Source of the DNA: an uncultured Gemmatimonadota bacterium
GTDB lineage: Bacteria > JAAXHH01
Length of the DNA: 64,000 nt
Direction: 5' to 3'
Assembly (NCBI GenBank): GCA_951812955.1
Contig: OX638340.1
Location: forward strand, 1,888,001 to 1,952,000
Part shown: in pieces, positions 1-64,000 of the stretch
How positions within the stretch are numbered: the stretch's first letter is position 1
How the letters are laid out: every line of letters starts with the position of its first letter
Made by a program: the position numbers and the translations under genes
Notes under the pieces: model-generated
What the model saw: only the letters and a program-made list of their open reading frames with translations
What the model was told of the DNA's origin: nothing
The model's database searches: none

Positions 1-170
1 CGCTGGCGTCAGCAACGCTCTTGGCGATGTTCTGACTGTTAGACTCGTATTCCGCCGTCAGTTGTGTATCTACGGTGTATATGCACAGGGCCGAGGTGGA
101 GAGGACGATGACGCCGAAGAGCAGAAAGATCCCGAAACGGGTGCGCTGGAACAGTTTTTGTATTTTCATG

Positions 171-1550
171 TCAGGAAAGCCAGCTTTGCCAGTCGTCCAG
201 AGTAACGAACCGGCCCTCTTCTACGACGGTATAGTAGACGGTTTGCAGCCCCTGCCGGCGGTCAGGACCGAAGGAGACCCGCTCGCTGATCCCGAGATCG
301 TAGTTTTCGACCGAGAACACCGCATCCTCCAACCCGTCCCTTTCTGGATTTCCTCCCAGGCGCCGCAGGATCTCGGTCATCAGCTTGGCGTCCAGAAAAC
401 CCTCGAGACTGACGAAACTCTGCGGAAACGGGCTGTATGCCTCCTTGACGAGTTCCTCGGGAACTGCGGGATCATAGCGTTCCATCAGTTCGCGATATTC
501 CTGCACTGCGGGAATGGACGTGTCCTCGTAGCTCGGGACCACCTGGGAGTTGACGAGATAACGTGAGTAGGTCTCCACGTCCTCTCCCAGATCGCCGAGC
601 AATTGGAGCATGTTCTCGCTTCCCACGAATGAAAGGTTGGCGATGGGAACCCGCAGGTCGCGGTCGACGGCGTCGCGTGCGAAGGCCGCGCAGGCCGCGT
701 ACGACCCGATGCAGATGACGGCGTCCGGAGAATTCGCCTTGAGGATTTCCACCTGTTCCCGCATGCTGCCCGTGAATCGCTGGCCCCTGCGGTAGGTCGC
801 TTCGCCCGCGAGTCGTTCGCCGTGCCTGTCGAGTGCCGCCCGTACCCCGGCCCAGCCGCTTCTGCCGTAGGCATCCGCCTGGTAGAATACGCCGATTTTC
901 CTTTTGCCCGCGGCGAGGAAATTGTTCACGAGTCCGGCTGTCTCCTGCCGGTAGGAAGCCCGGAGGTTGAAGGCGAAATCACCATACGGCGGTTCCCGCT
1001 GGGGCTGGGCGCCGGTGAAAGGGAAGAAAAGGTAGACCTGCTCATCCTGGAACTTCTTCAGAAGAGGAAGCACGCGCGTTACGGTCGGCGTGCCCACGTA
1101 CCCGAAGAGCAGGAACACGTTGTCCTCGAGCATGAGATTCATGGTGTTCCGTACACAGGGATCCGGCTGGTACCCGTCGTCGTATAGCTTCAGGGTGATC
1201 TTGCGACCCGCTACACCTCCGTTGTCGTTGACGTAGTTGAAATACGCCATCGCCCCGCGGTACAACTCGCTTCCAAGGCCCCTGGAAGGACCCGAAAAGG
1301 CGGCCGACATGCCCAGGACGATTTCATCGTCCGTGGCGCCTTCAAAGCCGGTTTCGATTTCCTGTGCTGAGACCATGTTCGCTCCTCCCAGTACGGTATC
1401 GGCGCCCCTCCAGCCCGCGCCGGAAACCGCCAACAATCCCGCGAGGCCTCGGCGCAGCATGGTCCTTCGCGTTAACAACGGCAAAGGAGACTCGGGTTTT
1501 TTCCCGGATTGACCGTTACCGTCACGCACATTCATACGTTTCCTCGTCAT
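171..1550 (-). CDS. ABC transporter periplasmic solute-binding protein, branched-chain amino acid (LivK/Peripla_BP_6) type, with twin-arginine signal
   Basis: 459-aa ORF. N-terminus RRTMLRRGLAGLLAVSGAG is Tat-like. Body is typical of type-I periplasmic binding proteins for amino acids/amides. Exact start uncertain (several in-frame Met). Confidence 0.8.
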   Translation of the reverse strand: MTRKRMNVRDGNGQSGKKPESPLPLLTRRTMLRRGLAGLLAVSGAGWRGADTVLGGANMVSAQEIETGFEGATDDEIVLGMSAAFSGPSRGLGSELYRGAMAYFNYVNDNGGVAGRKITLKLYDDGYQPDPCVRNTMNLMLEDNVFLLFGYVGTPTVTRVLPLLKKFQDEQVYLFFPFTGAQPQREPPYGDFAFNLRASYRQETAGLVNNFLAAGKRKIGVFYQADAYGRSGWAGVRAALDRHGERLAGEATYRRGQRFTGSMREQVEILKANSPDAVICIGSYAACAAFARDAVDRDLRVPIANLSFVGSENMLQLLGDLGEDVETYSRYLVNSQVVPSYEDTSIPAVQEYRELMERYDPAVPEELVKEAYSPFPQSFVSLEGFLDAKLMTEILRRLGGNPERDGLEDAVFSVENYDLGISERVSFGPDRRQGLQTVYYTVVEEGRFVTLDDWQSWLS

Positions 1551-1834
1551 CTCATGAGCCGCAAATAGTCTGCCAACCGTAAATTACGGCAGTCTGTCAG
1601 CCACGACCTGGCTGAAATGTTGACTAAACCGGAAACCGCTGAATTGAAGTCTGATATTCGAAATGTAGTGATTGTTACCGCGTCAGATGCAGTTGTGTTG
1701 AATCAAAATGATAAAACCGGAACAACTTCGTTGCAAGGTATTTTTGTGTCCTTGCTCAAGGTCCCGCGGGACTTTGAGCCGCTTCAATATCGAATAGGAT
1801 ACGCAATATCTTCTTTGAAATTCAACCGGCGAAA

Positions 1835-3289
1835 TCAATCCTCTGCAGGGCCGTATCCGCTGTAAGGTTCCGGAAGACCCTTACTCGCCACATCTTCCAT
1901 CACATCGCAGAAGTAATCCAGCTCGGGCAACGTAGTGTACAGATTCGACGAGATACGGACCCACCGCCGGCTGGAGTCCGTCCTGTCGTAACGGCCCCGG
2001 GACGTCTGGATCTGATGTTCATCCCATAGATAGTCTCGCATCCCGGTCGGATCAACCCCATCAATCCCGACCCCGGCAATACAGCAACTCATTTCAGGGG
2101 CCGTCGGCGTGTATACTTGAATCCTCGGATGCGTCTGAAGCCGTTCCGCCCAGTGGTTCTTCAGATACCGGAGCCGTTCTTCCTTGCGTTTCGATCCAAT
2201 GGCGTTGTGGAAGGCGAGGGCTTCGCCGATGGCAAGAAACGGCGCATGGGACAGGGTTCCGACGGACTCGTATTTCAGCATGCTTGTTCTGGGGTTGTAA
2301 CGGCGGCTCCTGGCCGGACCGTACAACGGCTCTATCTTCTCAACGTGATCGCGTTTCATGTAAAGCATCCCGGTCCCTTTCGGCGCGCTGAGCCACTTGT
2401 GCAGACTCGTACCGTAATAATCGCAACCCAGTTCCGAGACCTTGAAGTCTAGTTGGCCGACCGCATGGGCGCCGTCCACGACGACTTCGATACCGTACCG
2501 GTGCGCCAGGTCGCAGATACGCCGGACCGGGAACACCTGTCCGGTGGTATAGGTGATGTGGGACACGAGGATCAATCGCGTCTTCGGTGTGATGGCGCGC
2601 TCGAAGATCCCCACCAGGTCGTCCAGCGACTGTGCGGGCAGCGGCACCGGCGCCTGAACCAGCTTGATCCCCTCCTGCTTTTCCCGGTTCCTCAAGGCGC
2701 TCACCATGGAAGAGTAATCATGCGTCGTGGTAAGTACCTCGTCTCCCGGGTTCAGGGGAATGCCGTACAGGACCGTCTTGAGCGCCTCGGTCGTATTGCG
2801 TACGAGGGCGATTTCATCGGGACTGCTCCCGAAGAGGCGCGCCAGGGACCTCTTCACGGTACTCTCCTGGTCTCTGGCCTTTTGAACGTACAGGCCGTAC
2901 GGTCCCTGTTCCTGTTCCCATATGTACCGCACAACCGCTTCCGTGACGACGCGGGGCGACGGGCAGGTATAGCCGTTGTCCAGGTTGATCAGGCTTCGGT
3001 TCACGGTAAAGGCCTGCTTGACTTCGCTCCAGAGCCCTTCGTCACGGGCGGCCTGCTGCGGCGTCAGGTCCGAGATTTCGCTTACCGCCGCCTCGACTCC
3101 CCGGAACGAAGCGGGACCGAGGAACGTTGCCAGCCCTGCGGTCATGCCGGCGGTTTTCAGGAAGTGACGCCGTTCCATGGCATTCGGGCGTTCCACGGGA
3201 CGGTCGTTTTCTTCGAGACGGTCGTTTTCTTCGTTTTGCGGTCTCATCGTGCTTCTCCTTTTCCGGGCCGTTTCTGCCATCCCGGTCAT
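1835..3289 (-). CDS. PLP-dependent aminotransferase class V-fold enzyme (cysteine desulfurase / isopenicillin-N-epimerase-like), Tat signal
   Basis: 484-aa ORF. MERRHFLKTAGMTAGLATF twin-arginine motif at residue 38 (alternative start ~3178). Conserved SLHKWL PLP-lysine region and class-V fold signature. Confidence 0.75.
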   Translation of the reverse strand: MTGMAETARKRRSTMRPQNEENDRLEENDRPVERPNAMERRHFLKTAGMTAGLATFLGPASFRGVEAAVSEISDLTPQQAARDEGLWSEVKQAFTVNRSLINLDNGYTCPSPRVVTEAVVRYIWEQEQGPYGLYVQKARDQESTVKRSLARLFGSSPDEIALVRNTTEALKTVLYGIPLNPGDEVLTTTHDYSSMVSALRNREKQEGIKLVQAPVPLPAQSLDDLVGIFERAITPKTRLILVSHITYTTGQVFPVRRICDLAHRYGIEVVVDGAHAVGQLDFKVSELGCDYYGTSLHKWLSAPKGTGMLYMKRDHVEKIEPLYGPARSRRYNPRTSMLKYESVGTLSHAPFLAIGEALAFHNAIGSKRKEERLRYLKNHWAERLQTHPRIQVYTPTAPEMSCCIAGVGIDGVDPTGMRDYLWDEHQIQTSRGRYDRTDSSRRWVRISSNLYTTLPELDYFCDVMEDVASKGLPEPYSGYGPAED

Positions 3290-3570
3290 CCAATGAGGTA
3301 TTCAGCGAAATGAGTGCTACTGACTCAATGAAAAGTGTCCTTGACTCGCATCCTACTGTTTTTAAACTGATGACATCGGACCCGCTCGACGGATAGAAGA
3401 ACCGGGAAACCCGCTTCCCCTTACCTTTTTACACCGTGACCCCATATAAACTTGTGAAAAACATGGCTTCAAGCGCAGCATCCCGTCAGGTCAACGTTTA
3501 CACCGATTTCATTAACGACGAATCGAAGTGATCTGCCCGTCCAGATGTTAACCAGGAAAGAGAATCATCC

Positions 3571-4254
3571 ATGAACCCAAGCCTGCGACAGAGCATGAAC
3601 GAGTATTACGATGAACGAGCGGCCGAGTTCGACGAGATCTACACACTGGGCAAGCCGCCTGGTACGGTCACAGATCCGGAGCTATACAAAAAAGAGGCCC
3701 GGTCGCTGGCGCATCTCGTCCGGGTACACTGTCGCGGCAGCATCCTCGATATTCCCTGCGGAACGGGCTACTGGCTTCAGTTCTACGCCGCAAACTGTTC
3801 GGCGATCACGCTCGTGGACCAGTCGGAGAACATGCTGCGGGAAGGAAGAGAAAAAGCGCGCAAGCATGGCGTCGAGCCAATCACCACGTTCGTGGAGGCC
3901 GATGCCCTTGAAGTGCCGTTGGAAGACCGGTCATTCGATACCGTCCTGGTGGGCTTCTTCCTCAGTCACGTCACGGATAGCCAGATTGCGCTGTTTTTCA
4001 ATACACTGCGAAACCTGCTGAAACCGGACGGCCGCATGCTCATCCTGGACTCCAACTGGACCCGCTACCGCGGATCACGGCCCAAGGAAGGGACCACGTT
4101 GCGTACGCTCAATGACGGACGTAAATTCGAGATCTACAAGCGGTACTTTGAAGGGACCGATTTCGACCGGATGTCGGAGACCTGCGGAATGGATTTCACC
4201 GTGCGGCACGACGGCAAGCTTTACCTCGGCGTCACAGGCACGCTGCGTGATTGA
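3571..4254 (+). CDS. class I SAM-dependent methyltransferase
   Basis: 227 aa. Motif I ILDIPCGTGYW, post-I acidic residue, motif II/III spacing. ATG preceded by GGAAAGAG RBS. Confidence 0.8.
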   Translation: MNPSLRQSMNEYYDERAAEFDEIYTLGKPPGTVTDPELYKKEARSLAHLVRVHCRGSILDIPCGTGYWLQFYAANCSAITLVDQSENMLREGREKARKHGVEPITTFVEADALEVPLEDRSFDTVLVGFFLSHVTDSQIALFFNTLRNLLKPDGRMLILDSNWTRYRGSRPKEGTTLRTLNDGRKFEIYKRYFEGTDFDRMSETCGMDFTVRHDGKLYLGVTGTLRD

Positions 4255-4262
4255 ATCAGATT

Positions 4263-4973
4263 ATGCGAATCAAGCCAGTACCTGAAAAGCTGAAACCGGA
4301 GAACCTGAATCGGGCAACCATCGCCTATTACAACCTGCGGCAGGTTCATGGCGACATGCCTCACAGGATCCCAAGGGGGCCCTCGCCTGATCTGCCTGAC
4401 GAACAAGCCAGGATGATCCGGGAATCTCGGGAGGCCATGCGGGGCCGAAGGGTACTCGAGGTAGCGAGCGGTACGGGATCGGCGTCCAGGGAAATCGCGG
4501 TGACCGCAGTGTCTGTCACGGGCGTGGAGATCGCTTCCAATATGTTGAGCATCGCTAAAGAAAGCGATAACCCGTCCAACGTAAGTTACCTGGCTGGCGA
4601 CGCATTCGACCTTGAATCCATAGCGTCAGGTGAGCGCTTCGACGGTGGATTCGCATCTGGGTTTATGCACACCTGTCCTTCCTCGAGGTATTTGGAATTC
4701 CTGGATGGTTTTCACGGGCGGCTCGAGAAGGGCTCTACCGTATTCATGCGGTCGTCCAGACCGACAAGTCCTGATGCGGTAAGCAGGCTTTTCCGGGTTG
4801 AAGGTCACGCGGACCAGTTCATGACACGGCAGTTGTCCGATGGCTCCGAATATGTCATGGTCGAGAACGATCCGACCGAAGACGAACTCAGGCGCATATT
4901 CGAACCCCTGTCGAAGAACCTCATGGTGCATATCGGAAACTACTGGTGGTGGATCAGGTACGAACTGCCCTGA
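4263..4973 (+). CDS. class I SAM-dependent methyltransferase (second, tandem)
   Basis: Motif VLEVASGTGSAS. ORF begins at a TTG at 4251 overlapping the upstream stop; first ATG is 4263. Confidence 0.65.
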   Translation: MRIKPVPEKLKPENLNRATIAYYNLRQVHGDMPHRIPRGPSPDLPDEQARMIRESREAMRGRRVLEVASGTGSASREIAVTAVSVTGVEIASNMLSIAKESDNPSNVSYLAGDAFDLESIASGERFDGGFASGFMHTCPSSRYLEFLDGFHGRLEKGSTVFMRSSRPTSPDAVSRLFRVEGHADQFMTRQLSDGSEYVMVENDPTEDELRRIFEPLSKNLMVHIGNYWWWIRYELP

Positions 4974-4982
4974 GGCGGCTTC

Positions 4983-5864
4983 ATGCATGAGATCGTGCAA
5001 CATGATCACGCGCAAGATCTCCTCACGCTTTCCGGACCCTGCCTGGAATCACGCGAGAGCGAGAACAACCTGCCTCTGGGCCTTGCGCATACGCTGGCCA
5101 GGGATCCCCGGTACTTCGGCGATGATCCACCACTGCTCCTGAGCATACTGGAAAACGGCATTCCCGTCGGCGTAGCGGTCAGGACGCCGCCGCGTAAAAT
5201 CGTCCTGAGCCGATTCGATGCCGAAATCGAAGCGGCCGTGAACCGGCTAGTCAAACACCTGCGCAGCAATCCAATGATGGTTCCCGGCATCGTCGGACCG
5301 GAACGGGAATCACAGTGTTTCGCGGACCGCTGGTCGGAAGCCATTCCCGGACTTGCCGCAACGATTTCCACTCGGTTGCGGGTATTCGAGGCGCGCAGAA
5401 TTGTCGACGTGCCTCTTGCGCCGGGCTGCCTGCGCCGGGCCGGGATGGAGGACCTTCCGTTAATGTCCGAGTGGATCGAGGGCTTCGCCCGGGAAGCGTT
5501 AGGAGAAAAATCCGATCCCGGCAAGGCGCTGGACAAAGCGGAGAAATACATTGAAGAAAGGAATCTGTTCGTCTGGGACCATGGGGGACCGGTATCGATT
5601 GCCAGGGAATCCCGGCCCATGAAGCACGGCACGGTGATCTCGCTGGTGTACACGCCACCGGAACGCCGCGATCGGGGCTACGCGACTTCGTGCGTATACC
5701 GGTTGACGAAGAAACTGCTTGCGGGACGGTATCAGTTCTGTAGCCTGTTTACCGATCTGGCGAATCCGACCTCCAACCACATCTATCCGAGGGTCGGTTA
5801 CGTACCCTTAGGCGATACTTTGGAATTCGATTTTGATCACGCGGCAGGACCTACCGAACGCTGA
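4983..5864 (+). CDS. GNAT-family acetyltransferase-like protein (two-lobed)
   Basis: 293 aa. C-terminal FCSLFTDLANPTSNHIYPRVGYVP resembles the GNAT motif A/B acetyl-CoA region. N-terminal half may be a degenerate second GNAT lobe. Confidence 0.5.
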   Translation: MHEIVQHDHAQDLLTLSGPCLESRESENNLPLGLAHTLARDPRYFGDDPPLLLSILENGIPVGVAVRTPPRKIVLSRFDAEIEAAVNRLVKHLRSNPMMVPGIVGPERESQCFADRWSEAIPGLAATISTRLRVFEARRIVDVPLAPGCLRRAGMEDLPLMSEWIEGFAREALGEKSDPGKALDKAEKYIEERNLFVWDHGGPVSIARESRPMKHGTVISLVYTPPERRDRGYATSCVYRLTKKLLAGRYQFCSLFTDLANPTSNHIYPRVGYVPLGDTLEFDFDHAAGPTER

Positions 5865-5950
5865 CCCTGTGCCTGCATCGCGCCATTTAGCGCCACAAAA
5901 CGAGCGTCTACCGCACGGCGAAGATCACTGAGTTCATAGGAGTACTGGTT

Positions 5951-6787
5951 ATGGGATATCAACTAAATGAGCAGCAACTCGCTTTCTTTGACACCTTCGG
6001 ATACCTGGGGTTTCCAGGTCTGCTTGATGATCGTATCGACGAGATCATCAACGACTTCGAGGAGGTCTGGGCAAGTCGCGGGGGCGGCCATCACGGGCGG
6101 CCCCATGACGGTAAGGAGCGCTCCTGTATTGTACCGTTCATTGACCAGCAAGAACGGCTTTCCAGCCTGCTGGACGACGACCGGATCAGGGGCATCGCGA
6201 CCAGTCTGTTGGGCGATGACTTCAACTATATGGGCAGCGATGGCAACTACTACGCTGGAGATACCCGGTGGCACTCCGATGGATGGCACCCTGAAACACT
6301 GCACATAAAGATCGCCTTTTACCTGGACGAATTAACACGGGACACCGGCTGTCTGCGGGTCATTCCCGGCAGCCACAAGCGGGATGACGCCTATGCGGAT
6401 TCACTGCAGCAGCATGTCGGAGAGAGTTCGTCCGTGTGGGATACGGACCCGCGGGATGTGCCTGCGATGGCGCTGGAGACCCGTCCGGGCGACATCGTCT
6501 GTTTCAATCACAATACCAAGCACGCCTCATTCGGCGGCGGCGGGCACCGGCGCATGTTTACCATGAACCTGTGTCAGCGCTATCCCGAGCATCGCCTCCA
6601 GGAACTGCGCGATTACATCAGCGGCGGAGCCCGTTTCTGGTTGGACGAAGCATACGGTGAGGCGATGATCCGCACCGCTACTCCGGATCGCAAGCGTCAC
6701 CTGGAGCAGGTCATGGCCAACGACGATCACTTGCCGGAGTTGAGCCGCCAGGCCAGGGAAAGCATGAGCGAACCGTCAAGGGGCTGA
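5951..6787 (+). CDS. phytanoyl-CoA dioxygenase (PhyH) family Fe(II)/2-oxoglutarate oxygenase
   Basis: 278 aa. WHSDG (HxD) and distal His (NHNTKHAS) facial-triad spacing typical of PhyH. Confidence 0.75.
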   Translation: MGYQLNEQQLAFFDTFGYLGFPGLLDDRIDEIINDFEEVWASRGGGHHGRPHDGKERSCIVPFIDQQERLSSLLDDDRIRGIATSLLGDDFNYMGSDGNYYAGDTRWHSDGWHPETLHIKIAFYLDELTRDTGCLRVIPGSHKRDDAYADSLQQHVGESSSVWDTDPRDVPAMALETRPGDIVCFNHNTKHASFGGGGHRRMFTMNLCQRYPEHRLQELRDYISGGARFWLDEAYGEAMIRTATPDRKRHLEQVMANDDHLPELSRQARESMSEPSRG

Positions 6788-6877
6788 TCTCGCAGCTCGT
6801 TCGTCGACTAACCAGTTAGAATGAACGGCCAGTATACGTGGCGGTACACTGGGTATTCGTTGCGCGCACGCCTCAGT

Positions 6878-7735
6878 TCAGGTCATCTTCCATTTCGTGT
6901 CGGGAATATCGCCGTGCTGGACGCGCCGCTCCAGTATGGGCGTCTGACGCAACTCGCGAATCAGTTCGATCAGGCCGTTGATGGCGGCCTCCAGGAACTT
7001 TTCTCCCTTCTCTTTCGTCGCTTTGGTGGCATCCCCCATGACCCCGCTGGGCGATATCGAACTCCAGTAGGGCACCATGCGGGCGTCGGATCCCTCGGGA
7101 TGCCCGCTGGCCAGGAGATCGGTCTTAAAACTGTTTGGCAGGGGACTCCTGTTGTCCACAGCCTTGTCCATTTCAACCAGATCGGGCTTGAGGGCAAGGT
7201 ATAGAGACGTCTCGTATTCCCCTCCATGAGACGTGCCGCCATAGTCCGAGTCGCGTAACGCCTTGCCCACCTCCCTTGCCTGCCTCAGTCCCCAGTGGTT
7301 GGCGCTGGCGCACAGTATCTTCCCTTCGAAATCGATGACGGTAAGGCGGGCGGCCAGGTCGAGGGGCGAGGTGTTGCTTCCGTGGCCGTTGATGATCAGG
7401 ATGCGCTTGAAGCCGTGATAGGCCAAACTGCTGCACACGTCCCGGACGTAGTTGATGAAGGTGTCCCACCGAATGGTGATCGTCCCGTGGAAATCCATGT
7501 GATGGGGACTGTAACCGTGGGTCACCGGAGGGGCGAGCACGACCTCCTCCGGTATGCGTGCCGCGGCCCGCCGGCAGATCTCCGTCGCCAGGACCACGTC
7601 CACGTCCACGGGCAGATGGGGACCGTGGTCCTCGTAGGTCGCCACCGGGAGGAGTGCGACCCGGTCCTGGGCGGCCGCGTCCCTTATCTCGTTCCAGATC
7701 ATCTCCGAGTAGTCGTACTTGACCGACGCCATCAA
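6878..7735 (-). CDS. creatininase-family amidohydrolase
   Basis: 285 aa. Hallmark EDHGPHLP and INGHGSN metal-binding motifs of the creatinine amidohydrolase family. Confidence 0.8.
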   Translation of the reverse strand: MMASVKYDYSEMIWNEIRDAAAQDRVALLPVATYEDHGPHLPVDVDVVLATEICRRAAARIPEEVVLAPPVTHGYSPHHMDFHGTITIRWDTFINYVRDVCSSLAYHGFKRILIINGHGSNTSPLDLAARLTVIDFEGKILCASANHWGLRQAREVGKALRDSDYGGTSHGGEYETSLYLALKPDLVEMDKAVDNRSPLPNSFKTDLLASGHPEGSDARMVPYWSSISPSGVMGDATKATKEKGEKFLEAAINGLIELIRELRQTPILERRVQHGDIPDTKWKMT

Positions 7736-7815
7736 GGCCTCCTTTTCACTGGTTCTTTCACCTTTACGGGTTCAGGTTATACTACCGTTACGCTTGCTTG
7801 TACATGCTTTTCATA

Positions 7816-9063
7816 TCAGATCAACTCCATGTATTTCAGCGACTTGCGGTATAGATCCAACGTCTCGTCGTATTGGGCGTGACGACCCTCGGCAACGATC
7901 TGTTTTCCCGCGACCGAGACGGATCTCACCGCCCGCGGCGTGGCGCCGAAGAGGATGGCGTCAGGAGCGTGATCGGGATCCATGGCAGCAATGGATGGAT
8001 CGTCGGGATCCAGGTGGACATGATCATCCCGCCAGGATTCATCCAGACCGCAGGCCGCGTATCCCAGTCTCGTAGCCGCGTCAAGCAGCACCTGCGCCTC
8101 AGCCACTGTATGCCGCTTCTCCAGCCGTGACCGCTCGTCCAGCTCCACGGCCCGGATTTCCTCGAAGGCGTTCTCGCATGAGTGGCTGTCCACGCCCACG
8201 CAGAGGTGGGTTCCGGCCCTGAGCAGCTCGGCCGCGGGCGGGAGCCCATCGCCGAGATCTCTTTCCGTGGTACGACAGATGCACACCATGCACTTGTAGT
8301 CTCCCAGCGCTTCGATTTCACCTTCATCGAGATGCGTGGCGTGCACGGCCACGAACCGCGGGGACAAGACACCTTCATTGGTAAGTAACGCGACGGGCGT
8401 GGTCCCGTATTCAGACCTGCATGCTGCAAGCTCGGCCCGTTGTTCGCAGACGTGCATGTGGTATGGAAGTTCATGTTCTTCGGCGTAGGCCGACAGAATG
8501 CGGATATCGGGGAGGGGCACGGCCCGAATGCTGTGGGCGGCCACGGCCACGGAGACGTCGGAATCATCCGCGTAGCGCGATCTCAGCACATCGAGATCCC
8601 TTAACACGTCATCGATCGACGGGTCGATGAACCGTTTCTGCGCCGGTACCGCGGACCGCCGGTAACCTGCTCTCAGGTAGGCGGTACGGATCAGGCAGAT
8701 ACGCAGGCCGACATCCCTGGCAGCACGCACGACTGCATCCGCCAGTTCGGTGCGGTCTGCATAGGGACGCCCCCCGGGACCATGATGCACGTAATGGAAC
8801 TCACCGACGGCCGTAACCCCGGACATCGCAAGTTCGGTATAGGCGAACCGCGCGATCGCGTACAGGTCATCCGGTCGGAGCCTTTCGACCAACCGGTACA
8901 TCTCGTCCCGCCAGCCCCAGAACGTGCCCGCGCGGGTCGCGCGGCGCTGGGTCCGCCCACGAAGCGCACGCTGGAAAGCGTGGGAATGGGCCGTAGCGAG
9001 ACCGGGCATGACCCAGTGGCCTTCTTCGTATTGAACGGAAGGCAGGTTATTCCCGGAATTCAT
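7816..9063 (-). CDS. hutF: formimidoylglutamate deiminase (HutF-like amidohydrolase)
   Basis: 415 aa. HSHAFQR and FHYVHH metal-ligand motifs. Start overlaps hutI stop by 4 nt. N-terminus ~35 aa shorter than classical HutF. Confidence 0.65.
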   Translation of the reverse strand: MNSGNNLPSVQYEEGHWVMPGLATAHSHAFQRALRGRTQRRATRAGTFWGWRDEMYRLVERLRPDDLYAIARFAYTELAMSGVTAVGEFHYVHHGPGGRPYADRTELADAVVRAARDVGLRICLIRTAYLRAGYRRSAVPAQKRFIDPSIDDVLRDLDVLRSRYADDSDVSVAVAAHSIRAVPLPDIRILSAYAEEHELPYHMHVCEQRAELAACRSEYGTTPVALLTNEGVLSPRFVAVHATHLDEGEIEALGDYKCMVCICRTTERDLGDGLPPAAELLRAGTHLCVGVDSHSCENAFEEIRAVELDERSRLEKRHTVAEAQVLLDAATRLGYAACGLDESWRDDHVHLDPDDPSIAAMDPDHAPDAILFGATPRAVRSVSVAGKQIVAEGRHAQYDETLDLYRKSLKYMELI

Positions 9064-10343
9064 GGGTTCAACACCTGCCCGTTCTTGATCACGGTATGCA
9101 CCGGGTTTCCGCCAAAGAAATAGGGTATGTGGCGGTAATCGGCCTCGTTCAGAATCAGTATATCGGCCCGCTTGCCGACTTCAATGGAACCGGTCCGGTC
9201 CCCCTGGCCGATGGCGAAAGCCGCGTTGATGGTGGATGCGTTCAGCGCTTCCGCGGGGGTGAACCGCTGGTACCTGCAGGCTATGGCCATGACCGTGGGC
9301 ATGGATGGACAGGGTGCCGAACCGGGATTGAGGTCGGTGGCGAGGGCTACGACGGCGCCGGCTTCCATCATTGCCCGCCCATCGGCGTAATCTGCCATAC
9401 CTAGGTTGAAGTTCACCGCCGGTAGCAGGACGGCGATCGTGTCCGAGCGGGCCAGCGATTCGATCGCCTCCCGGCCCGTCACATCGAGGTGGTCCACCGA
9501 GGCGGCGCCGAGTTCCATGGCCATGGCGACTCCGCCGAAATCGTTGAACTGGTCCACGTGCATCTTCGCTTTCAAACCGGCATCAATCCCGGCCTCCAGC
9601 ACCCGCCGGGACTGGGCGAGATCGAATGCGTGGTCTTCGCAGAACACGTCGACGTGCAAGGGAACTTCGCGATCCGAGAAGCGCGAGGACTGGTACCAGG
9701 CCGCCGCTTCCGGCAGGATCTTCTCGATCACGCACCGTGTATACGCTTCGGAATCTCCCTCGAATTCCGGTGGCACCGCGTGAGCGCCCAAAAAAGTGGG
9801 CACGATGTCGCAGGGATGGTCCCGGTCTAGCTGTTCGATGACACGCAGCATCTTCAGTTCGTCGGGAGCGCTCAGACCGTAACCGGTCTTGATCTCCACG
9901 GTCGTTGTGCCCAGTGCGAGCATCTCGTCGAGACGGGTGGAAGCGGACGATACGAGTTCGTCCACGGTTGCGGCCCGCGTGTACCGGACCGTATTCACAA
10001 TTCCCCCGCCTGCAGCCATGATCTCCAGGTAGGAAGCCCCCTTGATCCGCATCTCGAATTCCGCGGCGCGGGCTCCGCCGAAGACCGTGTGGGTGTGGGC
10101 GTCTACGAAACCGGGACAGAGGGATCTCCCACGGCAATCTATCGTGCGCTTGCCCGCGTACCTGCCATCCAGGTCCTCGGCCGGTCCGACCGCCGCGATC
10201 ACCCCGGCCTCTACCGCCACCGACCCGTGCTCGATCATGTGCACCGAGGCCATGTCCGAACCGCGCCGAGGTGTCCCGGGCGACCGTGGCGTGCAGGTCA
10301 CGACCTGATCCGCGTTGTGGAGGTAAAGATCGACGGGTTTCAT
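9060..10343 (-). CDS. hutI: imidazolonepropionase
   Basis: 427 aa. Amidohydrolase with DAHTH motif. Global similarity to HutI, in hut context. Confidence 0.85.
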   Translation of the reverse strand: MKPVDLYLHNADQVVTCTPRSPGTPRRGSDMASVHMIEHGSVAVEAGVIAAVGPAEDLDGRYAGKRTIDCRGRSLCPGFVDAHTHTVFGGARAAEFEMRIKGASYLEIMAAGGGIVNTVRYTRAATVDELVSSASTRLDEMLALGTTTVEIKTGYGLSAPDELKMLRVIEQLDRDHPCDIVPTFLGAHAVPPEFEGDSEAYTRCVIEKILPEAAAWYQSSRFSDREVPLHVDVFCEDHAFDLAQSRRVLEAGIDAGLKAKMHVDQFNDFGGVAMAMELGAASVDHLDVTGREAIESLARSDTIAVLLPAVNFNLGMADYADGRAMMEAGAVVALATDLNPGSAPCPSMPTVMAIACRYQRFTPAEALNASTINAAFAIGQGDRTGSIEVGKRADILILNEADYRHIPYFFGGNPVHTVIKNGQVLNP

Positions 10344-10459
10344 ATGCCCGCTCGATGAAAGATGGGTGGTCTTGTCGGTCTCGGAGGTTTCATTGCGGCG
10401 CCGGCGTTAAAATGTCAAAAGAAAGGGCCCGAAGCTCGTTGCCCAACTTGCGGTACGTC

Positions 10460-12049
10460 TCAGTCCAGCGTCGGACCCGGAATCTCCAACTTCTCCCCGA
10501 CCGCACCGACCACGTCCCCCCGTGCGACCAGACCACGCATGATTTCGATCAGCGGCGCAAGCGGTACGTCGCGGTCCAGGAAGGGCACGTGCCGGCGGAT
10601 CATTCGGTACGCCGCGCCGGTCCCCCGTCCCATTCCATCCGGCGTGACGCCCGGTTCCCGGCACCTGAAATCGATGGCCTGTGCCGCGTCAATCAGTTCT
10701 ATGGCAACGATGGTCTCTACGTTTTCCAGGACCTGTTGCGTATGATGCACCGACGCCGCACCCATGCTCACGTGATCTTCCGTATTCGCGCCGCTCGGTA
10801 TCGAGTCCGCGCTGGCCGGGTGGGCCAGCACCTTGTTCTCCGACGCAAGGGCCGCCGCCGTGTACTGGGTGAGCATCAACCCGCTTTCCAGTCCGCCATG
10901 GTCCGTGAGGAACATGGGCAGGATGCCGCCGTTGGAGTCGGCGTCTACGAGCCGGGCCGTACGCCGCTCGCTCATGTTGCCCATGTCTACGATCGACAGC
11001 TTCATGCTGTCCATCGCCACGGCGATGGGTTCGCCGTGGAAGTTGCCCGCGCTGATGATCTCCGTGTCTTCGGGATCATCCCCGGCGAAGACCAGGGGAT
11101 TGTCGTTCGCGGAGTTCAGCTCGATGTTGATCATCCAGCGGGCGTAATCGATCGTGTCCCGGACCGCTCCGTGCACCTGGGGGACGCAGCGCAACGTGTA
11201 GGGATCCTGTACGTTGCCGGGATCGTCGGAACGGAGCAAACGGCTGCCGTGCAGCATGTCCCTCAGGAAGGCCGCGCAGGCGACCTGCCTGGGATGGGGA
11301 CGGATGGCGTGCACGCGGGCGTCGTACGCACGGTCGGTGCCGATCAGCGCTTCCAGGGTCATGGCGGCCGCGATGTCCGCCGTAAGCGCGAGATTTGTGG
11401 CCCGGTGTACCAGCAGGGCGCCGAGTCCCGCCATGAGGGTCGTGCCGTTTGTGAGGGCCAACCCCTCCTTCGCCCCCAGGATAACCGGTTCAAGCCCCGC
11501 CTTCCGGAGGGCCGTTGCGCCGTCGAGACGGCGGGAACGGTACATGGCCTCACCTTCTCCGATCAGCACCAGGGACATGTGCGCCAGGGTCGCCAGGTCT
11601 CCACTTGCGCCAAGGGAACCCCGGCCGGGGATGCAGGGGTGCACGCCCTCGTTGAGCATGTCCACCATCAGCTGGACGACTTCGGGCCGGATGCCCGAAT
11701 AGCCCATGGCGAGCGTATTGGCCCGGACGATCAGCATGGCGCGTACGGTCTCCTCGTCCAGTTCGGGCCCTGCACCGGCCGCGTGGCTTCTTATCAGATT
11801 GAGTTGCAATTCGGCGACCTGTTCGGAAGAGATCAGCTTGTCCTTGAATCGGCCGAAACCGGTGGTGATCCCGTAGGCGATCCGGCCCTCCGAGACCAAT
11901 CGATCCACCACTTCCCGGGAGCGTTTCATGCCGGGGAGGGCATCGGGGTGTATTGCGACGGGGCGGCCCTTCGAGACGGCGACCACCTCGTCGATGGTGA
12001 GATTGTAACCCGTGAGAGGCAGGACATCCTGGGAACGATCCATATCCAA
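10460..12049 (-). CDS. hutH: histidine ammonia-lyase
   Basis: 529 aa. ASG tripeptide (GASGDLATLAHM) that forms the MIO cofactor. Aromatic-amino-acid-lyase fold. Confidence 0.9.
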   Translation of the reverse strand: MDMDRSQDVLPLTGYNLTIDEVVAVSKGRPVAIHPDALPGMKRSREVVDRLVSEGRIAYGITTGFGRFKDKLISSEQVAELQLNLIRSHAAGAGPELDEETVRAMLIVRANTLAMGYSGIRPEVVQLMVDMLNEGVHPCIPGRGSLGASGDLATLAHMSLVLIGEGEAMYRSRRLDGATALRKAGLEPVILGAKEGLALTNGTTLMAGLGALLVHRATNLALTADIAAAMTLEALIGTDRAYDARVHAIRPHPRQVACAAFLRDMLHGSRLLRSDDPGNVQDPYTLRCVPQVHGAVRDTIDYARWMINIELNSANDNPLVFAGDDPEDTEIISAGNFHGEPIAVAMDSMKLSIVDMGNMSERRTARLVDADSNGGILPMFLTDHGGLESGLMLTQYTAAALASENKVLAHPASADSIPSGANTEDHVSMGAASVHHTQQVLENVETIVAIELIDAAQAIDFRCREPGVTPDGMGRGTGAAYRMIRRHVPFLDRDVPLAPLIEIMRGLVARGDVVGAVGEKLEIPGPTLD

Positions 12050-12065
12050 CCGATTCCTTCCGGGT

Positions 12066-13715
12066 TCAGTCCATCATGGGGATCTTCACGCCACGGGCTT
12101 TCGCAACTGCCTCGGCCTCTTCGTAACCGGCGTCGACGTGCCGGGCCACGCCCATGCCCGGATCGTTGGTGAGCACACGCTCCAGGCGCGCGGCCGCCTC
12201 CGGTGTGCCGTCGGCGACGATGACCTGTCCGGCGTGCAGGCTGTATCCGATGCCCACGCCGCCGCCGTGATGGTAACTCACCCAGGTGGCTCCGCTGGCC
12301 GTATTGATGAGCGCGTTCAGCACGGGCCAGTCCGCGATGGCGTCCGACCCGTCTTTCATGGCCTCGGTTTCGCGGTTCGGGCTGGCGACGGACCCGCTGT
12401 CCAGGTGATCCCGGCCGATGACGATGGGCACACTGATCTCGCCCGAGGCAACCAGTTCGTTGAATTTGAGCCCGGCCCTGGCCCGCTCCCCGTAACCCAG
12501 CCAGCAGATTCGGGCCGGCAGCCCCTGGAATTCCACGTGCCGCCGGGCCATCGTGATCCAGCGGAACAGGTGGTCGTCCTCGGGAAACAGTTCGAGGACG
12601 GCCTGGTCCGTCCGGTAGATATCCTCGGGATCCCCCGAGAGGGCGACCCAGCGAAAGGGCCCCCTGCCTTCGCAGAACAGGGGCCGGATGTAGGCCGGCA
12701 CGAAACCGGGATAGTCGAAGGCCTCTTTCAGCCCGTTGTCGTATGCGCGTTGCCGGAGGTTGTTGCCGTAGTCGAAAACCACGGCCCCTCGCTTCTGCCA
12801 TTCGAGCAGGGTCCGTACGTGCACAGTCATGGATGCGATCGAGCGTTCCTGGTATGCGTCCGGATCGCGGTCGCGCAGCATTGCCGCCTCGTCAGGCGAC
12901 AGACCTGCGGGTATATAACCGTATAGCGGATCGTGGGCCGCGGTCTGATCGGTAACTACGTCGGGCGCCAATCCCCGGTCCAGCAGTTCGGGAAGTACCT
13001 CCGCGGCGTTACCGATCAGGGCGATCGACCGGGCTTCACCCGCGCTGAGTGCCTCGTTCACCCAGGTCAGCGCCAGGTCGAGGTTTTCCGCCACGGTATC
13101 CACCTGGCGCAGTTCGAGGCGCCGCCGCGCCCGCCGGGGATCCACCTCCACCAGCAGGCCCACGCCGCCGTTCATGGTGATGGCCAGCGCCTGGGCGCCG
13201 CCCATCTCTCCCAGGCCGGCCGTGACTACGAGCTTTCCCGCCAGGCTGCCCCATCCTTGCTTGCGGGCCAGCGCGCCGAAGGTCTCGTAGGTGCCCTGCA
13301 GGATGCCCTGCGTTCCGATGTATATCCAGCTTCCGGCCGTCATCTGGCCGTACATGATCAGGCCTTCGCGCTCCCAGGTATCGAAGTGCTCCTGTGTGGC
13401 CCAGGCCGGTACCATGTTGGAGTTTGCGATCAGAACGCGCGGCGCGTCTGCATGGGTGCGAAAAACCGCCACGGGTTTGCCCGACTGCACCATGAGGGTT
13501 TCGTCGGGTTCCAGGTCGCGCAGGGCGCGCAGTATGGCGTCGAAGGCTTCCCAGTTCCGGGCGGCCTTTCCCCTGCCGCCATACACGACAAGGTTGTCAG
13601 GATCGAAAGCGACCAGGGGGTCCAGGTTGTTCTGGATCATGCGGTAGGCCGCTTCGATGAGCCAGTTCTTACAACTCAGCTTCGTCCCCGTGGGGGCTTT
13701 CACGTTTCGTTTCAC
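12066..13715 (-). CDS. hutU: urocanate hydratase
   Basis: 549 aa. Full-length urocanase similarity, including the NAD-binding glycine-rich region. Confidence 0.9.
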
Positions 13716-13808
13716 ACCTGAACTTACGCGTTCCTTTCACGGTTCTTCCACTCTTCGTGGGCTAAACCTGAACTTACGCGTTCCTTTCACGGTTCTTCCA
13801 CTCTTCGT
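13716..13808. repeat. perfect 43-bp tandem direct duplication (period 50 bp) at the RraA-like/hutU junction
   Basis: ACCTGAACTTACGCGTTCCTTTCACGGTTCTTCCACTCTTCGT at 13716-13758 and 13766-13808. The second copy encodes the last 10 codons plus stop of the RraA-like gene. Confidence 0.9.
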
Positions 13809-14448
13809 AGATGAAATCTGGGCTGGTGATCATGTCGAAATGGGACCGCTCCCAGGTCCTGATTTCCCCCGCCTTTCTCAGCGTGTCTGCCGCGATGTCG
13901 AGGGGGATCTTCACCACGCCGTCGACGTCGGCGAGCAACAGGTCGCCGGTCTGAACCAGCAACTGGCCGGCGACGAGGGGACGGCCGACTGCCCGCACGT
14001 TGAAGGGACCGTGGCCCGATACCGTGCCGATGCCCCATATGGGCAGTCCCGCCCCCCGGATTCCCTCGAGATCGCGCACGCAGCCTTCGACAACGGCGCC
14101 CACCACGCCGAGCTTTCGGTGGATATGCGCCATGCCGTCACCGAAAAGGGCGGCACGCTTTGGGCGGGTGTCGACGTCCTTCATCACCGCGATCTTGGGA
14201 CCCGGTGTCTCGTTGAGCACGTCGTAGTAGTCGGACCAGTTCATGTTGGGGGGAGTGGGGTCCAGCGGCGTGACCTCGGAAGTCACGGCATACCCGACCA
14301 CGGTGCCGAATTCGGGCGTCAGGTACTGTATCTCCGGTCCGGTGTAATCGTCATTGGAAACGCCCTGTACTTTTTCTACGGCGTTGTATACCGTGGCCGA
14401 GTCGAATTCGGCCAGTCCGGTCAATACGGCGTTGTCCACGCGGGTCAT
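13774..14448 (-). CDS. RraA-like / 4-hydroxy-4-methyl-2-oxoglutarate aldolase-family protein
   Basis: 224 aa. RraA/demethylmenaquinone-methyltransferase-like fold signature (GDxxxA...GxxVxG pattern). AAGGAG RBS 8 nt upstream. Confidence 0.6.
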   Translation of the reverse strand: MTRVDNAVLTGLAEFDSATVYNAVEKVQGVSNDDYTGPEIQYLTPEFGTVVGYAVTSEVTPLDPTPPNMNWSDYYDVLNETPGPKIAVMKDVDTRPKRAALFGDGMAHIHRKLGVVGAVVEGCVRDLEGIRGAGLPIWGIGTVSGHGPFNVRAVGRPLVAGQLLVQTGDLLLADVDGVVKIPLDIAADTLRKAGEIRTWERSHFDMITSPDFIYEEWKNRERNA

Positions 14449-14677
14449 TCAGGTAACTCCTTTAATTGAAGAAAGAACAGATATTTGACGTATATAAAAC
14501 CGTCGCTGAGGGGAAGGTGAGTCGAGCGCTGTGCCTCGTAGGCTATAATCGATACGGGATGATCAAAAATCAAGGGAATTACGGAACTTACACCGCGTAA
14601 TCCACGGCCACCCGCGTCAGCAATTTGACCTGGTCCTCTCACCAAGTCGAATGAATCAATCGTTCGACGTAAATGCG

Positions 14678-14701
14678 TTGACACAGGCACGTACTTGTGT
14701 C
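14678..14701 (+). promoter_or_regulatory. 22-bp near-palindrome GACACAGGCAC|GTACTTGTGTC overlapping a TTGACA -35-like hexamer upstream of the DUF2911-like gene
   Basis: Dyad symmetry 9/11 per half-site, 70-90 bp upstream of the ATG at 14770. Confidence 0.3.
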
Positions 14702-14769
14702 ATTTTCTCCTGGCAAAGCCAACTTCAATGGCGTGTCAGAACAAGAACCGTATTCAGGAGGTTTTTTTT

Positions 14770-15330
14770 ATGCTTCGCATTACCCGTTTATTCAGTGTAC
14801 TGGCGCTTTCCGCGGCTTTCGTGGCCATGGGTAGCGGCGCCGTCGACGCTCAGACGACCATGCCTTCGGGCGAAGACAGTGCGGACATGGGCCGTGGCAT
14901 GGTGGAAGTATCGTTGATGGGCGGCAAGGTGTCCATCGACTACGGCCGTCCGGAAATGAAGGGCCGGGATATGCTGGCCATGGCGCCTGATGGATTCGTC
15001 TGGCGCTTCGGCAGCAACAAATCCACCACCTTCACTACGGAAGCCGATCTTATGTTCGGCGACCAGTCGCTGGCCAAGGGTTCCTACAGCGCGTGGATCA
15101 AGCACGTCGAAGGCGATTCCTGGACGCTCATTTTCAATAGCGAAGTGGGGATCTGGGGCGCACCCGGCGCCAGTCGGGAGAACGACGTGCTGGAAGTACC
15201 GCTGACCTACACCGTGGAAGATGAGATGGTCGAACGGCTCACCGTGAGACTCATGGTCATGGAAGACAAGGGTTTCGTGGGAGTCGGGTGGGGTACCCAC
15301 CGCCTGATTGTCAGTTTCTCGGCCAAGTAG
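14770..15330 (+). CDS. secreted DUF2911-like protein
   Basis: AGGAGG RBS at 14754-14759. Sec signal MLRITRLFSVLALSAAFVAMGSGAVDAQ. WRFGSNKSTT motif recalled from DUF2911. The upstream extension to 14695 lacks an RBS. Confidence 0.45.
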   Translation: MLRITRLFSVLALSAAFVAMGSGAVDAQTTMPSGEDSADMGRGMVEVSLMGGKVSIDYGRPEMKGRDMLAMAPDGFVWRFGSNKSTTFTTEADLMFGDQSLAKGSYSAWIKHVEGDSWTLIFNSEVGIWGAPGASRENDVLEVPLTYTVEDEMVERLTVRLMVMEDKGFVGVGWGTHRLIVSFSAK

Positions 15331-15360
15331 CTGCCGCGGCAAACGCGCGATGTAATCGTA

Positions 15361-15396
15361 AAAGGGACAGGTGCAATTCGCCTGTCCCTTTTCTTT
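15361..15396. terminator. bidirectional rho-independent terminator between convergent genes
   Basis: Perfect 11-bp stem AAAGGGACAGG / CCTGTCCCTTT with a 9-nt loop. T-runs follow on both strands. Confidence 0.6.
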
Positions 15397-16453
15397 ACCA
15401 GTTTTCAGGATTCAAGCCGACGCGGATTCCCGCTTCTTCGATCTGCCGCCAGGTGGTATCGTCGATGCTGATCCCTTCACGGCGCCGTTCCTCCGCCAGC
15501 CTGAATTCCGGTTCTCCCGGAACGAGAATCTCTTCGAATCCCGGCGCGGTCCGGCTGGATTTCACGTGCCGGATCAATCCCTCGATCTCCTGGTAGTACC
15601 AGTCCAGGTCCGAGAAGAACGAAATATCGAAGACGGTGAAGAGCACGCCGTTGCTTTCCACGATCTGTTCGCCCTGCGCGCAACCCTGTCCGCTCAGCGC
15701 ACCGCCCAGGACCTCCACCATCAAACCCAGGCTGTAACCCTTATGGGCGACGATTCCGCCCATGGGCAGGATGGCGCCGTTGGGGGGCGGTCCCTTGATG
15801 ACCGTGGGATCCGTGGTGGAGTTGCCTTCGTGGTCGATCAACCATCCTTCCGGAACCCGCACCCCCTTGTTCGCGGCGACCCGGACCTTCCCTTCGGCGA
15901 CGACGGAGGTAGTCAGGTCCACCATGATGGGATCGGCGTCTCGACGGGGCGCCGAAAAGGCGATTGGGTTGGTGCTGATTCGTCCGTCGATACCGCCAAA
16001 AGGCGGAATCTGGCGTCCGAAGCGGCCCGCGTTGACGAAGGCCAGCCCGATCAGACCTTCCCGGGCCGCCATGAGGGGATAGGCGCCTACGCGGCCCACG
16101 TGGCTCGTACGCCGGAGCGTAACCGTGGCCGTGCCGTGCTTACGTGCTTTCTTCATGGCGAGCCGCATGGCGATGGTGCCGCCAACCTGGCCGAGGGCGC
16201 CGCCGTTGTCCACCAGGGCCGTGCAGGGACTTTCTCTCACGATGCCCACGTCGGCCCGGGCCTTGAATCGTCCCTCGTCCATAATGGCCTTGACGTACTC
16301 CGGTATCCGAATGGCGCCGTGGGAATCATGGCCGAAGAGATTCGAGTCCACGAGGTGGTCCACGACGCTGCGGGCATCGTCCTCGGTACAGCCGGCCGCT
16401 TCCAGCACCTCGCAACCGATGCGATGGAGTTTATCGGGGGTAATTACGGGCAT
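15395..16453 (-). CDS. Ldh_2 family (malate/L-lactate/sulfolactate/ureidoglycolate dehydrogenase-like) NAD(P)H oxidoreductase
   Basis: 352 aa. Global match to the Ldh_2 fold (HDSHG, GGxxAxHKG motifs). Confidence 0.8.
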   Translation of the reverse strand: MPVITPDKLHRIGCEVLEAAGCTEDDARSVVDHLVDSNLFGHDSHGAIRIPEYVKAIMDEGRFKARADVGIVRESPCTALVDNGGALGQVGGTIAMRLAMKKARKHGTATVTLRRTSHVGRVGAYPLMAAREGLIGLAFVNAGRFGRQIPPFGGIDGRISTNPIAFSAPRRDADPIMVDLTTSVVAEGKVRVAANKGVRVPEGWLIDHEGNSTTDPTVIKGPPPNGAILPMGGIVAHKGYSLGLMVEVLGGALSGQGCAQGEQIVESNGVLFTVFDISFFSDLDWYYQEIEGLIRHVKSSRTAPGFEEILVPGEPEFRLAEERRREGISIDDTTWRQIEEAGIRVGLNPENW

Positions 16454-16535
16454 TGTCTTCCTTTCCAGGTCTTACGTGTGTACCGACTCTTCAAACGCGC
16501 GATCTGCAACCCGCGGGCGAATGAAACCGGTCGGG

Positions 16536-17570
16536 TCAGGTTCTGTATTTCTCCAGTTTCTTCTGTAATCCCGGCCGTTCGAGCACAGCCCTGTTCACCA
16601 CGTAGGGCGGCTCTTCGCCCCTGGAGACGGCCAGGGCCGCCTTGACGCAGTCGTGGCCGATATCACGAAACAGCTCATGGGTCCAGCACGACGCGTGGGG
16701 CGCCAGGATGACATTCGGGAGCGTGAGCAGCTCATCATCGGGATCGGGCGGCTCCCGTTCGAAGACATCGATGGCCGCGCCCTTGATCCAACCGTCCCGC
16801 AGGGCCCGGGTCAGCGCTTCCTGGTCGACGATCGCGCCACGGGCCGTGTTGACCAGGAAGGCGTCCTCCCTCATGAGGCGCAGTTCCCGCGCGCCGATCA
16901 GGTGCCGGGTGTGTTCGTTCAACGGGCAGTGGATGGTCACGAACGTGCTGCGCCGCAACAGGGTCTCACGGTCCACCAGTACAACGCCCAGTTGCGCGGC
17001 CTCTTCCGCGGACACCGCCGGATCGCTGATGAGGACTTCGGACGGCTCGAAGGGCGCCAGCATGCGCACCACCTCGCGGCCGATCATGCCCATGCCAATC
17101 AGGCCGACCACGCGGCCGCGGATCTCGCATCCCATGTGATCGAACCGGACACCCCAGTCGTCATTCCGTACGATGGCGTCCTTAATCGTCACCCGGTGGC
17201 AGAGTCCGAGCATCAGGGCCATCGTGGCGCTGGCCACGGGCCTCCGGGTGGCCTCCGGAGTGATGGTAATCATGACGTCCGCGTCTGTCGCCGCAGCGAG
17301 ATCGATCATGTCGTAGCCCACGCCGGTTCGCGCGATGAGCGCCAGGCGTTCGACGCCCGCGAAGCTTTCACGCGTGTAGGCCTGTCCCATGGATACGACC
17401 ACGTCGAAGTCTGAAAGCTGATCCGGGGTGACGGGACTCCGGTCTTCGGCAAGGTACGCGTGAGAGACTCCGGCCTTGTCCAGCAGGTCGACTCCGAAAT
17501 CGTCGAACACGACCCCGCCGTCTGGACCCAGCAGGTCGGCGACCAGGGCTACGCGGAATTCATCGGTCAT
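16536..17570 (-). CDS. D-isomer-specific 2-hydroxyacid dehydrogenase (NAD-binding)
   Basis: 344 aa. GLIGMGMIGREV Rossmann motif. Catalytic R/E/H pattern of D-2-HADH. Confidence 0.85.
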   Translation of the reverse strand: MTDEFRVALVADLLGPDGGVVFDDFGVDLLDKAGVSHAYLAEDRSPVTPDQLSDFDVVVSMGQAYTRESFAGVERLALIARTGVGYDMIDLAAATDADVMITITPEATRRPVASATMALMLGLCHRVTIKDAIVRNDDWGVRFDHMGCEIRGRVVGLIGMGMIGREVVRMLAPFEPSEVLISDPAVSAEEAAQLGVVLVDRETLLRRSTFVTIHCPLNEHTRHLIGARELRLMREDAFLVNTARGAIVDQEALTRALRDGWIKGAAIDVFEREPPDPDDELLTLPNVILAPHASCWTHELFRDIGHDCVKAALAVSRGEEPPYVVNRAVLERPGLQKKLEKYRT

Positions 17571-17598
17571 ATAATGTGTTCCAGGATTGCGGTGCGTG

Positions 17599-19656
17599 TC
17601 AGAACAGGATCTGGGACGTCGACTTGGCGATCAAGACCAGGGAGACGGCCGCCATGCCGATCAGCCCAAGGCCGCACCCGTACCCGGCGAGGATCACCGG
17701 CGCGTAGGCGCGCCATCGTTTCTCTCCGTAGCGCCGTCCGAAATAGAACCTTCCCAGCATGGCGCCGATGAACGTGGGCAGCGTGTAGTGAATCCACGCG
17801 CCCGTGCCCAGTCCGGCCACCAGGCCGTAGAAAAGCAGCGGCGGCGCTTTGAGCAGGCTCAGCACCCCGTACAGCGCGAACGTGAACCCCATTCCGGCGC
17901 CGATATACTCCCAGCGGATCAGTTGCCCGATCACGTCTGAGCCGCCCGGCAGGGTAGACTTGATCCAGATCGTCTCCATCGTGGCCTGCAGCGGCCACAT
18001 CTTCTCGACGAAAGGATAGGCCGCGGACGGTATGGGCGCCAGTTTCCAGATCAGGGCGTAGAACACGAAACTGAATACGATAAGCAGTATCAGGCTCAAT
18101 ATATAGAGTTTGACCAGGCTTGGAAATCGCGTTCGGGTGAGTTCCAGCTGCCGGAAAGTCGCCACGACGCCGCTGTGATCGAAGAGGGGAACCGGGGCGA
18201 ACCAGATCGCCACCCCCTTGTAGCCCGACAGGTAGAAGGACCCCTCTCTGGCGTAGGGGAAGGATGACCCGTAGGGAGAGCCCGTCAAACCTATCATGCG
18301 GGCGCCGATGTAGGAGAAAAAAGGCGTCCACAGAAACCCGAACACCACGGAGATCCACACGGGAAACGCCGGTTCAAGGTAGTAGACCAGGGCAATAAAG
18401 CACAGGGTCGAAACCACCCAGAGCGCGATGGGGATGGGCAGCCTGAAATCACCCCTTTCCGGCGGCGGTTTGCGGGGGCCCTGCCCGCCGGACGCCCCAT
18501 CCGGGTCTCTCCTCAACGCGCGGGCGAAGGCGACCAGGCCGATCAGGCCGATGACCAGCGAAGTGCCGATGGAAGAAAAACTCAGCCAGAAGTCGATGGT
18601 GTTGTTGATGGAGGTGGGTATGGTGCTCATCCCCGGCGTCCAACTGTGCAACAGGCCGAAGTGGTAGAGGAGCGGATTGGCAATAAAGGTGATGACGAAG
18701 GAACTGATGAAGGTGCCGACCACGATCCAGAAGGGCAGGACGAATCCCACCAGGAGGGTGGCCATGTCCGTTCCGATGCCGATGGGCGACGCGGGCAGCA
18801 CGTCCCGGAACCGCGGCGTGAAGTCCGCGAAGGGAATGGGGAAGACCTCCACACCCTTGGTCAGCACCACGCCGGAAATGGTGGGGACGACGACATATAA
18901 TATGCCCCAGCCCAGTCCGATCATGGCGCCGACGGTGAACATTCGCCATCGCCAGGTCTCTTCCCCCGCCGACGATTCGGCCAGGGCGGTAGCGCCGGCC
19001 GCCTGCACGGGCGCCAGGGGGAAGGGCAGGCGTTCGGTGTCGGCCGTAATCCGGAAGAGCACGTATCCCAGGGAGAGCGCGTTGACCAGGCCGAGGATGG
19101 ACACGAGGACGGCCAGGAGAATGGGCTCCAGCCACTCCATGGAGAAGAGGGTCCGGGTGATCAACGAATCGGCACCCCGGGGCGGGGAAACCCACTGTGG
19201 AAGAAGCTGGGCCAGGCCGTCCGCCTGGGGAGACTGGATCAGGTACTGGAACCAGATCATCTTGGCGAAGGGCGCGCCGTGCACCGACGACCCGGCCGCC
19301 ATACCGCTGGCGCCCAGTCCCGTGGCCGCAAGCCCGGCGGCAAGCCAGTAGAGGATGATGGCTTCCTGAGGCTTGAGCTTTATAAACAGGCGCTTGCCGA
19401 TCTCGATGAACATGATGATGGTGACCCATTCCGCGGCGCCCGCGAAACTCTTGCCCGTCACCAGTTCCAGGTAGATCGCGCCGGGGAGCATGACCAGCCC
19501 CACGAAGAAGGCGGCCCAGATGATGCGGCTGCTGAACCCGTCCTCGTAGGGCAGGTTGTCCGGAACGATCTGCCACCGGTCATCCTGTTCGGCTCCGGTG
19601 GGAATCGCTTCCCGATCCCGCTGTTCGTGCTGCTCGCGTCTGTTTTCGTCGCTCAT
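17599..19656 (-). CDS. polytopic integral membrane protein, uncharacterised family (paralog 1 of 3)
   Basis: 685 aa, at least 14 predicted TM helices. Shares ERLPFPLAP and aromatic-rich loop motifs with ORFs 25513-27615 and 34391-36388. Confidence 0.7.
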   Translation of the reverse strand: MSDENRREQHEQRDREAIPTGAEQDDRWQIVPDNLPYEDGFSSRIIWAAFFVGLVMLPGAIYLELVTGKSFAGAAEWVTIIMFIEIGKRLFIKLKPQEAIILYWLAAGLAATGLGASGMAAGSSVHGAPFAKMIWFQYLIQSPQADGLAQLLPQWVSPPRGADSLITRTLFSMEWLEPILLAVLVSILGLVNALSLGYVLFRITADTERLPFPLAPVQAAGATALAESSAGEETWRWRMFTVGAMIGLGWGILYVVVPTISGVVLTKGVEVFPIPFADFTPRFRDVLPASPIGIGTDMATLLVGFVLPFWIVVGTFISSFVITFIANPLLYHFGLLHSWTPGMSTIPTSINNTIDFWLSFSSIGTSLVIGLIGLVAFARALRRDPDGASGGQGPRKPPPERGDFRLPIPIALWVVSTLCFIALVYYLEPAFPVWISVVFGFLWTPFFSYIGARMIGLTGSPYGSSFPYAREGSFYLSGYKGVAIWFAPVPLFDHSGVVATFRQLELTRTRFPSLVKLYILSLILLIVFSFVFYALIWKLAPIPSAAYPFVEKMWPLQATMETIWIKSTLPGGSDVIGQLIRWEYIGAGMGFTFALYGVLSLLKAPPLLFYGLVAGLGTGAWIHYTLPTFIGAMLGRFYFGRRYGEKRWRAYAPVILAGYGCGLGLIGMAAVSLVLIAKSTSQILF

Positions 19657-19756
19657 GGATTACACTCGGCCCCGGCCCGGTACCTACCTATTCGCTCTTC
19701 CAATCTTCACTCCCCGATCACTGCTTATAATGCGCCATACGCGCCCATTCTCCCGC

Positions 19757-20914
19757 CTACTCCGCCCTGATATAGTTGCCCGCCTTGTCCCAGTCCGGCC
19801 GCGTCAGGCCGTTCAGGTCCCATACCACCTGTCCGGCGCGCACGGTCAGCAGGCATCGCAGCCGCCGGTCGCCGCGCATGCGGGCGAGGCCCGAATCGAC
19901 GAAGCCGAATTCCCCGTATTCCAGTTCCAGCACGGCGACGTCCGCCTCCGCGCCGATGCTCAGGGTACCCAGTTCCGGCCGCCGTATGGTCCGGGCGGGA
20001 TTGCGCGTGGAGCGCATGACCACGTCCTCCAGGGTCATCCCCATGTTCAGGCATTTCGACATGGTCGTGATCATGCTCGCGTTCGGCATAAGGGCACTGT
20101 ACTTGTGGAAATCCGTGCTGACCGTATCCGGCAGGAAGCCCTGCTCGATGGCCGGCACGGCGATGCGGAACCAGAAGCTGCCGCCGCCGTGGCCCAGATC
20201 GAACAGGATGCCCTTGTCCCGCGCCTCCCGGACGTAGTCGTTCACCCTGCCGCGATGGTCCAGCAAGGGGATGTGCTGTGCGTACAGGTGGGTGTGTATG
20301 TCGCCCGGACTCAGTTTCTTCAGCAGCAGGTCCCGGTAGCTGCGGTTCGGCTTCGGTGCGAAATCGATCATGGCAATGGCGCCGCTCCGCCGGGCCGCCT
20401 CGACGGCGCCGTCGACCGCCTCCCACCCCGGTCCGTTGAAATGGGCGGTCTTGGATCCCACGACGTGTTCCGGATACCTGCTGATCATGTCCGCGCAGGG
20501 CACGGGGTCCATCTCCGACACGTCCTGTTCCACGGCGCCTTCCATACCGGCGCCCACGATGTTGATCAGGGCCAGCACCCGGGTTATGGACTCGGCGATG
20601 ACCGTGTCCTTGAAGTCTTCGAATTTCTTCCACCCGGCGCCCCCTGTATCGAGCACCGTGGTCACGCCGTTGGGGAGCACGTGGGCATCGGGGAACACCC
20701 ATCCCCGGTAGCCGCCATAGGCGTGCATGTGGATGTCGATCAGGCCAGGCGTGACGTAATGGCCGTGGACGCGGGCGACCTGTCTCCCGTGCTCCGCCGG
20801 GATGTCGTGTCCAACCGCCGCAATCAGTCCGTCGTTGACGGCGACGTCCCGGCTATCGTTGATGCCGTTTTGGGGATCGATGACCTGTCCGCCCTTGATT
20901 ATGAGATCGTACAT
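19757..20914 (-). CDS. amidohydrolase-family metallohydrolase (dihydroorotase/deacetylase-like)
   Basis: 385 aa. GLIDIHMHAYGG N-terminal HxH metal motif. TIM-barrel amidohydrolase pattern. Confidence 0.8.
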   Translation of the reverse strand: MYDLIIKGGQVIDPQNGINDSRDVAVNDGLIAAVGHDIPAEHGRQVARVHGHYVTPGLIDIHMHAYGGYRGWVFPDAHVLPNGVTTVLDTGGAGWKKFEDFKDTVIAESITRVLALINIVGAGMEGAVEQDVSEMDPVPCADMISRYPEHVVGSKTAHFNGPGWEAVDGAVEAARRSGAIAMIDFAPKPNRSYRDLLLKKLSPGDIHTHLYAQHIPLLDHRGRVNDYVREARDKGILFDLGHGGGSFWFRIAVPAIEQGFLPDTVSTDFHKYSALMPNASMITTMSKCLNMGMTLEDVVMRSTRNPARTIRRPELGTLSIGAEADVAVLELEYGEFGFVDSGLARMRGDRRLRCLLTVRAGQVVWDLNGLTRPDWDKAGNYIRAE

Positions 20915-20924
20915 CGCTGCTCCT

Positions 20925-23900
20925 TCAGGTCAATTGCGGCGCTTCCGCGGGCGCTCGTTCCTCGACTTTCCGGTACTGGTCCTTGATGGACTCGGAAAGG
21001 GTACGCCACACGAGGAAACGTTTCCGCAGCACGGTGAAGAACCGGCGGTTGATGGTCTGCCACTGCGCAAGGTCCCCGCTGCGCCGGCGGATTGCGATCA
21101 TGATCCGGTACAGGCTTTCACCCGGTACGGGCTCCAGTTCCAGCGCCACGTCCTGGCTGATGGCGAGATCGTAGGGCGCGAGCCATACCGTCGCAGATAC
21201 ACGGTAGCCTTCTATAGGCCGGGCCGGTACCACGTCATGCGCCGTTCCCTCCGCGACGAAATCCTCGGCCGAACTGTCCTCGTGGGTCTGGAAAATGTGT
21301 GCCAGGTATCCCGCCAGCGGATAGGCCTCCGGGATGGTGACGGTAAAGGGAAACTCGAAGCGCCAGTCGTCGCCGTCGGGCGTTGGTGGCGCCCAGCGCC
21401 GGGTCACGTCCTCCACCGTCATGTCCGCGGCCTTTTTGGCCGGGTAGAGGGTGGACAGGAACACGACGACCATGACGACCACCGTCGCGTATACGGTCGA
21501 CAACGAGGAATAGTTCAGCGACAGGCCGCCCAGCAGGTCCCACTGCGACAGGCCCATGGTGATGATCTGGCCGGTGAGGTACCCGAACACAGCGCCTAGG
21601 GTGGCGAATACGGCCGCTTCGGCGATGAACAGCGCGGCAACGTGGTTCGGCGCCAGGCCCACGGCGCTGTATACGCCGATCTCCCGGAACCGTTCGAACA
21701 CGGCGCCCATCATGGTGTTCAGAACCAGGAACGCCGCGATGAGCACCGGGATGATCAGGTTGGCCAGGCCCGAGACCGAAGTGGCGCCAAGGGAGCTGTA
21801 GACCTTCACCTCGTCTTCCGTTCCGACAAACACGGCCAGGAGGACCCGTGACATGAAGGCCTCCACGGAATCGCGGAGTTGATCGCCATCCGCGAACCCC
21901 GTGATCGCCACGGACCGCGTGGATCCGTTCAGGTCGAGGGTCTGGCGGTAGGGCAGGACCAGCACGTTGCGGGATGGCAGGTGTTCGGAGGCCTGGATCG
22001 TTGACATGAATACCTCCACGTCCATTTCGGTCAACGAACGGGTCATGGAAAAACTGGCGGGCATGATGCTTTCGTCGTCCATGTCCCGGTAGGCGTCCAG
22101 GCCATCGGATTCGAGCAGTCCGATCACGGTATAGCGGCCGCCCAGGATCTCCACGACCGCCGTACCTACGTCCTCGGGCTCCACGTCCAGCCTTTCGGCC
22201 AGTTCCGTGGGCAGCAGACACACCGCCCTTTCGTCAGGACCGAACCATCGCCCGCCCGGTACCAGGTAGCGGTCCAGCCCGGAAATGGCCGGTTCGTCGG
22301 CGTGAAGTCCGAGCAGGGACTGTACCGTGGTGGAGGTTCCCCGGCCCGGCGCCCGCAGGTCTATGTAGGGGCTGGTGAGATCCTCGGGCTCGTACCACGA
22401 CCTGGGCACGACCTCGGCCTGCGCTTTGAAGGCGTTTTCCACGTAGGGCAGGAAAGAAGAGGGCAGCGAGTGCCACGACAGGTTGCGCATGAGGACGCCG
22501 TCGTACGGGGGGGCGTTCTCGCGGTCCAGCGTATAGAACTGGATGCCGGTCCTGAAGGAGGTGAAGGAAAGCACGGTAAAGGTCAGCAGGGTCAGCGTCA
22601 CCGCCGTCAGAGCCGTGCGCAGCTTCCGCTTGCGAAGGTTCGAAATCCCGAGCGATATGGCCACCGCCGTGGCGCTCAGCCGGCCGATGTCCGCCTCGTG
22701 AAGGCCGGCCGCCGACCGGGTCAGGTTCTTCATCTCCGTGTCGAACCGCGTGACGATCATGGTAATGATAATCAGCGCCATGGCCAGGATGATGAAGGCG
22801 AGGAAAACCATGTAGGGCGTCAGGCTGAGTTGAAAGGCCGGATGCACGTTCTGCAGCAACAAAAAGACCGCCGCGAAGATCACGCCCACCGCGAGCAGCC
22901 GCTTGCGAATGTCCGGGAACCCGAAGAACAGTCGCTCGAGGAAGAAGCAGAAGGGTACCAGCAGCATGAAGTAGAAAACGATGCCGTCCACCGTGTCGTC
23001 CGCGGCGTACCGTACATCGGGATAGGCGCGGGCCTCGTAGCCCCACGCTTCCCTCGACCGGGCCACGAAGGCATCGTAGCGGCGGTCTTCCAGGGCTTCC
23101 CGCGCCGCCCGAAGCGCCTGCGTGCTTTCTTCATGCAACTCGGCTGCCCGGGCGTTCGTCACGCCGTGGTCCTCCAGTTTCATCAGCCGCGCCCTGTTGA
23201 GCGACCACAGGTCCAGGGCGCTCTGGTAGAAGGGATAGAGAATCGGCCCCCGGTCCGCCGTGAAGCCTTGTCCCTGTGCCAGGGCCATGACGTCGTCGGA
23301 GATGCTTTCCGGCGGATCGTCGAGCCAGGACTCCGGCGTATTGGTCAGCAGGTACTTGACGCCCCGGGGACCCGCGCTCATGAACATCTTGACGCGGTCC
23401 TCGGGCTTTGCGAAGACCACCGCGGCGTTGGTCATCCAGTTGCCGAAGAAACTCTGGTCTTCCACGAAGGCCGCCCCGTACTTTCGCAGTGGGCTGTTGT
23501 CCCGTCCGAGCACGGTCAGGTTGTCGAGAGCGACGAAGACGCCGGGATCGACGATATCGAAGAGGTTGATCTCCTCGCACGGAAAGAGGACCTGTATGGT
23601 ATTGTTCACCTTGGACGAATTCGGCACCGCGAGAGGGAAGGTGGCGTCGCCCTCCTCCCCCAGGTCCGGCGCGTACACGACCCTGCCTGTGTCGTCCAGG
23701 CCATAGCTGCGAACCTCGGTCGGGCCCTTGGAGTCGCGGACCATGGAAAAACGGAAGTAACCCATCGAATCCGCGTGGGTGACCATGAACCCCCGCACGC
23801 CGCTGTGGCTCTGGTAGCCCGGCTCGTAGACGACCAGGGCATCGGATACCGGGGTGTTGGGCTTGAAGAAATCCACGGTGCGGTCGAACTCGAGGACCCG

Positions 23901-25511
23901 GCCCTCGATGTCGCGGCCGTCGTCTTTCAGCCGAATGGACTCGTCCACGTCGAAGGCCTCGGGGTCCGACAGCATGGCCGGCAGCAAGGTGCCGATGGTC
24001 CTGATCTGCCGGACCAGGTTGGGGAAATCGACGTGCTCGACCCGGTCGACAGGCGTATCGATCAGCAGCCTGTTGTCGTTCACCGTGGAGAAGGTCATGC
24101 CATGCAGCCCCGCGAGCGTGACCATCTCATGATCGAAGGCTGGACCCGCGGGCATGTAGCTTTCCTGGGACCTGAGCGAAGGCGTCAGCGTATTGAGGTA
24201 GGCCGTCCGGCTGTCCTCCCGATCGTACACGCCGGCCTTGCGTGCGTAATTCATGTACCGGTCCGCATAGGGTTCGTACAGTATATCCAGATTCGAGGCG
24301 AAGAAGATGTAATCGCCGTAGCTGAACAGCCCGACCTGGTCCATCCGGCTGGTCAGGTCCAGACCCAGGAAAAGCGTGAAGGGGATCCGGTCCGCCTCAG
24401 GTATGCGTTCCAGGAAAAAATCGTCCGTCCGATAGTGGCGGTCCAAGAAGTCGTTTATGCCCTGCATGCCGTGGAAATGGGCGGACGTGGCCAGAAACAG
24501 CACGGTGTATCCGGGAGGATGGGCGCGGAACACGTCCAGCAGTTCCAGCATCGCCGCGATGCCGCCCGCGCTCTCGGCGCCCGGGGCCTGTCCGGGTACG
24601 ACCGACATGGCGTCATAGAATGCCGACAACACGACGACGCGGTCCTTCCACTTTTCTGTCCCGTCGCCGCCGGGAATCGGTTCGTCCCGACCCTGTATCC
24701 ACCCCATGACGTTCCAGGTTTCAGCCCGTTCCCACGACATGCGACCCCGGATCGTCACGTCGATGTTGCCGGGTCCTTCGGACCGGGCGGCCTGCAGCAC
24801 CTTCGCCGCGTGGGGATCGGGAATCCAGAACCGCGGGACGTCTGCGGGCACGTCCAGGATCTTGCGCTGGGCCTGGTTGTTGGTCACCGCGCCCGGACCG
24901 CTGTCGTAGAACAGGATAGCCTGCGCGCCCAGCATCCGCGCGTTGAGATACTGGTCTCGCCCGTCGAAATCGATCAGGACGATGCTTCCCTCGATCTCTT
25001 TCCCGTTGAAGGCCTGGAATTCGCCCCGGCGTCCATAGTGCAGTGGGCCTTTGATGCCGTTGGGAAAGGAATTCAGCCGGACCAGATTGGGCCAGAACTG
25101 GTACACCGGGATTTCGGTTTCAACTGAATCGTGCAGGGTAAGCGTGAACCCGTGGTCGACCGGCGAGGAAACGGTGAAGGTATCGATGGTTACTTCGGAC
25201 AGTCCCCCTGCATGGAACGCGTCGACCACGTACTCCATGGCCGCGCGGTTCCCCGGGTAGCCCACGACGCGCGACGGATGTGCGCTCATCGACCGGACGT
25301 GGGCCTCGACGCCCTCCACGGTCACGATTTCGGAGACTTCTTCCCAGGTCACTGGAGCTTCTTCGAGGGGCCTGGGAGTCACGTCATCGGGAAGCGAGAC
25401 GAACCTCAGGATCACGTGCTCCGTGACCCAGGCCGGACCGGCCACGGCCACGGCGAGGAAGAGCAGGACGCCCACGACAAGAAAGAAAGTTCCGAAAATC
25501 CGAGAATACAC
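20925..25511 (-). CDS. giant membrane protein: N-terminal TM anchor + PA domain + M28-like (apparently non-catalytic) domain + two FtsX/MacB-like permease units
   Basis: 1528 aa. PA-like SIVLIDFDGRDQYLNARMLGAQAILFY. M28-like block with SAFYDA / GAESAGG / SAHFHG where catalytic H, D, EE are substituted. TM cluster at ~880-960. LRKRKLRTALTAVTLTL TM plus periplasmic domain. C-terminal FtsX 4-TM with FERFREIGVYSAVGLAPN. Confidence 0.75.
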   Translation of the reverse strand: MYSRIFGTFFLVVGVLLFLAVAVAGPAWVTEHVILRFVSLPDDVTPRPLEEAPVTWEEVSEIVTVEGVEAHVRSMSAHPSRVVGYPGNRAAMEYVVDAFHAGGLSEVTIDTFTVSSPVDHGFTLTLHDSVETEIPVYQFWPNLVRLNSFPNGIKGPLHYGRRGEFQAFNGKEIEGSIVLIDFDGRDQYLNARMLGAQAILFYDSGPGAVTNNQAQRKILDVPADVPRFWIPDPHAAKVLQAARSEGPGNIDVTIRGRMSWERAETWNVMGWIQGRDEPIPGGDGTEKWKDRVVVLSAFYDAMSVVPGQAPGAESAGGIAAMLELLDVFRAHPPGYTVLFLATSAHFHGMQGINDFLDRHYRTDDFFLERIPEADRIPFTLFLGLDLTSRMDQVGLFSYGDYIFFASNLDILYEPYADRYMNYARKAGVYDREDSRTAYLNTLTPSLRSQESYMPAGPAFDHEMVTLAGLHGMTFSTVNDNRLLIDTPVDRVEHVDFPNLVRQIRTIGTLLPAMLSDPEAFDVDESIRLKDDGRDIEGRVLEFDRTVDFFKPNTPVSDALVVYEPGYQSHSGVRGFMVTHADSMGYFRFSMVRDSKGPTEVRSYGLDDTGRVVYAPDLGEEGDATFPLAVPNSSKVNNTIQVLFPCEEINLFDIVDPGVFVALDNLTVLGRDNSPLRKYGAAFVEDQSFFGNWMTNAAVVFAKPEDRVKMFMSAGPRGVKYLLTNTPESWLDDPPESISDDVMALAQGQGFTADRGPILYPFYQSALDLWSLNRARLMKLEDHGVTNARAAELHEESTQALRAAREALEDRRYDAFVARSREAWGYEARAYPDVRYAADDTVDGIVFYFMLLVPFCFFLERLFFGFPDIRKRLLAVGVIFAAVFLLLQNVHPAFQLSLTPYMVFLAFIILAMALIIITMIVTRFDTEMKNLTRSAAGLHEADIGRLSATAVAISLGISNLRKRKLRTALTAVTLTLLTFTVLSFTSFRTGIQFYTLDRENAPPYDGVLMRNLSWHSLPSSFLPYVENAFKAQAEVVPRSWYEPEDLTSPYIDLRAPGRGTSTTVQSLLGLHADEPAISGLDRYLVPGGRWFGPDERAVCLLPTELAERLDVEPEDVGTAVVEILGGRYTVIGLLESDGLDAYRDMDDESIMPASFSMTRSLTEMDVEVFMSTIQASEHLPSRNVLVLPYRQTLDLNGSTRSVAITGFADGDQLRDSVEAFMSRVLLAVFVGTEDEVKVYSSLGATSVSGLANLIIPVLIAAFLVLNTMMGAVFERFREIGVYSAVGLAPNHVAALFIAEAAVFATLGAVFGYLTGQIITMGLSQWDLLGGLSLNYSSLSTVYATVVVMVVVFLSTLYPAKKAADMTVEDVTRRWAPPTPDGDDWRFEFPFTVTIPEAYPLAGYLAHIFQTHEDSSAEDFVAEGTAHDVVPARPIEGYRVSATVWLAPYDLAISQDVALELEPVPGESLYRIMIAIRRRSGDLAQWQTINRRFFTVLRKRFLVWRTLSESIKDQYRKVEERAPAEAPQLT

Positions 25512-25512
25512 G

Positions 25513-27507
25513 TCAGTCTATCCCGTAGATATGATGCCCCGCGTGGGGGAACCATATGTAATCAACGAACATGGAGATGACCACGCCGGTAGCCACACCG
25601 AAGATAAGGCCCAGGAAGAAGGGCTGACCCTTTCGGTACAGCTCGATACCGCCGACCCACATCATGATGCTCTTGATGACCCAGCAAACGAACATGGACG
25701 ACACGATAGCGCGTGCGGGCCACGAGTAGGAAAGGAAGAAACCGAGGGGATGCAGCGGCCAGCCGGGCAGCCGGGCCCTCAGGGTCATGAGCAGGAACAT
25801 GAGCCAGCCGCCCACCATGAAGAACATGAGGCGGGCCGTGTCCGGTCCGAAGGGATCCCGCATCTTGGTGAGCGTTTCGTTGTAGGGGATGGTCGATCCG
25901 ATCCTTCCGAACCACCATCCGTTGGTGAACTGCCGCGTGCCCTGGTCGAATCCCAGGTAGATCGTCCAGATCAGCGCGATCACCACGCCGATCACCGCGG
26001 CGGACAGGACTGTCCAGCCCAGTCCACGGTGCCAGCGCGCACCGATCTCTGAAAGCTTGGCCACCTGCATGAAGGCGGGCATGAAGGTCGATTTGATCTC
26101 GCTGACGGGTCCATAGGTCTGGGCCATCGCCGTCATGGTGGACATGGACAGGTTCGCCGACCCGACCGAGTAGAATACGAGCACCTGGGCGATCATGGGC
26201 GAACGCACGTAGGGCAGCCCGGCTTCGGCGATGATGCGGGAGACGCCGATATAGATGACGAAGACGCCCGCGAGGAGGAACACGGCAATGGGCACGCTCA
26301 TGCCCAGCTGGTTCAGCCACACGATCCCGTAGACGAACCCGCCGAGAAAGCCGAAGACGGCGACCCGGTAGGGCAGCATCTCATCGGAGTCGTCCAGGTC
26401 CGATCTGCGGCCGAACGCATGGGAGAACACCGCGCGGATGTGAAACCTGGCCCGCCACAGCCCCCAGGCTACGAACACGATGAAGGCGCCCATGTTCTGC
26501 CAGTCCAGCATGGGGTGGATTGACGTGTAGTTGTCCCTGCCAGGTATGTCGTAACCGATCCGTTGTGCGATGCCTACCTGGATGATCCCGATCATGTAGA
26601 ACACCCAGAACCCGGCCAGCACGTCCAGGTTGACGAAGTAGGAAATACCGAGGATGGCTGGCCGGAAGTTGATCTCCAGCGGAGGGAATCCTTCGCCGAA
26701 GACAATGGGCGGCGCCGACCCGAAATAGGGAAACTGGGGCACGACCGGTGTGAAGTATCCGATAATGTTGTACATCATCACGCAGAAAGGGATGGAAAAG
26801 CCGATCCAGAAACGTTTCTCGGTCATAAATTCCGGGATGCGTCCCGACGATTCCATGCCTCGCGTCAAGGCGAGGGGGATCTGCATCATGGGGAATACCA
26901 GTTTCTCGTGTTCGACCCACTGTCTTCTGAGGATCACCACGAGACACAGCCCCATGAAGATGATCGGTACGATGAAGGTCAGCCACCAGAACAGGGGAAT
27001 GCCCCACACGCTCCAGGGTATGGACTCACCGGGCGGGATACCGTCGACGAACCAGGTCAGCGCATTGCCCTGGTTGGTGACGTTCGCCCAGGGTTTCAAA
27101 TAGGGATAAAAGTATTCTGCCCACTGGTTCTCGGGCGTCGCCAGGAGATTCGGCGCCATGAGCGTGGAGATAAACGGGGCGCCCATGCCGTTGGTCGACA
27201 GCCCGGAAGCCGCCATGCCCATGGCCAGGGGGATGACGAACTCGTGGGACGTCAGGGCCCAGTCTTTCTTCCACCGGGCCAGTATCACGTTGAACAGGAT
27301 GAGATACGCAAAGGCCAGGAACAACGCACCGATGTGAAGATGGTCCGCGCCGAGTTGAGACGAGGCCATGGTGTACTGAAAATAGGGGACGATCAGGGAA
27401 ATCAGGACGACGCTCGTCAGGCCCAGGAGGATGGATCTCGGCGTAATGATCCGGGTCGCGGTCGTCGGGCCGGCGGAAGAGGATACACTTTGCTGGGCTG
27501 AGGCCAT
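25513..27507 (-). CDS. polytopic integral membrane protein, uncharacterised family (paralog 2 of 3)
   Basis: Start taken at MASAQQ (ORF extends to 27615). Stop is 1 nt from the start of the giant gene. C-terminal YRKGQPFFLGLIFG...DYIWFPHAGH matches paralog 3. Confidence 0.7.
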   Translation of the reverse strand: MASAQQSVSSSAGPTTATRIITPRSILLGLTSVVLISLIVPYFQYTMASSQLGADHLHIGALFLAFAYLILFNVILARWKKDWALTSHEFVIPLAMGMAASGLSTNGMGAPFISTLMAPNLLATPENQWAEYFYPYLKPWANVTNQGNALTWFVDGIPPGESIPWSVWGIPLFWWLTFIVPIIFMGLCLVVILRRQWVEHEKLVFPMMQIPLALTRGMESSGRIPEFMTEKRFWIGFSIPFCVMMYNIIGYFTPVVPQFPYFGSAPPIVFGEGFPPLEINFRPAILGISYFVNLDVLAGFWVFYMIGIIQVGIAQRIGYDIPGRDNYTSIHPMLDWQNMGAFIVFVAWGLWRARFHIRAVFSHAFGRRSDLDDSDEMLPYRVAVFGFLGGFVYGIVWLNQLGMSVPIAVFLLAGVFVIYIGVSRIIAEAGLPYVRSPMIAQVLVFYSVGSANLSMSTMTAMAQTYGPVSEIKSTFMPAFMQVAKLSEIGARWHRGLGWTVLSAAVIGVVIALIWTIYLGFDQGTRQFTNGWWFGRIGSTIPYNETLTKMRDPFGPDTARLMFFMVGGWLMFLLMTLRARLPGWPLHPLGFFLSYSWPARAIVSSMFVCWVIKSIMMWVGGIELYRKGQPFFLGLIFGVATGVVISMFVDYIWFPHAGHHIYGID

Positions 27508-27729
27508 GGAAAGGGCCGGATTGTGATACTTGCGGTGACTGAAATACGGTAATGAATCTAGTCTGCGGGTCCAGAATATGTAAAATGGCAGACGGTATAA
27601 GTCAAAGAAAAACAAAGTTCCATGAGGTCCTGAGCCACCATCGGCCAGACCTTTTCGTTGTTGACACGATTCCGGTTTGCGGGGATATTTCCATACCTTG
27701 ATGTACCCGTTTCATACGAGGGATTTACA

Positions 27730-30270
27730 GTGAAGGCCGAAACGAGAGCCGCCATAGACCGCTTGCTGAACAGGTACATCGCCTTCATCTGCCGCCATCC
27801 GGCGAAGATCCTCCTGGGTGCGCTGCTGACCGCATTGCTCTCCGCGCATTTCGCATCCAGGCTTCAGCTTAAAACCGACTTCGTGGAACTGCTCCCGGAA
27901 GGCTACCGGAGCGTCGACGACATTCACCGGATCACGGAGCGCGTCGGCGGCATCGGCAACCTGACCGTCGTCATTGAAACGGAAGACCTGACTTCGGCAC
28001 AGCGGTTCGCCGACGACCTCGCCGGCAGGATCCATTCCGATCTTCCCGAGGGGTATATCCGGTATATCGAGTACCGGGTGGACGAGGAGAAGCGCTTCTA
28101 CGAAGACCACAAATATCTGTATGCGGATCTGGAGGACCTGGAAGAGATCCAGAACCGCCTGAGCCGACAGATCCTGAAGACGAAACTGGAGCAGAACCCC
28201 CTCTTCGTTTCCGAGGAAGACCTCGGGCTGGAAACGGAAGACGAACCGTTTACCTTGAGCGATCTGGAAGAGAAGTACGAAAAGAAAGCGGGGGAGAAGC
28301 TGGACAAGTGGGTCGACGGCTATTTCACGGGGCACGACGAGCAGGGGCAGTTTCTCGTCATGGTCCTGAAACCCTTCGGTTCGTCGACCGGCGTTTCCTT
28401 TTCGCGGGACCTGTGCGAACGGGTACTCGCCATCGTAGAAGGGCTTGACCCCCCGTCATACCATCCATCGCTGAAAGTGGGCCTCACCGGCAAGTACCGC
28501 CTGATCCTGGACCAGTACTCTTCCGTCCAGCGGGAGATCTTCTCGTCCGCCGCCTTCACACTGACCCTGGTGGCCCTGGTCATCTTCCTCTACTTCCGCA
28601 CCATCGTCCCGGTCATCAACATCACGCTGGTCGTGGTCGTCGGCATACTCTGGACGTTCTGCCTGACCTATTTCCGCATTGGCTACCTCAACATGCAGAC
28701 CGCCTTCCTGGGCGCCATCATCATTGGGAACGGCATCAACTACGGCCTGATCCTCATGGCCAGGTACAAGGAAGAAAGGCTGCAGGGAGCGGACGCCCTT
28801 GAAGGCGTGCAGATCGCCTTTCGGAATACGATTACCGCGACGGTCACAAGCGCGGCGTCCACGGGCCTCGCATACGGCACGCTCATGATCACTGATTTTC
28901 GCGGCTTCAATCACTTCGGGTTCATCGGCGGCCTCGGCATGCTGCTGTGTTGGATTTCCACCTTTTCTATCATGCCGGCGCTGCTGATGCTGTGGGACCG
29001 CACCCGTTTCGGGCGGAAGACCTGGACGCGGAAGGTCTCGCGGGGCGGGTCGCTGACCCATCTCGCCAACCTGGTGCAAAAGGCGCCGCAGGCCGTGGTG
29101 GGCACGAGTATCTCCCTGGTCGTGCTGGGTACCGCCCTCCTGGTGTGGTGGCTTCCGAATTCCTTCGAATACGACTTCTCGAAACTGCGAAACGAACCGC
29201 GGGGCGATACTTACGAGCGGATCCTCAACCACCGCGTAAACGCCCTGTTCGGTATATCGCAGTCTCCCGCGGTTATCCTCGCGGACCGCCTGGACCAGGT
29301 CCCGGGCATCCGGCGCGCCGTGCTGGACAAGAAAGAAGCGGAGAAAGAGGGTCCCAAACCGACCATCGACCGGGTGCGAACCATCTTCGATCTGCTGCCG
29401 GAGGACCAGGAAGACAAGATCGACGTGCTCTGGGACATAGATTACATGCTGGACACCAATCCGCCCGACGAACTTGGCATACCGCCCGACCAGCTCGAAA
29501 GGATCAACGCGTTCCGAGAGAACCTGAGCCTGGATGAAATCACCGTTGATGACCTGCCCCAGGCGCTCACGCGTCCCTTCGAGGAGCGGGACGGGACAGT
29601 GGGCAGGCTCGTCTACGTCTACCCGAGGTCGGACGCCGGACTCTGGAACGGCAGGAACCTGATCCGGTTCGCGGAAGTCGTCCGTTCCAACCGCCTGCCA
29701 GACGATGAAGTCATCTATTCCTCCGGTGAGGCCGTGGTATTCGCCGACATGCTGAAGGCCGTGGACCGCGACGGCCCCATTGCCACGGTCGCCTGCTTCG
29801 TGGGCGTTATCGCGCTACTCTTACTGGCATTCCGCAGCGTCCACGCGTCGGTCGTGATCCTGGCTTCCCTGCTGGGCGGCATGCTGGTCATGGGCGGCGT
29901 CATCGCCGTCTTCGACATCAAGGTGAATTTCTTCAACTTCATCGTCATACCCACTACGCTGGGGATCGGCGTGGACTACAGCGTGAACCTGTATCAACGC
30001 TACCGCCTTGACGGACGCGGTTCCATACGTAATATGGTACAGCATACAGGCGCGGCCCTGGTCATGTGTTCGTCCACGACGCTGATCGGTTACACTTCTC
30101 TCATGCTCACGTCCAACCGGGGCCTGCATTCCTTCGGCATCATGGCCAACGTGGGAGAGATCGCCACGCTGGCAACGGCCCTGGTCGCGCTGCCCGCCTA
30201 TCTGCTTATTATGGAAAAGCGGATGAGGAACAAGGCGCCTGGAACGCGGAGTCCGGTTCACGCCGCTTGA
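27730..30270 (+). CDS. MMPL/RND-superfamily exporter (HpnN/MmpL-like, two SSD-type 6-TM bundles)
   Basis: GTG start after GAGGGA RBS (ORF extends to ATG 27658). Two 12-TM halves with large periplasmic loops. Typical MMPL N-terminus. Confidence 0.8.
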   Translation: MKAETRAAIDRLLNRYIAFICRHPAKILLGALLTALLSAHFASRLQLKTDFVELLPEGYRSVDDIHRITERVGGIGNLTVVIETEDLTSAQRFADDLAGRIHSDLPEGYIRYIEYRVDEEKRFYEDHKYLYADLEDLEEIQNRLSRQILKTKLEQNPLFVSEEDLGLETEDEPFTLSDLEEKYEKKAGEKLDKWVDGYFTGHDEQGQFLVMVLKPFGSSTGVSFSRDLCERVLAIVEGLDPPSYHPSLKVGLTGKYRLILDQYSSVQREIFSSAAFTLTLVALVIFLYFRTIVPVINITLVVVVGILWTFCLTYFRIGYLNMQTAFLGAIIIGNGINYGLILMARYKEERLQGADALEGVQIAFRNTITATVTSAASTGLAYGTLMITDFRGFNHFGFIGGLGMLLCWISTFSIMPALLMLWDRTRFGRKTWTRKVSRGGSLTHLANLVQKAPQAVVGTSISLVVLGTALLVWWLPNSFEYDFSKLRNEPRGDTYERILNHRVNALFGISQSPAVILADRLDQVPGIRRAVLDKKEAEKEGPKPTIDRVRTIFDLLPEDQEDKIDVLWDIDYMLDTNPPDELGIPPDQLERINAFRENLSLDEITVDDLPQALTRPFEERDGTVGRLVYVYPRSDAGLWNGRNLIRFAEVVRSNRLPDDEVIYSSGEAVVFADMLKAVDRDGPIATVACFVGVIALLLLAFRSVHASVVILASLLGGMLVMGGVIAVFDIKVNFFNFIVIPTTLGIGVDYSVNLYQRYRLDGRGSIRNMVQHTGAALVMCSSTTLIGYTSLMLTSNRGLHSFGIMANVGEIATLATALVALPAYLLIMEKRMRNKAPGTRSPVHAA

Positions 30271-30323
30271 GACCGACTTCTACAGCCCTGCCGTTCGGAA
30301 ATGAGTCGAACAAGGCCGGTTAC

Positions 30324-31958
30324 ATGAACCTTCATGCAGTGGACTACCGCCAGGTGTTGCCGGATCACCTGCTGCATACCTTTCTCGACGATTTCGAGTC
30401 ACTGCGGCACTTCTATACTTACGATCCCCGCGACCCGGACGTCTGGCCGCGCGCGATCGATGCAGTAAGATCCCGGTCAAATCCCCCACCGAGAAAGGCC
30501 GTATCCCGGACGCTCGAGGCGCAGAACGGCCGCTACGGGGCGGACGAAAGCGTCCTCGAAAACGCCCGTGCCCTTGGCGGCGAGGATACCTTCGTGATCT
30601 CCACGGGTCAGCAGACCGGACTATTCACCGGTCCGCTCTATACGATTTACAAGGCCATCACGGCCGTCAAGCTGGCGAAGCGGGTATCGGAAGAAACGGG
30701 CGTGCGGGCCGTACCGGTTTTCTGGATGGCCTCCGACGACCACGACTACGCCGAGATCAACCATGTCCACGTCTGCCGAGCGGACGGGGACGCCTTGCGC
30801 TTTGAACTGAGTCCCGACGACCCCAATGACCGCCGTTCCGCGAGCGACCGCCTGCTTGGACCCGAAATCGCGGCGCTGCTCGAGCAGTTTGCCGATGCCC
30901 TGCCCGATTCGGAATACAGCTCCTCCGCCATCTGCGCGCTTCGGCAGCACTGTACCGCCGGAACTTCGCTTTCCGAAGCCTTTGCCCGGCTGATGACACT
31001 GCTATTTCAGGGACAGGGCCTGGTTCTCGTAGACCCCACCGACCCGGCACTGAAACCCCTTATGAGCCCCGTGTTCGAACAGGAAATCCGCGATCCGCTC
31101 GCATCCACGCGCTCGGTCCTGTCTACTTCAGAAAAACTGTCCGACGCCGGGTTCGATTCCCAGGTCTCCCGTCTCCCCGAGGCGGTAAACCTGTTTCTCT
31201 ACCAGGACGGACAGCGGAACGCCCTGAGCTACGGGAATGGACGGTTCAGCAACCGGGACGGCAGCCTGTCCTTTACGGAACGGGACCTGCTGCGCGTGCT
31301 CGAGGATTCGCCCGAGCGATTCACCCACAACGTCATCACGCGTCCCCTGGTGCAGGACAGCCTGTTTCCGACGCTGACCTATATCGGCGGTCCGGCGGAA
31401 ATCGCCTACTACGGTCAGCTTGGCGGAGTCTATCGCCAGTTCGGTCTGCCTTTCCCCGTGGTCTATCCCCGCGCTTCCCACACGCTGGTGGGCGCCAGGA
31501 CCGCCCGGATACTGGAGAAGCACGGCCTCACGATCTCCCATTTCGTCCAGGGGATAGAGTCCGTGGTCGACCGGAAACTGCGGGACGACATGCCGGTACA
31601 TATCACCGAGGGACTTCGTGCCGCCCGTGGCGACGCGGAAGCCCATTACCGGAACCTGAAGGGACACGTGACGGCGCTCGACCCCGGGTTGAGCCGGATC
31701 GTGGACGCTTCGGAAAGAAAGACCAACTTCGCCCTGGGCAAGCTGGAGGAAAAGACCCTCCGGGCCATGAAGAGAGCGGACGGAGTCATGCGCGGCCAGA
31801 TCATGCGGGCGGACCGCATGATCTATCCCAACGGTCATCTCCAGGAACGGGTGGCCAACATCTGGCAGTACGTCGCCCTCTACGGAGTCGATGTCATGAA
31901 GACACTCTTCGAAGCCACGGATGAAACGGACTTCAGGCACAGGATAACCCCGCTATGA
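30324..31958 (+). CDS. bshC: bacillithiol biosynthesis cysteine-adding enzyme BshC
   Basis: 544 aa. Block VISTGQQTGLFTGPLYTIYKAITAVKLA...VFWMASDDHDYAEINHVH closely parallels B. subtilis BshC. Stop overlaps bshB start. Confidence 0.8.
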   Translation: MNLHAVDYRQVLPDHLLHTFLDDFESLRHFYTYDPRDPDVWPRAIDAVRSRSNPPPRKAVSRTLEAQNGRYGADESVLENARALGGEDTFVISTGQQTGLFTGPLYTIYKAITAVKLAKRVSEETGVRAVPVFWMASDDHDYAEINHVHVCRADGDALRFELSPDDPNDRRSASDRLLGPEIAALLEQFADALPDSEYSSSAICALRQHCTAGTSLSEAFARLMTLLFQGQGLVLVDPTDPALKPLMSPVFEQEIRDPLASTRSVLSTSEKLSDAGFDSQVSRLPEAVNLFLYQDGQRNALSYGNGRFSNRDGSLSFTERDLLRVLEDSPERFTHNVITRPLVQDSLFPTLTYIGGPAEIAYYGQLGGVYRQFGLPFPVVYPRASHTLVGARTARILEKHGLTISHFVQGIESVVDRKLRDDMPVHITEGLRAARGDAEAHYRNLKGHVTALDPGLSRIVDASERKTNFALGKLEEKTLRAMKRADGVMRGQIMRADRMIYPNGHLQERVANIWQYVALYGVDVMKTLFEATDETDFRHRITPL

Positions 31959-32680
31959 AACTCGACGTCCTGGCCGTATCCCCGCATCCGGATGACGTGG
32001 AGTTGCACTGCGGCGGCCTGATGGTCCGATTCGCCGACCTGGGATACGTCACCGGTATTGTCGATATGAGCCTGGGAGAGAAAGGCACCCGCGGCACGGT
32101 CGACGACCGGAGACTGGAAGCGGCGGCAGCGGCGAAGGTGCTCGGGCTGTCCGAAAGGCTGAATCTCGAACTGCCGGATTCCCGCATCGGGGCCTGCGAG
32201 TCGCACCGCGACGCCCTCGTCGACGCCATACGCCGGTTCCAACCGGACTTGCTTCTCGTTCCCCACGAAGTCGCCCGTCATCCGGATCACGGGGCGACCG
32301 CCCGCCTGGCCAGGGACGCGGCCTTCCTGGCGGGCCTGGAGAAAATCGAAACGGACCACCCGGCCTTCCGGCCCCGGCAACTGGTCTTCTACCTCACGCA
32401 CCACCGCTATCAAGAACCCAGGCCTTCCTTCATCGTCGACATATCCTCCTCCTTCAACCGGAAGATCGAAGCCGTGAAGGCCCACCGGTCGCAGTTCCAT
32501 GACCCGGACTCCGGCGAGCCGGAAACCTACATCAGCCGTCCGGAGTTCCTCGATGAGGTTGAGGCCCAGAGCCGTTACTACGGCACGCTGATCGGCGCGC
32601 GGTACGGGGAGCCCTTCGTAGTGCGGGAATACCTTTCGATCGACGATCCCCTGGCCCACTTCACGGGGCGCGCGGGATAG
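31955..32680 (+). CDS. bshB1: N-acetylglucosaminyl-malate deacetylase BshB (LmbE/PIG-L family)
   Basis: 241 aa. VLAVSPHPDDVELHCGG and HPDH zinc-binding motifs. Confidence 0.8.
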   Translation: MKLDVLAVSPHPDDVELHCGGLMVRFADLGYVTGIVDMSLGEKGTRGTVDDRRLEAAAAAKVLGLSERLNLELPDSRIGACESHRDALVDAIRRFQPDLLLVPHEVARHPDHGATARLARDAAFLAGLEKIETDHPAFRPRQLVFYLTHHRYQEPRPSFIVDISSSFNRKIEAVKAHRSQFHDPDSGEPETYISRPEFLDEVEAQSRYYGTLIGARYGEPFVVREYLSIDDPLAHFTGRAG

Positions 32681-32723
32681 TGGATCGAGCGGGACGGTAC
32701 ATACGGAAGTAGAGGCGAATCCC

Positions 32724-33845
32724 ATGAACATCGGTATCACCTGCTATCCCACCTACGGAGGAAGCGGCGCTATCGCCGCCGAACTGGGACAGGTCCTGGC
32801 GCGAAAGGGACATAAGGTCCATTTCGTGAGCTATTCGATTCCATTCCGCCTGCAGGAATACAGCCAGAACATCTACTTCCACAATGTCGAGGTCATGCCC
32901 TACCCGCTGTTCAAGTATCCGCCCTACACCCTGGCGCTAGCGGCGAAAATGGCCGACGTGGCACTGGAGGCGGAGCTGGACATCCTGCACGTGCACTACG
33001 CCGTTCCCCACGCCACCTGCGCCTTCCTGGCGCGGCACATGCTGCGGGACCGGGACATCAAGGTCATCACGACCCTTCACGGAACCGATATCACCCTCGT
33101 GGGCAGCGACAAGTCCTTCTACCGGATCACCAGATTCAGCATCGAGGAAAGCCAGGGAGTCACGGCCGTCTCCGAGTCCCTCAAGCGAGATACGCAGTCG
33201 CTCTTCGAGATCGACACGGATATCCGCGTAATTCCCAATTTCGTCGATGTCAACCGGTTCCGCCGGGGGGACGGTCACTGCGACATCAGCAATTTCGTCG
33301 ACGATGACGAGAAAGTCATCGTCCACGTCTCGAATTTCCGGCCCGTCAAGCGCATCGGGGATATCATCCGCATGTACGCGGAGGTGCGGAGCAAGGTCAA
33401 GTGCAAGCTGCTGCTGGTGGGGGAGGGACCGGAACGTATACCGATGCAGGAACTGGCCCGCGACCTGGGACTGCAGGACGGCGTGGTTTTTCTCGGTGAG
33501 CAGGAGGGAGTCGACCGGATCCTGTCCTGTTCCGACCTGTACCTGCTTCCCAGCGAACAGGAGAGTTTCGGCCTGTCGGCCCTGGAGGCCATGAGCTGCG
33601 GCGTACCGGTCATCGGCGCCAATGCGGGCGGTCTTCCGGAACTGGTGCGCCACGGGGAGACGGGATTCATCACCGAGGTAGGGGACATCCACCAGATGGC
33701 CCGCCACGCCACGGAACTGCTGGCCGATGACGACTTCAGGCAAACCATCGGGCGGCAGGCGCGGCAGCGGGTACTGGACAACTTCGCGGAAGAGGCCGTC
33801 GTCCCGCAGTATGAGGCATATTACGAGGAGGTATTGCGCGGATAA
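32724..33845 (+). CDS. bshA: N-acetyl-alpha-D-glucosaminyl L-malate synthase BshA (GT4)
   Basis: 373 aa. N-terminus MNIGITCYPTYGGSGAIAAELGQVLARKGHKVHFVSYSIPFRL nearly matches the BshA consensus. GT-B fold EX7E region. Confidence 0.85.
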   Translation: MNIGITCYPTYGGSGAIAAELGQVLARKGHKVHFVSYSIPFRLQEYSQNIYFHNVEVMPYPLFKYPPYTLALAAKMADVALEAELDILHVHYAVPHATCAFLARHMLRDRDIKVITTLHGTDITLVGSDKSFYRITRFSIEESQGVTAVSESLKRDTQSLFEIDTDIRVIPNFVDVNRFRRGDGHCDISNFVDDDEKVIVHVSNFRPVKRIGDIIRMYAEVRSKVKCKLLLVGEGPERIPMQELARDLGLQDGVVFLGEQEGVDRILSCSDLYLLPSEQESFGLSALEAMSCGVPVIGANAGGLPELVRHGETGFITEVGDIHQMARHATELLADDDFRQTIGRQARQRVLDNFAEEAVVPQYEAYYEEVLRG

Positions 33846-33922
33846 CCGCCCGCGGCGGAATCCAGTGGGGCCCTCCGGACCGTTCAGTAGCCAGCGGACC
33901 GTCCAGAATCCGCGGCCGCCCG

Positions 33923-34369
33923 TCAGGAACCCTCCGATTTCTCCGCCAGCGACGCGTAACTCACCCCTTCGCCGCTGTCGTGACTCACCGGCAGGCCCAC
34001 TTCCTCCCATCCCGGATTGACCACTTGTCCGAATGGGGTCATCTCTCCGCTGAACCCGCATCGCATGTTCACGACCGTCTGGTATCCCATCGATTGCAGC
34101 AACTGGGCGGCATGGTCGGACCGCTGGCCGGTCCGGCAGCCCAGCACGAGTTTGGCATCCTCCGGATAGTTCGCTTTAACCACCTGGACGAAATCGGGAT
34201 TGGGCGTCATCTGCCCGGACTGCTCGTCCGCGTGCAGGAGCGGGATGTTCACCGCCGGCGCGGGGTGTCCCTGGTCGAATTCCGGAACGGACCGGACATC
34301 GATGTACACGTAGCCCTCTGATTCGACCAGCCTGGCCGCTTCATCGGGCATGACCTGATCCACGCTCAT
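33923..34369 (-). CDS. rhodanese-domain sulfurtransferase
   Basis: 148 aa. Active-site loop CRTGQRS. Immediately downstream of paralog 3 membrane protein (22-nt gap). Confidence 0.8.
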   Translation of the reverse strand: MSVDQVMPDEAARLVESEGYVYIDVRSVPEFDQGHPAPAVNIPLLHADEQSGQMTPNPDFVQVVKANYPEDAKLVLGCRTGQRSDHAAQLLQSMGYQTVVNMRCGFSGEMTPFGQVVNPGWEEVGLPVSHDSGEGVSYASLAEKSEGS

Positions 34370-34390
34370 CTAAAGCTCCTTTTCTTTTCG

Positions 34391-36388
34391 TTACCATGTT
34401 TCCACGATGTGGCCCGAATTCGGAAACCAGATTACATCGACGCAGTAGGAAAGCGCCACGCCCAGCACGTAACCCACCAACATGCCGATGAAGAAGGGCT
34501 GCGTCTCCCGGTACAATCTCGTGCCCCCCAGTTTAAGGATAATGGCCTTAACGAGCCAGACCAGGAAGATCGACGTGGCGATCATACCGATTCCCCAGGT
34601 CTTGGCAACAGCCCAGCCGATGGGATGCAGCGGCCACCAGTGGAAATTGTGGTGGGCCAGGATCAGCAGCCAGGCTATGAAGGCGCCGACCCCCAGGCCC
34701 AGGTACTCCCCGCCGGTCAACTGGGTCTGGTTATTGATCCATGTCGTCAGCGTGTTGTAACCCGCCTTCGCGTTTCCGAATGCGTCCCTGAACCCATCCG
34801 CGCCCGTGGTTTCGTAACCCAGGAAGACAGTATATACTACGGAAATGATGGCGGCCATGACCAGCGCCGAGACGATGACGGGGAAGATGCCGCGCCGGGC
34901 GCCGCCAATCTCGTCGCCCATCTTGTTTACGTGGGCCATGGCGCACATGCCCAGCGTACGCCAGTTCCGTGAGAATGTCTGCGACAGGGTCAGGATGGTG
35001 AGATCCGCGCGGTGCAGGTTCGCCGATCCGAAGGAGAACACCGTAAAGTCATGGGCGTTATATGGCAGGTCGAGATTAATCAGGCCCGCTTCCGCGACCA
35101 CGCGGGTGACCCCAAGAAAGAGGAGCATGCAGGTGGCCAGCAGCGTGGCCGCGGCGGCGAAGGACATGCCCATGCTGATCAGGAAGAAGAACATGTACGT
35201 GATGCCGAGTACCACGCCGCACATGGCGGTCCTGTAGGAGAAAAACTCCCCCGAATCGTCGATGTCGTTTCCCCTTCCGATGGCCTTACGCACCACGTCG
35301 TAGAGGTGGCGCCGGGCCATCCAGAGCCCGAACAGGGTGAACATGAAAAACCCGCCCAGGTGCTGGGCCGTGACGATCTCGGTCGTCTTCGGAATGCCGA
35401 ATCGACTCATGATGCCGATCTGGATCGTGGCCAGCAGGAAGAACACCCAGATGCTGAACAGGATGTTGAGATTCGTAAAGAATCCGATGCCGATGAAGGC
35501 GAAATTGATCTTGAACTGGATCGGCGGGAAGGATTCGGCCAGGGTGATCGGTATGCGGTAATCCCCGCCCAGTCTGATGGGCACCACAGCGTCCCAGTAC
35601 GAGACGATGTTCCAGAGAATGATGAAGAGGGGGATGGAGAATCCGTACCAGAAAACCCTGGACCGGGCGATCCGGGGCAGTACGGAGCCGCTTTGGTCAT
35701 CTTCGATGAGCAACAGGGGCACGCGGGCCAGCGGAAAGGTCAGACGTTCCCGCTCGATCCACTGTTTACGCAGGATCACCATGAGCGACGCGCTGGCGAA
35801 GAAAAGGGCCAGAAAGAAGGTGCCCCACCAACTCATGGGGATGATCCAGTCCCGCCAGGGAATGACGCCGGTGGAGGGCAGCCCCTCGTAGAACCAGTGC
35901 ACCGCCCGCCGTTCATCCGGGATGATGAGCCAGGTCGGGAGATACTCGAAAAACAATTCGACATACCTGTTCTCGGAGTTGGCATAGTAGTGCGGAATGG
36001 ATGGAACGGCGACCCAGTAGGTCGTAAATGCCCATCCGGGAATAGCCGAGGCCGTAAACACGATGAAAAAGATTATCATCAGTTCAGGAGCTGTGAATAT
36101 TCGAGTCGGTGCGAATCGCTTCAACAGGCCGTTTACGACGAAGACGACCAGCATGAAGGGGAAGAGCGCCGCCATGGGCATGTGGGTAATGGACAGGTAG
36201 GATGAATGAGCCTCGAAGGCGGAATGCACGACCCACCACGCCATGGCCGCGGACAGGAAGAGTCCCAGACCCACGGCACGAAGGGTCATGCCCGAAGCAA
36301 GCCCACCGGTTCTGCCGGGAGGACCTACATCGGGAGGATAGGAATCCGGCCTGCCTGCAGACGGGGGAGTCCGCTCTTTAACACTCAT
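34391..36388 (-). CDS. polytopic integral membrane protein, uncharacterised family (paralog 3 of 3)
   Basis: 665 aa. Colinear with paralog 2 (RKQWIERERLTFPLARVP; YRETQPFFIGMLVG...DVIWFPNSGH). Confidence 0.7.
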   Translation of the reverse strand: MSVKERTPPSAGRPDSYPPDVGPPGRTGGLASGMTLRAVGLGLFLSAAMAWWVVHSAFEAHSSYLSITHMPMAALFPFMLVVFVVNGLLKRFAPTRIFTAPELMIIFFIVFTASAIPGWAFTTYWVAVPSIPHYYANSENRYVELFFEYLPTWLIIPDERRAVHWFYEGLPSTGVIPWRDWIIPMSWWGTFFLALFFASASLMVILRKQWIERERLTFPLARVPLLLIEDDQSGSVLPRIARSRVFWYGFSIPLFIILWNIVSYWDAVVPIRLGGDYRIPITLAESFPPIQFKINFAFIGIGFFTNLNILFSIWVFFLLATIQIGIMSRFGIPKTTEIVTAQHLGGFFMFTLFGLWMARRHLYDVVRKAIGRGNDIDDSGEFFSYRTAMCGVVLGITYMFFFLISMGMSFAAAATLLATCMLLFLGVTRVVAEAGLINLDLPYNAHDFTVFSFGSANLHRADLTILTLSQTFSRNWRTLGMCAMAHVNKMGDEIGGARRGIFPVIVSALVMAAIISVVYTVFLGYETTGADGFRDAFGNAKAGYNTLTTWINNQTQLTGGEYLGLGVGAFIAWLLILAHHNFHWWPLHPIGWAVAKTWGIGMIATSIFLVWLVKAIILKLGGTRLYRETQPFFIGMLVGYVLGVALSYCVDVIWFPNSGHIVETW

Positions 36389-36523
36389 GGGAATGTACTT
36401 CTGAAGGGATTAAAACTACCGGTATTACAGGCTGTTCCGCGGTTTCCCGGGATGCGCACAATTTACCTTCAAAACGGGGGTTCAGCAAGGACTAAAACGG
36501 CTGCCGGCAGGCGGCTGTTTCCC

Positions 36524-36552
36524 TTGACACCGGCCCTTGCGCGCCGTACAAT
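36524..36552 (+). promoter_or_regulatory. consensus sigma70-type promoter TTGACA-N17-TACAAT upstream of the epimerase gene
   Basis: TTGACA at 36524-36529 and TACAAT at 36547-36552. An AAGGAAGG RBS sits before the ATG at 36600. Confidence 0.45.
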
Positions 36553-36599
36553 GCCCGAGGTTTTAAGCCCCCTGGTTTTCCGTTCAAAGGAAGGTCGCC

Positions 36600-37571
36600 A
36601 TGCAATATCTACTCACCGGCGGATATGGCTGTATCGGTTCGTGGATCGTGAAGAACCTGGTCGACGAAGGGCACGATGTCGCGATCTACGACCTGGTGGA
36701 ACATACCGCCCGCATGGCATTGATCATGGACGAGGAAGAGATCGCCCGGGTCCGGTTCATCGAGGGCGACATCGCCGACGGGACCCAATTCACGCGGGTG
36801 GTAGGTGAAACAGGCGCGTCCCGCATCATCCACCTGGCCGGACTGCAGGTGCCCGTGTGCAAGGCCGATCCCATCAAGGGCGCTACGGTCAACGTAATCG
36901 GCACCCTGAACGTCTTCGAAGCGGCCAGAACCCACGACGACATCGTCCGGCGTATCGTCTACGCGAGTTCCGCGGCCGTCTACGGAATGGAAGACGACTA
37001 CGACTCCGGACCGGTCGGGAACGACGCGGTGCTGAGGCCGGTCACCCACTACGGCGTATTCAAGCAGTGCAACGAAGCCAACGCGCGGGTGTACTTTCTC
37101 GATCACGGTATTTCAAGCTTCGGCCTGCGGCCGTGGACCGTGTACGGACCGGGCCGGGACTTCGGATTGACCTCCGATCCCACCAAGGCGGTCAAGGCGG
37201 CCCTGTTGAACCGGCCGTACGTGATTGGATACGGCGGGCGGAACAACATGCAGTACGTGAACGACACCGCCCGGACGTTCATCCGCTGCGCAGAGGCAGC
37301 CACCGAAGGCGCCGGGGCCTATAGCATACGTGGCGACGTCGTGACCATCGACGAGGTGATCGCGTCCATCGAGCGCGTCGTTCCCGATTCGAAGGGACTC
37401 ATCTCCCACCTGGACATGAACCTTCCCATCGCGCCGGACCTCGATGACCGCGCCATCCAGGAAGACGTGGGCGAGATCCCCTACACGCCGCTGGACGACG
37501 GGATCAGGGAGACCTGGGAAGTGTTCAGCCGCCACCAGGAGGCCGGAACGCTGAGCACGGACGACCTGTAG
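36600..37571 (+). CDS. NAD-dependent epimerase/dehydratase (extended SDR)
   Basis: 323 aa. TGGYGCIGSW glycine-rich NAD motif. YxxxK catalytic pattern. Confidence 0.85.
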   Translation: MQYLLTGGYGCIGSWIVKNLVDEGHDVAIYDLVEHTARMALIMDEEEIARVRFIEGDIADGTQFTRVVGETGASRIIHLAGLQVPVCKADPIKGATVNVIGTLNVFEAARTHDDIVRRIVYASSAAVYGMEDDYDSGPVGNDAVLRPVTHYGVFKQCNEANARVYFLDHGISSFGLRPWTVYGPGRDFGLTSDPTKAVKAALLNRPYVIGYGGRNNMQYVNDTARTFIRCAEAATEGAGAYSIRGDVVTIDEVIASIERVVPDSKGLISHLDMNLPIAPDLDDRAIQEDVGEIPYTPLDDGIRETWEVFSRHQEAGTLSTDDL

Positions 37572-37702
37572 GGCCGGTTATTCCGTACCCTGCCCGGTTG
37601 CGATCGCTAAACAATGGGCCACCAATCCCCGGTCAATCGGATCCTGATCAAGAGAATCCAGGTCCGTCGAACCATAACGAATAACATCAGGGCGAATAGG
37701 TC

Positions 37703-38497
37703 ATGACGCTGGAACAGCAGATTCAGGCCATGCAGCTCGATGGCTGGTGCGTGCTGGACAACATCATTCCCGGGGACCGGCTTGACGAGGTACGCGGCCG
37801 GGTCATCGCTTCGACGAACCGGCACCGGAATCCCGACGCACCCGAAAACATCGGCCACGTGAGCGGTTTCCTGAAATACGACCAGTCGCTGGCGCCCTGG
37901 CTCGCGGACCGGCGGCTCCTCTGCCTGGTCGAGGCGCTGCTCGGACACCATTTCCGCATCTCCTTCACCACGGCCACCATCAACGAGCCGGGGAACGACC
38001 GCGGTGGATGGCACGCGGACTGGCCCTTCAACCAGCGGAACGCCGGCTATGTGCCCGCGCCGTACCCGGACGCGGTCATGCACCTGACGACCATCTGGAT
38101 GCTTTCTTCCTTCACCGGCGATAACGGCGGCACCCTCATCGTCCCGGGCAGTCATCGAGACTCCAACAACCCGACCGGAAATAACGGGGTTCTGCCCGAA
38201 GCACCCCATTCGACCGAGTTGAACGTGACCGGCGAGGCCGGAAGCGTCCTCGTCATGGACAGCCGTTTGTGGCATTCGACTGCCGCGAACACCTCGAAGG
38301 ATCCCCGCGTCGCCGTTGTCGTCCGCTACGCGCCCTGGTGGCTGAACCTGAACGTGCTGAAACCCGGCTCGGAAGACCGCAGGATCCTGGTAGACGAGAC
38401 CGGCGGAACGGAGAACCTGGTTCCCGCCCTTCCCCGCGACGTGTATGACGGACTACCCGGCGAATTGAAGCCCCTCGTAAGTCACTGGGTGGAGTAG
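37703..38497 (+). CDS. phytanoyl-CoA dioxygenase (PhyH) family oxygenase (second copy in window)
   Basis: 264 aa. WHADWP (HxD) and LWHS distal His. Confidence 0.75.
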   Translation: MTLEQQIQAMQLDGWCVLDNIIPGDRLDEVRGRVIASTNRHRNPDAPENIGHVSGFLKYDQSLAPWLADRRLLCLVEALLGHHFRISFTTATINEPGNDRGGWHADWPFNQRNAGYVPAPYPDAVMHLTTIWMLSSFTGDNGGTLIVPGSHRDSNNPTGNNGVLPEAPHSTELNVTGEAGSVLVMDSRLWHSTAANTSKDPRVAVVVRYAPWWLNLNVLKPGSEDRRILVDETGGTENLVPALPRDVYDGLPGELKPLVSHWVE

Positions 38498-38745
38498 GCG
38501 GCATTCCTTATACATTAAAATCCTCTGATCTATTTCTGTGGCATGTTCAAGGTTGCATTCCGTCTTCGTAACGGTGTTGACCTGAACCAGATCCGTTAAG
38601 GTCGAGTATACCTGCCTGGAAGATTCCAAGGTCCTGGAATCACACTACGTGGAACCAGGAAACATTTCTTCCGTCGCCACGGTCCAATGTGTTGGTTATT
38701 TGTCGATAACTTTTCCGATTCTGAATACTGCGATTGGAGGAGGTT

Positions 38746-40314
38746 ATGAGCCGGACTGGATTTGTCACGATTTTATGTGCGTGTTTAGGGCTTTCAAGCG
38801 CGTGCAGCATGCAGGAGTTCGGATTCGAGCGAGACGAACGAGAGATCGAATTTGAGCACGACGGGCAAGACTATATCGATAGCACCAGGCAGAAATACGA
38901 GGTGAACTCCGGTGGGACACTGACGGTCGATGCCAAATTTGGGGCAATTCGCATCAGAAGCTCGATCAATGATGAAGTAGATGTCCTGGTGAGAAAGCGA
39001 TTTCGGGCAACCGATGCTGACCAGGTTCGAAAAGCCTTCAGTAATATCGAAGTCGTAATCGAACAGACGTACAACGGGGTACGAATCGAAGTCGATCAGA
39101 TCAGGTACCCCACGTACACGAAATGGTTCTGGCAGGAAGACTGGCCGGATCGGGTCTATGTCGAAATCAATGTTATAGTGCCTGAGGAATACAACCTCGA
39201 CCTCATTACCATAAGCGGTGATATCCAGACGGGGAATATCGCAGGAAATGTGACGGCTGAGACTCTTACCGGGGAAATTTCGACCGGTCCCACCGAAGGT
39301 GACTTGAGCATAAAATCGAACAGCGGGAATATAGAAACCAGCCGCGTGGTAGGCAGGTTGCACACCACTACACTGACAGGTAACATCAAGATCGGCCCAG
39401 TGGATGGTGATGCCACGGTCGATTCAAACTCTGGTAGAATAGAAACAGGTACCGTAGAGGAGGATCTGCAAGCCAAGACCCTAACAGGTAACATCAAGAT
39501 CGGCCCAGTGGATGGTGAGGCCACGGTCGGTTCGAACTCTGGCAGTATAGAAACAGGTACCGTAGTGGGGAATCTGCACGCCAAGACCCTAACAGGTAAC
39601 ATCGAAACCGGCCCAGTGTTTGGTGATGCGACGGTCTCTTCGAACTCTGGCAGAATAGAAACAGGTGCCGTAGCGATGGATCTGCACGCCAAGACCCTAA
39701 CAGGTAACATCGAAACCGGCCCCGTGGATGGTGATGCGACCGTCTCTTCGGCGACTGGCAGAATAAAAACAGGTACCGTAGAGGGGGATCTGCACGCTAG
39801 GACCTCAACAGGTAAAATCGAGATCGGTCCTGTGGATGGTGATGCAAACGTCAGTACGACATCTGGTATGGTCGAGGCCTCAAACGTGTTAGGGGTTTTC
39901 GAAACCAGATCCCTGAGCGGAGATATCAGACTAGGCCCCACAAGTGGCGACATTGTTGCTAGTTCAACCAGTGGTGATATCGAGGGGGAATTGATCGTAA
40001 CCGATCCATCCGTCGAGGCCAGGTACGACATGCAGACTCTGAGCGGAGATATAACCATTCAAATGCCAGTTGACATCCCGTCTGTTATTGATGCGCAGAT
40101 CACTATCGGGGAGATCATTGATCCGTGGTTGCCAAATTGGTGGCATGTCCAAAGGCGAATTAAATCCGATTTCGACCTGAACTTTAGTAGAATAGAATCT
40201 AGCCCAGGGAACTATGCAATTAAAGCTATCGGTGAAACGAATGGCGGTGGAAACAGAATCAAGCTGGTATCTACCGCTGGTAACATACGTATCCGAAGTA
40301 AAGACGATGAGTAG
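38746..40314 (+). CDS. DUF4097 (putative adhesin, beta-helix repeat) lipoprotein, paralog 1
   Basis: GGAGGAGG RBS. Signal/lipobox-like LGLSSAC. Five or more 36-aa repeats of LTGNIKIGPVDGDATV-SNSGRIETGTV. Lower GC than surroundings. Confidence 0.7.
   Translation: MSRTGFVTILCACLGLSSACSMQEFGFERDEREIEFEHDGQDYIDSTRQKYEVNSGGTLTVDAKFGAIRIRSSINDEVDVLVRKRFRATDADQVRKAFSNIEVVIEQTYNGVRIEVDQIRYPTYTKWFWQEDWPDRVYVEINVIVPEEYNLDLITISGDIQTGNIAGNVTAETLTGEISTGPTEGDLSIKSNSGNIETSRVVGRLHTTTLTGNIKIGPVDGDATVDSNSGRIETGTVEEDLQAKTLTGNIKIGPVDGEATVGSNSGSIETGTVVGNLHAKTLTGNIETGPVFGDATVSSNSGRIETGAVAMDLHAKTLTGNIETGPVDGDATVSSATGRIKTGTVEGDLHARTSTGKIEIGPVDGDANVSTTSGMVEASNVLGVFETRSLSGDIRLGPTSGDIVASSTSGDIEGELIVTDPSVEARYDMQTLSGDITIQMPVDIPSVIDAQITIGEIIDPWLPNWWHVQRRIKSDFDLNFSRIESSPGNYAIKAIGETNGGGNRIKLVSTAGNIRIRSKDDE
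39373..39912 (+). repeat. intragenic 108-bp tandem repeat, ~5 near-identical copies (36-aa beta-helix rungs)
   Basis: Copies begin at 39373, 39481, 39589, 39697 and 39805. Nucleotide identity of adjacent copies is very high. Confidence 0.85.
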
Positions 40315-40406
40315 TAGAGCGAAGACACAACCATTGAATCCCTACGGAAGTCTCAATGACAACTCCGGTAGATGTCTTTACTACACAACCGTGGGAGTGG
40401 AATAGT

Positions 40407-41171
40407 ATGAAGACGATATGGATCACAGCGATTACGTGTATAGGTATTTATCCGGTTCTTGATTCCGGCGCGCAGACCACAGAGGTCATTCAAGTTGGGC
40501 AAGGATACGCGGCAACCATTGAAGAAACATTTACTGTGGAACCGGGCGGCGAACTGACCATCGATGCCGACTTCGGATCCGTCCGGATCGAGACTTCGAC
40601 GAGCAACACCGTGGAGGTTCTTGTGGAAAAGCGCCTGAAAGAGGGCACCGAAGACCAGGCACGCCGAGCCTTCGAAGAAGTGGAGGTAACAACAGAACAG
40701 CGGGGCAACGACGTACACATCGACGTTGACAATTCGCGATGGTTCAAGCGCGCCAGGGTTTCCGTAGCTATGACCGTGCAGGTGCCTTATACATACAGTC
40801 TGGATATCAAGACGGCAGGAGGCGGCATCGAAATCGGGAACCTGGACGGCGAGATCACGGCGAAGACTGCAGGCGGAAGCATCAGGACAGGAACCACGAA
40901 AGGGGACGTGACCGCCAAGACCCTGGGCGGAAGCATCCGTATCGGCCCGACTGAGGGAGGCGTGTCTGCCAAGACGATGGGCGGAAATATCGCTATAGGG
41001 GATACGAATGGGGACGTGTCGGCCCACACGCTGGGTGGAAGCATCCGCATCGGCATTGCGGACGGGGATGTACTTGCCAGGACGATGGGCGGAAACATCA
41101 CCGTTGAAGAAGCCTCGGGTAAAGTGTCTGCCAAGACCCTGGGCGGAAAAGTCCGGGTCGGTTCCACGTAA
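40407..41171 (+). CDS. DUF4097 beta-helix repeat protein, paralog 2
   Basis: N-terminal domain colinear with paralogs 1 and 3 (GGELTIDADFGSVRIE...VEVLVEKR). 19-aa TLGGSIRIG rungs. Sec signal. Confidence 0.65.
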   Translation: MKTIWITAITCIGIYPVLDSGAQTTEVIQVGQGYAATIEETFTVEPGGELTIDADFGSVRIETSTSNTVEVLVEKRLKEGTEDQARRAFEEVEVTTEQRGNDVHIDVDNSRWFKRARVSVAMTVQVPYTYSLDIKTAGGGIEIGNLDGEITAKTAGGSIRTGTTKGDVTAKTLGGSIRIGPTEGGVSAKTMGGNIAIGDTNGDVSAHTLGGSIRIGIADGDVLARTMGGNITVEEASGKVSAKTLGGKVRVGST

Positions 41172-41219
41172 CATATCTCTGGCGAAGACAACACCGCCTG
41201 TTTAGACATAAAGGGAGGG

Positions 41220-42506
41220 ATGATGCGTTTGTTATTGGTCGTGGTCAGTGTCAGTCTGCTCGTTGCCTCGGCATATGCATGCAGCGCACAGGAGGTCACG
41301 TTTATGCGCGACGATATGAGTCACGTAGAAAGAACCCACCAGAAATACATGGTGGATGGAACCGGCACGTTGACCGTAGACGCCGACTTCGGTTCGATTC
41401 GGATCGAGAGCTGGCCGAACGATGAAGTGGACGTCGAGGTAGAAAAACGCCGGACTGGAGTCAGCGAAGACAGCGCACGCGACGACTTCAACGACGTTGC
41501 CGTGGATATCTCACAACGGGAGAACGACGTCGACATCCAGATCGACCGGAAAAGCCGTTTCGGGTCGGAGAGGGTATCAGTGGATATACAGGTCCGGGTG
41601 CCGGAATCGTATAGCCTGGACCTCAAGACCTCGGGCGGGGATATCGATATCGGAGACCTGCGGGGCGACGTTTCCGCCCGCACCTCGGGAGGCGACGTCA
41701 ACGTCGGCACAGTGACGGAAGCGCTGCTCCGCGTTCACACGTCAGGAGGCGATGTGACCGTGAAAGGGGGCGGACGGGAAACGAAGGTATCCACCTCCGG
41801 CGGGGATATTGAGATCCGGGACGCCCGGGGCACAGTGGATGCGACCACCTCGGGCGGTGATATCACGATCGGCGGCACGGCCGGCGAAGTGACGGTGAGA
41901 ACATCGGGCGGCGATATCGAAATAGATCGGGCTGCGGGAAACACAGAGGCGACTACCTCGGGCGGCGACATAACGATAGGCCATACCACAGGGGACGTGA
42001 AGGCGAAGACCTCCGGCGGCGATATCACGATCGAGCGCGCAAACGGTGAGGTGGACGTTCATACTTCGGGTGGCGATGTGACCATCGACAGCGCTGAAGG
42101 AACCCTGAGGGCGGGCACTTCGGGTGGTGATATATCGATCAGCAATGCGCCGGGTGCCGGCTTAACGGCGAAAACCTCGGGTGGCGATATCGAAGCCCGT
42201 TTGAGCCCGACAGCAAGTGCATTGGAAGAAGAATGGATACTGAAGTCGTCCGGTGGGGAACTGACCATCCGCATTCCCGAGGATCTGTCCGCTACAGTCG
42301 AGGCGGAGATCCATCATGAGCGTTCCTGGTTCGGAAGCGACCGGGGGGATTATCAAATCGACTCGGATTTCGACCTGGACGAAGAGGTAGATGACGGTCG
42401 GGACCGAAGGACGATCCGGGCCACCGGCGATATCAACGGGGGCGGCAATCGCATCCGGCTCGAAACCAGCGGCGGCGATATTCGGATTCGTAAGGTGACT
42501 TCCTGA
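41220..42506 (+). CDS. DUF4097 beta-helix repeat protein, paralog 3
   Basis: AAGGGAGGG RBS. Signal MMRLLLVVVSVSLLVASAYAC. At least nine 19-aa TSGGDITI rungs. Confidence 0.7.
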   Translation: MMRLLLVVVSVSLLVASAYACSAQEVTFMRDDMSHVERTHQKYMVDGTGTLTVDADFGSIRIESWPNDEVDVEVEKRRTGVSEDSARDDFNDVAVDISQRENDVDIQIDRKSRFGSERVSVDIQVRVPESYSLDLKTSGGDIDIGDLRGDVSARTSGGDVNVGTVTEALLRVHTSGGDVTVKGGGRETKVSTSGGDIEIRDARGTVDATTSGGDITIGGTAGEVTVRTSGGDIEIDRAAGNTEATTSGGDITIGHTTGDVKAKTSGGDITIERANGEVDVHTSGGDVTIDSAEGTLRAGTSGGDISISNAPGAGLTAKTSGGDIEARLSPTASALEEEWILKSSGGELTIRIPEDLSATVEAEIHHERSWFGSDRGDYQIDSDFDLDEEVDDGRDRRTIRATGDINGGGNRIRLETSGGDIRIRKVTS

Positions 42507-42532
42507 GCCCGTGCCGGACGCGGTTTTGCGGA

Positions 42533-43493
42533 TCAGGCCGCGCCCAGATACCCAGCGAGTTGAGCGGGCATGATGTTCCCGCCGCTGAGCAGAACCACGA
42601 CTTTCTTGCCTTCCAGCGAAACGATGCCGTTCAACAACGCTGCTACGCCCACGGCGCCGCCCGGTTCAACCACGAGCTTGGTTGCCCCGATGAGGTACTT
42701 CACCGCGTCGATCGCCTGCGCGTCGGAAACCAGGACCATTTCATCCACGTAGGCCATTACGTGTTCGAAGGTAAGGTTGCCGGGGCGCGGCGCCACGAGC
42801 GAGTCGCACACCGTGTTCGGTTCCTGTACCTCGCAGATCTCTTTCTTCAGAAAAGATTGATAAACCGCTTGTGACCCTTCGGGTTGCACCCCGATCACTT
42901 TCACCGCGGGGTTCAGCGTCTTCACGGCCGTGGCGACACCGCCGATAAGGCCGCCGCTACTCACGGGCACGATGACCGCGTCCAGATCCTGTGCCTGCGC
43001 CATGATCTCGGCGCCGATGCTGCCGTGACCCCGAACGACGTTTTCGTCCTCCCACGTGTTGATCGCGGTGATTCCCCGTTCTCTGCCCAGCCGGCCCAGC
43101 GTGTCCCACCGGGCCTGGTTGTGGTTCTCGCACAGAACCGCTTCGCCCCCGTAGTCCCTGGTGCGCCGGATCTTGTACGGCGAGGTTTTCTCCATCATCA
43201 CTATGGCGGTTGGTATCTCGAGCAAAGTTCCCATGAAGGCGAAGGCCGTGGCGAAGTTGCCGGAGGACGAAATGGCGGCGCCTTTTTCCTTCTGAACATC
43301 TGATAGGCGGTTCAGGATGGTAAATGCTGCTCGCGTCTTATACGATCCGGTCACCTGCAGGTTCTCCGCCTTGAACCAGACGTCCGCGCCCGATAGATCG
43401 GAGACCGATGGAGACCGGAGGAGGGGCGTGTATACGATCTCCGGTGGTAGTTCCCGCCGTGCCTGTTCGATTTCTACCAACGTGACCATCATG
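42533..43493 (-). CDS. PLP-dependent threonine/serine dehydratase-like (fold type II) enzyme
   Basis: GGAGGT RBS then ATGATG. TGSYKTRAA lysine motif and SSGNFA glycine loop. ~320 aa typical. ORF extends upstream, but the N-terminal 120 aa looks non-coding. Confidence 0.7.
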
Positions 43494-43878
43494 ATACCTC
43501 CGGTTCGCTCAACGTCCCGGGTTGTGTCCGTGTCCGGTGGCCCACGGCAGACAGTTCGACCGACTGTTCCGCTTCCGGACAATCTGTTCAGCCAACTTGC
43601 GGAGTCAAGCGATTTTAACCTGTAACAAGGCACAGGACATCCGGCGCAACAGCTCAGGACATCCGGCGCAAAGGTGCGGGACATCCGACGCAAGGCAGCC
43701 AAAGAAAACACGGAAAGGTCTGTCTGGACATCCCGGTCATGAACGCCTATATTGCGCCCTTCGTTGTCACCTGGCGCTTCAGTTGAAGAAACAGGGGCAC
43801 TGAATTGTAGAATATAAGATCGAACGTTGCTGTCTGTATCTGGGGAACCAAACTCGTTGTTCGACACTGGAGGATTGA

Positions 43879-46443
43879 ATGTTATTTCGCCTGACCGCCC
43901 GAATATCCGGCGGCCTGCTATGTGCTTTTGCCGGTCTCCAATTGAATCATGCCATTGCGTCAGCTCAATCTACAGACGATCAGGCTACGCTGAACAAAGG
44001 CATAGCGGAAACCGTGGCGGCGATATCGGAAGAAACCGAACGGACCTCTGACCCGCGGCCTTTCAGCGTTCCCCTTCCCGTATCCAAAACACTCTTCGAC
44101 TACGGAAATCTAGATTCCGACGACTACATACTTTCGGCCAAGCGGGCTGTTTCGACTATCGAGGTGGACGGACACCTGGATGAAGCCGAATGGCAACAGG
44201 CTGAAGTCGCCGGCGATTTCTTCCAGCTTGAACCCGTCGAAGGCGCCCCGGCAACCTTCCCCACCGAAGTCAGAGTGCTGTACGACGACAATAATCTGTA
44301 CGTGGGATTCGTCTGTTTCGACCCCAATCCGGAGAACATCATGGCCCCGGACATGCAACGGGACACCCGGATGAGTTTCTCCAACGACATGGTTACGGTC
44401 GTTATCGCATCCCTCGACCACTACCGCGAAGCCTTCGAATTCCAGACCAATCCCAACGGCGCCCGGTCCGATTCCTTCGTCAGCGCTGAAGGTAACAACT
44501 CGGACCGTGACTGGAACGGATTGTGGAATGCGGCCAGCCAGGTGTACGATTACGGTTGGTCGGCCGAATACGTGATCCCCTTCCACACGCTGCGGTTTCC
44601 CAAGCGCCAGAACCAGACCTGGGGCATAAACTTCGGACGCCGAATCCAGCGCAGCAGGGAGGAATCCTACTGGGTTCCCCTGAGCCTGAAGGACGGCGAC
44701 CAGGCGCTGTTTCGATTCGGCAAGGGCGGCCGACTGACGGCCCTGTTCGATATCACGCCGGGCGGACGGGTCCAGGCGACCCCGTTTACCGTACTTGGCG
44801 CCCAGTCCTCACGGATTACCGAATCCGCCCCGACACCCGCTCGCCCGATCGCCGCGACGGACCTCGACAATGGTATGCAGCGGAGTTTGGGCGGCGACCT
44901 TAAGGTCAGTGTCACATCGGGTCTTACGTTAAATGCGACCGTCAATCCCGATTTCGCCCAGGTGGAAGCGGACGACGAGGTCGTGAACCTTTCCCGCTTC
45001 GAATTCCAGTTTACCGAAAAGCGCCCCTTCTTCCTGGAGCGCAGCGATATCTTCACCTTGAACCAGCGGCCGCAACGACGCGGACCGCAACGTGGCGGCG
45101 GCGACCTGACGCCCCAGCTGTTCTTCAGCCGGCGCGTCGGACGACAGTTGCCGGACGGTCAGTCCGTCCCCATCGACCTCGGCATGCGCCTGACGGGAAA
45201 AATCGGGCATACGACCATCGGGTTCCTGAACGTTCAAACCCGGGAGACCCAGTACGACGACGACGGGGAACAGAAGATGGAACCGCTGACCAACTGGCAA
45301 GCCCTGCGTGTAATACGGGACTTCGGGTCACGGTCGAGCGTCGGCATGATGGCTACCTTCAAGGAACCGAATCCCCGATTCGATGACCGGGTCGGGATGG
45401 CCATACCCCGTTACGCCGAGACCGACTATAACCGCGTGATGGGATTCGACCTGAACCTGGCCTCGCGGGGGACGAATCACCGGGGGCAGATTACTTTCGC
45501 CAAAAGCTGGACCGATACGCTGAGCACCAGCAACCAGGACTGGACTTTTCGGATTATCGAGCGGTGGCAGAACCGGTGGCTTATGTACGGGATTTCCTAC
45601 CTCGACATCGGCGAGGATTTCATCGCCCAGTCCGGCCTGGTCAGAGACGAAGGCCTGCAGCGGGTAGGGGGCGGCATGACGGCCAATACCTTTCTCCGCC
45701 GGTTTGGCATTCGGCGGATCAACGGGGGGTTCAGGAGCAATTATGTGACCCGCAAGAACACGGGTTTCTCCGATGCCGATTCCTGGTCATTCCAGCCCAA
45801 TGTATTCCTGGAACTGGAACGGGGAATGTGGATCTCCGCGTCATATAACATGAATTTCGATACACTCAGCGAAACGACGCGCATAGCCGGCGTTCATTTC
45901 ACCGAAGGATCCTATTCCTTCAACCAGGGCAGTCTCTTCCTCTTTACCGACAGTGGCCGGAAGATCTCCTATCAAGGCAGCGTCCGGTACGGCAGGTTCT
46001 ACGGCGCCGACCTCCTCAGCCTGTCGAGTGAACTGTCCATCAAGCCGAATCCCCGTTTCGCGCTGGAACCTGGCATTACCCGCAGCCGGGTCGACCGGGG
46101 CAATCGCCTGGGTCTGGAGGACGACGAATACGATCATCGTACGCAACTCATACCCAGTGTCCGAATGAGTTACGCCTTCACGCCGAATCTGTCGTTCTCC
46201 TCCTTCGTCCAGTTGAACGCGGATCGGCAGCGGGAGATCGACGATTACCACATGAATACGGTAACGATGAACCTCCTCCTCGCCTACCGGTCGCCCTTCG
46301 GTCACTCGTTCTTCCTGGCTTTCAACCAGTTCCGCGATGACGACCTCGATACCGACGGTACCTTCGGCGTCTACGAACGAACGCCCCTGCGCCTGAGGGA
46401 CCAGCAGATCGTCGCCAAGGTGTCATACCTGCTGAACCTGTAG
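43879..46443 (+). CDS. DUF5916 / CBM9-like domain outer-membrane protein
   Basis: 854 aa. Sec signal. N-terminal carbohydrate-binding family-9-like block (DGHLDEAEWQQAEVAGDFFQLEP...YVGFVCFD). Beta-rich C-terminus ending with aromatic residues. Confidence 0.65.
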   Translation: MLFRLTARISGGLLCAFAGLQLNHAIASAQSTDDQATLNKGIAETVAAISEETERTSDPRPFSVPLPVSKTLFDYGNLDSDDYILSAKRAVSTIEVDGHLDEAEWQQAEVAGDFFQLEPVEGAPATFPTEVRVLYDDNNLYVGFVCFDPNPENIMAPDMQRDTRMSFSNDMVTVVIASLDHYREAFEFQTNPNGARSDSFVSAEGNNSDRDWNGLWNAASQVYDYGWSAEYVIPFHTLRFPKRQNQTWGINFGRRIQRSREESYWVPLSLKDGDQALFRFGKGGRLTALFDITPGGRVQATPFTVLGAQSSRITESAPTPARPIAATDLDNGMQRSLGGDLKVSVTSGLTLNATVNPDFAQVEADDEVVNLSRFEFQFTEKRPFFLERSDIFTLNQRPQRRGPQRGGGDLTPQLFFSRRVGRQLPDGQSVPIDLGMRLTGKIGHTTIGFLNVQTRETQYDDDGEQKMEPLTNWQALRVIRDFGSRSSVGMMATFKEPNPRFDDRVGMAIPRYAETDYNRVMGFDLNLASRGTNHRGQITFAKSWTDTLSTSNQDWTFRIIERWQNRWLMYGISYLDIGEDFIAQSGLVRDEGLQRVGGGMTANTFLRRFGIRRINGGFRSNYVTRKNTGFSDADSWSFQPNVFLELERGMWISASYNMNFDTLSETTRIAGVHFTEGSYSFNQGSLFLFTDSGRKISYQGSVRYGRFYGADLLSLSSELSIKPNPRFALEPGITRSRVDRGNRLGLEDDEYDHRTQLIPSVRMSYAFTPNLSFSSFVQLNADRQREIDDYHMNTVTMNLLLAYRSPFGHSFFLAFNQFRDDDLDTDGTFGVYERTPLRLRDQQIVAKVSYLLNL

Positions 46444-46629
46444 CCTGTTCGATCCGGGGGGGAACAGGCATTACTCCCGGATTGCTTGCGTTTACAGCCG
46501 GGAACTATACAAGTACCTGTGCGTTAAAATCGGGCAGGGAACCGTATTCTTGCCGTTACATAACGTCTTCCGCACGACGAACAACCGATTAGAGAGAACA
46601 TTTTCTCACTTCAGGTATACCCCGGATAC

Positions 46630-47535
46630 ATGATTATGAACCTGCAAAAATCAATAGCTGTGCCGTTGGCAATGACGATCTGCCTGGTCCTCGTCTCCGT
46701 TACCGAGGTATCGGCCCAGGATCGGAGGACTTCGGGCTGGTATGTTTCCGGTGGACTGGGCGGCAACCTGGTATACGGCCTCGACCAGGCGGGTTCGAAC
46801 ACGGAATCCACGTGCTATCCGACCAGCGCCTGCTTCGATTTGGTTCTACGGGAAATTCCCGGTTACCGGTGGCGTTACGATCCGTCCGTCGACCGGGGTA
46901 TCGGTTTCGAAGCTGCCGTCGGACGGGTGTTCGACCGTACCCGCATCGAGGTCTCATTCGCGCATAGGAGAAACAACGTCGACCAGGGACCGCCGCTTGA
47001 GATAACCTATCTCGATGGCACCACCGCGGGAGTGAGTACCTATCTCGGACAGGGACTGGCGCAGACCATCAGCAGCAGTTTCATTGAGGATCAGGTTACT
47101 CGTTCGGTTTCATTGAACGCCTACTACGATCTGCCCTTCGGTCCGCAAAGAATCACGCCCTACGTGGGGGTGGGGACCGGTGCCGCCTTCGTTGAACTGA
47201 CCAGGATCTTCTTTTCGATAGAATACACCGACCCTTCAGGAGAAGGCACGCACTACGATCCCCCCCTGTCATTCTACAACAGCAAGCAGGATACGAGGTT
47301 ATCCAATACAGTCTTCGCGGGGCACGTGTACGCGGGAGCAGCCTACAGTCTGGGCGACCGTACTGCCATCGACCTGAAGATGGCCTACTCCAGGGTGGAC
47401 GACGTCGAACACACCGGTACCTACGAGTATCATCCTTATTTAGAGACGGACCCTGCCTTCACGAATAAAAACACGTTCAGCGCCATGAACCAGTGGTCCG
47501 TGACGGTGAACGTCCGTTTCCTGTTTGGAAACTGA
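46630..47535 (+). CDS. outer-membrane beta-barrel protein (OmpA/OmpW-like porin family)
   Basis: 301 aa. Sec signal ending VSAQ. Alternating amphipathic beta strands. C-terminal VRFLFGN. Confidence 0.55.
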   Translation: MIMNLQKSIAVPLAMTICLVLVSVTEVSAQDRRTSGWYVSGGLGGNLVYGLDQAGSNTESTCYPTSACFDLVLREIPGYRWRYDPSVDRGIGFEAAVGRVFDRTRIEVSFAHRRNNVDQGPPLEITYLDGTTAGVSTYLGQGLAQTISSSFIEDQVTRSVSLNAYYDLPFGPQRITPYVGVGTGAAFVELTRIFFSIEYTDPSGEGTHYDPPLSFYNSKQDTRLSNTVFAGHVYAGAAYSLGDRTAIDLKMAYSRVDDVEHTGTYEYHPYLETDPAFTNKNTFSAMNQWSVTVNVRFLFGN

Positions 47536-47590
47536 CGCGGGATCGGCAGACAGCGTCAAGATCAACCAAACCGAGCAGTATTCCGCCGAA

Positions 47591-47606
47591 CGAACGCGTA
47601 CGCGTT
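47591..47606. repeat. perfect 16-bp palindrome GAACGCGTACGCGTTC upstream of the arginase-family gene
   Basis: Self-complementary sequence. Overlaps a copy of the ACGCGT-core motif also seen at 13721, 13771 and 48548. Confidence 0.8.
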
Positions 47607-47637
47607 CCACCGACGCTCACTGAACCGAAATAGATAC

Positions 47638-48477
47638 ATGATTCTCGAATCGCTCAAAGCGGCTCTGGAAAAATCGGATCGGCAAAAACTTGCGCTGGTG
47701 GGGATCCCCGACGACGCCAATTCCACTTTCCTCCGTGGCGCGGCCGAAGCGCCTCCGAAGATCCGTGCGCAACTCTTCTCCGATGCCTTCAACATGTGGA
47801 CTGAGACGGGTGTCGATCTCGGCGAGGACGTTTTACTCGACGCGGGCGACCTGGACCTGGGCGAGGTCCCCGATGCCTGGGCCGCGATCCAGCACGCCGT
47901 CGAAGCGGTGCTCGATCATGGGCTCACACCCATCTGCCTCGGCGGTGACCACGCCATAACCTGGCCGATCGTTAAGGGGTTCCGGCGCAAGTACGACACG
48001 CTCAGCATCCTTCACTTCGATGCGCACCCTGATCTCTACGACAATTTCGGGGACAACCCCCGCTCCCATGCGTCTCCCTTCGCTCGGATTATGGAAAACC
48101 ACCTGGCGGACCGGCTCGTCCAGGTGGGTATCCGCACCGCAAATGGCCATCAGCGGAAGCAGGCCAGACGGTTTGGGGTCGAGATGATCGAGATGCGGGA
48201 GTTGACCGGGGATCTAAGTCTGGCATTCGACTCGCCCGTCTATATATCGGTGGACGTCGATGGTCTGGATCCGGCGTACGCGCCAGGCGTCTCTCATCCC
48301 GAGCCCGGCGGCCTTTCCCCGCGGCAGGTGATCGACACGATTCAGCGTTTGGACGGCAGAATCGTCGGGGCGGATATCGTCGAGGTCAATCCGCGGAGGG
48401 ATTTCCACGATCTGACGGCGGTCGTCGCGGCTAAGATCGTGAAGGAAGTCGCCGCAAAGATGCTGGTGCATGCATAG
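47638..48477 (+). CDS. arginase/agmatinase/formiminoglutamase-family ureohydrolase
   Basis: 279 aa. Mn-binding motifs GGDHAIT, HFDAHPD, SVDVDGLDP. Confidence 0.85.
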   Translation: MILESLKAALEKSDRQKLALVGIPDDANSTFLRGAAEAPPKIRAQLFSDAFNMWTETGVDLGEDVLLDAGDLDLGEVPDAWAAIQHAVEAVLDHGLTPICLGGDHAITWPIVKGFRRKYDTLSILHFDAHPDLYDNFGDNPRSHASPFARIMENHLADRLVQVGIRTANGHQRKQARRFGVEMIEMRELTGDLSLAFDSPVYISVDVDGLDPAYAPGVSHPEPGGLSPRQVIDTIQRLDGRIVGADIVEVNPRRDFHDLTAVVAAKIVKEVAAKMLVHA

Positions 48478-48587
48478 TCGTGCATAGTCGTCCGCACCGG
48501 AATCAGGTGATCTGCAGCAACTGCGCGCTATAGTTACGCGAATTCGGAACTTACGCGTACCTTCCACTTTTCGCGGCGAATCGGGCG

Positions 48588-48653
48588 TTCACAAACAAAA
48601 ACACGTCCAGCGCCACGAACCAACCTGTCCGTGACACTGAACGTGCGTTTCTG
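48588..48653 (+). pseudogene. degenerate duplicate of the 3' end of the OMP gene (46630-47535)
   Basis: ~80% nucleotide identity to 47458-47523 (FTNKNTFSAMNQWSVTVNVRF vs FTNKNTSSATNQPVRDTERAF). No upstream ORF. Confidence 0.5.
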
Positions 48654-48720
48654 CAGGTAATTGACACGGGACGGCGTTACCCAGGACGGTTCAATTCAGC
48701 CCGTACGCCTGCCCAGCCCC

Positions 48721-50091
48721 CTATCCCGTCGAATCCACGAAGACGCTGTGCGCGCTGCGGTCCTTGCCCGCGTCCTGCGTGTGCTGGTACGACCGATGCT
48801 CGGAAGGTTTGCCAAGTGAGGTGAGGTCAAGCATCTTCTCCGCGGTTCTCGTCGCCACATAGGGCCGCCGGATGTCGGTCGGATTGGCCTGGATGTGCTG
48901 CTTCCAGGCGCCCAGGTCCGTCTTCGCCTGGATCAGCCCCTTGATCATGCCCATGTCGTTCAGCATGGCCACGTCGTCCGCGGGTCCGAGGATGACTGCT
49001 CCGGTGATCGTGGAGCCGTTCCAGATCAGCTTGCGGTAGACCGGCCGGTTGGCGTTGATCACCTCGGTTACGTCGCCGTCCCCCGACCAGTCGCCGAAGC
49101 TCGCGCATTGGAGCCCGCACACGTCGAGGATATTGATCAGCAGGCTGCCGCCATATTCCACGTCCTGGCCGGCCATGTTGGCCCCGGCGATCCGGCCGTG
49201 ATCGACCGCGGTCGGCTGGATGGCGTGCACTGCCTGCCCGCCCGTGGACAGGTCCGGTCCCTCGGCCACGTCGCCCGCGGCGTACACGTTCGCCGCGCTG
49301 GACTGGCAACGGTTGTTGACCAGGACGCCCTGGTTGGTCTCGATACCCGAGCCTTCGAGAAAGCCGATGTTGGCCCTGATCCCGGTGGCCACGATGACCA
49401 CATCCGCCCGGGTGGACGACCCGTCGGAAAGCTGCAGGGTCTTGACGCCGTCGTGGCCGTGATCGATTCCCTGCACGCTTACGCCGGTGTGGACTTCAAC
49501 GCCCTGCGACTCGAGCCAGGAGTTCACGAGGGACGCGCCCTGGGCGTCCAGCATGCGGGGCAGCACCTGCCCTTCGAGCTCGATCACCTTCAGGCGGGCG
49601 CCGCGTTTGTGCATCGCGTTCAGAATGATGAAACCGATGAACCCGGCCCCGATGAAAGCCACCTCGGCATCGCTACCGAGGGCGCTCACGGTCTTTTCCG
49701 CGTCCGCTACGGTCCAGAGATTGTGGACCCCGTCGCCGTCCGCGCCGGGAATGTTCAACTGCTGGGCGGATGACCCGGTGGCGATCAACAGGTTGTCGAA
49801 AGGTACCATGGAGCCGTCGCTGAGCGAGACCATGTTCGCGTAGGGATTCACCTCGGTGACACTGACCCCGAAGCGGGTCTTCACTCCCAGCCTGCCGAAA
49901 TAGTCGTCGTCTCCGGTATTTACCTGTTCGACCGGGATATTCCCTGAGATGTAGTAAGGCAGGGCCATGCGGGAATAGGCCGGCTCATCGGAGATCAGGG
50001 TAATGGACGCGTCCGCATCGTAACCGCGTATCGTTTCGATAGCGTTCATCCCGCCCGGTCCGCCGCCTATAATCACGTGTTCTGTAGCCAT
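48721..50091 (-). CDS. FAD-dependent pyridine-nucleotide-disulfide-type oxidoreductase (AorC-like NAD(P)-binding subunit)
   Basis: 456 aa. IIGGGPGG FAD motif and FIGAGFIGF NAD motif. Last gene of the ferredoxin-AOR-AOR operon. Confidence 0.8.
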   Translation of the reverse strand: MATEHVIIGGGPGGMNAIETIRGYDADASITLISDEPAYSRMALPYYISGNIPVEQVNTGDDDYFGRLGVKTRFGVSVTEVNPYANMVSLSDGSMVPFDNLLIATGSSAQQLNIPGADGDGVHNLWTVADAEKTVSALGSDAEVAFIGAGFIGFIILNAMHKRGARLKVIELEGQVLPRMLDAQGASLVNSWLESQGVEVHTGVSVQGIDHGHDGVKTLQLSDGSSTRADVVIVATGIRANIGFLEGSGIETNQGVLVNNRCQSSAANVYAAGDVAEGPDLSTGGQAVHAIQPTAVDHGRIAGANMAGQDVEYGGSLLINILDVCGLQCASFGDWSGDGDVTEVINANRPVYRKLIWNGSTITGAVILGPADDVAMLNDMGMIKGLIQAKTDLGAWKQHIQANPTDIRRPYVATRTAEKMLDLTSLGKPSEHRSYQHTQDAGKDRSAHSVFVDSTG

Positions 50092-50154
50092 AATCCGCTC
50101 CTTCAGAGAAAGTACCGAAAATCGAAGTACAGGTCATCCGTGGTTTGGGTTCCG

Positions 50155-51984
50155 TTACGCGAGTCCCAGTTCCATCAGTTTCTCCGTGGTGGGCCGTCCG
50201 TCCGCCGACCAGCCCCTTGCCGCGTAGTAGTCCGGCAGCATGGCGTCGAGATCGACGGTCACCCCCGCGGAAGGACCATCCTTGTGGGCTTCTTCCATCA
50301 ATCGTTTAGGCAGCGTGTCATCGGCCGCGGTGAGGCCCGCCCTGAGATTCCACAGCCGTTCGATATTCCAGATGCGCTCGCCGATGTGCACGAAGTCTTC
50401 CATGGTATAGTCTACGCCGGTGGCTGCGGACAATACGGGGATCAGGTCTTCCAGCGGCGCGCCCGCCGTGGTGAACATGCAGATGCCCGTGGCGTCGTGG
50501 GCCGTGGTCCGGTTTTGTTCCTCGGCCACCCAGACCGACTTGCCCTCGGTGCCGTGGGGATCGTGCTCGCCGGTGGTCTCGATGCCGGGTGTCCAGGCCC
50601 TCAGGTGACAGGCGCCGCGGTTGCAGGTGGCATAGGCCACGCCCATGCCCTGGAATCCCCGTGGATCGTAAGCGGGGAATTCCTGTCCCTTGACGCCCAT
50701 GAAATACTCCGGATGCTCGAATTTCTCGGTCATCCGCTTTGACCCTTCGGCCAGTTCGTCGCCGAAACCCTCCCGGAATCCCGTGGCTTCCGTCATGGCG
50801 ACCAGAGCCTTGCCGTCACCGAACCGGAACGCCATGCCCGTCTGCCCATCGCTCAGCAGGCCCCGCTCATACATTTCCATGGCCGCGGCCAGCGTGGCGC
50901 CCATGGAAATGGGATCCATGCCGAGATCGTTGCACAGGTAGTTCGCCATGACGATGGCGTCCATGTCATCCACGCCGCAGTCGGCCCCGAGCGACCAGAG
51001 GTTCTCGTATTCGGGTCCTTCCCCGGCGACCTTCCAGTTGCGGGGATGCATGTTGACCATGTACTGGTCGGCATTGGGGGAAACCTGGGTCACACGGCCG
51101 CAGGCGATGTTGCAGGCGAAGCATGCCTTGTTGGCGACCAGCCAGTTATCCTTGATGCTCTCCCCGTTGATCGCCTCGGTGCCCTCGAACTGTCCGGCCG
51201 TGAAATTGCGCGTCGGCAGCCCGCCGAAAGCGTTGACGAGGTCGATCGTTGGCGCTGTGCCTAATTCCGTAAGGCCTTGCCGGCCAGGGCTTTCGGCCAG
51301 GTGTTCGTGATAAGGCCAGATGGCGGACATGTAGTCCCGGGGCCGGGCAATCCGGACCCCCTGGTTGCCGCGTACGGCGATCGCCTTGAGGTTCTTGGAC
51401 CCCATGACGGCGCCGACGCCGGAACGGCCCGCGGCACGGTGCTTGTCGTTGACGATGCACGCGAACCGCACCAGGTTCTCGCCCGCCGGTCCGATGCCGG
51501 CCACCCGTAGTTCGGGCATGCCGGTCTCGTCGCGGATGGCGTCCTCGGTTTCCGAGACCACCTTGCCCCACACATTGGAGGCGTCGCGGATCTCGACGCG
51601 GTCATCATCGACAAGGAGGTAGCACGGACGGTCCGACCGGCCTTCCACGATCACCATGTCGTAGCCGGCGAACTTGAGTTCCGGACCCCAGTGGCCGCCT
51701 GAATTGGACGTCGTGATGGCGCCCGTCAGCGGTCCCTTGGTCACCACCATGTACCTGGATCCGCAGGAGGCGTTGGTGCCCGTCAGCGGCCCGGTGGCCA
51801 TGATCAGCTTGTTGTCCGGTCCGAGGGCGTCGACAGAGGGGTCCATCTCCTCGTAGAGGTACCGCGCGGCCAGCCCGCGGCCGCCGATGTATTCCTCGGC
51901 CCAGTCGAGCCTCAGAGGCTCTTTGGTCGCCTTGCCCCGCGAAAGATCCACCCGCAGGATATGGCCGGCCCACCCGTGTGTCAT
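50155..51984 (-). CDS. aldehyde:ferredoxin oxidoreductase family (tungstopterin) enzyme, copy 1
   Basis: Start taken at MTHGWAGHILRVDLS (ORF extends to 52044). AOR N-terminal domain plus cluster-binding C-terminal domains. Confidence 0.9.
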   Translation of the reverse strand: MTHGWAGHILRVDLSRGKATKEPLRLDWAEEYIGGRGLAARYLYEEMDPSVDALGPDNKLIMATGPLTGTNASCGSRYMVVTKGPLTGAITTSNSGGHWGPELKFAGYDMVIVEGRSDRPCYLLVDDDRVEIRDASNVWGKVVSETEDAIRDETGMPELRVAGIGPAGENLVRFACIVNDKHRAAGRSGVGAVMGSKNLKAIAVRGNQGVRIARPRDYMSAIWPYHEHLAESPGRQGLTELGTAPTIDLVNAFGGLPTRNFTAGQFEGTEAINGESIKDNWLVANKACFACNIACGRVTQVSPNADQYMVNMHPRNWKVAGEGPEYENLWSLGADCGVDDMDAIVMANYLCNDLGMDPISMGATLAAAMEMYERGLLSDGQTGMAFRFGDGKALVAMTEATGFREGFGDELAEGSKRMTEKFEHPEYFMGVKGQEFPAYDPRGFQGMGVAYATCNRGACHLRAWTPGIETTGEHDPHGTEGKSVWVAEEQNRTTAHDATGICMFTTAGAPLEDLIPVLSAATGVDYTMEDFVHIGERIWNIERLWNLRAGLTAADDTLPKRLMEEAHKDGPSAGVTVDLDAMLPDYYAARGWSADGRPTTEKLMELGLA

Positions 51985-52070
51985 GAAGAAGGCTCCGTTC
52001 CTCGGCGCTAGCCGGGTGATGCAGGGCCGCGCCCTGTGGATCACCCTTCCGGCTCATGCCGGATGAAGCG

Positions 52071-53918
52071 CTAGGTCAATCCCAGCGACGACAGCTTCTC
52101 CTGGGTGGGTTCGCCTTCCGCGTTCCAACCGCGGAGTTCGTAGTATTCCGGCAGCATCTCGCCGAGCCGGTTTACTTCGCCCTTGGTCGGGCCATCGGGG
52201 ATCGGGTCTTCGAGCAGCCGCTTAGGCAGCGTGTCGTCCTTGCCCGAAAAGCCCGCCCGCTGGTTCCACATGCGTTCGATATTCCAGACGCGTTCTCCGA
52301 CTTCCATCAGTTCGGGTACGGAGTAGGAAATCCCGGTCACCGCCTCGAGCTGGGGCTGTATTTCGTCCAGGCCCACGCCGAAGGTCAGGAACAGGCAGAG
52401 TCCAGACGCGTCCACGGTGCAGGTGGCGTCCTGGAAGATCTTCGTGATCTCTGCTTTACCTTCCGTCACGGCCGGATCCATCTTCTCCGGAATCCCCAGG
52501 ATCTCGGGGGCGACCGTGTAGCTTTTCAAATGGCAGGCGCCTCGGTTCGAGGTCGCGTAACCCAGCCCCATACCCTGGATCGCGCGGGCGTCATAGGCTG
52601 GGAATTCCTGGCCGCGCACGCCCATGAAGTACTCCGGATGATTGAACTTGGCGGTCATGCGCTTCGATCCTTCAGCCAGTTCGTCGCCGAAGCCTTCGCG
52701 ATAGGCCGCCTTCTCCACCATGGCGACCAGCGCTTCGCTGTTACCGAAGTTGAGCGCCATGCCGGTTTGCTCGTCGGTGACTGCGCCGTTTTCGTATAAC
52801 TCCATGGCCGCGGCCAGGGTGGCTCCGAAGGAGATCGGATCCATGCCGAGTACGTTGCAAAGGGCATTGGCCTTGATGAGCGCATCCAGATCGTCGATGC
52901 CGCAATCGGCACCCATGGCCCAGGCGTTCTCGTACTCCGGTCCCTCGACCGCGATCTTCCAGTTGTGCGGCCGCGTGGTCACGGTGAACTTGTCCTGCGC
53001 CTCGCCCGGAAGCTGCGACACCCTCCCGCAGGCTATCGTACAGCCAAAACACGCCTTGTTGGCCACCAGTCGCGTATCGGCAAGGGTCTCCCCGCTGATG
53101 TTGTCCGCGCCTTCGAGCTGGGATACCTGGTGGTTGTTTGTCGGCAGTGCGCCGCTCTCATTGATGATATTGACCAGCACCGCGGTGCCGTATGCGGCCA
53201 GACCCTCACCCGTTACCGGATGCTCGACCAGCTTGCTCTTCATCTCCCACATGGCCGACATGAACTTCTGCGGGTCGGCGATGGGTACGCCCCCGGTACC
53301 GCGTACGGCAATGGCTTTGAGGTTCTTGGAACCCATGACCGCGCCGACGCCGGATCGTCCGGCGGCCCGGTGCCGGTCATTGATGATGGCGGCGAAACGC
53401 ACGAGGTTTTCGCCAGCTGGACCAATACAGGTAACGACCGTGTCGTGCTGTCCCGACTCTTCCCGGACGATGTCGTCCGTCTCCCATACCGTCTTGCCCC
53501 ACAGGTGTTCTGCAGAGCAGATGCGGACGTCGTCATCACAAATGGATATGTAGGACGGAACCGGCGCCCGGCCTTCCACGATCAGCATGTCGTAGCCGGC
53601 AAACTTCAGTTCCGGCCCCCAGTGGCCGCCGGAGTTGGACGTGGTAATGGCGTTCGTCAACGCCCCCTTGGTGATCACCATGTAACGGGAACTCGTCGAT
53701 GCGTTCGTGCCGGTCATGGGACCGGTCGCGAAGATCATCTTGTTGTCCGGGCCCAGCGCTTCCGCCGCCGGGTCCATCTCTTCATAGAGGTACTTGGCCC
53801 CGAGACCGCGCCCGCCAACAAAAGACGTGGCCCAATCCATGTTGAGGGGCTCTTTGGAGATCCGACCGGTGGTCAGATCGACGCGCAGAATCGTGCCTGT
53901 CCATCCGCCGTTGCTCAT
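52071..53918 (-). CDS. aldehyde:ferredoxin oxidoreductase family enzyme, copy 2
   Basis: Start MSNGGWTGTILRVDL overlaps the ferredoxin stop as ATGA. Paralogous to copy 1. Confidence 0.9.
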   Translation of the reverse strand: MSNGGWTGTILRVDLTTGRISKEPLNMDWATSFVGGRGLGAKYLYEEMDPAAEALGPDNKMIFATGPMTGTNASTSSRYMVITKGALTNAITTSNSGGHWGPELKFAGYDMLIVEGRAPVPSYISICDDDVRICSAEHLWGKTVWETDDIVREESGQHDTVVTCIGPAGENLVRFAAIINDRHRAAGRSGVGAVMGSKNLKAIAVRGTGGVPIADPQKFMSAMWEMKSKLVEHPVTGEGLAAYGTAVLVNIINESGALPTNNHQVSQLEGADNISGETLADTRLVANKACFGCTIACGRVSQLPGEAQDKFTVTTRPHNWKIAVEGPEYENAWAMGADCGIDDLDALIKANALCNVLGMDPISFGATLAAAMELYENGAVTDEQTGMALNFGNSEALVAMVEKAAYREGFGDELAEGSKRMTAKFNHPEYFMGVRGQEFPAYDARAIQGMGLGYATSNRGACHLKSYTVAPEILGIPEKMDPAVTEGKAEITKIFQDATCTVDASGLCLFLTFGVGLDEIQPQLEAVTGISYSVPELMEVGERVWNIERMWNQRAGFSGKDDTLPKRLLEDPIPDGPTKGEVNRLGEMLPEYYELRGWNAEGEPTQEKLSSLGLT

Positions 53919-54406
53919 GCCGCGTTCCCTCCCTCGATGGACTGCAGATAGGAAGCATTGACCTTTTCGGCCCAGCCACCCAGCCAGTCGGCCGATTCGC
54001 TCTCGGTGTATTCGATCGCGCCGGTGGGACAGGCGACCGCGCAGGCGGGATTGCCGTCGCACAGATCGCACTTGAAGGCCTTCTGCGTATCCGGATTGTA
54101 GAACACCGTGCCGAAGGGACAGGCAATGGTGCACAACCCGCATCCGACGCAGTTTGCATCGGCCACGACCTTGGCGCCGGTATCCGCGTCGACACTGATG
54201 GCGTTAACGGGGCAGGCCGTCATGCACCAGGCTTCGTCGCACTGAAAACAGGTGTACGGCGCGTAACTGGCCTGCTCATCGAAAATGTTCACGCGAATCA
54301 GCGACCGGGATGGTTGAAACATGCCGGTCTGCACCCAGGAACATGCCAGTTCGCACTGCATGCACCCGGTGCATTTTTCGGGTATAATGCGTAGAGATTT
54401 AGCCAT
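53915..54406 (-). CDS. 4x[4Fe-4S] polyferredoxin (AorA-like electron-transfer subunit)
   Basis: 163 aa with four CxxCxxCxxxCP motifs. Confidence 0.9.
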   Translation of the reverse strand: MAKSLRIIPEKCTGCMQCELACSWVQTGMFQPSRSLIRVNIFDEQASYAPYTCFQCDEAWCMTACPVNAISVDADTGAKVVADANCVGCGLCTIACPFGTVFYNPDTQKAFKCDLCDGNPACAVACPTGAIEYTESESADWLGGWAEKVNASYLQSIEGGNAA

Positions 54407-54665
54407 ACCGACTCCCTTCTGTAACGATGAGCTGGGTTTGGAGGCGTTTCTTTCTGCAGTCCAAAAAACGATAACGAGAGCCTCTTAGACGGGCCTCAAT
54501 TACGGGGTCTTAAGCCCGTCATCACGAGACGACTGCGATGTGATTCTTAAGGTGGTATCCTTAGAGACTACAGGGGTTACCAATCAGTATAATGACCCTG
54601 AAAAGGATTGGCAACAGCAAAACTTGCGACCGTTCGATTTATCCGCGGAGTCCGGCCGGAATCGA

Positions 54666-54986
54666 TCAGGCTCCGGGCAGCCTGTACGGCACGCTCTTGT
54701 TTACCGCGTCGTCGATCGTTTCCGGCGATAAAAGGACCGTGGTGGAGACTTCGAGCGCGCCTGCCGCGGCCACGTTCAGGGCAATCGCGGTCGCGGTCGC
54801 TTCGTCGGGAACCTCGGCGATGAGAATAAGATCGTCGTCGCCCAGGGCGTAGTAGAATCCTTCCAGCGCACCGCCCATCCCCTCGATCGTCTGCGAAAGC
54901 GCCGCACGCCGCCCGGTTCCGCCTTCCTTAAGAAGTCCCTGCAGGCCGGTTTGCGTGTACTTGGTACGGAACATGTACTTCGCCAT
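54666..54986 (-). CDS. GYD-domain protein
   Basis: 106 aa. GGALEGFYYALGDDDLILIAEVPDEATATA matches the GYD family core. Confidence 0.75.
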   Translation of the reverse strand: MAKYMFRTKYTQTGLQGLLKEGGTGRRAALSQTIEGMGGALEGFYYALGDDDLILIAEVPDEATATAIALNVAAAGALEVSTTVLLSPETIDDAVNKSVPYRLPGA

Positions 54987-55301
54987 GGCACCTACCTCCC
55001 ACGGTAGCAGTTATTTGAATCGTGTTGCGCATCCGCCGGACGCGGATAACGGTTTAATTCACAATTGCATGTGCATTTAACAAGGCATGGTCGCGCGCCA
55101 CCTGTCAAGCGGATTTTTGGTCCTGCAGGCAGGCCGAAAACCCTGGATTGCACGGGTTCTGATACGTGGTCGTATTCTGAAGCACTTCCCTTGCGGCAAC
55201 GATGCGTCCCAACCTATATTAAATATACCGGAAACAGTTGATTCCTTGCAAACCCCGGGCAAACAAACAGAATAGACAACTCCCAGACCAGGCCGGCTAC
55301 T

Positions 55302-56123
55302 ATGTCCGCCAAGGATCCCGCCCAGACTTACCGCATGCACGACGCCAATCGCCTTCACTGGGACAAGTCCGCCGGTTACTGGGCTGATATGCGCGAGCGG
55401 GACGGAATGTGGCGCCGCTGTCCGCTGGAACCCGAATTGGGATTCGCGGGCGGCGCCTTCGAGTTGATCGGATCCTTCGCCGGCGACCTGGAAGGAAAGG
55501 AAGTATGCGTCGTCGGCAGCGGGGACAATCATGCCGTCTTCGCCCTGGCGGGCATGAAGGCCCAGGTCACTTCCATCGACATATCGGAAAGGCAACTGGA
55601 AACAGCTTCCGAACGCGCGAAGCACCTGGGCCTGGCGATCGACTTCGTCCAGGCAGACGTGATGGACCTTAAGCCGCTTTGTGACAGGAAGTTCGACCTG
55701 GTCTGCTCGACCAACGGTTTCTTCGTCTGGATCGCGGATCTTCGTGCGGTATTCGAGGAGATCTTTCGCATCCTGAAACCGGGCGGACACTACGTTTTCT
55801 ACGATGTACATCCCTTCCAGAGACCCTGGAAAGACGGGAATCGGACGGTCGAAGTGGACAAACCTTACTGGCAAACCGGACCGTTACTAGACGAAAAAGA
55901 GGGCACCTTCGAATTCAACTGGACGCTCGGCGACCTGCTGAATCCGTTGGCGGATTCGGGATTCGTCCTGGGGCGTATCCTGGAACATCCCGCCGGGAAT
56001 TCGAGCTTCTGGGAAGGATCTTCCTACTTGCCCGGGGAGAAAGACAGCTTGCTCGACTGGAAGGAGAATCCCAGGGCCGCCCTGCCGGTCTGGCTTTCGG
56101 CGGCTCTGCAGCGACCGGGATAG
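55302..56123 (+). CDS. class I SAM-dependent methyltransferase
   Basis: 273 aa. VCVVGSGDNHAVFALAG motif I. Acidic post-I residue. Confidence 0.7.
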   Translation: MSAKDPAQTYRMHDANRLHWDKSAGYWADMRERDGMWRRCPLEPELGFAGGAFELIGSFAGDLEGKEVCVVGSGDNHAVFALAGMKAQVTSIDISERQLETASERAKHLGLAIDFVQADVMDLKPLCDRKFDLVCSTNGFFVWIADLRAVFEEIFRILKPGGHYVFYDVHPFQRPWKDGNRTVEVDKPYWQTGPLLDEKEGTFEFNWTLGDLLNPLADSGFVLGRILEHPAGNSSFWEGSSYLPGEKDSLLDWKENPRAALPVWLSAALQRPG

Positions 56124-56197
56124 CTCCTGGAGGTCCGACCATACAGCATGGCTATTTTAGTTCAGCAATCCTTTGAATCACTATCCCCGGATGGGCC

Positions 56198-56797
56198 ATG
56201 GGCATGAACGGCGTCGCATACTACCGCGGCCTGCCCATTGGCCGCCGGATCCACGTCACCGGAAACAGTTGTTCCGGGAAATCCACCCTGGCGAACCAGT
56301 TGGCGGCCGCGCTCGAGGTCCCCCGGGTAGAGTTGGACGCCCTCAACTGGCAGCCCGGATGGGTCAGCCTGGCTGATACGGAACCGGAGGAACTGGAATG
56401 TCGTATGACGGTAGCCACGCATGGTGAAGCCTGGGTGGTCTCCGGCTCCTACATGGGGTTTTCCCGGAAAGTCTTCTGGCCGCGCGTGGAGACGGTCGTC
56501 TGGCTGGACCTGCCGAGATACCGGCTTATCTGGCGCGTGCTGATTCGGAGTTGGAAACGCTGGCGGTCGAAGGAGTTGCTATGGGGAACGAATTACGAAC
56601 GATTCTGGCCCAACCTCAAGGTATGGAACCGGGAAGACTCGCTGATCTGGTGGATCATTACGCAGCAGCGCAGAAAGCAGCAGCGCATGCATGCCCTGAT
56701 GGGCGATCCGGCCTGGAACCATATCACGTTCATCCGGCTCGGGTCCGCGGCCGAGATCGACGCGTTCGGGAGGGAAGTAGGGCTTTCAAATGACTGA
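56198..56797 (+). CDS. P-loop NTPase (adenylate-kinase/topology-modulation-like kinase fold)
   Basis: 199 aa. Walker A GNSCSGKST. Small NMP-kinase-like size. Confidence 0.55.
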   Translation: MGMNGVAYYRGLPIGRRIHVTGNSCSGKSTLANQLAAALEVPRVELDALNWQPGWVSLADTEPEELECRMTVATHGEAWVVSGSYMGFSRKVFWPRVETVVWLDLPRYRLIWRVLIRSWKRWRSKELLWGTNYERFWPNLKVWNREDSLIWWIITQQRRKQQRMHALMGDPAWNHITFIRLGSAAEIDAFGREVGLSND

Positions 56798-56996
56798 ATG
56801 GGACCCTTCGATCCTTTTCAAACGCCGATTAGATAGTACGGCTCTATCAGCGTACATATCCATCTGCTCCGCGCCTTACCTTTCAAACACATACGCTTGC
56901 CTAATCAGATTCAGATACGAGTAGAACAGAAGACGTATCAGGCTAATTCAAAATTAAACTTTGATTTGGCCTAATTTGATGTTTAACTTGCAGATT

Positions 56997-58181
56997 ATGA
57001 TTAAACGAGACCTTGCCGAGGAGTTGAAAAAGGCGGCACGGCGGTTCCCTTCAATCACGCTTACCGGACCACGGCAAAGTGGGAAGACCACACTGTGTCG
57101 AGCGCTATTTCCCCGTCTGCCCTACGCGACCCTTGAAGCGACGGACGTACGCTCTTTTGCAAGGGATGATCCCCGGGGGTTCCTGGCTCAGTTCGCCGGA
57201 GGCGCGATCATCGACGAGGTACAGCGCGTCCCCGACTTGCTGTCCTATTTGCAGGGCGTTATCGACGAAGAACCGGCGCCCGGCCGTTGGATTCTGACGG
57301 GTTCGCAGAACCTGTCTTTGCTCGAATCGGTCAGCCAATCGCTGGCCGGAAGGACCGCCATATACCATCTGCTTCCCTTGAGCCGATGTGAGATCCTGCG
57401 CTTTGACCGATATCCAGTCAGTCTCGAAGAGACGCTGTTCGCCGGGACGTACCCACGGGTTTTCGATCGCGGACTTGAACCGGCTGACTGGTTCAGGTCC
57501 TATGTCGCCACGTACGTCGAGCGTGACGTGCGCTCCACTAACAACGTAGGGGACCTGACGACGTTCCAACGATTCGTAGAGCTCTGCGCCGGGAGAACGG
57601 CGCAACTTGTCAACTATTCGTCACTGGCCAACGACTGCGGCATATCACAACCGACAGCCAAGGCGTGGCTCAGCATACTCGAGACCAGTTTTCTCGTTTT
57701 CCGCCTGCCGGCATTTCACTCGAATCTGCGAAAGCGACTTGTGAAGATGCCCAAACTGCACTTCTACGATACGGGTCTCGTCTGCTGGCTGCTGGGAATA
57801 CGCACGCCCGATCAACTGCGAAGCCATCCGTTGCGGGGTTCCGTCTTCGAAACCTGGGTTGTCTCGGAAATCACGAAACACAGACTCAACCGCGGCGAAT
57901 CGCCGAGGCTAAGTTTCTATCGCGATCGCAATGGCGTCGAAGTCGATCTCATCATCGAACAACCTTCTCATCGAACACTGGTCGAGGCAAAGTCGGGCGA
58001 AACGGTATCCGCGAATCTGTTCGCCGGAGCGCAGAGGGTCCAGAAACATATCACCCGGCCAACCCGCCCGGATTCCATAGCCGTGGTCTACGGCGGCGAC
58101 CAGTTCCAACATCGAACGCCGGGGTCTCTGGTACCCTGGAGTGGGCTTCACGAAGCGGATTTCTGGAAAACGGGGTCCTGA
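56997..58181 (+). CDS. AAA+ ATPase with C-terminal DUF4143 (PD-(D/E)xK-like) domain
   Basis: Walker A GPRQSGKTTL, Walker B IIDEVQ. C-terminal GVEVDLIIE...VEAK matches the D...ExK nuclease motif. ORF begins at TTG 56961; first ATG is 56997. Confidence 0.8.
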   Translation: MIKRDLAEELKKAARRFPSITLTGPRQSGKTTLCRALFPRLPYATLEATDVRSFARDDPRGFLAQFAGGAIIDEVQRVPDLLSYLQGVIDEEPAPGRWILTGSQNLSLLESVSQSLAGRTAIYHLLPLSRCEILRFDRYPVSLEETLFAGTYPRVFDRGLEPADWFRSYVATYVERDVRSTNNVGDLTTFQRFVELCAGRTAQLVNYSSLANDCGISQPTAKAWLSILETSFLVFRLPAFHSNLRKRLVKMPKLHFYDTGLVCWLLGIRTPDQLRSHPLRGSVFETWVVSEITKHRLNRGESPRLSFYRDRNGVEVDLIIEQPSHRTLVEAKSGETVSANLFAGAQRVQKHITRPTRPDSIAVVYGGDQFQHRTPGSLVPWSGLHEADFWKTGS

Positions 58182-58762
58182 TGAGTCGGCTCGGTTTGCC
58201 GGATCCCAAACCGGTGCTTTACCGCATCATGCACCTGGCGGTCTGCGTCGCCATAGTGGTATCCTTACCTGCCGCCGCCCAGGAAACAGCGGAGAATAAC
58301 ACCATGTTCTGGTCGACGACGCTGAAGATGATCCGTGCGAAGTTCCCCGGGGTCGCCCAGCTTTCCACCGACAGCCTGCAGGTTTGGCTCGAAGCGGCGC
58401 CGGACCGGCCGGGCCGGGAAAGCCCGTTGCTTCTCGACGTGCGGGAAAAGGAAGAATACGAGGTCAGCCACCTGGAAGGCGCCCTGCTCGCCACCTCGGA
58501 AAAAGAAGCACTGCAGGCGCTGGAAGACGTTCCCCCGGACCAGCCCGTCGTGCTGTACTGTTCCGTGGGCTACCGCTCATCGGAAATGGCCGGCTATCTG
58601 GAGAAGAAGGGGTTCAGGAAAGTCTTCAACCTGGAGGGGTCGATCTTCGCCTGGGCGAACGAGGGACGGCCCGTATACCGGGGCGACGATCGCGCGCATG
58701 TCGTCCATCCCTACGACCGCGTATGGGGCAAGCTGCTGAAGAAGGCGCTTCGGGCTAGGTAA
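58181..58762 (+). CDS. secreted rhodanese-domain protein
   Basis: Start overlaps the upstream stop (TGATG). Signal peptide LAVCVAIVVSLPAAAQE. Active-site YCSVGYRS. Confidence 0.75.
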   Translation: MSRLGLPDPKPVLYRIMHLAVCVAIVVSLPAAAQETAENNTMFWSTTLKMIRAKFPGVAQLSTDSLQVWLEAAPDRPGRESPLLLDVREKEEYEVSHLEGALLATSEKEALQALEDVPPDQPVVLYCSVGYRSSEMAGYLEKKGFRKVFNLEGSIFAWANEGRPVYRGDDRAHVVHPYDRVWGKLLKKALRAR

Positions 58763-58984
58763 GCCGAGGCTATTCGATTTTGGCTGTTGCATTGCTCCCT
58801 TTGGCCTAGTCACGAGAAAGGTGGATTGTTGACACGGAAAGGATGGTTCGTTGAAGAGTGGTACATTGTTGAAGCGTAACAGACGAACCGGGGCGGTTTC
58901 CCTAATCGATCGGCTCGGGTTCCCTGAACTGCGCTGACGTGACGAGCCAAGTCGCTAATTCAAAGGGTGATCCGTCTAAACGCG

Positions 58985-59014
58985 TTGACAGGATGGTTCT
59001 CAAATGCTTATAGT
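58985..59014 (+). promoter_or_regulatory. sigma70-like promoter TTGACA-N18-TATAGT upstream of the methyltransferase/endonuclease pair
   Basis: TTGACA at 58985-58990 and TATAGT at 59009-59014. The TTGACA-GGATGGTTC motif is also present ~155 bp upstream (58827). Confidence 0.35.
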
Positions 59015-59150
59015 CCGGTAGAGAACCACTCAGTTGTATCTCGGCCTCATGCGGTCACGTATTGCGCAGTCCAAAACCAGTAAAATGGCCGTGCGAACTG
59101 CCGATCATGGTATGTTACAGCACACATGCGATGACAAGCGAACGATTAAC

Positions 59151-60098
59151 ATGAACCATTCGCCAACCGATACGTCCGCGCCGACAGGTACGCTCGCGCC
59201 AACCAGGCACGACCCTATCGAAGTTTCTCCGATACGGGCGGTGAACGTGGCTTTGGTCCCTCAACGAAGTCCGCTGCGGTACCCCGGTGGAAAGACGTGG
59301 CTGATTCCGCATATCCGGTTCTGGCTCGGCAAGATCGACCCTTCGCCTCGACTTCTGATCGAACCCTTCGCCGGCGGCGGGATCGTCTCCCTGACAGCGG
59401 TCATGGAAGGACTGGCCGAGCGGTGCATCATGGCGGAACTGGACCCCGACGTGGCTGCTTTCTGGCAGGCGGCGCTCAGGTCCGGACCTGAGCTCTGCGA
59501 CAAGGTGCTGCGCTTCCGACCAACGCGGGAAGCCGTCGAAGCCGTGGCGAGTATCAGACCGAGCGACCCGGTAGACCATGGTTTCCGCACGCTCGTGCTC
59601 AACCGAACGCGAAGGGGTGGCATTCTGGCTCCCGGCGCGGCGCTCAGTCGGGCGGGAGAAAACGGGAAGGGCGTCGCGTCCCGCTGGTATCCCGAAACCA
59701 TCGTAGGCCGTTTACGAGAGATCGCGGAACACGCCGACCGCATCGGCTTTCGCGAAACCGACGGCATCGGGTTGTTGGAGGAGTTGCTGGAAGCACGCGC
59801 GGGATCGGCGCTGGAGAACCCTTCCGACCCGGTGGTCTTCGCCGACCCTCCGTACACGGCCGGCGGCAAGCGCGCGGGAAGGCGGCTGTACACCCACAAC
59901 GAGATCGACCATCACCGGTTGTTCGAACTGCTTGCGGACAGCGGTGCGCGTTTCCTGATGACCTACGACAGGTCGTCCGAGATCGTGGCTCTCAGCCGGA
60001 AGCATGGATTCCACGCGGTACAGGTGACCATGAAGAACACCCATCACGCACGGATACCGGAACTGATCATCACCCCCGAACCGGTGTTCGTCAGTTGA
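59151..60098 (+). CDS. Dam-like (D12 class, alpha-group) N6-adenine DNA methyltransferase
   Basis: RYPGGK N-terminal AdoMet motif and DPPY catalytic motif. ORF opens at 59034, so the exact start is uncertain. Confidence 0.8.
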   Translation: MNHSPTDTSAPTGTLAPTRHDPIEVSPIRAVNVALVPQRSPLRYPGGKTWLIPHIRFWLGKIDPSPRLLIEPFAGGGIVSLTAVMEGLAERCIMAELDPDVAAFWQAALRSGPELCDKVLRFRPTREAVEAVASIRPSDPVDHGFRTLVLNRTRRGGILAPGAALSRAGENGKGVASRWYPETIVGRLREIAEHADRIGFRETDGIGLLEELLEARAGSALENPSDPVVFADPPYTAGGKRAGRRLYTHNEIDHHRLFELLADSGARFLMTYDRSSEIVALSRKHGFHAVQVTMKNTHHARIPELIITPEPVFVS

Positions 60099-60973
60099 GT
60101 TCCCGTTACGGCATCGCGGAATGGTACGGGTTGCCATTCCCCTATCTCCCACCTGCTGCCCGCCATCATCTTGCAAAAAAAGCGTTACGGGAAGACCCCA
60201 ATGCTCCCGCGTGTCCGTTTCAAAACGGCCGGCCTCCATGCCGAAAGCGTGGCGGAATATGTTCCCTTGTTCGCTATGAACGGGATTCGGACGGAAGGCT
60301 TGGCTTGCCAAAAGGAAATCCGGTCATCGTTTGTCCGTCCCGATTCGAGGAAGAGCAACTGCTCGTTACCTGGTTGGCCGAGATCGTTGGCTTTGGACCG
60401 GACGAGGCGATGATCGCTCGCGAAGTAGCCTTCATGGAAGGAACCAGCACGGAGAGACCGGCTGGAAAAATCGATCTAGTCGTCGCCAGGGCCTCCAATG
60501 ACGATCTGAAATGGTTTGGACTGGAAATACAAGCCGTCTATTTCTCAGGTCAAGGCATGCCGTCCGAGTTCGCCAACCTACGGGACGACGATCATCGAAG
60601 ACCACCGTTTCCAAACGCGGTCCGTAGACCGGACTGGCGCTCTTCGAGCGCAAAGCGCCTCATGCCGCAGTTGCAAATCAAAGTGCCGACGCTACGCCGA
60701 TGGGGTTCGAAACTCGCCGTGTCGGTAGACCGGCCGTTTTTCGATTCGATTGGTGGTCCCAGTGCGCATCCCAGCCAGGACCTCAACGATGGGGACATCA
60801 TCTGGTTGATCCCGGAGTTGAAGCGGGAAGCCGGTGGTAACTTCAGGCTCACTCGGGGACATTGGGAAGTGCTCACGTTGGAGGATACGACCCGGAAACT
60901 CCTTGCGGCGGAAACGATCCGGCGGGAAGCGTTTGAGCAGGAGCTCCGCAGCAAACTCGAAGCGCTTCGGTGA
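60095..60973 (+). CDS. candidate type II restriction endonuclease (Cys-rich N-terminus, NotI-family-like)
   Basis: TTG start overlapping the methyltransferase stop (TTGA). Cys ladder ACPF...PCRK...GICS...VCPS. Possible D...E-x-Q/K region (KIDLVV...LEIQ). The NotI-family attribution is from memory and needs checking. Confidence 0.5.
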   Translation: MSSRYGIAEWYGLPFPYLPPAARHHLAKKALREDPNAPACPFQNGRPPCRKRGGICSLVRYERDSDGRLGLPKGNPVIVCPSRFEEEQLLVTWLAEIVGFGPDEAMIAREVAFMEGTSTERPAGKIDLVVARASNDDLKWFGLEIQAVYFSGQGMPSEFANLRDDDHRRPPFPNAVRRPDWRSSSAKRLMPQLQIKVPTLRRWGSKLAVSVDRPFFDSIGGPSAHPSQDLNDGDIIWLIPELKREAGGNFRLTRGHWEVLTLEDTTRKLLAAETIRREAFEQELRSKLEALR

Positions 60974-61073
60974 GGCAGCGGACGACACCCGGGATACTGG
61001 GGTTCAAGATCGACGACTCGGTGTTAACCTTATGTCATCGGATGTGTAGTGCACCCCAAAATGGGACAAGTAG

Positions 61074-61748
61074 TTAAGCTACAGTTTTAACACGTGTCAT
61101 CCTCTGCTCGAACTCGACCGGCGGTCTGTAGTCCAGGGCCGAGTGCAAGCGCTTGCGATTGTATAGTTTGTCGATGAAGTAGCCGATGCGTGATCGGGCT
61201 TCTTCCAGGGATTCGTACTCGTAGAGATAGACCTCCTCGTATTTGAGCGTCCTGATGAAGCGCTCTGCCCTGGCGTTGTCATAGGGGTTGCCTTGCCGGC
61301 TCATGCTGATCCGTATGCCAGCGTTCTTGAGCGTGTCTACATAGGCTTTCGAGGCATACTGCACGCTCCGGTCGGAGTGATGCACAAGCCCTTTCTGCGC
61401 TGGTCTGGCGGCCAGGGCGCTGTCGAGGGCGTTCAGGGCCAAGGTGGCATCGAGGGTTCGATCCAAGGCCCAGCCGATGCATCTTCTGCTGCAGGCGTCA
61501 AGGATCACCGCCAGATAGACCCATTCGCGAGCCAGCCTTATGTAGGTGATGTCGGATACCCAGAGCTGGTTGACATTGGTTACGTTCAGTTCCGGGACCA
61601 GGTTGGCGTAAACGGCGCGGTCGTGATTCGAGTCGGTGGTCGCTACGAAGGCTCGGCGCCGCAGGGCAAGCAGGTTGTCCTCGCGCATGAGACGCAGAAC
61701 GCGCTTGTGGTTCACATGGTATCCCATACGCTTTAGCGCGCGGGTCAT
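61074..61748 (-). CDS. IS3-family transposase OrfB (DDE integrase core)
   Basis: 224-aa frame with the rve-domain DDE pattern (...VSDITYI...LDACSRRCIGW...HSDRSVQY...). The N-terminal part lies in the -1 frame upstream. Confidence 0.85.
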   Translation of the reverse strand: MTRALKRMGYHVNHKRVLRLMREDNLLALRRRAFVATTDSNHDRAVYANLVPELNVTNVNQLWVSDITYIRLAREWVYLAVILDACSRRCIGWALDRTLDATLALNALDSALAARPAQKGLVHHSDRSVQYASKAYVDTLKNAGIRISMSRQGNPYDNARAERFIRTLKYEEVYLYEYESLEEARSRIGYFIDKLYNRKRLHSALDYRPPVEFEQRMTRVKTVA

Positions 61749-62064
61749 GGGACGGTAACCGTAGGCGGGTCAGGAAAGGGCGAGCCTGTGGATCTGATCC
61801 CGCAGTGCAAGGTCCGGATCCGTACGACCACGACGACCGCGGTAGTAGCTGGATCGACCGATCGAGAGCGTCCTGCACAGACGCTTGACCACGGCGCGGT
61901 CGGTGGACGCCTTTGATTGAGCGACCAGGCAGATCATGAGCTTCCTCCATTGCCTCGGGCTGAGCGTGGGATCTCCTCGAGCCGACTCAAGACTTTTTTT
62001 AACACATCGTTCTCCATGGTCAGTTGACCGACCTTGCGCTCAAGGGCCTAGGGTCCGGGCCTCG

Positions 62065-62259
62065 TCACTTACCGCCTTGCCATCCATTACCGGGGAAAGC
62101 GCGGTCGCCCTGGCGGCGAAGCTGCTGACGCCACCTGTGGATCAGCGTAGGATGGACCTGGTGTTCTCGGGCCAACTGGCTGATGGATTTGCCCGAATCG
62201 GCTTCCTGGAGAACCTGGAGCTTGAACTCGCGGGTGAACTGACGGCGTTTCAGGGACAT
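62065..62259 (-). CDS. IS3-family transposase OrfA (HTH)
   Basis: MSLKRRQFTREFKLQVLQEADSGKSISQLAREHQVHPTLIHRWRQQ is a typical IS3 OrfA helix-turn-helix. Confidence 0.75.
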   Translation of the reverse strand: MSLKRRQFTREFKLQVLQEADSGKSISQLAREHQVHPTLIHRWRQQLRRQGDRAFPGNGWQGGK

Positions 62260-62328
62260 GGGGTACCTCCTCGTTCAGAAGGAAGCTTAACTCACTGTCC
62301 CGGACAAGGGTGCAGTACACAGAACACG

Positions 62329-63252
62329 TTACAGAGGAAGTTTGTTGTAGCTGATTCCGAATCCAAACCGCACATCGTAAGAGCTCTGAGTCGGGACGGT
62401 GCTAAGCTCTTCGATATTCGAAGTATCGATCTTAGAGCCGCCCTGCATCGTCGGACCTTGACTTATATGAGCACCAAAGGTGAGCCAAGTAGACTTTCCG
62501 ATCTCCAAACTTGGACCGAAGATATATTCTAGAACCGTTCCCGGTTCGCCTCCGATTTCTGCGAGCGTTCCTAAACTCAAGTTTACATCCCAACCATTAC
62601 CAATCCGCAAAACGTGCGAATTAACAACGGTTCCTGGCATCACTTGGAAATCCGACCAACTTGTGAAGAAACCGACGCTAATAGAGAACGGGGACTCGCA
62701 AACGAACGTGACCAAAGGATACTCATTCTTCTTGGCGGCTTCGTTTTTCTCCCCGTCCTCATTATCTTGCGGGAACAAGTCGAAAACCACCAAGGTCCAC
62801 TCTTCTTTTCGAGATTTGAAGTCGCACTCGATCGACTGTGAGATTTCAGACTTGGTGCCCTTGTGCATCTCAATAGATGATTGAAGGTATCTTTTTAATG
62901 CCGTAATCTGATCGTTCGCTTGACTCCACTTACTTTCTGCTAATTCAATCTCTACAAGAGCACTGCCAGTCTGCGTCAACGCACTGTCAATCTGTGCCAA
63001 CAAAACACTGTCAGGTAATTGCAATGCACCGCCAAGTGCCTCCCTGTTGTTCCTATTTGCCAAGTTCATCAAACGATCCTGAAGGGAAACTTGGCGATCC
63101 TGAAGGGAAGATATCTGCGGCCAGTTTCCCTTCTCAATTTCACCTATGAGTTGACCGCTTCTGTATATCAGTGTGTCGCTTGGAAAATACATATTACTAA
63201 TATCAATGAAATCGCGCAGTTTCTTAATCTGATTAGAGGTTACTTGACGCAA
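62329..63252 (-). CDS. hypothetical protein (coiled-coil N-terminus, beta-rich C-terminus), lower-GC cargo
   Basis: 307-aa ORF in a ~47% GC segment. No recognisable motifs. May be the 3' part of a frameshifted larger gene together with 63240-63767. Confidence 0.4.
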   Translation of the reverse strand: MRQVTSNQIKKLRDFIDISNMYFPSDTLIYRSGQLIGEIEKGNWPQISSLQDRQVSLQDRLMNLANRNNREALGGALQLPDSVLLAQIDSALTQTGSALVEIELAESKWSQANDQITALKRYLQSSIEMHKGTKSEISQSIECDFKSRKEEWTLVVFDLFPQDNEDGEKNEAAKKNEYPLVTFVCESPFSISVGFFTSWSDFQVMPGTVVNSHVLRIGNGWDVNLSLGTLAEIGGEPGTVLEYIFGPSLEIGKSTWLTFGAHISQGPTMQGGSKIDTSNIEELSTVPTQSSYDVRFGFGISYNKLPL

Positions 63253-63767
63253 GCTGTTAGCCTGGTTTTGTGCAACGTCGGTTTCTTAAGCAAAGAGGCG
63301 GTTTCTCTAAATAAAGAATCGATGCCTTCAGGCGGTGTGCCAACGTTGCTTATATTAAACGAGGAATTGACGTTTTGAAACACACTATCAGCCTGGATTT
63401 CATTCGTCATCTCCCATTGGCATAGCTGGCGCAGGTAGTTGAGCGTATTGGGGGCGTCAAGCGCCTCAACCTGACGGCGGATTTCGTATCTATAGCGAAC
63501 TAAGTTAAGATCCACTACTGTGATGGATGCTTTGTAATGAACTTGCACTTCACCATAGGAACCTTGGGGCCTTTGAAGGGAGTAAGTCAAATCTTGTCCG
63601 GCAGCTACCGGCATATCTGATCCGACAAACAACAGCACACCGGCGATGTGGAAAAGAGCATTTAATAGACGATACTTCGTCCGAGATCCCCGTGGTGGTC
63701 CTAAGGAAACGAGCGGTATTCCTGAAATGACGGTTCTCACGTTTCGGTTCTCCGACATCCCTTTCAT
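63240..63767 (-). CDS. hypothetical secreted protein (possible 5' part of a split gene)
   Basis: 175-aa ORF with a signal-like LFHIAGVLLFVGSDMPVAAGQD. Ends 12 nt inside the start of the next ORF, in another frame. Confidence 0.35.
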   Translation of the reverse strand: MKGMSENRNVRTVISGIPLVSLGPPRGSRTKYRLLNALFHIAGVLLFVGSDMPVAAGQDLTYSLQRPQGSYGEVQVHYKASITVVDLNLVRYRYEIRRQVEALDAPNTLNYLRQLCQWEMTNEIQADSVFQNVNSSFNISNVGTPPEGIDSLFRETASLLKKPTLHKTRLTACVK

Positions 63768-63858
63768 AAACGACCTCCTGTAATTGGCCTCAAAAACTGG
63801 ATCTCGTCAAAGGTGGATGTACCATAGCAGACAACCCGGCACGCGGAAGGCCGATGGT

Positions 63859-64000
63859 ATGTTGAAAAGACGCAGACGGGCCCAGCGTCCGGTGCAAGTT
63901 TCAGGTGGCTCTCGAAGCGCTCATGGGACTGAAGGCCATCAGCCAGTTGGCCGCGGAGCATCAAGGCCAACACAATCAGATCACCAAATGGAAACGCCGG
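63859..64000 (+). pseudogene. second IS3-family orfA (5' end), apparent frameshift near codon 7-9, truncated by window edge
   Basis: Frame 0 MLKRRR... then frame +1 ...KFQVALEALMGLKAISQLAAEHQGQHNQITKWKRR. This aligns residue-for-residue with OrfA of the 61043-62321 element. The switch lies in CGGGCCCAG (63877-63886). Confidence 0.4.

What the first reader, a model, noticed from the sequence alone, without database searches (positions are those of the whole stretch)
20925..25511. 1528-aa fusion of a PA/M28-like pseudo-peptidase ectodomain with two FtsX/MacB-type permease units, with no ATPase in cis
The protein has an N-terminal TM anchor and an ~850-aa extracytoplasmic region. That region holds a PA domain and an M28-fold block in which the canonical zinc ligands and catalytic residues appear substituted: HxD becomes FYDA, GAxDxxSG becomes GAESAGG, and EE becomes AH. 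This resembles transferrin-receptor-type non-catalytic M28 domains. A 3-TM bundle follows, then a second TM, a MacB-like periplasmic domain and a canonical FtsX 4-TM with the RxREIG motif, plus a ~190-aa cytoplasmic tail. FtsX/MacB permeases normally need a cognate ABC ATPase for mechanotransmission, and none is encoded in the surrounding 12-kb operon. A FtsX unit with a huge pseudo-protease ectodomain suggests an uncharacterised extracytoplasmic sensing or processing machine.
Basis: partly seen in the sequence, partly recalled or inferred. Interest (0 to 1): 0.75.

Follow-up and report, generated by a model that had tools for sequence, protein, structure and literature searches.

The report
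Giant peptidase-like FtsX protein with OPT-like partners
The 1528-residue gene is real and belongs to a widespread, unstudied family in which a periplasmic peptidase-like domain with an altered metal site is joined to one MacB/FtsX-type membrane module; it is always encoded beside, and sometimes fused to, distant relatives of oligopeptide (OPT) transporters, and never beside the ATPase such modules normally use.

Summary
The ORF at 20925..25511 (-) is genuine. Collinear homologues of about 1500-1900 aa occur in Gemmatimonadota, Latescibacterota, Zixibacteria and related phyla, with at least 597 matches in species-representative genomes, so it is not a chimera.

Sequence searches and AlphaFold models confirm the layout:
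- an N-terminal TM;
- a PA-inserted M28-fold ectodomain;
- a beta-rich domain and a helical stalk;
- a 3-TM bundle;
- one complete MacB/LolC-type unit (elbow helix, TM, MacB periplasmic domain, three TMs with ERFREIG);
- a folded cytoplasmic tail of about 170 aa that has no P-loop.

A second FtsX unit is not supported.

No family member keeps the canonical M28 metal set. The site is instead replaced by an invariant D300/E313/H345/D385/D485 cluster, so it looks remodelled rather than decayed.

No ABC ATPase lies in the 64-kb window, and none lies within 3 kb of 69 related genes. The constant neighbours are DUF6785/DUF6784 proteins and a second family without a Pfam model. These two families are distant paralogues, and the second scores as divergent OPT. 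One Latescibacterota lineage fuses the giant protein to DUF6785/6784.

Best reading: a receptor/processing and transducer subunit of an OPT-like peptide-uptake complex. The energy source is unresolved.

The parts
20925..25511 (-). Whole ORF, 1528 aa, GTG start one base after the stop of the upstream DUF6785 gene.
   Evidence: Full-length collinear homologues are found.
25431..25499 (-). TM1 (residues 5-27), a signal-anchor. It could instead be a cleavable signal peptide, because AVA-G follows it.
   Evidence: Hydropathy; AF2 helix 2-24. Whether it is cleaved was not tested.
23967..25346 (-). PA-inserted M28-fold domain (residues ~56-515). The PA insertion spans about residues 120-262 (24726-25154).
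   Evidence: - Pfam.
- Profile against PDB: 2ek8 at E 5e-17 and YwaD at 1e-10.
- Foldseek: 2ek8, BSAP, PaAP, GCPII and TfR at E 1e-23 to 1e-19.
- The model has pLDDT 89.
24057..24620 (-). Remodelled metal site: F298, D300, E313, H345, F346, D385 and D485, with T486, P487 and D489 alongside.
   Evidence: - Alignments to 2ek8, YwaD, AAP and Nicalin.
- Conservation in 97 homologues.
- D385 as the equivalent of AAP D179 is inferred from motif order and predicted strands.
23337..23924 (-). Beta-rich periplasmic domain or domains (residues ~530-725) with no family assignment.
   Evidence: AF2 secondary structure, pLDDT mostly 85-96. No Pfam hit.
22989..23297 (-). Helical periplasmic region and stalk (residues ~739-841). 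Its last helix (812-862) runs straight into TM2.
22746..22988 (-). 3-TM bundle (residues 842-922). Together with TM1 it has an FtsX-like topology, but no detectable FtsX homology.
   Evidence: hhalign probability is below 1%.
22554..22694 (-). Cytoplasmic amphipathic 'elbow' helix (ISNLRKRKLRT) and TM5, which is TM1 of the MacB-type unit.
21777..22553 (-). MacB-type periplasmic core domain (residues 987-1245).
21441..21776 (-). FtsX TM2-4 (residues 1246-1357), including the coupling-helix motif ERFREIG at 21675-21695.
   Evidence: - Pfam FtsX: 51 bits.
- PDB sequence hits: YtrF, MacB, LolC/E/F.
- The motif is invariant across homologues.
20928..21440 (-). Conserved cytoplasmic C-terminal alpha+beta domain (residues 1358-1528). 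It is probably helix-grip-like and is not a nucleotide-binding domain.
   Evidence: - AF2 secondary structure reads beta-alpha-beta4-alpha.
- No P-loop is present.
25513..27510 (-). Partner A: a DUF6785+DUF6784 polytopic membrane protein. Its stop is 1 nt before the giant gene's start. The probable ATG is at 27510; the mechanical ORF starts at 27615.
   Evidence: - Pfam: 369 and 78 bits.
- Neighbourhood conservation.
- Natural fusion P0409.
17599..19656 (-). Partner B: a 685-aa polytopic membrane protein with no Pfam hit of its own. It is a divergent OPT-superfamily member and a distant paralogue of DUF6785.
   Evidence: - It is 54%, 48% and 42% identical to the genes next to the giant gene in L004, L005 and L006.
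- Relatives P0156 and P0162 hit Pfam OPT at 43.5 and 39.7 bits over nearly the full length.
- hhalign against DUF6785 gives 96.3%.
19757..20914 (-). Amidohydrolase/deacetylase-family metallohydrolase (PRK09237-like) between the giant gene and partner B. This placement is specific to this clade.
   Evidence: The same spacing is seen in L007-L015.
15395..17570 (-). Downstream genes on the same strand: a D-2-hydroxyacid dehydrogenase (16536-17570) and an Ldh_2-family dehydrogenase (15395-16453).
34391..36388 (-). Second DUF6785/DUF6784 paralogue, 33% identical to partner A, not adjacent to a giant gene.
   Evidence: The same upstream copy is seen in L008-L014.

Best explanation
The protein is the large subunit of a conserved inner-membrane complex whose other subunits are one or two OPT-superfamily-like permeases: DUF6785/DUF6784 and the family without a Pfam model at 17599..19656.

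Proposed mechanism (inferred):
- The PA/M28-fold head sits in the periplasm on a helical stalk and binds peptides or peptide-like nutrients. The binding site is the remodelled former metal centre (D300, E313, H345, D385, D485). The head either holds the free amino terminus without cutting or trims it by a non-canonical, at most mono-metal, mechanism.
- The substrate is passed to the adjacent OPT-like permease for proton-coupled import.
- The MacB/LolC-type unit, with its periplasmic domain, acts as the conformational transducer or gate between head and permease.
- The cytoplasmic helix-grip-like tail links it to the permease, and does so covalently in the natural fusions.
- In this genome the imported product would feed the neighbouring amidohydrolase, dehydrogenases and histidine-utilisation genes.

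Shown here: the architecture, the fold assignments, the loss of the canonical M28 ligands, the absence of a cis ATPase, the obligate neighbourhood with the two permease families, and the fusion.

Inferred: the substrate class, the direction of transport, and the hand-over step.

Unresolved: the energy source. It could be a trans-encoded COG1136 ATPase or none at all.
For: - Real, conserved architecture. One search finds 1125 cluster representatives at 50% identity with E<=1e-30 to residues 931-1528.
- Folds.
- Active-site remodelling with invariant polar residues.
- Partner linkage: of 69 giant genes with at least 3 kb of flank on both sides, 67 have DUF6785 or family B within 3 kb, 69 within 10 kb, 59 on the same strand and 41 within 300 bp.
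- Tight gene spacing: gaps or overlaps range from -17 to +18 nt, and the gap is 1 nt in the window.
- Natural giant-DUF6785/6784 fusion of 2120 aa, collinear with this protein over residues 66-1518. It is seen in several independent assemblies, including NCBI MEE2729158.1.
- Partner B is OPT-like, and DUF6785 is homologous to it.
- OPT proteins are proton-coupled importers of oligopeptides, glutathione and metal chelates (PMC12831333, PMC12687453).
- Local context is catabolism of amino acids and amides.
Against: - No substrate, binding or transport data exist.
- The OPT relationship is distant. Only 2 of 48 family-B members scanned pass HMMER's filters against PF03169, and DUF6785 is linked to OPT only through family B. 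Import of peptides is therefore an extrapolation.
- Outside this clade the wider gene context is not peptide-related.
- The strictly conserved coupling-helix motif suggests an ATPase partner that this model does not require.
- The related loci are not phylogenetically independent.
Confidence: 0.45

Rival explanations
1. It is a classical type VII ABC mechanotransmission machine powered by a MacB/LolD-type (COG1136) ATPase encoded elsewhere. ATP-driven movement of the MacB-type unit would switch the M28-like head on an envelope substrate such as peptidoglycan peptide stems or lipoprotein or lipopeptide termini. This would parallel FtsEX with its hydrolase activators, or YbbAP with TesA. The OPT-like proteins would merely recycle the products.
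For: - The MacB-type unit is complete, with elbow helix, periplasmic core domain and an invariant ERFREIG...GLAP.H coupling region.
- Mechanotransmission in this fold works through that helix (PMC5985334).
- Type VII systems that control hydrolases are known (PMC12646458, PMC7668044).
- In L032 and L045 a short FtsX gene and a COG1136-type ATPase (with the ADEPTGNLD motif) lie 4-5 kb downstream on the same strand.
- Several paralogues per genome could share one ATPase.
Against: - No ABC ATPase lies within 3 kb in 0 of 69 loci, and only 1 of 69 has one within 6 kb. None lies in the 64-kb window.
- Among six atypical-length relatives scanned against Pfam, none has an ABC_tran domain.
- The L032/L045 ATPase sits in a PqqD-containing sub-cluster that may be a separate system.
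- The conserved, and sometimes covalent, partner is a secondary-transporter-like protein, not an ATPase.
Confidence: 0.25
2. It is a membrane-anchored, catalytically active but non-canonical aminopeptidase. The FtsX-type part would be only a degenerate anchor, and the neighbouring permeases would work independently.
For: - H345 is invariant at the position of the general base.
- The best AAP entry matched in PDB is the E151H mutant 2anp. From memory, that mutant keeps low activity.
- Subsets of homologues keep His at position 298 (29 of 97) or gain His at position 346 (24 of 97).
Against: - The window protein has F298 and F346, so neither zinc site keeps a histidine ligand.
- The FtsX unit and the C-terminal domain are as strongly conserved as the head, which does not fit a passive anchor.
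- The gene fusions and tight gene spacing argue for a complex.
Confidence: 0.12
3. It is an extracytoplasmic sensor or transceptor. Ligand binding to the pseudo-peptidase head would be relayed through the MacB-type unit to the cytoplasmic helix-grip-like domain as a signalling output, comparable to BceAB-type sensing.
For: - The head may be non-catalytic.
- A folded, conserved cytoplasmic domain of unknown role is present.
- BceB-type permeases act in signalling, and BceB appears among the fold hits.
Against: - No kinase, response regulator or transcription factor is conserved near the gene.
- BceAB sensing needs its ATPase.
- The conserved partners look like transporters.
Confidence: 0.08
4. 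The ORF is a chimera of two genes created by an assembly or frameshift error.
For: None found.
Against: Collinear full-length homologues at 37-98% identity occur in dozens of independent assemblies, including closed long-read chromosomes. A confident AF2 helix (812-862) runs continuously from the ectodomain into TM2.
Confidence: 0.01

Closest known systems
Type VII ABC transporter permeases (MacB, LolC/LolE, FtsX, YtrF, HrtB, YbbP)
   Same: - The unit has four TMs, with a Porter/Sabre-type periplasmic domain between TM1 and TM2.
- It has an N-terminal amphipathic helix.
- It has an ER.REIG coupling-helix region between TM2 and TM3.
- Like FtsEX with EnvC, PcsB or RipC, and like YbbAP with TesA, it pairs this fold with a hydrolase-fold module outside the cytoplasm.
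   Different: - The hydrolase-fold module is fused in cis, on its own extra four TMs.
- No ATPase gene is adjacent in any of 69 loci.
- A cytoplasmic domain of about 170 aa that is not a nucleotide-binding domain follows TM4.
- The constant partner, sometimes fused, is an OPT-like secondary-transporter homologue.
PA-domain M28 aminopeptidases (Aneurinibacillus AM-1 aminopeptidase 2ek8, B. subtilis YwaD/BSAP, P. aeruginosa PaAP)
   Same: These are the best fold and profile matches, and they have the same arrangement of a PA domain inserted into the M28 domain.
   Different: - Three of the five metal ligands are replaced (H to F/Y, E to F, H to D).
- One is changed conservatively (D to E).
- The general-base Glu is replaced by an invariant His.
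Non-catalytic M28-fold membrane proteins (Nicalin of the ER BOS complex; transferrin receptor; GCPII as the catalytic cousin)
   Same: - Each is a membrane-tethered PA/M28-fold ectodomain that serves as a binding module within a membrane complex.
- Nicalin is the best PDB sequence match to the M28 core (E 8.5e-9) and shares the YDA motif.
- TfR and GCPII are strong fold matches.
   Different: - Those proteins are eukaryotic and single-pass.
- Here the former active site is not degenerate but carries an invariant polar cluster.
- The anchor is an 8-TM MacB-type module.
ADOP (acidobacterial duplicated orphan permease, TIGR03434)
   Same: It is an FtsX-family permease without an adjacent ATPase. 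There is a weak NCBIfam hit (E 4.7e-5).
   Different: ADOP proteins carry two recognisable FtsX units and no peptidase-like head. Here only one FtsX unit is detectable, and the score is far below the family cut-off.
OPT oligopeptide transporter family (PF03169), compared with the partner genes
   Same: Family B relatives match the OPT model nearly end to end at 40-44 bits. The proteins are of similar size and are polytopic.
   Different: Most members, including the window copy, fall below HMMER's filters. DUF6785/6784 is linked to OPT only through family B. No OPT protein is known to work with a MacB-type partner.

Membership tests
Type VII ABC (MacB/FtsX/LolCE) permease | FtsX-type 4-TM domain (PF02687) | tested here: met
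Type VII ABC (MacB/FtsX/LolCE) permease | Extracytoplasmic Porter-containing domain between TM1 and TM2 | tested here: met
Type VII ABC (MacB/FtsX/LolCE) permease | Major coupling helix between TM2 and TM3 | tested here: met
   ERFREIGVYSAVGLAPNH lies at 1273-1290, between TM6 and TM7, and is invariant in 36-104 homologues. This is sequence-level evidence only.
Type VII ABC (MacB/FtsX/LolCE) permease | Cognate ABC ATPase, fused or encoded alongside | tested here: not met
   - No NBD lies in the 64-kb window.
- No NBD lies within 3 kb in 0 of 69 loci.
- The protein has no P-loop.
- A trans-encoded ATPase could not be tested.
Type VII ABC (MacB/FtsX/LolCE) permease | Dimer of two 4-TM units | not testable with these tools
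Catalytic M28 metallopeptidase | M28 fold | tested here: met
   Pfam gives 30.2 bits. Foldseek gives E 6e-23 to 2ek8 and BSAP.
Catalytic M28 metallopeptidase | Five co-catalytic zinc ligands (His, Asp, Glu, Asp, His; AAP H97, D117, E152, D179, H256) | tested here: not met
   The corresponding residues are F298, E313, F346, D385 and D485. None of 97 homologues has the canonical set.
Catalytic M28 metallopeptidase | General-base Glu (AAP E151) | tested here: not met
   H345 is invariant in 97 of 97 homologues and aligns with residue 151 of AAP.
Non-catalytic PA/M28 receptors (TfR, Nicalin type) | M28 fold with lost catalytic residues, used as a binding module | tested here: inconclusive
   Loss of the canonical residues is shown. 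The replacement residues are invariant, however, so catalysis of another kind is not excluded. Binding was not tested.
ADOP / duplicated FtsX permeases | Two FtsX domains in one chain | tested here: not met
   There is a single PF02687 stretch. hhalign of residues 830-935 against 1235-1365 gives a probability below 1%. The TIGR03434 score is 21.7 against a cut-off of 622.
OPT superfamily (partner B, 17599..19656) | Match to PF03169 over most of its length | tested here: inconclusive
   The window copy gives no hit. Homologues P0156 and P0162 (47-48% identical to the window copy) hit at 43.5 and 39.7 bits over 176-646, against profile positions 134-618 of 623. NCBI names relatives 'peptide transporter'.
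DUF6785/DUF6784 (partner A, 25513..27510) | Matches to PF20581 and PF20580 | tested here: met
   Scores are 369 and 78.5 bits.

The most novel reading that the evidence does not exclude
A MacB/FtsX-fold mechanotransmission module has dispensed with an ABC ATPase altogether. It is instead coupled to an OPT-superfamily secondary transporter, and is covalently joined to it in some lineages. The complex would be a membrane-tethered receptor or gate for a proton-driven importer, or a transducer driven by the permease's own conformational cycle. Either case would be a use of the type VII ABC fold without an ABC.
Probability: 0.3. Interest if true: 0.85.

Novelty: new variant of a known kind. Interest (0 to 1): 0.68.

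Why it matters
Type VII ABC permeases are understood as ATP-driven mechanotransmitters whose ATPase is fused or encoded alongside. Here a large family, with more than 1100 cluster representatives at 50% identity across several poorly studied phyla, keeps the permease fold and the coupling motif but is never encoded with an ATPase. It is instead locked to OPT-like permeases.

- If the coupling is real, it defines a new kind of receptor-assisted secondary transporter, or an ATPase-free use of the MacB fold.
- It assigns a first functional context to DUF6785/DUF6784, which I found in no paper.
- It cautions metagenomic surveys that count these genes as M28 'extracellular peptidases', as in studies of marine Gemmatimonadota (PMC11316326).
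- The natural single-chain fusion of 2120 aa is a ready target for cryo-EM.

Tried and rejected
1. Second FtsX unit. hhalign of TM1 and of the 3-TM bundle against the canonical unit found nothing. The idea is rejected at sequence level, and a fold-level test was not possible because model coordinates are not exposed.

2. Cis ATPase. A Walker A and LSGGQ scan of all six frames, and phmmer with two NBD queries, found none in the window. In related loci the only NBDs within 10 kb fall into two groups. One is a polar-amino-acid ABC importer about 8 kb away in one clade. The other is the L032/L045 sub-cluster.

3. PDB sequence relatives of the partners. None was found, even at E<=10 with profiles of 4, 7 and 38 sequences.

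4. Literature. No paper mentions DUF6785 or DUF6784, and none describes an M28-FtsX fusion.

5. Other conserved neighbours. All-against-all clustering of flanking ORFs found only clade-specific genes.

6. NBD fusions among distant relatives. None was found in six atypical-length proteins scanned. The scan instead revealed the DUF6785 fusion.

7. Assembly chimera. Rejected.

Full report
**Observation**

The ORF at 20925..25511 on the minus strand exists and encodes 1528 residues from a GTG start. That start lies one base after the stop of the upstream gene.

Pfam finds four domains:

| Domain | Residues | Score |
|---|---|---|
| PA | 168-213 | 21.9 bits, just under the cut-off |
| Peptidase_M28 | 287-502 | 30.2 bits |
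| MacB_PCD | 966-1159 | 28.0 bits |
| FtsX | 1255-1364 | 51.3 bits |

Hydropathy gives eight TMs, at 5-27, 842-862, 870-890, 900-922, 966-986, 1246-1268, 1291-1312 and 1335-1357. This topology places residues 28-840 and 987-1245 outside the cytoplasm, and the last 171 residues inside it.

**The gene is not a chimera**

- A search of 5.8 billion proteins returned 360 relatives. The 120 listed are 37-98% identical, and most are collinear over at least 95% of the query. They come from Gemmatimonadota, Latescibacterota, Zixibacteria and Planctomycetota bins.
- A scan of species-representative genomes found at least 597 matches, including several in closed chromosomes, often with two or more paralogues per genome.
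- An exhaustive search with residues 931-1528 found 1125 cluster representatives at 50% identity with E<=1e-30.
- The window itself is 98% identical to a Gemmatimonadota bin (L016).

**Anatomy**

Two AlphaFold2 models were built on alignments of 97 and 104 homologues. Both are confident:
- residues 1-960 have pLDDT 89.4 and pTM 0.84;
- residues 855-1528 have pLDDT 85.

N-terminal part:
- It matches PA-containing M28 aminopeptidases (2ek8, BSAP/YwaD, PaAP) at Foldseek E about 1e-22. It then matches GCPII, NAALADase L and transferrin receptor.
- A profile of the family hits 2ek8 at E 5e-17 over residues 56-350. The PA domain is therefore inserted in the M28 domain, as in those enzymes.
- After the M28 domain come a beta-rich region (about 530-725) and a helical region. 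The last helix of that region (812-862) runs continuously into TM2.

C-terminal part:
- The unit has the amphipathic helix before its first TM (…ISNLRKRKLRT…).
- It has the ERFREIG…GLAPNH segment between its second and third TMs, where type VII ABC permeases carry the major coupling helix (PMC5985334). That segment is invariant across the family.
- The tail has no P-loop.

Only one FtsX unit is detectable. TM1 plus the ectodomain plus the 3-TM bundle has the same topology as an FtsX unit. However, Pfam sees a single FtsX stretch, and a profile-profile comparison of the 3-TM bundle with the canonical TM2-4 gives a probability below 1%.

**The peptidase-like site**

HMM alignments to 2ek8, YwaD, the Aeromonas aminopeptidase (AAP) and Nicalin place residues as follows.

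| AAP position | Role in AAP | This protein | State in 97 homologues |
|---|---|---|---|
| H97 | metal ligand | F298 | Y 51, H 29, F 17 |
| D99 | | D300 | invariant |
| D117 | bridging ligand | E313, at or next to it (one-residue deletion in the loop) | E in 94 of 97 |
| E151 | general base | H345 | invariant |
| E152 | metal ligand | F346 | F 70, H 24 |
| D179 | metal ligand | D385 (inferred from motif order and predicted strands) | D in 96 of 97 |
| H256 | metal ligand | D485 | invariant |

The AAP residue numbers are from memory of the 1AMP sequence.

- No member of the family has the canonical set, so this is not a canonical co-catalytic zinc peptidase.
- The site has not drifted as it has in transferrin receptor. 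It has been replaced by a fixed cluster of carboxylates and one histidine.
- This fits a working site. It could be a binding pocket for a charged group such as a peptide amino terminus, or a mono-metal catalytic centre.
- The best AAP entry matched in PDB is the E151H mutant (2anp).
- The best sequence match to the M28 core overall is Nicalin, a non-catalytic M28-fold membrane protein (E 8.5e-9).

**Surroundings in the window**

The gene lies in a minus-strand string, listed here in transcription order:
- DUF6785+DUF6784 protein, 25513..27510;
- the giant gene;
- a PRK09237-type amidohydrolase, 19757..20914;
- a 685-aa polytopic protein without a Pfam hit, 17599..19656;
- a D-2-hydroxyacid dehydrogenase and an Ldh_2 dehydrogenase;
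- an RraA-like gene and a histidine-utilisation set, hutU, hutH and hutI-like, plus another amidohydrolase.

Another DUF6785/6784 paralogue lies at 34391..36388.

No ABC nucleotide-binding domain exists anywhere in the 64 kb. This holds for the motif scan and for phmmer with two different NBD queries at E<=10.

**Conserved partners**

I called ORFs in 86 related loci. I searched them with HMMs of the giant protein, of DUF6785 (family A) and of the 685-aa protein (family B), and with an ABC NBD query by phmmer. The table covers the 69 giant genes that have at least 3 kb of flank on both sides.

| Feature | Count out of 69 |
|---|---|
| Family A or B within 3 kb | 67 |
| Family A or B within 10 kb | 69 |
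| Family A or B within 3 kb on the same strand | 59 |
| Family A or B within 300 bp | 41 |
| ABC NBD within 3 kb | 0 |
| ABC NBD within 6 kb | 1 |

- Of the two exceptions for the 3-kb criterion, L001 has transposase genes between the pair. The intervening genes in the other, L026, were not examined.
- In annotated contigs the spacing between the genes ranges from an overlap of 17 nt to a gap of 18 nt, with one larger gap of 126 nt in L002.
- Family B members next to the giant gene in L004, L005 and L006 are 54%, 48% and 42% identical to the window copy.
- Families A and B are distant paralogues. hhalign gives 96.3% probability and E 1.8e-9 over 450 columns (a smaller test is).
- Family B is a divergent OPT-superfamily member. 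NCBI calls relatives 'peptide transporter'. Two relatives 47-48% identical to the window copy match Pfam OPT at 43.5 and 39.7 bits, over residues 176-646 against model positions 134-618 of 623. Most members do not pass HMMER's prefilters.
- Neither family has a sequence relative in PDB.
- No paper mentions DUF6785 or DUF6784.

**A natural fusion**

Among distant relatives, P0409 (2120 aa) is collinear with the window protein over residues 66-1518 at 36% identity. It then continues directly into DUF6785 and DUF6784.

Its 90% cluster holds several 2120-aa members from different sources and contigs. It also holds NCBI entries of 2083 aa and of 1552 aa (partial), both named 'DUF6785 family protein'. 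A second cluster, P0491, shows the same join. The join is therefore unlikely to be a single sequencing error, and it argues that the two proteins act in one complex.

**Mechanism**

The best-supported reading is a periplasm-facing capture or processing head, a MacB-fold transducer, and OPT-like permeases that do the translocation. The likely cargo is peptides or peptide-like nutrients.

- OPT proteins are proton-coupled importers (PMC12831333, PMC12687453).
- The local context here is amino-acid and amide catabolism.

Shown: the architecture, the folds, the remodelled site, the missing cis ATPase, the partner linkage and the fusion.

Inferred: the substrate class, the direction of transport and the hand-over step.

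The energy question is open.
- The invariant coupling-helix motif argues for an ATPase in trans.
- In L032 and L045 a short FtsX gene and a COG1136-type ATPase lie 4-5 kb downstream, within a sub-cluster that also holds a PqqD-like gene. This may be a separate system.
- Against an ATPase are its consistent absence, the non-NBD cytoplasmic domain directly after the last TM, and the covalent link to a secondary-transporter homologue.

I put about 0.45 on the uptake-complex model whatever the energy source. I put 0.25 on a classical trans-ATPase machine acting on an envelope substrate. Smaller weights go to an independent non-canonical peptidase and to a sensor. The chimera idea is refuted.

**Comparison with known systems and novelty**

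The protein works most like type VII ABC systems that pair the MacB fold with an extracytoplasmic hydrolase-fold partner, such as FtsEX with EnvC, PcsB or RipC, and YbbAP with TesA (PMC7668044, PMC12646458). As a family member it meets the fold, periplasmic-domain and coupling-helix criteria, but it fails the cis-ATPase criterion.

It is a homologue of M28 peptidases but fails their catalytic criteria. It is not an ADOP-type duplicated permease.

I rate it a new variant of a known kind. About 0.3 probability remains that it is an ATPase-free use of the MacB fold coupled to a secondary transporter, which would be categorically new.

**Limits**

- The related loci are not phylogenetically independent.
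- The partners could not be modelled.
- Genome-wide ATPase counts could not be made.

Noticed in passing
P0409 (2120 aa) and its cluster; P0491: These are natural single-chain fusions of the giant protein to DUF6785+DUF6784 in a Latescibacterota lineage. They are present in several independent assemblies, including NCBI MEE2729158.1.
   Followed up: partly
L045:17394-20329 and L032:7999-11110 (partly also L006, L033): Downstream of the giant gene and its family-B partner lies a sub-cluster. It contains an unknown protein of about 350 aa, a PqqD-like protein, a short FtsX permease of 228 aa and a COG1136-type ABC ATPase (ADEPTGNLD motif). It could be a dedicated motor or an unrelated RiPP-like export cluster.
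   Followed up: partly
window 7816-14448 (-): Histidine-utilisation genes (hutH 10460-12049, hutU 12066-13715, hutI-like 9060-10343), another amidohydrolase (7816-9063) and an RraA-like gene (13774-14448) lie on the same strand downstream of the operon.
   Followed up: partly
window 27658-33845 (+): An MMPL-family transporter is transcribed divergently from the operon. It is followed by bacillithiol biosynthesis genes: BshC, a PIG-L deacetylase (BshB-like) and a GT4 glycosyltransferase (BshA-like).
   Followed up: no
window 33923-36388 (-): A second DUF6785/DUF6784 paralogue, 33% identical to the first, has a rhodanese-domain gene just downstream and no giant gene beside it. The same extra copy appears in close relatives L008-L014.
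   Followed up: partly
window 50155-54143 (-): Two tandem aldehyde:ferredoxin oxidoreductase (AFOR) genes of 629 and 690 aa.
   Followed up: no
window 38734-42506 (+): Two DUF4097 'toastrack' proteins lie close together. A CBM9/DUF5916 protein of 854 aa lies at 43879-46443.
   Followed up: no
P0361, P0363, P0364 (2769-3053 aa): Much longer relatives carry the same C-terminal FtsX unit and tail. P0361 carries extra N-terminal extracytoplasmic modules, including a Big_5 Ig-like domain, ahead of the M28-like part; the other two were not scanned.
   Followed up: partly
window 25431-25499 (-), residues 5-27: The N-terminal hydrophobic segment is followed by AVA-G, a possible signal-peptidase site. 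The first 'TM' might therefore be cleaved rather than act as an anchor.
   Followed up: no
window, all six frames: No strict Walker A motif (G..G.GK[ST]) occurs anywhere in the 64 kb.
   Followed up: no
window 62001-64000: G+C falls to 0.50, against 0.54-0.65 (mostly 0.57-0.65) in the rest of the window.
   Followed up: no

What the first reader, a model, noticed from the sequence alone, without database searches (positions are those of the whole stretch)
30324..33845. Complete, contiguous bacillithiol biosynthesis cluster bshC-bshB-bshA next to an MMPL exporter and rhodanese genes
All three enzymes are encoded in one co-directional block, with bshC/bshB overlapping. In the best-studied Firmicutes bshC is unlinked from bshA-bshB1. 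Presence in a high-GC, apparently Gram-negative genome indicates that bacillithiol is the likely low-molecular-weight thiol here. Two rhodanese genes and a rhodanese-linked membrane paralog nearby hint at a thiol/persulfide-handling neighbourhood.
Basis: established knowledge. Interest (0 to 1): 0.5.

Follow-up and report, generated by a model that had tools for sequence, protein, structure and literature searches.

The report
Ordinary bacillithiol biosynthesis operon bshC-bshB-bshA
Three adjacent genes encode the known three-enzyme pathway for the antioxidant thiol bacillithiol in an uncultured Gram-negative bacterium; the annotation is correct, but the pathway, its presence in such bacteria and the clustered gene order are already known, and the proposed link to neighbouring sulfur genes does not hold.

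Summary
bshC (30324-31958), bshB1 (31955-32680) and bshA (32724-33845) are intact, co-directional and full length. Each scores far above the curated cut-off of its NCBIfam equivalog model and matches solved BshC, BshB and BshA structures. bshC and bshB overlap by 4 bp (ATGA). An MMPL/HAE3 RND transporter gene lies 53 nt upstream. A rhodanese gene lies convergently 77 nt downstream.

Bacillithiol genes were already reported for Latescibacteria (2015) and Gemmatimonadetes (2018), the labels carried by this lineage, and "occasional co-localization" of bshC with bshA has been cited since 2010. Among 62 species-representative bshC loci with enough flank, 8 have the same contiguous C-B-A order (Aminicenantes and others).

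The rhodanese belongs to a separate transcription unit with a DUF6785 membrane protein. That pairing exists only in this orthologue group and is absent from every other bsh locus. The second rhodanese is 24 kb away.

MMPL-bshCBA adjacency persists down to 45% BshC identity but is broken in one relative and absent elsewhere. No NmbA orthologue is evident in the window, so BSH versus N-methyl-BSH stays open. This is a correct, routine annotation of low interest.

The parts
30324..31958 (+). bshC, the cysteine-adding enzyme of bacillithiol synthesis (544 aa)
   Evidence: TIGR03998 scores 505 bits against a 266-bit cut-off, full length. Pfam gives PF10079+PF24850. It matches B. subtilis BshC 4WBD at E 6.9e-64 over residues 18-528, with the GQQxGLxTGPLYTIxK, WxAxxDHDxxEIN, TRPLxQ and GGPxEIxYxxQL motifs conserved. 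It carries all 42 invariant columns of a 19-sequence alignment. The start is ATG 30324: the 53 nt upstream show indels not divisible by three among relatives.
31955..32680 (+). bshB1, GlcNAc-malate deacetylase of the LmbE/PIG-L zinc hydrolase family (241 aa)
   Evidence: TIGR04001 scores 254.6 bits against a 182.5-bit cut-off; the BshB2 model scores only 43.5 bits. PDB matches are 1UAN (E 1e-44), 2IXD and 6P2T. H11-P-D13-D14, R52 and R108-H109-P-D111-H112 align to H12/D14/D15, R53 and R109/H110/D112/H113 of 2IXD. The start overlaps the bshC stop (ATGA).
32724..33845 (+). bshA, GT4 UDP-GlcNAc:L-malate glycosyltransferase (373 aa)
   Evidence: TIGR03999 scores 558 bits against a 273.7-bit cut-off, full length. 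PDB matches are 2JJM (E 1e-122) and 5D00 (B. subtilis BshA, E 4e-115). The SExESFGLxxLEAM (EX7E) motif is conserved.
27730..30270 (+). MMPL/HAE3-type RND transporter, co-directional and 53 nt upstream of bshC; possibly the first gene of the same transcription unit
   Evidence: Pfam MMPL matches in two stretches. HpnN-like score is 278 bits, far below the 752-bit cut-off, and HAE3 subfamily score is 196 bits. It lies immediately upstream of bshC in 7 related genomes. It is not next to bsh in L085 (61% identical MMPL) or in more distant orthologues. The ORF opens at TTG 27658; a relative's gene call corresponds to GTG 27730.
33923..34369 (-). Single-domain rhodanese (148 aa), a neighbour convergent with bshA; no evidence ties it to the bsh unit
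   Evidence: Pfam Rhodanese E 8e-16, with a CRTGQRS active-site loop. It always follows the DUF6785b orthologue (7 of 7 metagenome loci). It is absent from bsh loci outside this clade.
34391..36388 (-). [quoted passage not shown]
   Evidence: PF20581 E 5.5e-112 plus PF20580. It is 32% identical to paralogue a.
25513..27615 (-). DUF6785/DUF6784 membrane protein (paralogue a), divergent from the MMPL gene; a neighbour
   Evidence: PF20581 E 4e-110 plus PF20580. Its orthologues are always followed by the giant M28-FtsX protein (9 of 9 loci).
58229..58762 (+). Second rhodanese (177 aa, hydrophobic signal-like N-terminus), 24.4 kb from bshA; not part of the cluster
   Evidence: Pfam Rhodanese E 1.1e-17, with a CSVGYRS loop. 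Earlier negative results used the wrong reading frame.

Best explanation
The block encodes the canonical three-step bacillithiol (BSH) pathway. BshA (a GT4 glycosyltransferase) joins UDP-GlcNAc to L-malate to give GlcNAc-Mal. BshB1 (a zinc LmbE-type deacetylase) converts this to GlcN-Mal. BshC adds cysteine to give Cys-GlcN-Mal, which is BSH.

The genes are arranged bshC-bshB-bshA as one co-directional, tightly spaced unit. bshC and bshB are translationally coupled through an ATGA overlap. The unit is probably co-transcribed with the upstream MMPL/HAE3 transporter gene.

The host is an uncultured FCB-group bacterium whose relatives are labelled Gemmatimonadota or Latescibacterota. BSH or a derivative most likely serves as its cytoplasmic low-molecular-weight thiol buffer.

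Shown here: gene identity, integrity, conserved catalytic motifs, layout, and conservation of the layout in relatives. Inferred: enzyme activities, co-transcription, and that BSH is the dominant thiol.
For: - Equivalog HMMs score 1.4- to 2-fold above their curated cut-offs at full length, and Pfam architectures are correct.
- The three proteins match solved BshC (4WBD), BshB (1UAN, 2IXD, 6P2T) and BshA (2JJM, 5D00) with metal-binding and catalytic motifs intact.
- BshC carries all 42 invariant columns of a diverse 19-sequence alignment.
- Spacing is a 4-bp bshC/bshB overlap, a 43-nt bshB-bshA gap and a 53-nt MMPL-bshC gap, with no terminator-like site in the spacers.
- The same MMPL-bshC-bshB-bshA order occurs in 7 related genomes spanning 45-95% BshC identity, and the bshC/bshB 4-bp overlap is kept in L081-L084.
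- Gene content predicted thiol content correctly in Polaribacter and Thermus (PMC6282198).
Against: - There are no chemical data for any member of this lineage.
- To my knowledge (not checked here), BshC's ligase activity has never been reconstituted in vitro, so the last step rests on genetics in Bacillus and Chlorobaculum. [quoted passage not shown]
- The window is only 64 kb, so glutathione genes, nmbA, bacilliredoxins and the BSSB reductase YpdA cannot be scored.
- No BSH-using enzyme was recognised among the window proteins scanned.
- Co-transcription with MMPL is inferred from spacing only, and a promoter-like site also lies inside the MMPL 3' end (30008-30035).
Confidence: 0.85

Rival explanations
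1. The end product is not BSH itself but a derivative, such as N-methyl-BSH made by an NmbA methyltransferase encoded elsewhere in the genome, or an N-acylated form. The cluster would then supply only the precursor.
For: NmbA is reported as frequent in Gemmatimonadota, and 1765 of 3842 BSH-pathway species carry it (PMC12719100). More distant relatives (L082-L084) carry a small GNAT acetyltransferase directly after bshA. This recalls MshD, which completes mycothiol; that comparison is from my own knowledge.
Against: None of the three SAM methyltransferases in the window behaves like NmbA. Two do not hit CtNmbA (9RI2) at E<=0.01. The third (55302-56123) hits only the generic SAM core, ranks 16th (E 9e-7), and its N- and C-terminal parts find nothing. 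The GNAT is absent from the window and its closest relatives. The rest of the genome is unseen.
Confidence: 0.25
2. MMPL-bshC-bshB-bshA is a functional module. The HAE3/MMPL transporter exports BSH, BSSB or BSH-derived conjugates (mercapturic acids) across the inner membrane of this diderm, by analogy with CydDC-mediated glutathione export in E. coli.
For: The adjacency, with spacers of 75 nt or less, is kept across 45-95% BshC identity while the flanking genes are reshuffled. A BSH exporter is an acknowledged unknown (PMC5790435). Relatives add a GNAT, and N-acetylation is the step that produces mercapturic acids.
Against: L085 has a 61%-identical MMPL orthologue with the same upstream synteny, but a GH113 gene follows it instead of bsh. 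Orthologues at 42-48% identity have no bsh neighbours. None of the other 78 bshC loci has an MMPL neighbour. The closest curated families are lipid (hopanoid and sterol) transporters. MMPL is more conserved (65-73%) than BshC (45-50%) in the same genomes, as expected for an independent housekeeping gene.
Confidence: 0.1
3. The bsh genes, the rhodanese(s) and the DUF6785 membrane paralogues form a thiol/persulfide-handling neighbourhood.
For: A rhodanese with an intact catalytic Cys loop lies 77 nt from bshA. The arrangement is kept in L001, L002, L081 and L082.
Against: The rhodanese is convergent and belongs to the DUF6785b transcription unit. L083 and L084 keep MMPL-bshCBA but have no rhodanese or DUF6785b beside it. 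No other bsh locus has a rhodanese hit. More distant DUF6785 homologues are followed by an amidase, GH4, GFO/IDH/MocA, DeoR, a URO-D-like protein or a multihaem cytochrome, not by sulfur enzymes. The second rhodanese is 24 kb away beside mobile and restriction-modification genes.
Confidence: 0.05
4. The three proteins are paralogues that make a different GlcN-based conjugate rather than BSH.
For: BshA and BshB belong to very large superfamilies (GT4 and LmbE). BshC chemistry is unresolved.
Against: All three pass equivalog-level cut-offs, whereas competing models (MshA, MshB, BshB2, EPS GT4s) fall far below theirs. The co-occurrence of all three genes is the criterion used to define the pathway in comparative surveys.
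Confidence: 0.04

Closest known systems
Bacillus subtilis bacillithiol genes (bshB1-bshA in the mgsA operon; bshC with panE/ylbQ)
   Same: The same three enzyme families are present. Matches to B. subtilis BshC 4WBD (E 7e-64) and BshA 5D00 (E 4e-115) align over almost the full length with motifs conserved. The pathway logic is the same.
   Different: In B. subtilis the genes are split over two loci (PMC5790435). Here they form one contiguous bshC-bshB-bshA unit behind an MMPL gene. The order is reversed (B before A in both, but C leads here). No mgsA or pan genes are nearby.
Contiguous bshC-bshB-bshA clusters in MAGs titled Aminicenantes (L007, L008, L009, L062), Planctomycetota (L004) and 'Eubacteriales' (L012)
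   Same: They have the identical gene order and orientation with short spacers of 19-80 nt. Their BshCs are among the 12 most similar to the window's. Of those 12, 11 have bshA or bshB linked, against 7 of the other 68 (Fisher p=3e-8).
   Different: Identity is only 34-38% for BshC, 43-50% for BshB and 52-55% for BshA. They have no MMPL, rhodanese or DUF6785 neighbours. They have a bshC-bshB spacer instead of the 4-bp overlap.
Chlorobaculum tepidum N-methyl-bacillithiol pathway (CT0548 bshA, CT1419 bshB, CT1558 bshC, CT1040 nmbA)
   Same: It is a Gram-negative FCB-group organism that uses the bshA-C orthologues, with genetic and chemical proof (PMC6282198).
   Different: By locus tag the genes are dispersed in C. 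tepidum, and NmbA methylates the product. No NmbA orthologue was detected in this window.
Mycothiol pathway (MshA, MshB, MshC, MshD)
   Same: It has an analogous GT4 glycosyltransferase, then an LmbE deacetylase, then cysteine addition. Weak cross-hits to MshA (89 bits) and MshB (20 bits) were seen.
   Different: Both scores are far below the Msh cut-offs. BshC is unrelated to MshC. The acceptor is malate, not inositol. There is no MshD in the window, although relatives L082-L084 have a small GNAT after bshA.

Membership tests
BshC (TIGR03998; PF10079 + PF24850) | Full-length match above the equivalog cut-off, with the N-terminal Rossmann-like domain and the C-terminal coiled-coil domain | tested here: met
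   505.1 bits against a 265.8-bit cut-off, profile positions 4-528 of 529. PF10079 E 6.5e-109 and PF24850 E 1.1e-27.
BshC (TIGR03998; PF10079 + PF24850) | Conserved core motifs shared with the crystallised B. subtilis enzyme | tested here: met
   GQQxGLxTGPLYTIxK, WxAxxDHDxxEIN, TRPLxQ and GGPxEIxYxxQL are aligned and conserved against 4WBD. The query carries all 42 invariant columns of alignment A1.
BshC (TIGR03998; PF10079 + PF24850) | Cysteine addition to GlcN-Mal | not testable with these tools
   This needs genetics or biochemistry. The review notes that the activated form of cysteine is unidentified.
BshB1 (TIGR04001; LmbE/PIG-L zinc deacetylase) | Score above the BshB1 equivalog cut-off and clearly better than BshB2 or MshB | tested here: met
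   254.6 bits against a 182.5-bit cut-off. BshB2 scores 43.5 bits against 195. MshB scores 20 bits against 224.
BshB1 (TIGR04001; LmbE/PIG-L zinc deacetylase) | Zinc ligands and catalytic residues (H-x-D-D and R-H-x-D-H motifs) | tested here: met
   H11, D13, D14, R52, R108, H109, D111 and H112 align with H12, D14, D15, R53, R109, H110, D112 and H113 of 2IXD. The residue roles are from my own knowledge of the BC1534 literature.
BshA (TIGR03999; GT4 retaining glycosyltransferase) | Full-length match above the equivalog cut-off, with the EX7E motif | tested here: met
   558 bits against a 273.7-bit cut-off, positions 1-374 of 375. Matches 2JJM at E 1e-122 and 5D00 at E 4e-115. SEQESFGLSALEAM aligns with SEKESFGLVLLEAM.
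Bacillithiol-producing organism | All three genes bshA, bshB and bshC present in one genome | tested here: met
   This is the criterion used by PMC6282198 and PMC12719100.
Bacillithiol-producing organism | BSH detected chemically, and glutathione or mycothiol pathways absent | not testable with these tools
No gsh or msh genes were seen among the window proteins scanned.
N-methyl-bacillithiol producer (NmbA) | NmbA orthologue with its specific Cap domain | tested here: not met
   This applies within the window only. Methyltransferases at 3571-4254 and 4251-4973 do not hit 9RI2. The one at 55302-56123 matches only the SAM core (residues 71-174, E 9e-7, rank 16), and its termini find nothing. The rest of the genome is untested.
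Single operon MMPL-bshC-bshB-bshA | Same strand, short or overlapping spacers, and order conserved in relatives | tested here: met
   Spacers are 53, -4 and 43 nt. The order is conserved in L001, L002 and L081-L084.
Single operon MMPL-bshC-bshB-bshA | One transcript spanning all four genes | not testable with these tools
   The consensus scan found no terminator-like site in the spacers. It found promoter-like sites at 27661-27689 and 30008-30035. These are not evidence of function.
HpnN / BstA lipid transporters (HAE3 RND) | Score above the equivalog cut-off | tested here: not met
   HpnN scores 278 bits against 752. BstA scores 204 bits against 1400. The HAE3 subfamily scores 196 bits against 352. 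The gene is a member of the MMPL superfamily only (Pfam).
Rhodanese (PF00581) | Domain match with a catalytic Cys loop | tested here: met
   33923-34369 matches at E 8e-16 with a CRTGQRS loop. 58229-58762 matches at E 1e-17 with a CSVGYRS loop.

The most novel reading that the evidence does not exclude
In this Latescibacterota/Gemmatimonadota-labelled clade the MMPL/HAE3 transporter is co-transcribed with bshCBA, and in some members with a GNAT. It would export bacillithiol, its disulfide or BSH-derived mercapturic acids. That would make it the first candidate transporter for bacillithiol, whose transport is an acknowledged unknown.
Probability: 0.08. Interest if true: 0.6.

Novelty: new member of a known kind. 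Interest (0 to 1): 0.15.

Why it matters
The practical value is small. The result adds one more uncultured FCB-group lineage to the long list of predicted bacillithiol producers. It shows that a compact bshC-bshB-bshA operon is a recurrent arrangement and typical of one BshC subfamily, not a curiosity. A compact cluster could be convenient for heterologous expression of the whole pathway. The only lead with wider reach is the clade-limited linkage to an MMPL transporter, because no bacillithiol transporter is known. The present evidence for a functional link is weak.

Tried and rejected
- **Alternative bshC start.** TTG 30267 overlaps the MMPL stop, and gene callers use the equivalent start in relatives to give 563 aa. 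I rejected it because the 53 nt upstream of ATG 30324 carry indels not divisible by three among relatives, while the sequence just before the ATG is conserved.
- **Second rhodanese.** My first test used the wrong reading frame (58335-58739) and gave false negatives. Retesting in the correct frame was positive.
- **NmbA in the window.** Three methyltransferases were tested against PDB 9RI2 and none qualified.
- **Family-wide rhodanese-DUF6785 association.** This was rejected after scanning 45 metagenome loci.
- **MMPL-bsh association outside the clade.** This was rejected.
- **Intrinsic terminator between bshA and the rhodanese.** The spacer folds no better than shuffled sequence (z=0.21).
- **Literature search.** A search for 'bshCBA', 'bshABC' and similar operon terms found no relevant description of such clusters. 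Gaballa 2010 (PubMed 20308541) is not held in the library.
- **No tRNA genes** were found in the window.


Full report
**1. What is in the sequence**

Three co-directional ORFs occupy exactly the reported span: 30324-31958 (544 aa), 31955-32680 (241 aa) and 32724-33845 (373 aa).

Each matches one NCBIfam equivalog model far above its curated cut-off and over the full profile length:
- BshC, TIGR03998: 505.1 vs 265.8 bits.
- BshB1, TIGR04001: 254.6 vs 182.5 bits.
- BshA, TIGR03999: 558 vs 273.7 bits.

Competing models fall far below their cut-offs: BshB2 43.5 vs 195, MshB 20 vs 224, MshA 89 vs 462, and various exopolysaccharide GT4 families. Pfam gives the expected architectures.

Against solved structures:
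- The BshC candidate aligns to B. subtilis BshC 4WBD over residues 18-528 (E 6.9e-64). The long conserved motifs are intact.
- The BshB candidate aligns to 1UAN, 2IXD and 6P2T. The H-x-D-D and R-H-x-D-H zinc and catalytic motifs are conserved.
- The BshA candidate aligns to 2JJM and 5D00 (E about 1e-115 to 1e-122). The EX7E motif is present.

In a 19-sequence alignment spanning 32-95% identity, the window's BshC carries all 42 invariant columns.

**2. Layout**

- bshC's TGA overlaps bshB's ATG (ATGA, 31955-31958).
- The bshB-bshA spacer is 43 nt.
- The upstream gene is a two-MMPL-domain RND transporter ending at 30270, which leaves 53 nt before bshC.

Gene callers in close relatives start bshC at a TTG overlapping the MMPL stop. 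Among four relatives, however, the spacer carries indels not divisible by three, while the bases just before ATG 30324 are conserved. ATG 30324 is therefore the start.

Downstream, a 148-aa rhodanese (33923-34369) is convergent with bshA across 77 nt. That spacer folds no better than shuffled sequence. The consensus scan shows no terminator-like site in any spacer, and only weak promoter-like sites at 27661-27689 and 30008-30035.

**3. Who carries it**

The best database BshC is 95% identical and sits on a 3.9-Mb contig with identical gene order. Hits at 80-85% identity are titled Gemmatimonadota or Gemmatimonadetes MAGs, and one species representative is titled Candidatus Latescibacterota. 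Relatives at 45-55% are titled Latescibacteria or Zixibacteria. Loci titled Gemmatimonadota or Longimicrobiales (L005, L054, L079) share only 34-36%.

I therefore call the host an uncultured FCB-group lineage with inconsistent phylum labels. The window is about 60% GC and encodes an outer-membrane beta-barrel protein, which fits a diderm.

**4. Is the clustered arrangement unusual?**

I fetched 80 species-representative bshC loci with 10-kb flanks and located bshA and bshB in them:
- Of the 62 loci with at least 3 kb downstream, 8 have a contiguous co-directional bshC-bshB-bshA. Two of these are close relatives. The others are four Aminicenantes MAGs, one Planctomycetota-titled MAG and one Eubacteriales-titled MAG.
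- 17 of those 62 have bshA or bshB within 10 kb.
- Linkage is concentrated in the BshCs most similar to the query: 11 of the top 12, against 7 of the remaining 68 (Fisher p=3e-8).

The compact cluster is thus a recurrent arrangement that is typical of one BshC subfamily, not a singular event.

**5. Is bacillithiol in such an organism news?**

No.
- BSH biosynthesis machinery was noted in Latescibacteria single-cell genomes in 2015 (PMC4454575).
- A complete pathway was predicted for Gemmatimonadetes, Acidobacteria, Bacteroidetes, Chlamydiae and some Proteobacteria in 2018. Chemical confirmation exists for Chlorobiaceae, Polaribacter and Thermus (PMC6282198).
- A 2025 survey counts 3842 species with bshA-C. 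Of these, 1765 also carry the N-methyltransferase NmbA, which is 'frequent' in Gemmatimonadota (PMC12719100).

The sensible prediction for this organism is therefore 'BSH or N-methyl-BSH'.

I tested the three SAM methyltransferases in the window against the CtNmbA structure sequence (9RI2). Two do not hit it. The third (55302-56123) matches only the generic SAM-binding core, ranks 16th, and its N- and C-terminal parts find nothing. No NmbA orthologue is evident in these 64 kb. The rest of the genome is unseen.

**6. The neighbours**

*Rhodanese and the DUF6785 proteins.* The rhodanese follows a DUF6785/DUF6784 membrane protein (34391-36388) on the opposite strand. A 32%-identical paralogue (25513-27615) is followed by a 1528-aa M28-peptidase/PA/MacB-PCD/FtsX protein.

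In 45 metagenome loci, each paralogue keeps its own partner: rhodanese in 7 of 7 and the giant protein in 9 of 9. More distant DUF6785 genes are instead followed by an amidase, a GH4 glycosidase, a GFO/IDH/MocA oxidoreductase, a DeoR regulator, a URO-D-like protein, another DUF6785 or a multihaem cytochrome. The rhodanese link is therefore specific to one orthologue group and does not mark the family as sulfur-related.

Relatives L083 and L084 keep MMPL-bshCBA but have no rhodanese beside it. No bsh locus outside the clade has one. The second rhodanese (58229-58762, signal-like N-terminus) is genuine. It lies 24.4 kb away next to a DUF4143 ATPase, a D12 methyltransferase/NotI-like pair and an IS integrase. 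The 'thiol/persulfide neighbourhood' idea is not supported.

*The MMPL gene.* This is the more interesting neighbour. MMPL-bshC-bshB-bshA is conserved, with spacers of 75 nt or less, in seven genomes down to 45% BshC identity, although the flanking genes differ. Three of these genomes add a small GNAT after bshA.

Four observations weigh against a functional tie:
- A 61%-identical MMPL orthologue with the same upstream synteny is followed by a GH113 gene instead of bsh (L085).
- Orthologues at 42-48% identity have unrelated neighbours.
- No other bshC locus has an MMPL gene.
- The nearest curated families are hopanoid and sterol transporters, all below cut-off.

I rate a functional BSH or conjugate export role at about 0.1. 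It is worth noting only because transport of BSH is an open question.

**7. Verdict**

The gene assignments are secure. The mechanism is the textbook BshA, BshB, BshC route.

The claims of unusualness and of a sulfur-handling neighbourhood are not borne out. This is a new member of a well-known kind and of low interest. What remains untestable here is the actual thiol chemistry, the absence of glutathione genes and the transcript structure.

Noticed in passing
window 20925-27615 (-) and 33923-36388 (-); L089-L116: Two DUF6785/DUF6784 membrane paralogues (32% identical) each keep a fixed downstream partner across metagenomes. Paralogue a is followed by a 1528-aa fusion of M28 peptidase, PA, MacB periplasmic core and FtsX permease domains (9 of 9 loci). 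Paralogue b is followed by a rhodanese (7 of 7 loci). More distant homologues sit next to an amidase, GH4, GFO/IDH/MocA or DeoR genes, which hints at a substrate-uptake role for this uncharacterised family.
   Followed up: partly
L082 11518-12012, L083 11543-12025, L084 11510-11995: In relatives with 45-50% identical BshC, a small GNAT acetyltransferase (62-68% identical among them) directly follows bshA. It is absent from the window and its closest relatives. It could relate to N-acetylation of Cys conjugates (mercapturate formation) or of the thiol itself. This was not tested.
   Followed up: partly
window 48721-54143 (-): Two tandem aldehyde:ferredoxin oxidoreductase (AFOR) paralogues (50155-52044 and 52071-54143) are followed by a PadH-like NADH-dependent FAD oxidoreductase (48721-50091, 265 bits against a 475-bit cut-off).
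   Followed up: no
window 56961-63800: This appears to be a mobile or defence-like segment, and GC falls to 0.50 in the last 2 kb. It holds a DUF4143 AAA ATPase (56961-58181), a secreted-type rhodanese (58229-58762), a D12 adenine methyltransferase (59034-60098) overlapping a NotI-like endonuclease (60095-60973), an IS integrase (61074-61748) and several ORFs with no family match.
   Followed up: partly
window 7816-13715 (-): A histidine-utilisation block is present: urocanase (12066-13715), histidine ammonia-lyase type (10460-12049) and two amidohydrolases (9060-10343 and 7816-9063), with a creatininase-family gene at 6878-7735.
   Followed up: no
window 17599-19656 (-): A 685-aa ORF has very high third-position GC (0.84), which indicates real coding sequence, but it has no Pfam match at E<=0.01.
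   Followed up: no
window 31880-32740 (-): A 286-aa antisense 'shadow' ORF spans the whole of bshB (GC3 0.70). A naive longest-ORF caller picked it instead of bshB. It is an artefact of high GC, not a gene.
   Followed up: yes
L001 11632-12353: In the related chromosome OZ252103.1 the bshB match is split into two overlapping tblastn segments in different frames. This suggests a frameshift or an assembly error in that record.
   Followed up: no
window 38734-42506 (+): Two Toastrack/DUF4097 proteins (38734-40314 and 41220-42506) flank an unassigned 271-aa ORF (40356-41171). The region has strong positive GC and AT skew and lower GC (0.54-0.56).
   Followed up: no

What the first reader, a model, noticed from the sequence alone, without database searches (positions are those of the whole stretch)
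47458..48653. Arginase/agmatinase-family gene bracketed by a duplicated OMP 3' coding fragment, a perfect 16-bp palindrome and ACGCGT-core motifs
The last ~66 bp of the OMP gene (47458-47523) reappear at 48588-48653 at ~80% identity, with no ORF context. The intervening 1.05 kb carries the perfect palindrome GAACGCGTACGCGTTC (47591-47606), the ureohydrolase gene, and the motif GGAACTTACGCGTACCTTCCAC (48546-48567). This looks like a gene-cassette insertion or segmental rearrangement that left a target or duplicate scar. The ureohydrolase could be agmatinase or guanidino-acid hydrolase, or a HutG-type formiminoglutamase, but it is ~34 kb from the hut operon.
Basis: seen in the sequence. Interest (0 to 1): 0.5.

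Follow-up and report, generated by a model that had tools for sequence, protein, structure and literature searches.

The report
Inserted ureohydrolase gene; duplicated hairpin retained
A single agmatinase-type gene was inserted between two converging genes in a group of sponge- and coral-associated bacteria, and the copied tail of the neighbouring outer-membrane-protein gene survives beside it, apparently because it carries a transcription-stop hairpin for the opposing operon.

Summary
Window 47415-47547 (last 121 nt of the OMP gene, stop codon, 9 nt after it) recurs at 48545-48675, with local score 86 against 17.9±2.3 for shuffles.

Among related MAGs, 12 species have OMP and the convergent FAD-oxidoreductase (FADox) gene 22-158 nt apart. 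Twelve distinct loci, including the window, carry the ureohydrolase between them. All share the same junction after its stop codon. The gene is therefore an accessory insertion. Its synonymous-site similarity shows later exchange between lineages.

The downstream copy is a frameshifted pseudo-fragment but not a dead scar. On the minus strand it folds as RNA into 20 uninterrupted pairs followed by UUUUUGUUUGU, 75 nt past the FADox stop. It is more conserved than four-fold sites. In insertion-free genomes the same hairpin lies antisense inside the last ~22 OMP codons.

After duplication the FADox-side copy kept the hairpin and lost the reading frame. The OMP-side copy kept the frame and its hairpin eroded.

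The 16-bp palindrome and ACGCGT motifs are at chance level and poorly conserved. No mobility genes or known cassette sites were found. Termination is inferred, not shown. Moderate-to-low interest.

The parts
46630..47535 (+). Outer-membrane beta-barrel protein gene (301 aa)
   Evidence: PF13505 OMP_b-brl E = 1e-9. Orthologues at 68-93% identity lie in the same DUF5916-OMP-[AGM]-FADox-AOR-AOR synteny in more than 20 MAG species.
47415..47547 (+). Repeat copy A: the last 121 nt of the OMP coding sequence, the stop codon and 9 nt after it. This copy is still coding.
   Evidence: Local alignment to 48545-48675, score 86 against shuffles 17.9±2.3.
47470..47515 (-). Eroded version of the antisense hairpin inside the OMP 3' coding sequence
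   Evidence: 18/21 pairs, but the longest uninterrupted run is only 7. The 91-nt minus-strand segment folds at -30.8 kcal/mol, z = -2.0, and the 80-nt segment at -29.3 kcal/mol.
47536..47637 (+). OMP-ureohydrolase spacer. The ~55 nt before the ATG are conserved among filled loci and may hold the gene's own promoter and leader.
   Evidence: Alignment of 9 filled loci. No Rfam family matches.
47592..47607 (.). Perfect 16-bp palindrome GAACGCGTACGCGTTC. Lineage-specific and at chance level.
   Evidence: Unique in the window. The window has 3 such palindromes against 1.5±1.2 expected. It is perfect only in the window and L007; L008 has one mismatch; other species have ..CCGYGTACGCTTTYKCGCGTGCC.. 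at that place.
47638..48477 (+). Ureohydrolase gene (279 aa), agmatinase / plant-type arginase clade. This is the inserted accessory gene.
   Evidence: PF00491 E = 3e-69. TIGR01230 agmatinase 191.4 bits, above the 174.3 cut-off. The best solved relatives are plant arginases 6vsu/6vss, E = 5e-67. The GGDH, DAHPD and SVDVDGLDP motifs are present. The gene is absent from 12 syntenic genomes.
48478..48544 (.). Spacer between the ureohydrolase stop and the remnant. Most of it is absent from the closest relatives L007 and L008. It includes a 10-nt tandem repeat GCATAGTCGT x2 (48472-48491) that overlaps the stop codon.
   Evidence: Alignments. No similarity to the OMP region above shuffles: score 18 against 17.6.
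48545..48675 (+). Repeat copy A': a frameshifted, non-coding remnant of the OMP 3' end
   Evidence: Orthologous remnants with shared derived states (..CCACCTGTCCG.., GACACTG) occur in L007, L008, L009, L010, L011 (two copies), L013 and L053.
48601..48646 (-). Hairpin of 20 uninterrupted pairs (5 of them G·U) with a 6-nt loop, as minus-strand RNA
   Evidence: Terminator scan: 20 pairs, the longest stem reported in the ~60 kb scanned. MFE -42.2 kcal/mol, z = -4.1, 0 of 200 shuffles as stable. The plus strand folds at -23.4, z = -0.2. 20/21 pairs on the minus strand against 15/21 on the plus.
48591..48600 (-). U-rich tract (UUUUGUUUGU) immediately 3' of the hairpin on the minus strand
   Evidence: The tract is kept in all 8 remnants but interrupted (UCUU, UUC) in several OMP-side copies of filled genomes.
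48721..50091 (-). FAD/NAD(P) pyridine-nucleotide-disulphide oxidoreductase gene (456 aa), convergent with OMP and the ureohydrolase. It is the last gene of a minus-strand Fer4-AOR-AOR-FADox cluster.
   Evidence: PF07992 E = 3e-49. Synteny. Its stop codon lies 75 nt upstream, in its own direction of transcription, of the hairpin.
50155..52044 (-). Aldehyde:ferredoxin oxidoreductase gene, upstream of FADox on the same strand
   Evidence: PF02730 and PF01314, E = 2e-85 and 8e-140.

Best explanation
In the ancestral ('empty') arrangement, the OMP gene and the FADox-AOR gene cluster converge with only 22-158 nt between their stop codons. A long hairpin plus U-tract lies antisense inside the last ~22 codons of the OMP gene. 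It is readable only in the FADox direction. I infer that it ends or stabilises the 3' end of the FADox transcript.

A single ureohydrolase gene (agmatinase / plant-type arginase clade) with its own ~55-nt upstream leader was then inserted once. That event duplicated ~131 bp: the OMP 3' end plus 9 nt after the stop codon. The duplication gave each neighbour its own copy.
- The OMP-side copy kept the reading frame, and its hairpin and U-tract have since eroded.
- The FADox-side copy lost the frame (indels) but kept a perfect hairpin and U-tract.

The insert later moved between related species, was lost again, and in one lineage (L011) was doubled. Ordinary homologous recombination through the flanking genes and the repeat can account for all of this without a dedicated mobility enzyme.

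Shown: the repeat, the presence/absence polymorphism, the shared junction, the lateral exchange, and the conservation and strand asymmetry of the hairpin.

Inferred: terminator activity, the order of events, and the mechanism that produced the first duplication. The first duplication could come from single-crossover integration of a circle carrying gene plus OMP tail, or from an out-of-register double crossover.
For: 1. Empty and filled sites. Twelve MAG species have no gene between OMP and FADox. Twelve distinct loci, including the window, have the ureohydrolase there.

2. Single origin. All filled loci share the junction TAG|GYGYCCRC after the ureohydrolase stop and a conserved ~55 nt before its ATG. 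The remnants share derived states that OMP copies lack.

3. Lateral exchange. Four-fold-site identity of the ureohydrolase between clade X and L023/L031 is 0.74-0.81. The flanking FADox, OMP and DUF5916 genes give 0.49-0.65. The empty L024 nests beside the filled L031. Unit 2 in L011 carries an L010-type spacer.

4. Hairpin form. 20 uninterrupted pairs plus UUUUUGUUUGU on the minus strand, z = -4.1, against z = -0.2 on the plus strand. The G·U pairs become A·C mismatches on the other strand: 19.5 pairs against 15.2 on average in the remnants.

5. The same hairpin sits inside the OMP coding sequence of empty genomes, z = -4.9 to -6.6. It is absent from the non-convergent paralogue L046 (z = -0.4 to -0.7) and from 18 distant homologues with similar C-terminal peptides (z = -2.6 to +2.2).

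6. Division of labour. The mean longest uninterrupted stem is 19.0 in remnants, 16.5 in OMP ends of empty genomes and 11.1 in OMP ends of filled genomes (7 in the window).

7. Constraint. The remnant core is 85-90% identical between lineages whose four-fold sites are 70-76% identical, and the sequence around it is unalignable.

8. It is not a dispersed repeat. A covariance model finds only the OMP-linked copies in 348 kb.
Against: - No transcript data exist, so termination is inferred from form alone.
- There is no compensatory (two-sided) covariation in the stem: 0 pairs changed on both sides. Only one-sided wobble changes occur.
- Terminator-like sites are not enriched in this genome overall (11 vs 14.7, 20 vs 15.1 and 21 vs 17.3 expected). 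A 20-bp stem is also longer than typical intrinsic terminators. The organism may therefore not rely on such signals.
- The remnant is dispensable. It is gone in L056 (a ~30-nt gap) and replaced by an unrelated GC-rich hairpin in L023, L031 and L057.
- The OMP-side hairpin is not eroded in L010 and L011.
- The three classes compared are not phylogenetically independent.
- The trees are single-gene NJ trees at a recombining locus. The FADox and DUF5916 trees disagree, so insertion versus loss cannot be polarised rigorously.
- Excess synonymous conservation at the OMP 3' end in general is modest: 0.74 against 0.53-0.69 elsewhere.
Confidence: 0.62

Rival explanations
1. The second copy is a neutral scar. 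It would be a decaying pseudo-fragment left by the insertion with no function, and its similarity to the OMP tail would reflect only a recent origin.
For: It is frameshifted and untranslatable. Its 5' part has decayed to ~60% identity and has been trimmed differently in different lineages. It has been lost completely in L056 and replaced in L023, L031 and L057. There is no two-sided covariation.
Against: The 60-nt core is 85-90% identical between lineages whose four-fold sites are 70-76% identical, while the adjacent intergenic sequence is unalignable. The remnants keep an uninterrupted 19-20-bp stem and the U-tract better than the still-coding copies do. Their derived transitions (C to U, A to G) mostly preserve pairing as G·U on the minus strand.
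Confidence: 0.17
2. The remnant is what is left of a second, tandem OMP paralogue. The ancestor would have been OMP1-OMP2-FADox, and the ureohydrolase replaced most of OMP2. L011 shows a parallel, where a DUF998 gene replaced the interior of a second ureohydrolase copy.
For: L011 shows that gene interiors at this site can be replaced, leaving 5' and 3' stubs. A paralogous OMP exists elsewhere in these genomes (P0060/L046).
Against: None of the 12 empty and 12 filled loci has two OMP genes in tandem. No OMP 5' or upstream remnant is detectable in the OMP-ureohydrolase spacer or in 48478-48544. The remnant also repeats the 9 nt after the stop codon and is closer to the orthologue than to the paralogue, which is 74% identical.
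Confidence: 0.08
3. The hairpin acts at the DNA level or as another kind of RNA signal. It could be a recombination or cruciform hotspot that attracts insertions, a protein-binding palindrome, an RNase III or mRNA-stability element, or the basis of antisense control between the OMP and FADox transcripts. In this reading it is not a terminator.
For: The site has taken up at least two different genes, the ureohydrolase and DUF998 in L011, and shows repeated gain, loss and duplication. The stem is unusually long for a terminator, and the genome shows no general enrichment of terminator-like sites. Long inverted repeats are known to provoke breaks and rearrangements (general knowledge, not tested here).
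Against: The strong strand asymmetry is not expected for a DNA cruciform or a symmetric protein site. G·U pairs work only in minus-strand RNA: 19.5 against 15.2 pairs, and -40 against about -17 to -31 kcal/mol in the remnants. The DUF998 insertion in L011 lies inside the pseudo-ureohydrolase, not at the hairpin. The U-tract directly after the stem is conserved in all remnants. An RNA-stability or processing role remains compatible with the data and overlaps with the main explanation.
Confidence: 0.13

Closest known systems
Intrinsic (Rho-independent) terminators between or inside convergent genes, including bidirectional terminators
   Same: A stem-loop is followed directly by a U-rich tract, downstream of the last gene of a co-oriented cluster and in the gap or overlap zone of a convergent gene pair.
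   Different: The stem is 20-21 bp, longer than usual. It contains 4-5 G·U pairs, so it is effectively one-directional. In empty genomes it lies wholly inside the coding sequence of the opposing gene. No termination has been measured.
Campbell-type (single-crossover) integration, and merodiploid formation by out-of-register pairing of repeats during transformation (for example Streptococcus pneumoniae, PMC3784515, listed)
   Same: The insert is flanked by direct repeats of a ~131-bp stretch of host sequence. A tandem doubling of the unit occurs in L011, with a second unit of foreign allele type.
   Different: No circular intermediate, plasmid or transformation system has been observed here. 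The mechanism is inferred only from the end product.
Integrative elements that target the 3' end of a gene and carry a replacement 3' end (attL/attR duplications at tRNA or protein genes)
   Same: The 3' end of a gene is duplicated on both sides of the inserted DNA, and the gene stays intact.
   Different: There is no integrase or any other mobility gene within ±6 kb. The insert is a single 1.1-kb metabolic gene. The repeats are 131 bp and diverged, not short identical att cores.
Integron gene cassettes with attC hairpin sites
   Same: A single promoter-proximal gene is followed by an imperfect palindromic element, and L011 shows an array-like gene-hairpin-gene-hairpin pattern.
   Different: The palindrome is a fragment of the neighbouring OMP gene. 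The core words are GTTCAGC...GCTGAAC, the reverse order of the attC consensus RYYYAAC...GTTRRRY recalled from knowledge. No IntI gene is nearby. The second L011 unit contains pseudo-ureohydrolase stubs and a reversed gene.
Agmatinase SpeB / plant-type arginase (ureohydrolase superfamily)
   Same: The protein passes the TIGR01230 cut-off. The Mn-binding motifs are intact. Its closest solved structures are plant arginases.
   Different: The substrate has not been tested. The next-closest homologues (65-79% identity) lie in unrelated contexts next to a 174-175-aa ORF with no Pfam hit (two of them were scanned).

Membership tests
Intrinsic (Rho-independent) terminator | Stable stem-loop in the nascent RNA | tested here: met
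   Minus-strand RNA forms 20 uninterrupted pairs, -42.2 kcal/mol, z = -4.1. Remnants in 7 other loci fold at -36 to -45 kcal/mol.
Intrinsic (Rho-independent) terminator | U-rich tract immediately 3' of the stem | tested here: met
   UUUUGUUUGU directly after the stem. Six to seven of the first 8 bases are U in all 8 remnants.
Intrinsic (Rho-independent) terminator | Position downstream of the stop codon of a co-oriented gene or operon | tested here: met
   The hairpin starts 75 nt after the FADox stop on the minus strand in the window. In empty genomes it lies roughly 60-140 nt after that stop, inside the antisense OMP tail.
Intrinsic (Rho-independent) terminator | Measured transcript release or 3' ends at the U-tract | not testable with these tools
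   No transcript data were available.
Intrinsic (Rho-independent) terminator | Structure supported by compensatory substitutions | tested here: inconclusive
   No stem pair changed on both sides. Seven pairs vary on one side only (wobble-compatible), and 91.8% of cells are paired against 32-44% when the partner is slid by 1-3 columns.
Integron gene cassette (attC) | IntI-type tyrosine recombinase and attI next to the array | tested here: not met
   Genes within ±6 kb in five contexts are DUF4097, PALP, DUF5916, OMP, Arginase, Pyr_redox_2, AFOR x2 and Fer4. No integrase is present.
Integron gene cassette (attC) | attC with RYYYAAC ... GTTRRRY core sites (consensus recalled from knowledge) | tested here: not met
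   The conserved arms read GTTCAGC ... GCTGAAC, which is the opposite order and not the consensus. The element is homologous to the OMP coding sequence.
Transposon or insertion sequence | Transposase gene, terminal inverted repeats and a short target-site duplication | tested here: not met
   The insert holds one metabolic gene. The flanking duplication is ~131 bp. No terminal inverted repeats were reported.
Site-specific integrative element with att duplication of a gene 3' end | Integrase encoded on the element, and short identical att cores | tested here: not met
   No integrase is present. The repeats are 131 bp at ~75-82% identity.
Agmatinase (NCBIfam TIGR01230 equivalog) | Score above the curated cut-off | tested here: met
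   191.4 bits against 174.3. hutG (141.8 vs 229) and rocF arginase (77.7 vs 227.6) fail their cut-offs.
Agmatinase (NCBIfam TIGR01230 equivalog) | Binuclear-Mn ligand motifs of ureohydrolases (GGDH, DAHxD, SxDxDxxDP) | tested here: met
   LGGDHAITWP, FDAHPDLYD and SVDVDGLDPAYAP are present in the translation. The motif definitions come from general knowledge of the family.
Agmatinase (NCBIfam TIGR01230 equivalog) | Substrate is agmatine rather than arginine or a guanidino acid | not testable with these tools
   The closest solved structures are plant arginases (6vsu, 6vss, 229 bits). Guanidinobutyrase and other agmatinases score 95-131 bits.

The most novel reading that the evidence does not exclude
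A transcription terminator that had evolved antisense inside the last 22 codons of a convergent gene was freed from that double constraint by a 131-bp duplication made during a gene insertion. One copy specialised as coding sequence and the other as terminator. The duplicated hairpin then served as a portable homology handle. Through it, a single promoter-equipped metabolic gene could be gained, lost, doubled and swapped between symbiont species without any mobility gene.
Probability: 0.3. Interest if true: 0.55.

Novelty: new variant of a known kind. Interest (0 to 1): 0.36.

Why it matters
The finding gives a clean, datable natural example of two things that are usually discussed separately.

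First, regulatory signals of one gene can be written into the coding sequence of its convergent neighbour. A partial duplication can then resolve that overlap into two specialised copies.

Second, in uncultured sponge and coral symbionts, single accessory metabolic genes appear to move between species using only flanking homology. Here the gene is a urea-releasing agmatinase/arginase-type enzyme, relevant to nitrogen exchange in the holobiont.

For annotation, it is a reminder that a gene fragment with no ORF context can be a functional RNA signal rather than junk.

It does not open a long-standing question, and each component belongs to a known kind.

Tried and rejected
- Exact-sequence look-ups of the window's OMP and ureohydrolase found nothing on record.
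- The palindrome and ACGCGT motifs as recombination or operator sites were rejected. They are at chance frequency, the palindrome is unique in the window, and it is not conserved across filled loci.
- The idea that the ureohydrolase came from beside the paralogous OMP was rejected. That paralogue (P0060/L046) sits between a MarR gene and a solute-binding-protein gene, with no ureohydrolase.
- Donor context: homologues at 65-79% identity (L049-L052) share only the coding sequence, with no shared flanks, no OMP fragment and no hairpin. No donor was identified.
- Known RNA family: no Rfam match at E ≤ 1 in 46300-48900.
- Dispersed repeat or REP-like element: the fuzzy word search and covariance model R1 found only OMP-linked copies in the window plus 26 loci, 348 kb in total.
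- A hairpin forced by the amino-acid sequence was rejected. Distant homologues with similar C-terminal peptides, and the paralogue, show no significant fold.
- Compositional foreignness of the ureohydrolase: GC is 0.61 and GC3 0.74, within the range of its neighbours, so this is uninformative. The L011 DUF998 gene is lower, at 0.51.
- Covariation support for the stem: none was found.
- The window-specific stretch 48478-48544 as further OMP remnant: no similarity above shuffles.
- The JGI metagenome scan added only 4 usable loci.
Full report
**1. What is in the window**

The region reads, left to right:
- a DUF5916/CBM9 protein gene (43879-46443, +)
- a 301-aa outer-membrane beta-barrel protein gene (OMP, 46630-47535, +)
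- a 279-aa Arginase-family gene (47638-48477, +)
- on the opposite strand, a 456-aa pyridine-nucleotide-disulphide oxidoreductase gene (FADox, 48721-50091) preceded by an aldehyde:ferredoxin oxidoreductase gene (50155-52044).

The ureohydrolase passes the NCBIfam agmatinase equivalog cut-off: TIGR01230, 191.4 bits against 174.3. It fails the cut-offs for formimidoylglutamase and arginase. It keeps the GGDH, DAHPD and SVDVDGLDP metal-ligand motifs. Its closest solved relatives are plant arginases 6vsu/6vss, E = 5e-67. I call it an agmatinase / plant-type arginase clade ureohydrolase with untested substrate.

**2. The observation**

The homology is longer than reported. Positions 47415-47547 match 48545-48675 with a local score of 86, against 17.9±2.3 (max 28) for shuffles. 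The ungapped, in-register upstream part has 27/43 matches, P = 4e-7. The repeat includes the OMP stop codon and 9 further bases (TGACGCGGGA).

The second copy translates as the OMP tail in one frame and then continues in a shifted frame. It is a frameshifted pseudo-fragment. Core words of the repeat occur nowhere else in the 64 kb.

The palindrome is at 47592-47607. It is one of three perfect 16-bp palindromes in the window, against 1.5±1.2 expected. ACGCGT occurs 19 times against 23±5 expected. The motif at 48546-48567 is the decayed 5' part of the OMP fragment, aligned with codons GTYEYHP.

**3. Relatives: an empty site exists**

OMP homologues at 68-93% identity come from MAGs labelled Gemmatimonadetes or Latescibacterota. 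Isolate names point to sponges and corals. All keep the synteny DUF5916-OMP-...-FADox-AOR-AOR.

In 12 species (L012, L014-L022, L024, L025) the OMP stop and the FADox stop are only 22-158 nt apart, with nothing between them. In 12 distinct loci (the window, L007, L008, L009, L010, L011, L013, L023, L031, L053, L056, L057) the ureohydrolase lies between them.

The OMP 3' fragment recurs after the ureohydrolase in the window, L007, L008, L009, L010, L011, L013 and L053. All filled loci share two things: the same junction after the ureohydrolase stop (TAG|GYGYCCRC) and a conserved ~55 nt before its start codon. The remnants also share derived states absent from functional OMP ends. This points to a single original insertion-plus-duplication.

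The remnant reaches back to about -121 in the window and in L053, which share the derived string TCCACNTNTCGCGGCGA. It has been trimmed to about -98/-93 in L008 and L007 and to about -76 in the L009 group. It is gone in L056, and an unrelated GC-rich hairpin sits in its place in L023, L031 and L057.

**4. The insert has moved between lineages**

At four-fold degenerate sites, the ureohydrolase of the window group and the L009 group is 0.74-0.81 identical to that of L023/L031. The flanking FADox, OMP and DUF5916 genes of the same genome pairs are only 0.49-0.65 identical.

The empty L024 groups next to the filled L031 in the FADox and DUF5916 trees. In the OMP tree, L023 and L031 pair together. 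Their OMP and ureohydrolase genes are 0.96-0.97 identical at four-fold sites, against 0.85-0.87 for FADox and DUF5916.

L011 carries three copies of the OMP fragment. Between the second and third copies lie a 5' stub and a 3' stub of a second ureohydrolase gene. These stubs flank a reversed, lower-GC DUF998 gene. The spacer of this second unit is of the L010 type, not the L011 type.

Gain, loss, doubling and replacement have therefore all happened at this site. No integrase, transposase or other mobility gene lies within ±6 kb in any context examined. Homologous recombination through the flanking genes and the repeat is sufficient to explain the spread, and out-of-register pairing would produce the L011 doubling. 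This is inference. A comparable process is described for pneumococcal merodiploids (PMC3784515, listed).

How the first 131-bp duplication arose cannot be decided. It could be single-crossover integration of a circle carrying the gene plus the OMP tail, or some other route. Homologues of the ureohydrolase at 65-79% identity lie in unrelated contexts and share only the coding sequence, so no donor is identified.

**5. The remnant is a conserved, strand-specific hairpin**

The terminator scan reports, on the minus strand at 48646 to 48601, a stem of 20 pairs with a 6-nt loop followed by TTTTGTTTGT. This is by far the longest stem found in the ~60 kb of the window that was scanned.

As RNA, the minus strand of 48585-48675 folds at -42.2 kcal/mol (z = -4.1, 0 of 200 shuffles as stable). 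The plus strand reaches only -23.4 (z = -0.2). The asymmetry arises because 4-5 of the pairs are G·U, which become A·C mismatches on the other strand. Remnants average 19.5 of 21 pairs on the minus strand and 15.2 on the plus strand. The hairpin begins 75 nt downstream of the FADox stop, in the FADox direction of transcription.

In empty genomes the same hairpin and U-tract lie antisense inside the last ~22 codons of OMP. The U-tract is the complement of the codons for N-K-N. The fold there gives z = -4.9 to -6.6.

The amino-acid sequence does not force this fold. The paralogous OMP, which is followed by a co-oriented gene, keeps only an outer 11-bp stem, has no U-tract, and gives minus-strand z = -0.4 to -0.7. 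Eighteen distant homologues with similar C-terminal peptides give z = -2.6 to +2.2. A covariance model of the element finds no further copies in 348 kb of held sequence. No Rfam family matches.

**6. Division of labour after duplication**

The mean longest uninterrupted stem is 19.0 pairs in the remnants, 16.5 in the OMP ends of empty genomes and 11.1 in the OMP ends of filled genomes. It is 7 in the window and in L008. The U-tract is intact in every remnant but is interrupted (UCUU, UUC) in several OMP-side copies.

Between lineages whose four-fold sites are 70-76% identical, the 60-nt remnant core is 85-90% identical. The sequence immediately around it cannot be aligned. The FADox-side copy is therefore kept by selection as a structure after it lost its reading frame. 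The OMP-side copy is kept as coding sequence while its structure relaxes.

**7. Caveats**

- There are no transcript data, so termination is inferred from form alone.
- No stem pair shows a two-sided compensatory change. Variation is one-sided and wobble-compatible.
- Terminator-like sites are not enriched in this genome in general, and a 20-bp stem is long for an intrinsic terminator. An RNA-stability or processing role is an alternative with the same anatomy.
- The remnant has been lost or replaced in four loci, so it is not indispensable.
- L010 and L011 have not relaxed the OMP-side hairpin.
- The class comparison is not corrected for shared ancestry.
- The single-gene NJ trees disagree with each other, so the polarity of individual gains and losses is uncertain.

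**8. Comparison with what is known**

The element works like an intrinsic terminator of a convergent gene pair. It meets the form and position criteria, but measured release is untested.

The insertion resembles Campbell-type integration, or the 3'-end duplications left by integrative elements. It fails the membership tests for integron cassettes, transposons and integrase-borne elements: no recombinase, no consensus core sites, and a 131-bp diverged repeat.

Each component is of a known kind. What is less commonly documented is the combination: a terminator embedded antisense in a coding sequence, duplicated by a gene insertion, with the two functions then separated.

**9. Verdict**

- The palindrome and ACGCGT motifs are incidental.
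- The 'scar' is most likely a retained transcription-end signal for the opposing FADox-AOR cluster.
- Interest is moderate-to-low (0.36). Novelty: a new variant of a known kind.

Noticed in passing
L011:4188-5205: The same hotspot holds a nested second unit. It consists of a second and a third copy of the OMP-tail hairpin, a 5' stub (4334-4387) and a 3' stub (5056-5106) of a second ureohydrolase copy, and between the stubs a reversed 209-aa DUF998 membrane-protein gene with lower GC (0.51 against 0.58-0.64).
   Followed up: partly
window 48472-48491 and 48478-48565: A 10-nt tandem repeat, GCATAGTCGT x2, overlaps the ureohydrolase stop codon. It sits at the start of a ~80-nt stretch that is absent from the closest relatives L007 and L008. 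Part of the adjoining remnant 5' extension is shared with the more distant L053.
   Followed up: partly
L023 and L031, OMP plus ureohydrolase segment: At four-fold sites, OMP and the ureohydrolase are 0.96-0.97 identical between these two species, but the flanking FADox and DUF5916 genes are only 0.85-0.87. This suggests a recent recombinational transfer of just this segment.
   Followed up: partly
L046:5463-8084: A paralogous OMP (55% identity, no Pfam hit on record) sits between a MarR-family regulator gene and a solute-binding-protein gene (SBP_bac_1/8). Its 3' end keeps only the outer 11-bp inverted repeat of the hairpin.
   Followed up: partly
L049:5001-6490, L051:5001-6463, L052:5001-6373: Ureohydrolase homologues at 65-79% identity in other lineages are each adjacent to a 174-175-aa ORF. 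Two of these ORFs were scanned and have no Pfam hit. In L052 the ORF overlaps the ureohydrolase stop, and in L051 a DDE transposase gene lies next to the pair.
   Followed up: no
window 1-40000 and 44001-64000: Consensus intrinsic-terminator-like sites are not more frequent than in shuffled sequence anywhere in the window (11 vs 14.7, 20 vs 15.1 and 21 vs 17.3). The OMP-remnant hairpin is an isolated outlier.
   Followed up: no
window 48721-52044 and L006:6918-12626: FADox is the last gene of a minus-strand cluster Fer4 - AOR - AOR - FADox. Its best NCBIfam match is the epsilon subunit of phenylglyoxylate dehydrogenase (PadH, 265 bits, below the 475 cut-off). This hints at an aromatic or aldehyde oxidation module.
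   Followed up: no
L010:5904-5935: The motif that ends the repeat, TGACGCGGGA(T/C)C, is itself duplicated in tandem immediately after the OMP stop in L010. This may be a footprint of recombination at the repeat boundary.
   Followed up: no
window 3197-3228: The second-longest 'terminator-like' stem in the window (14 pairs) looks like a short tandem repeat, GACGGTCGTTTTCTTCGA x2, rather than a true hairpin terminator.
   Followed up: no
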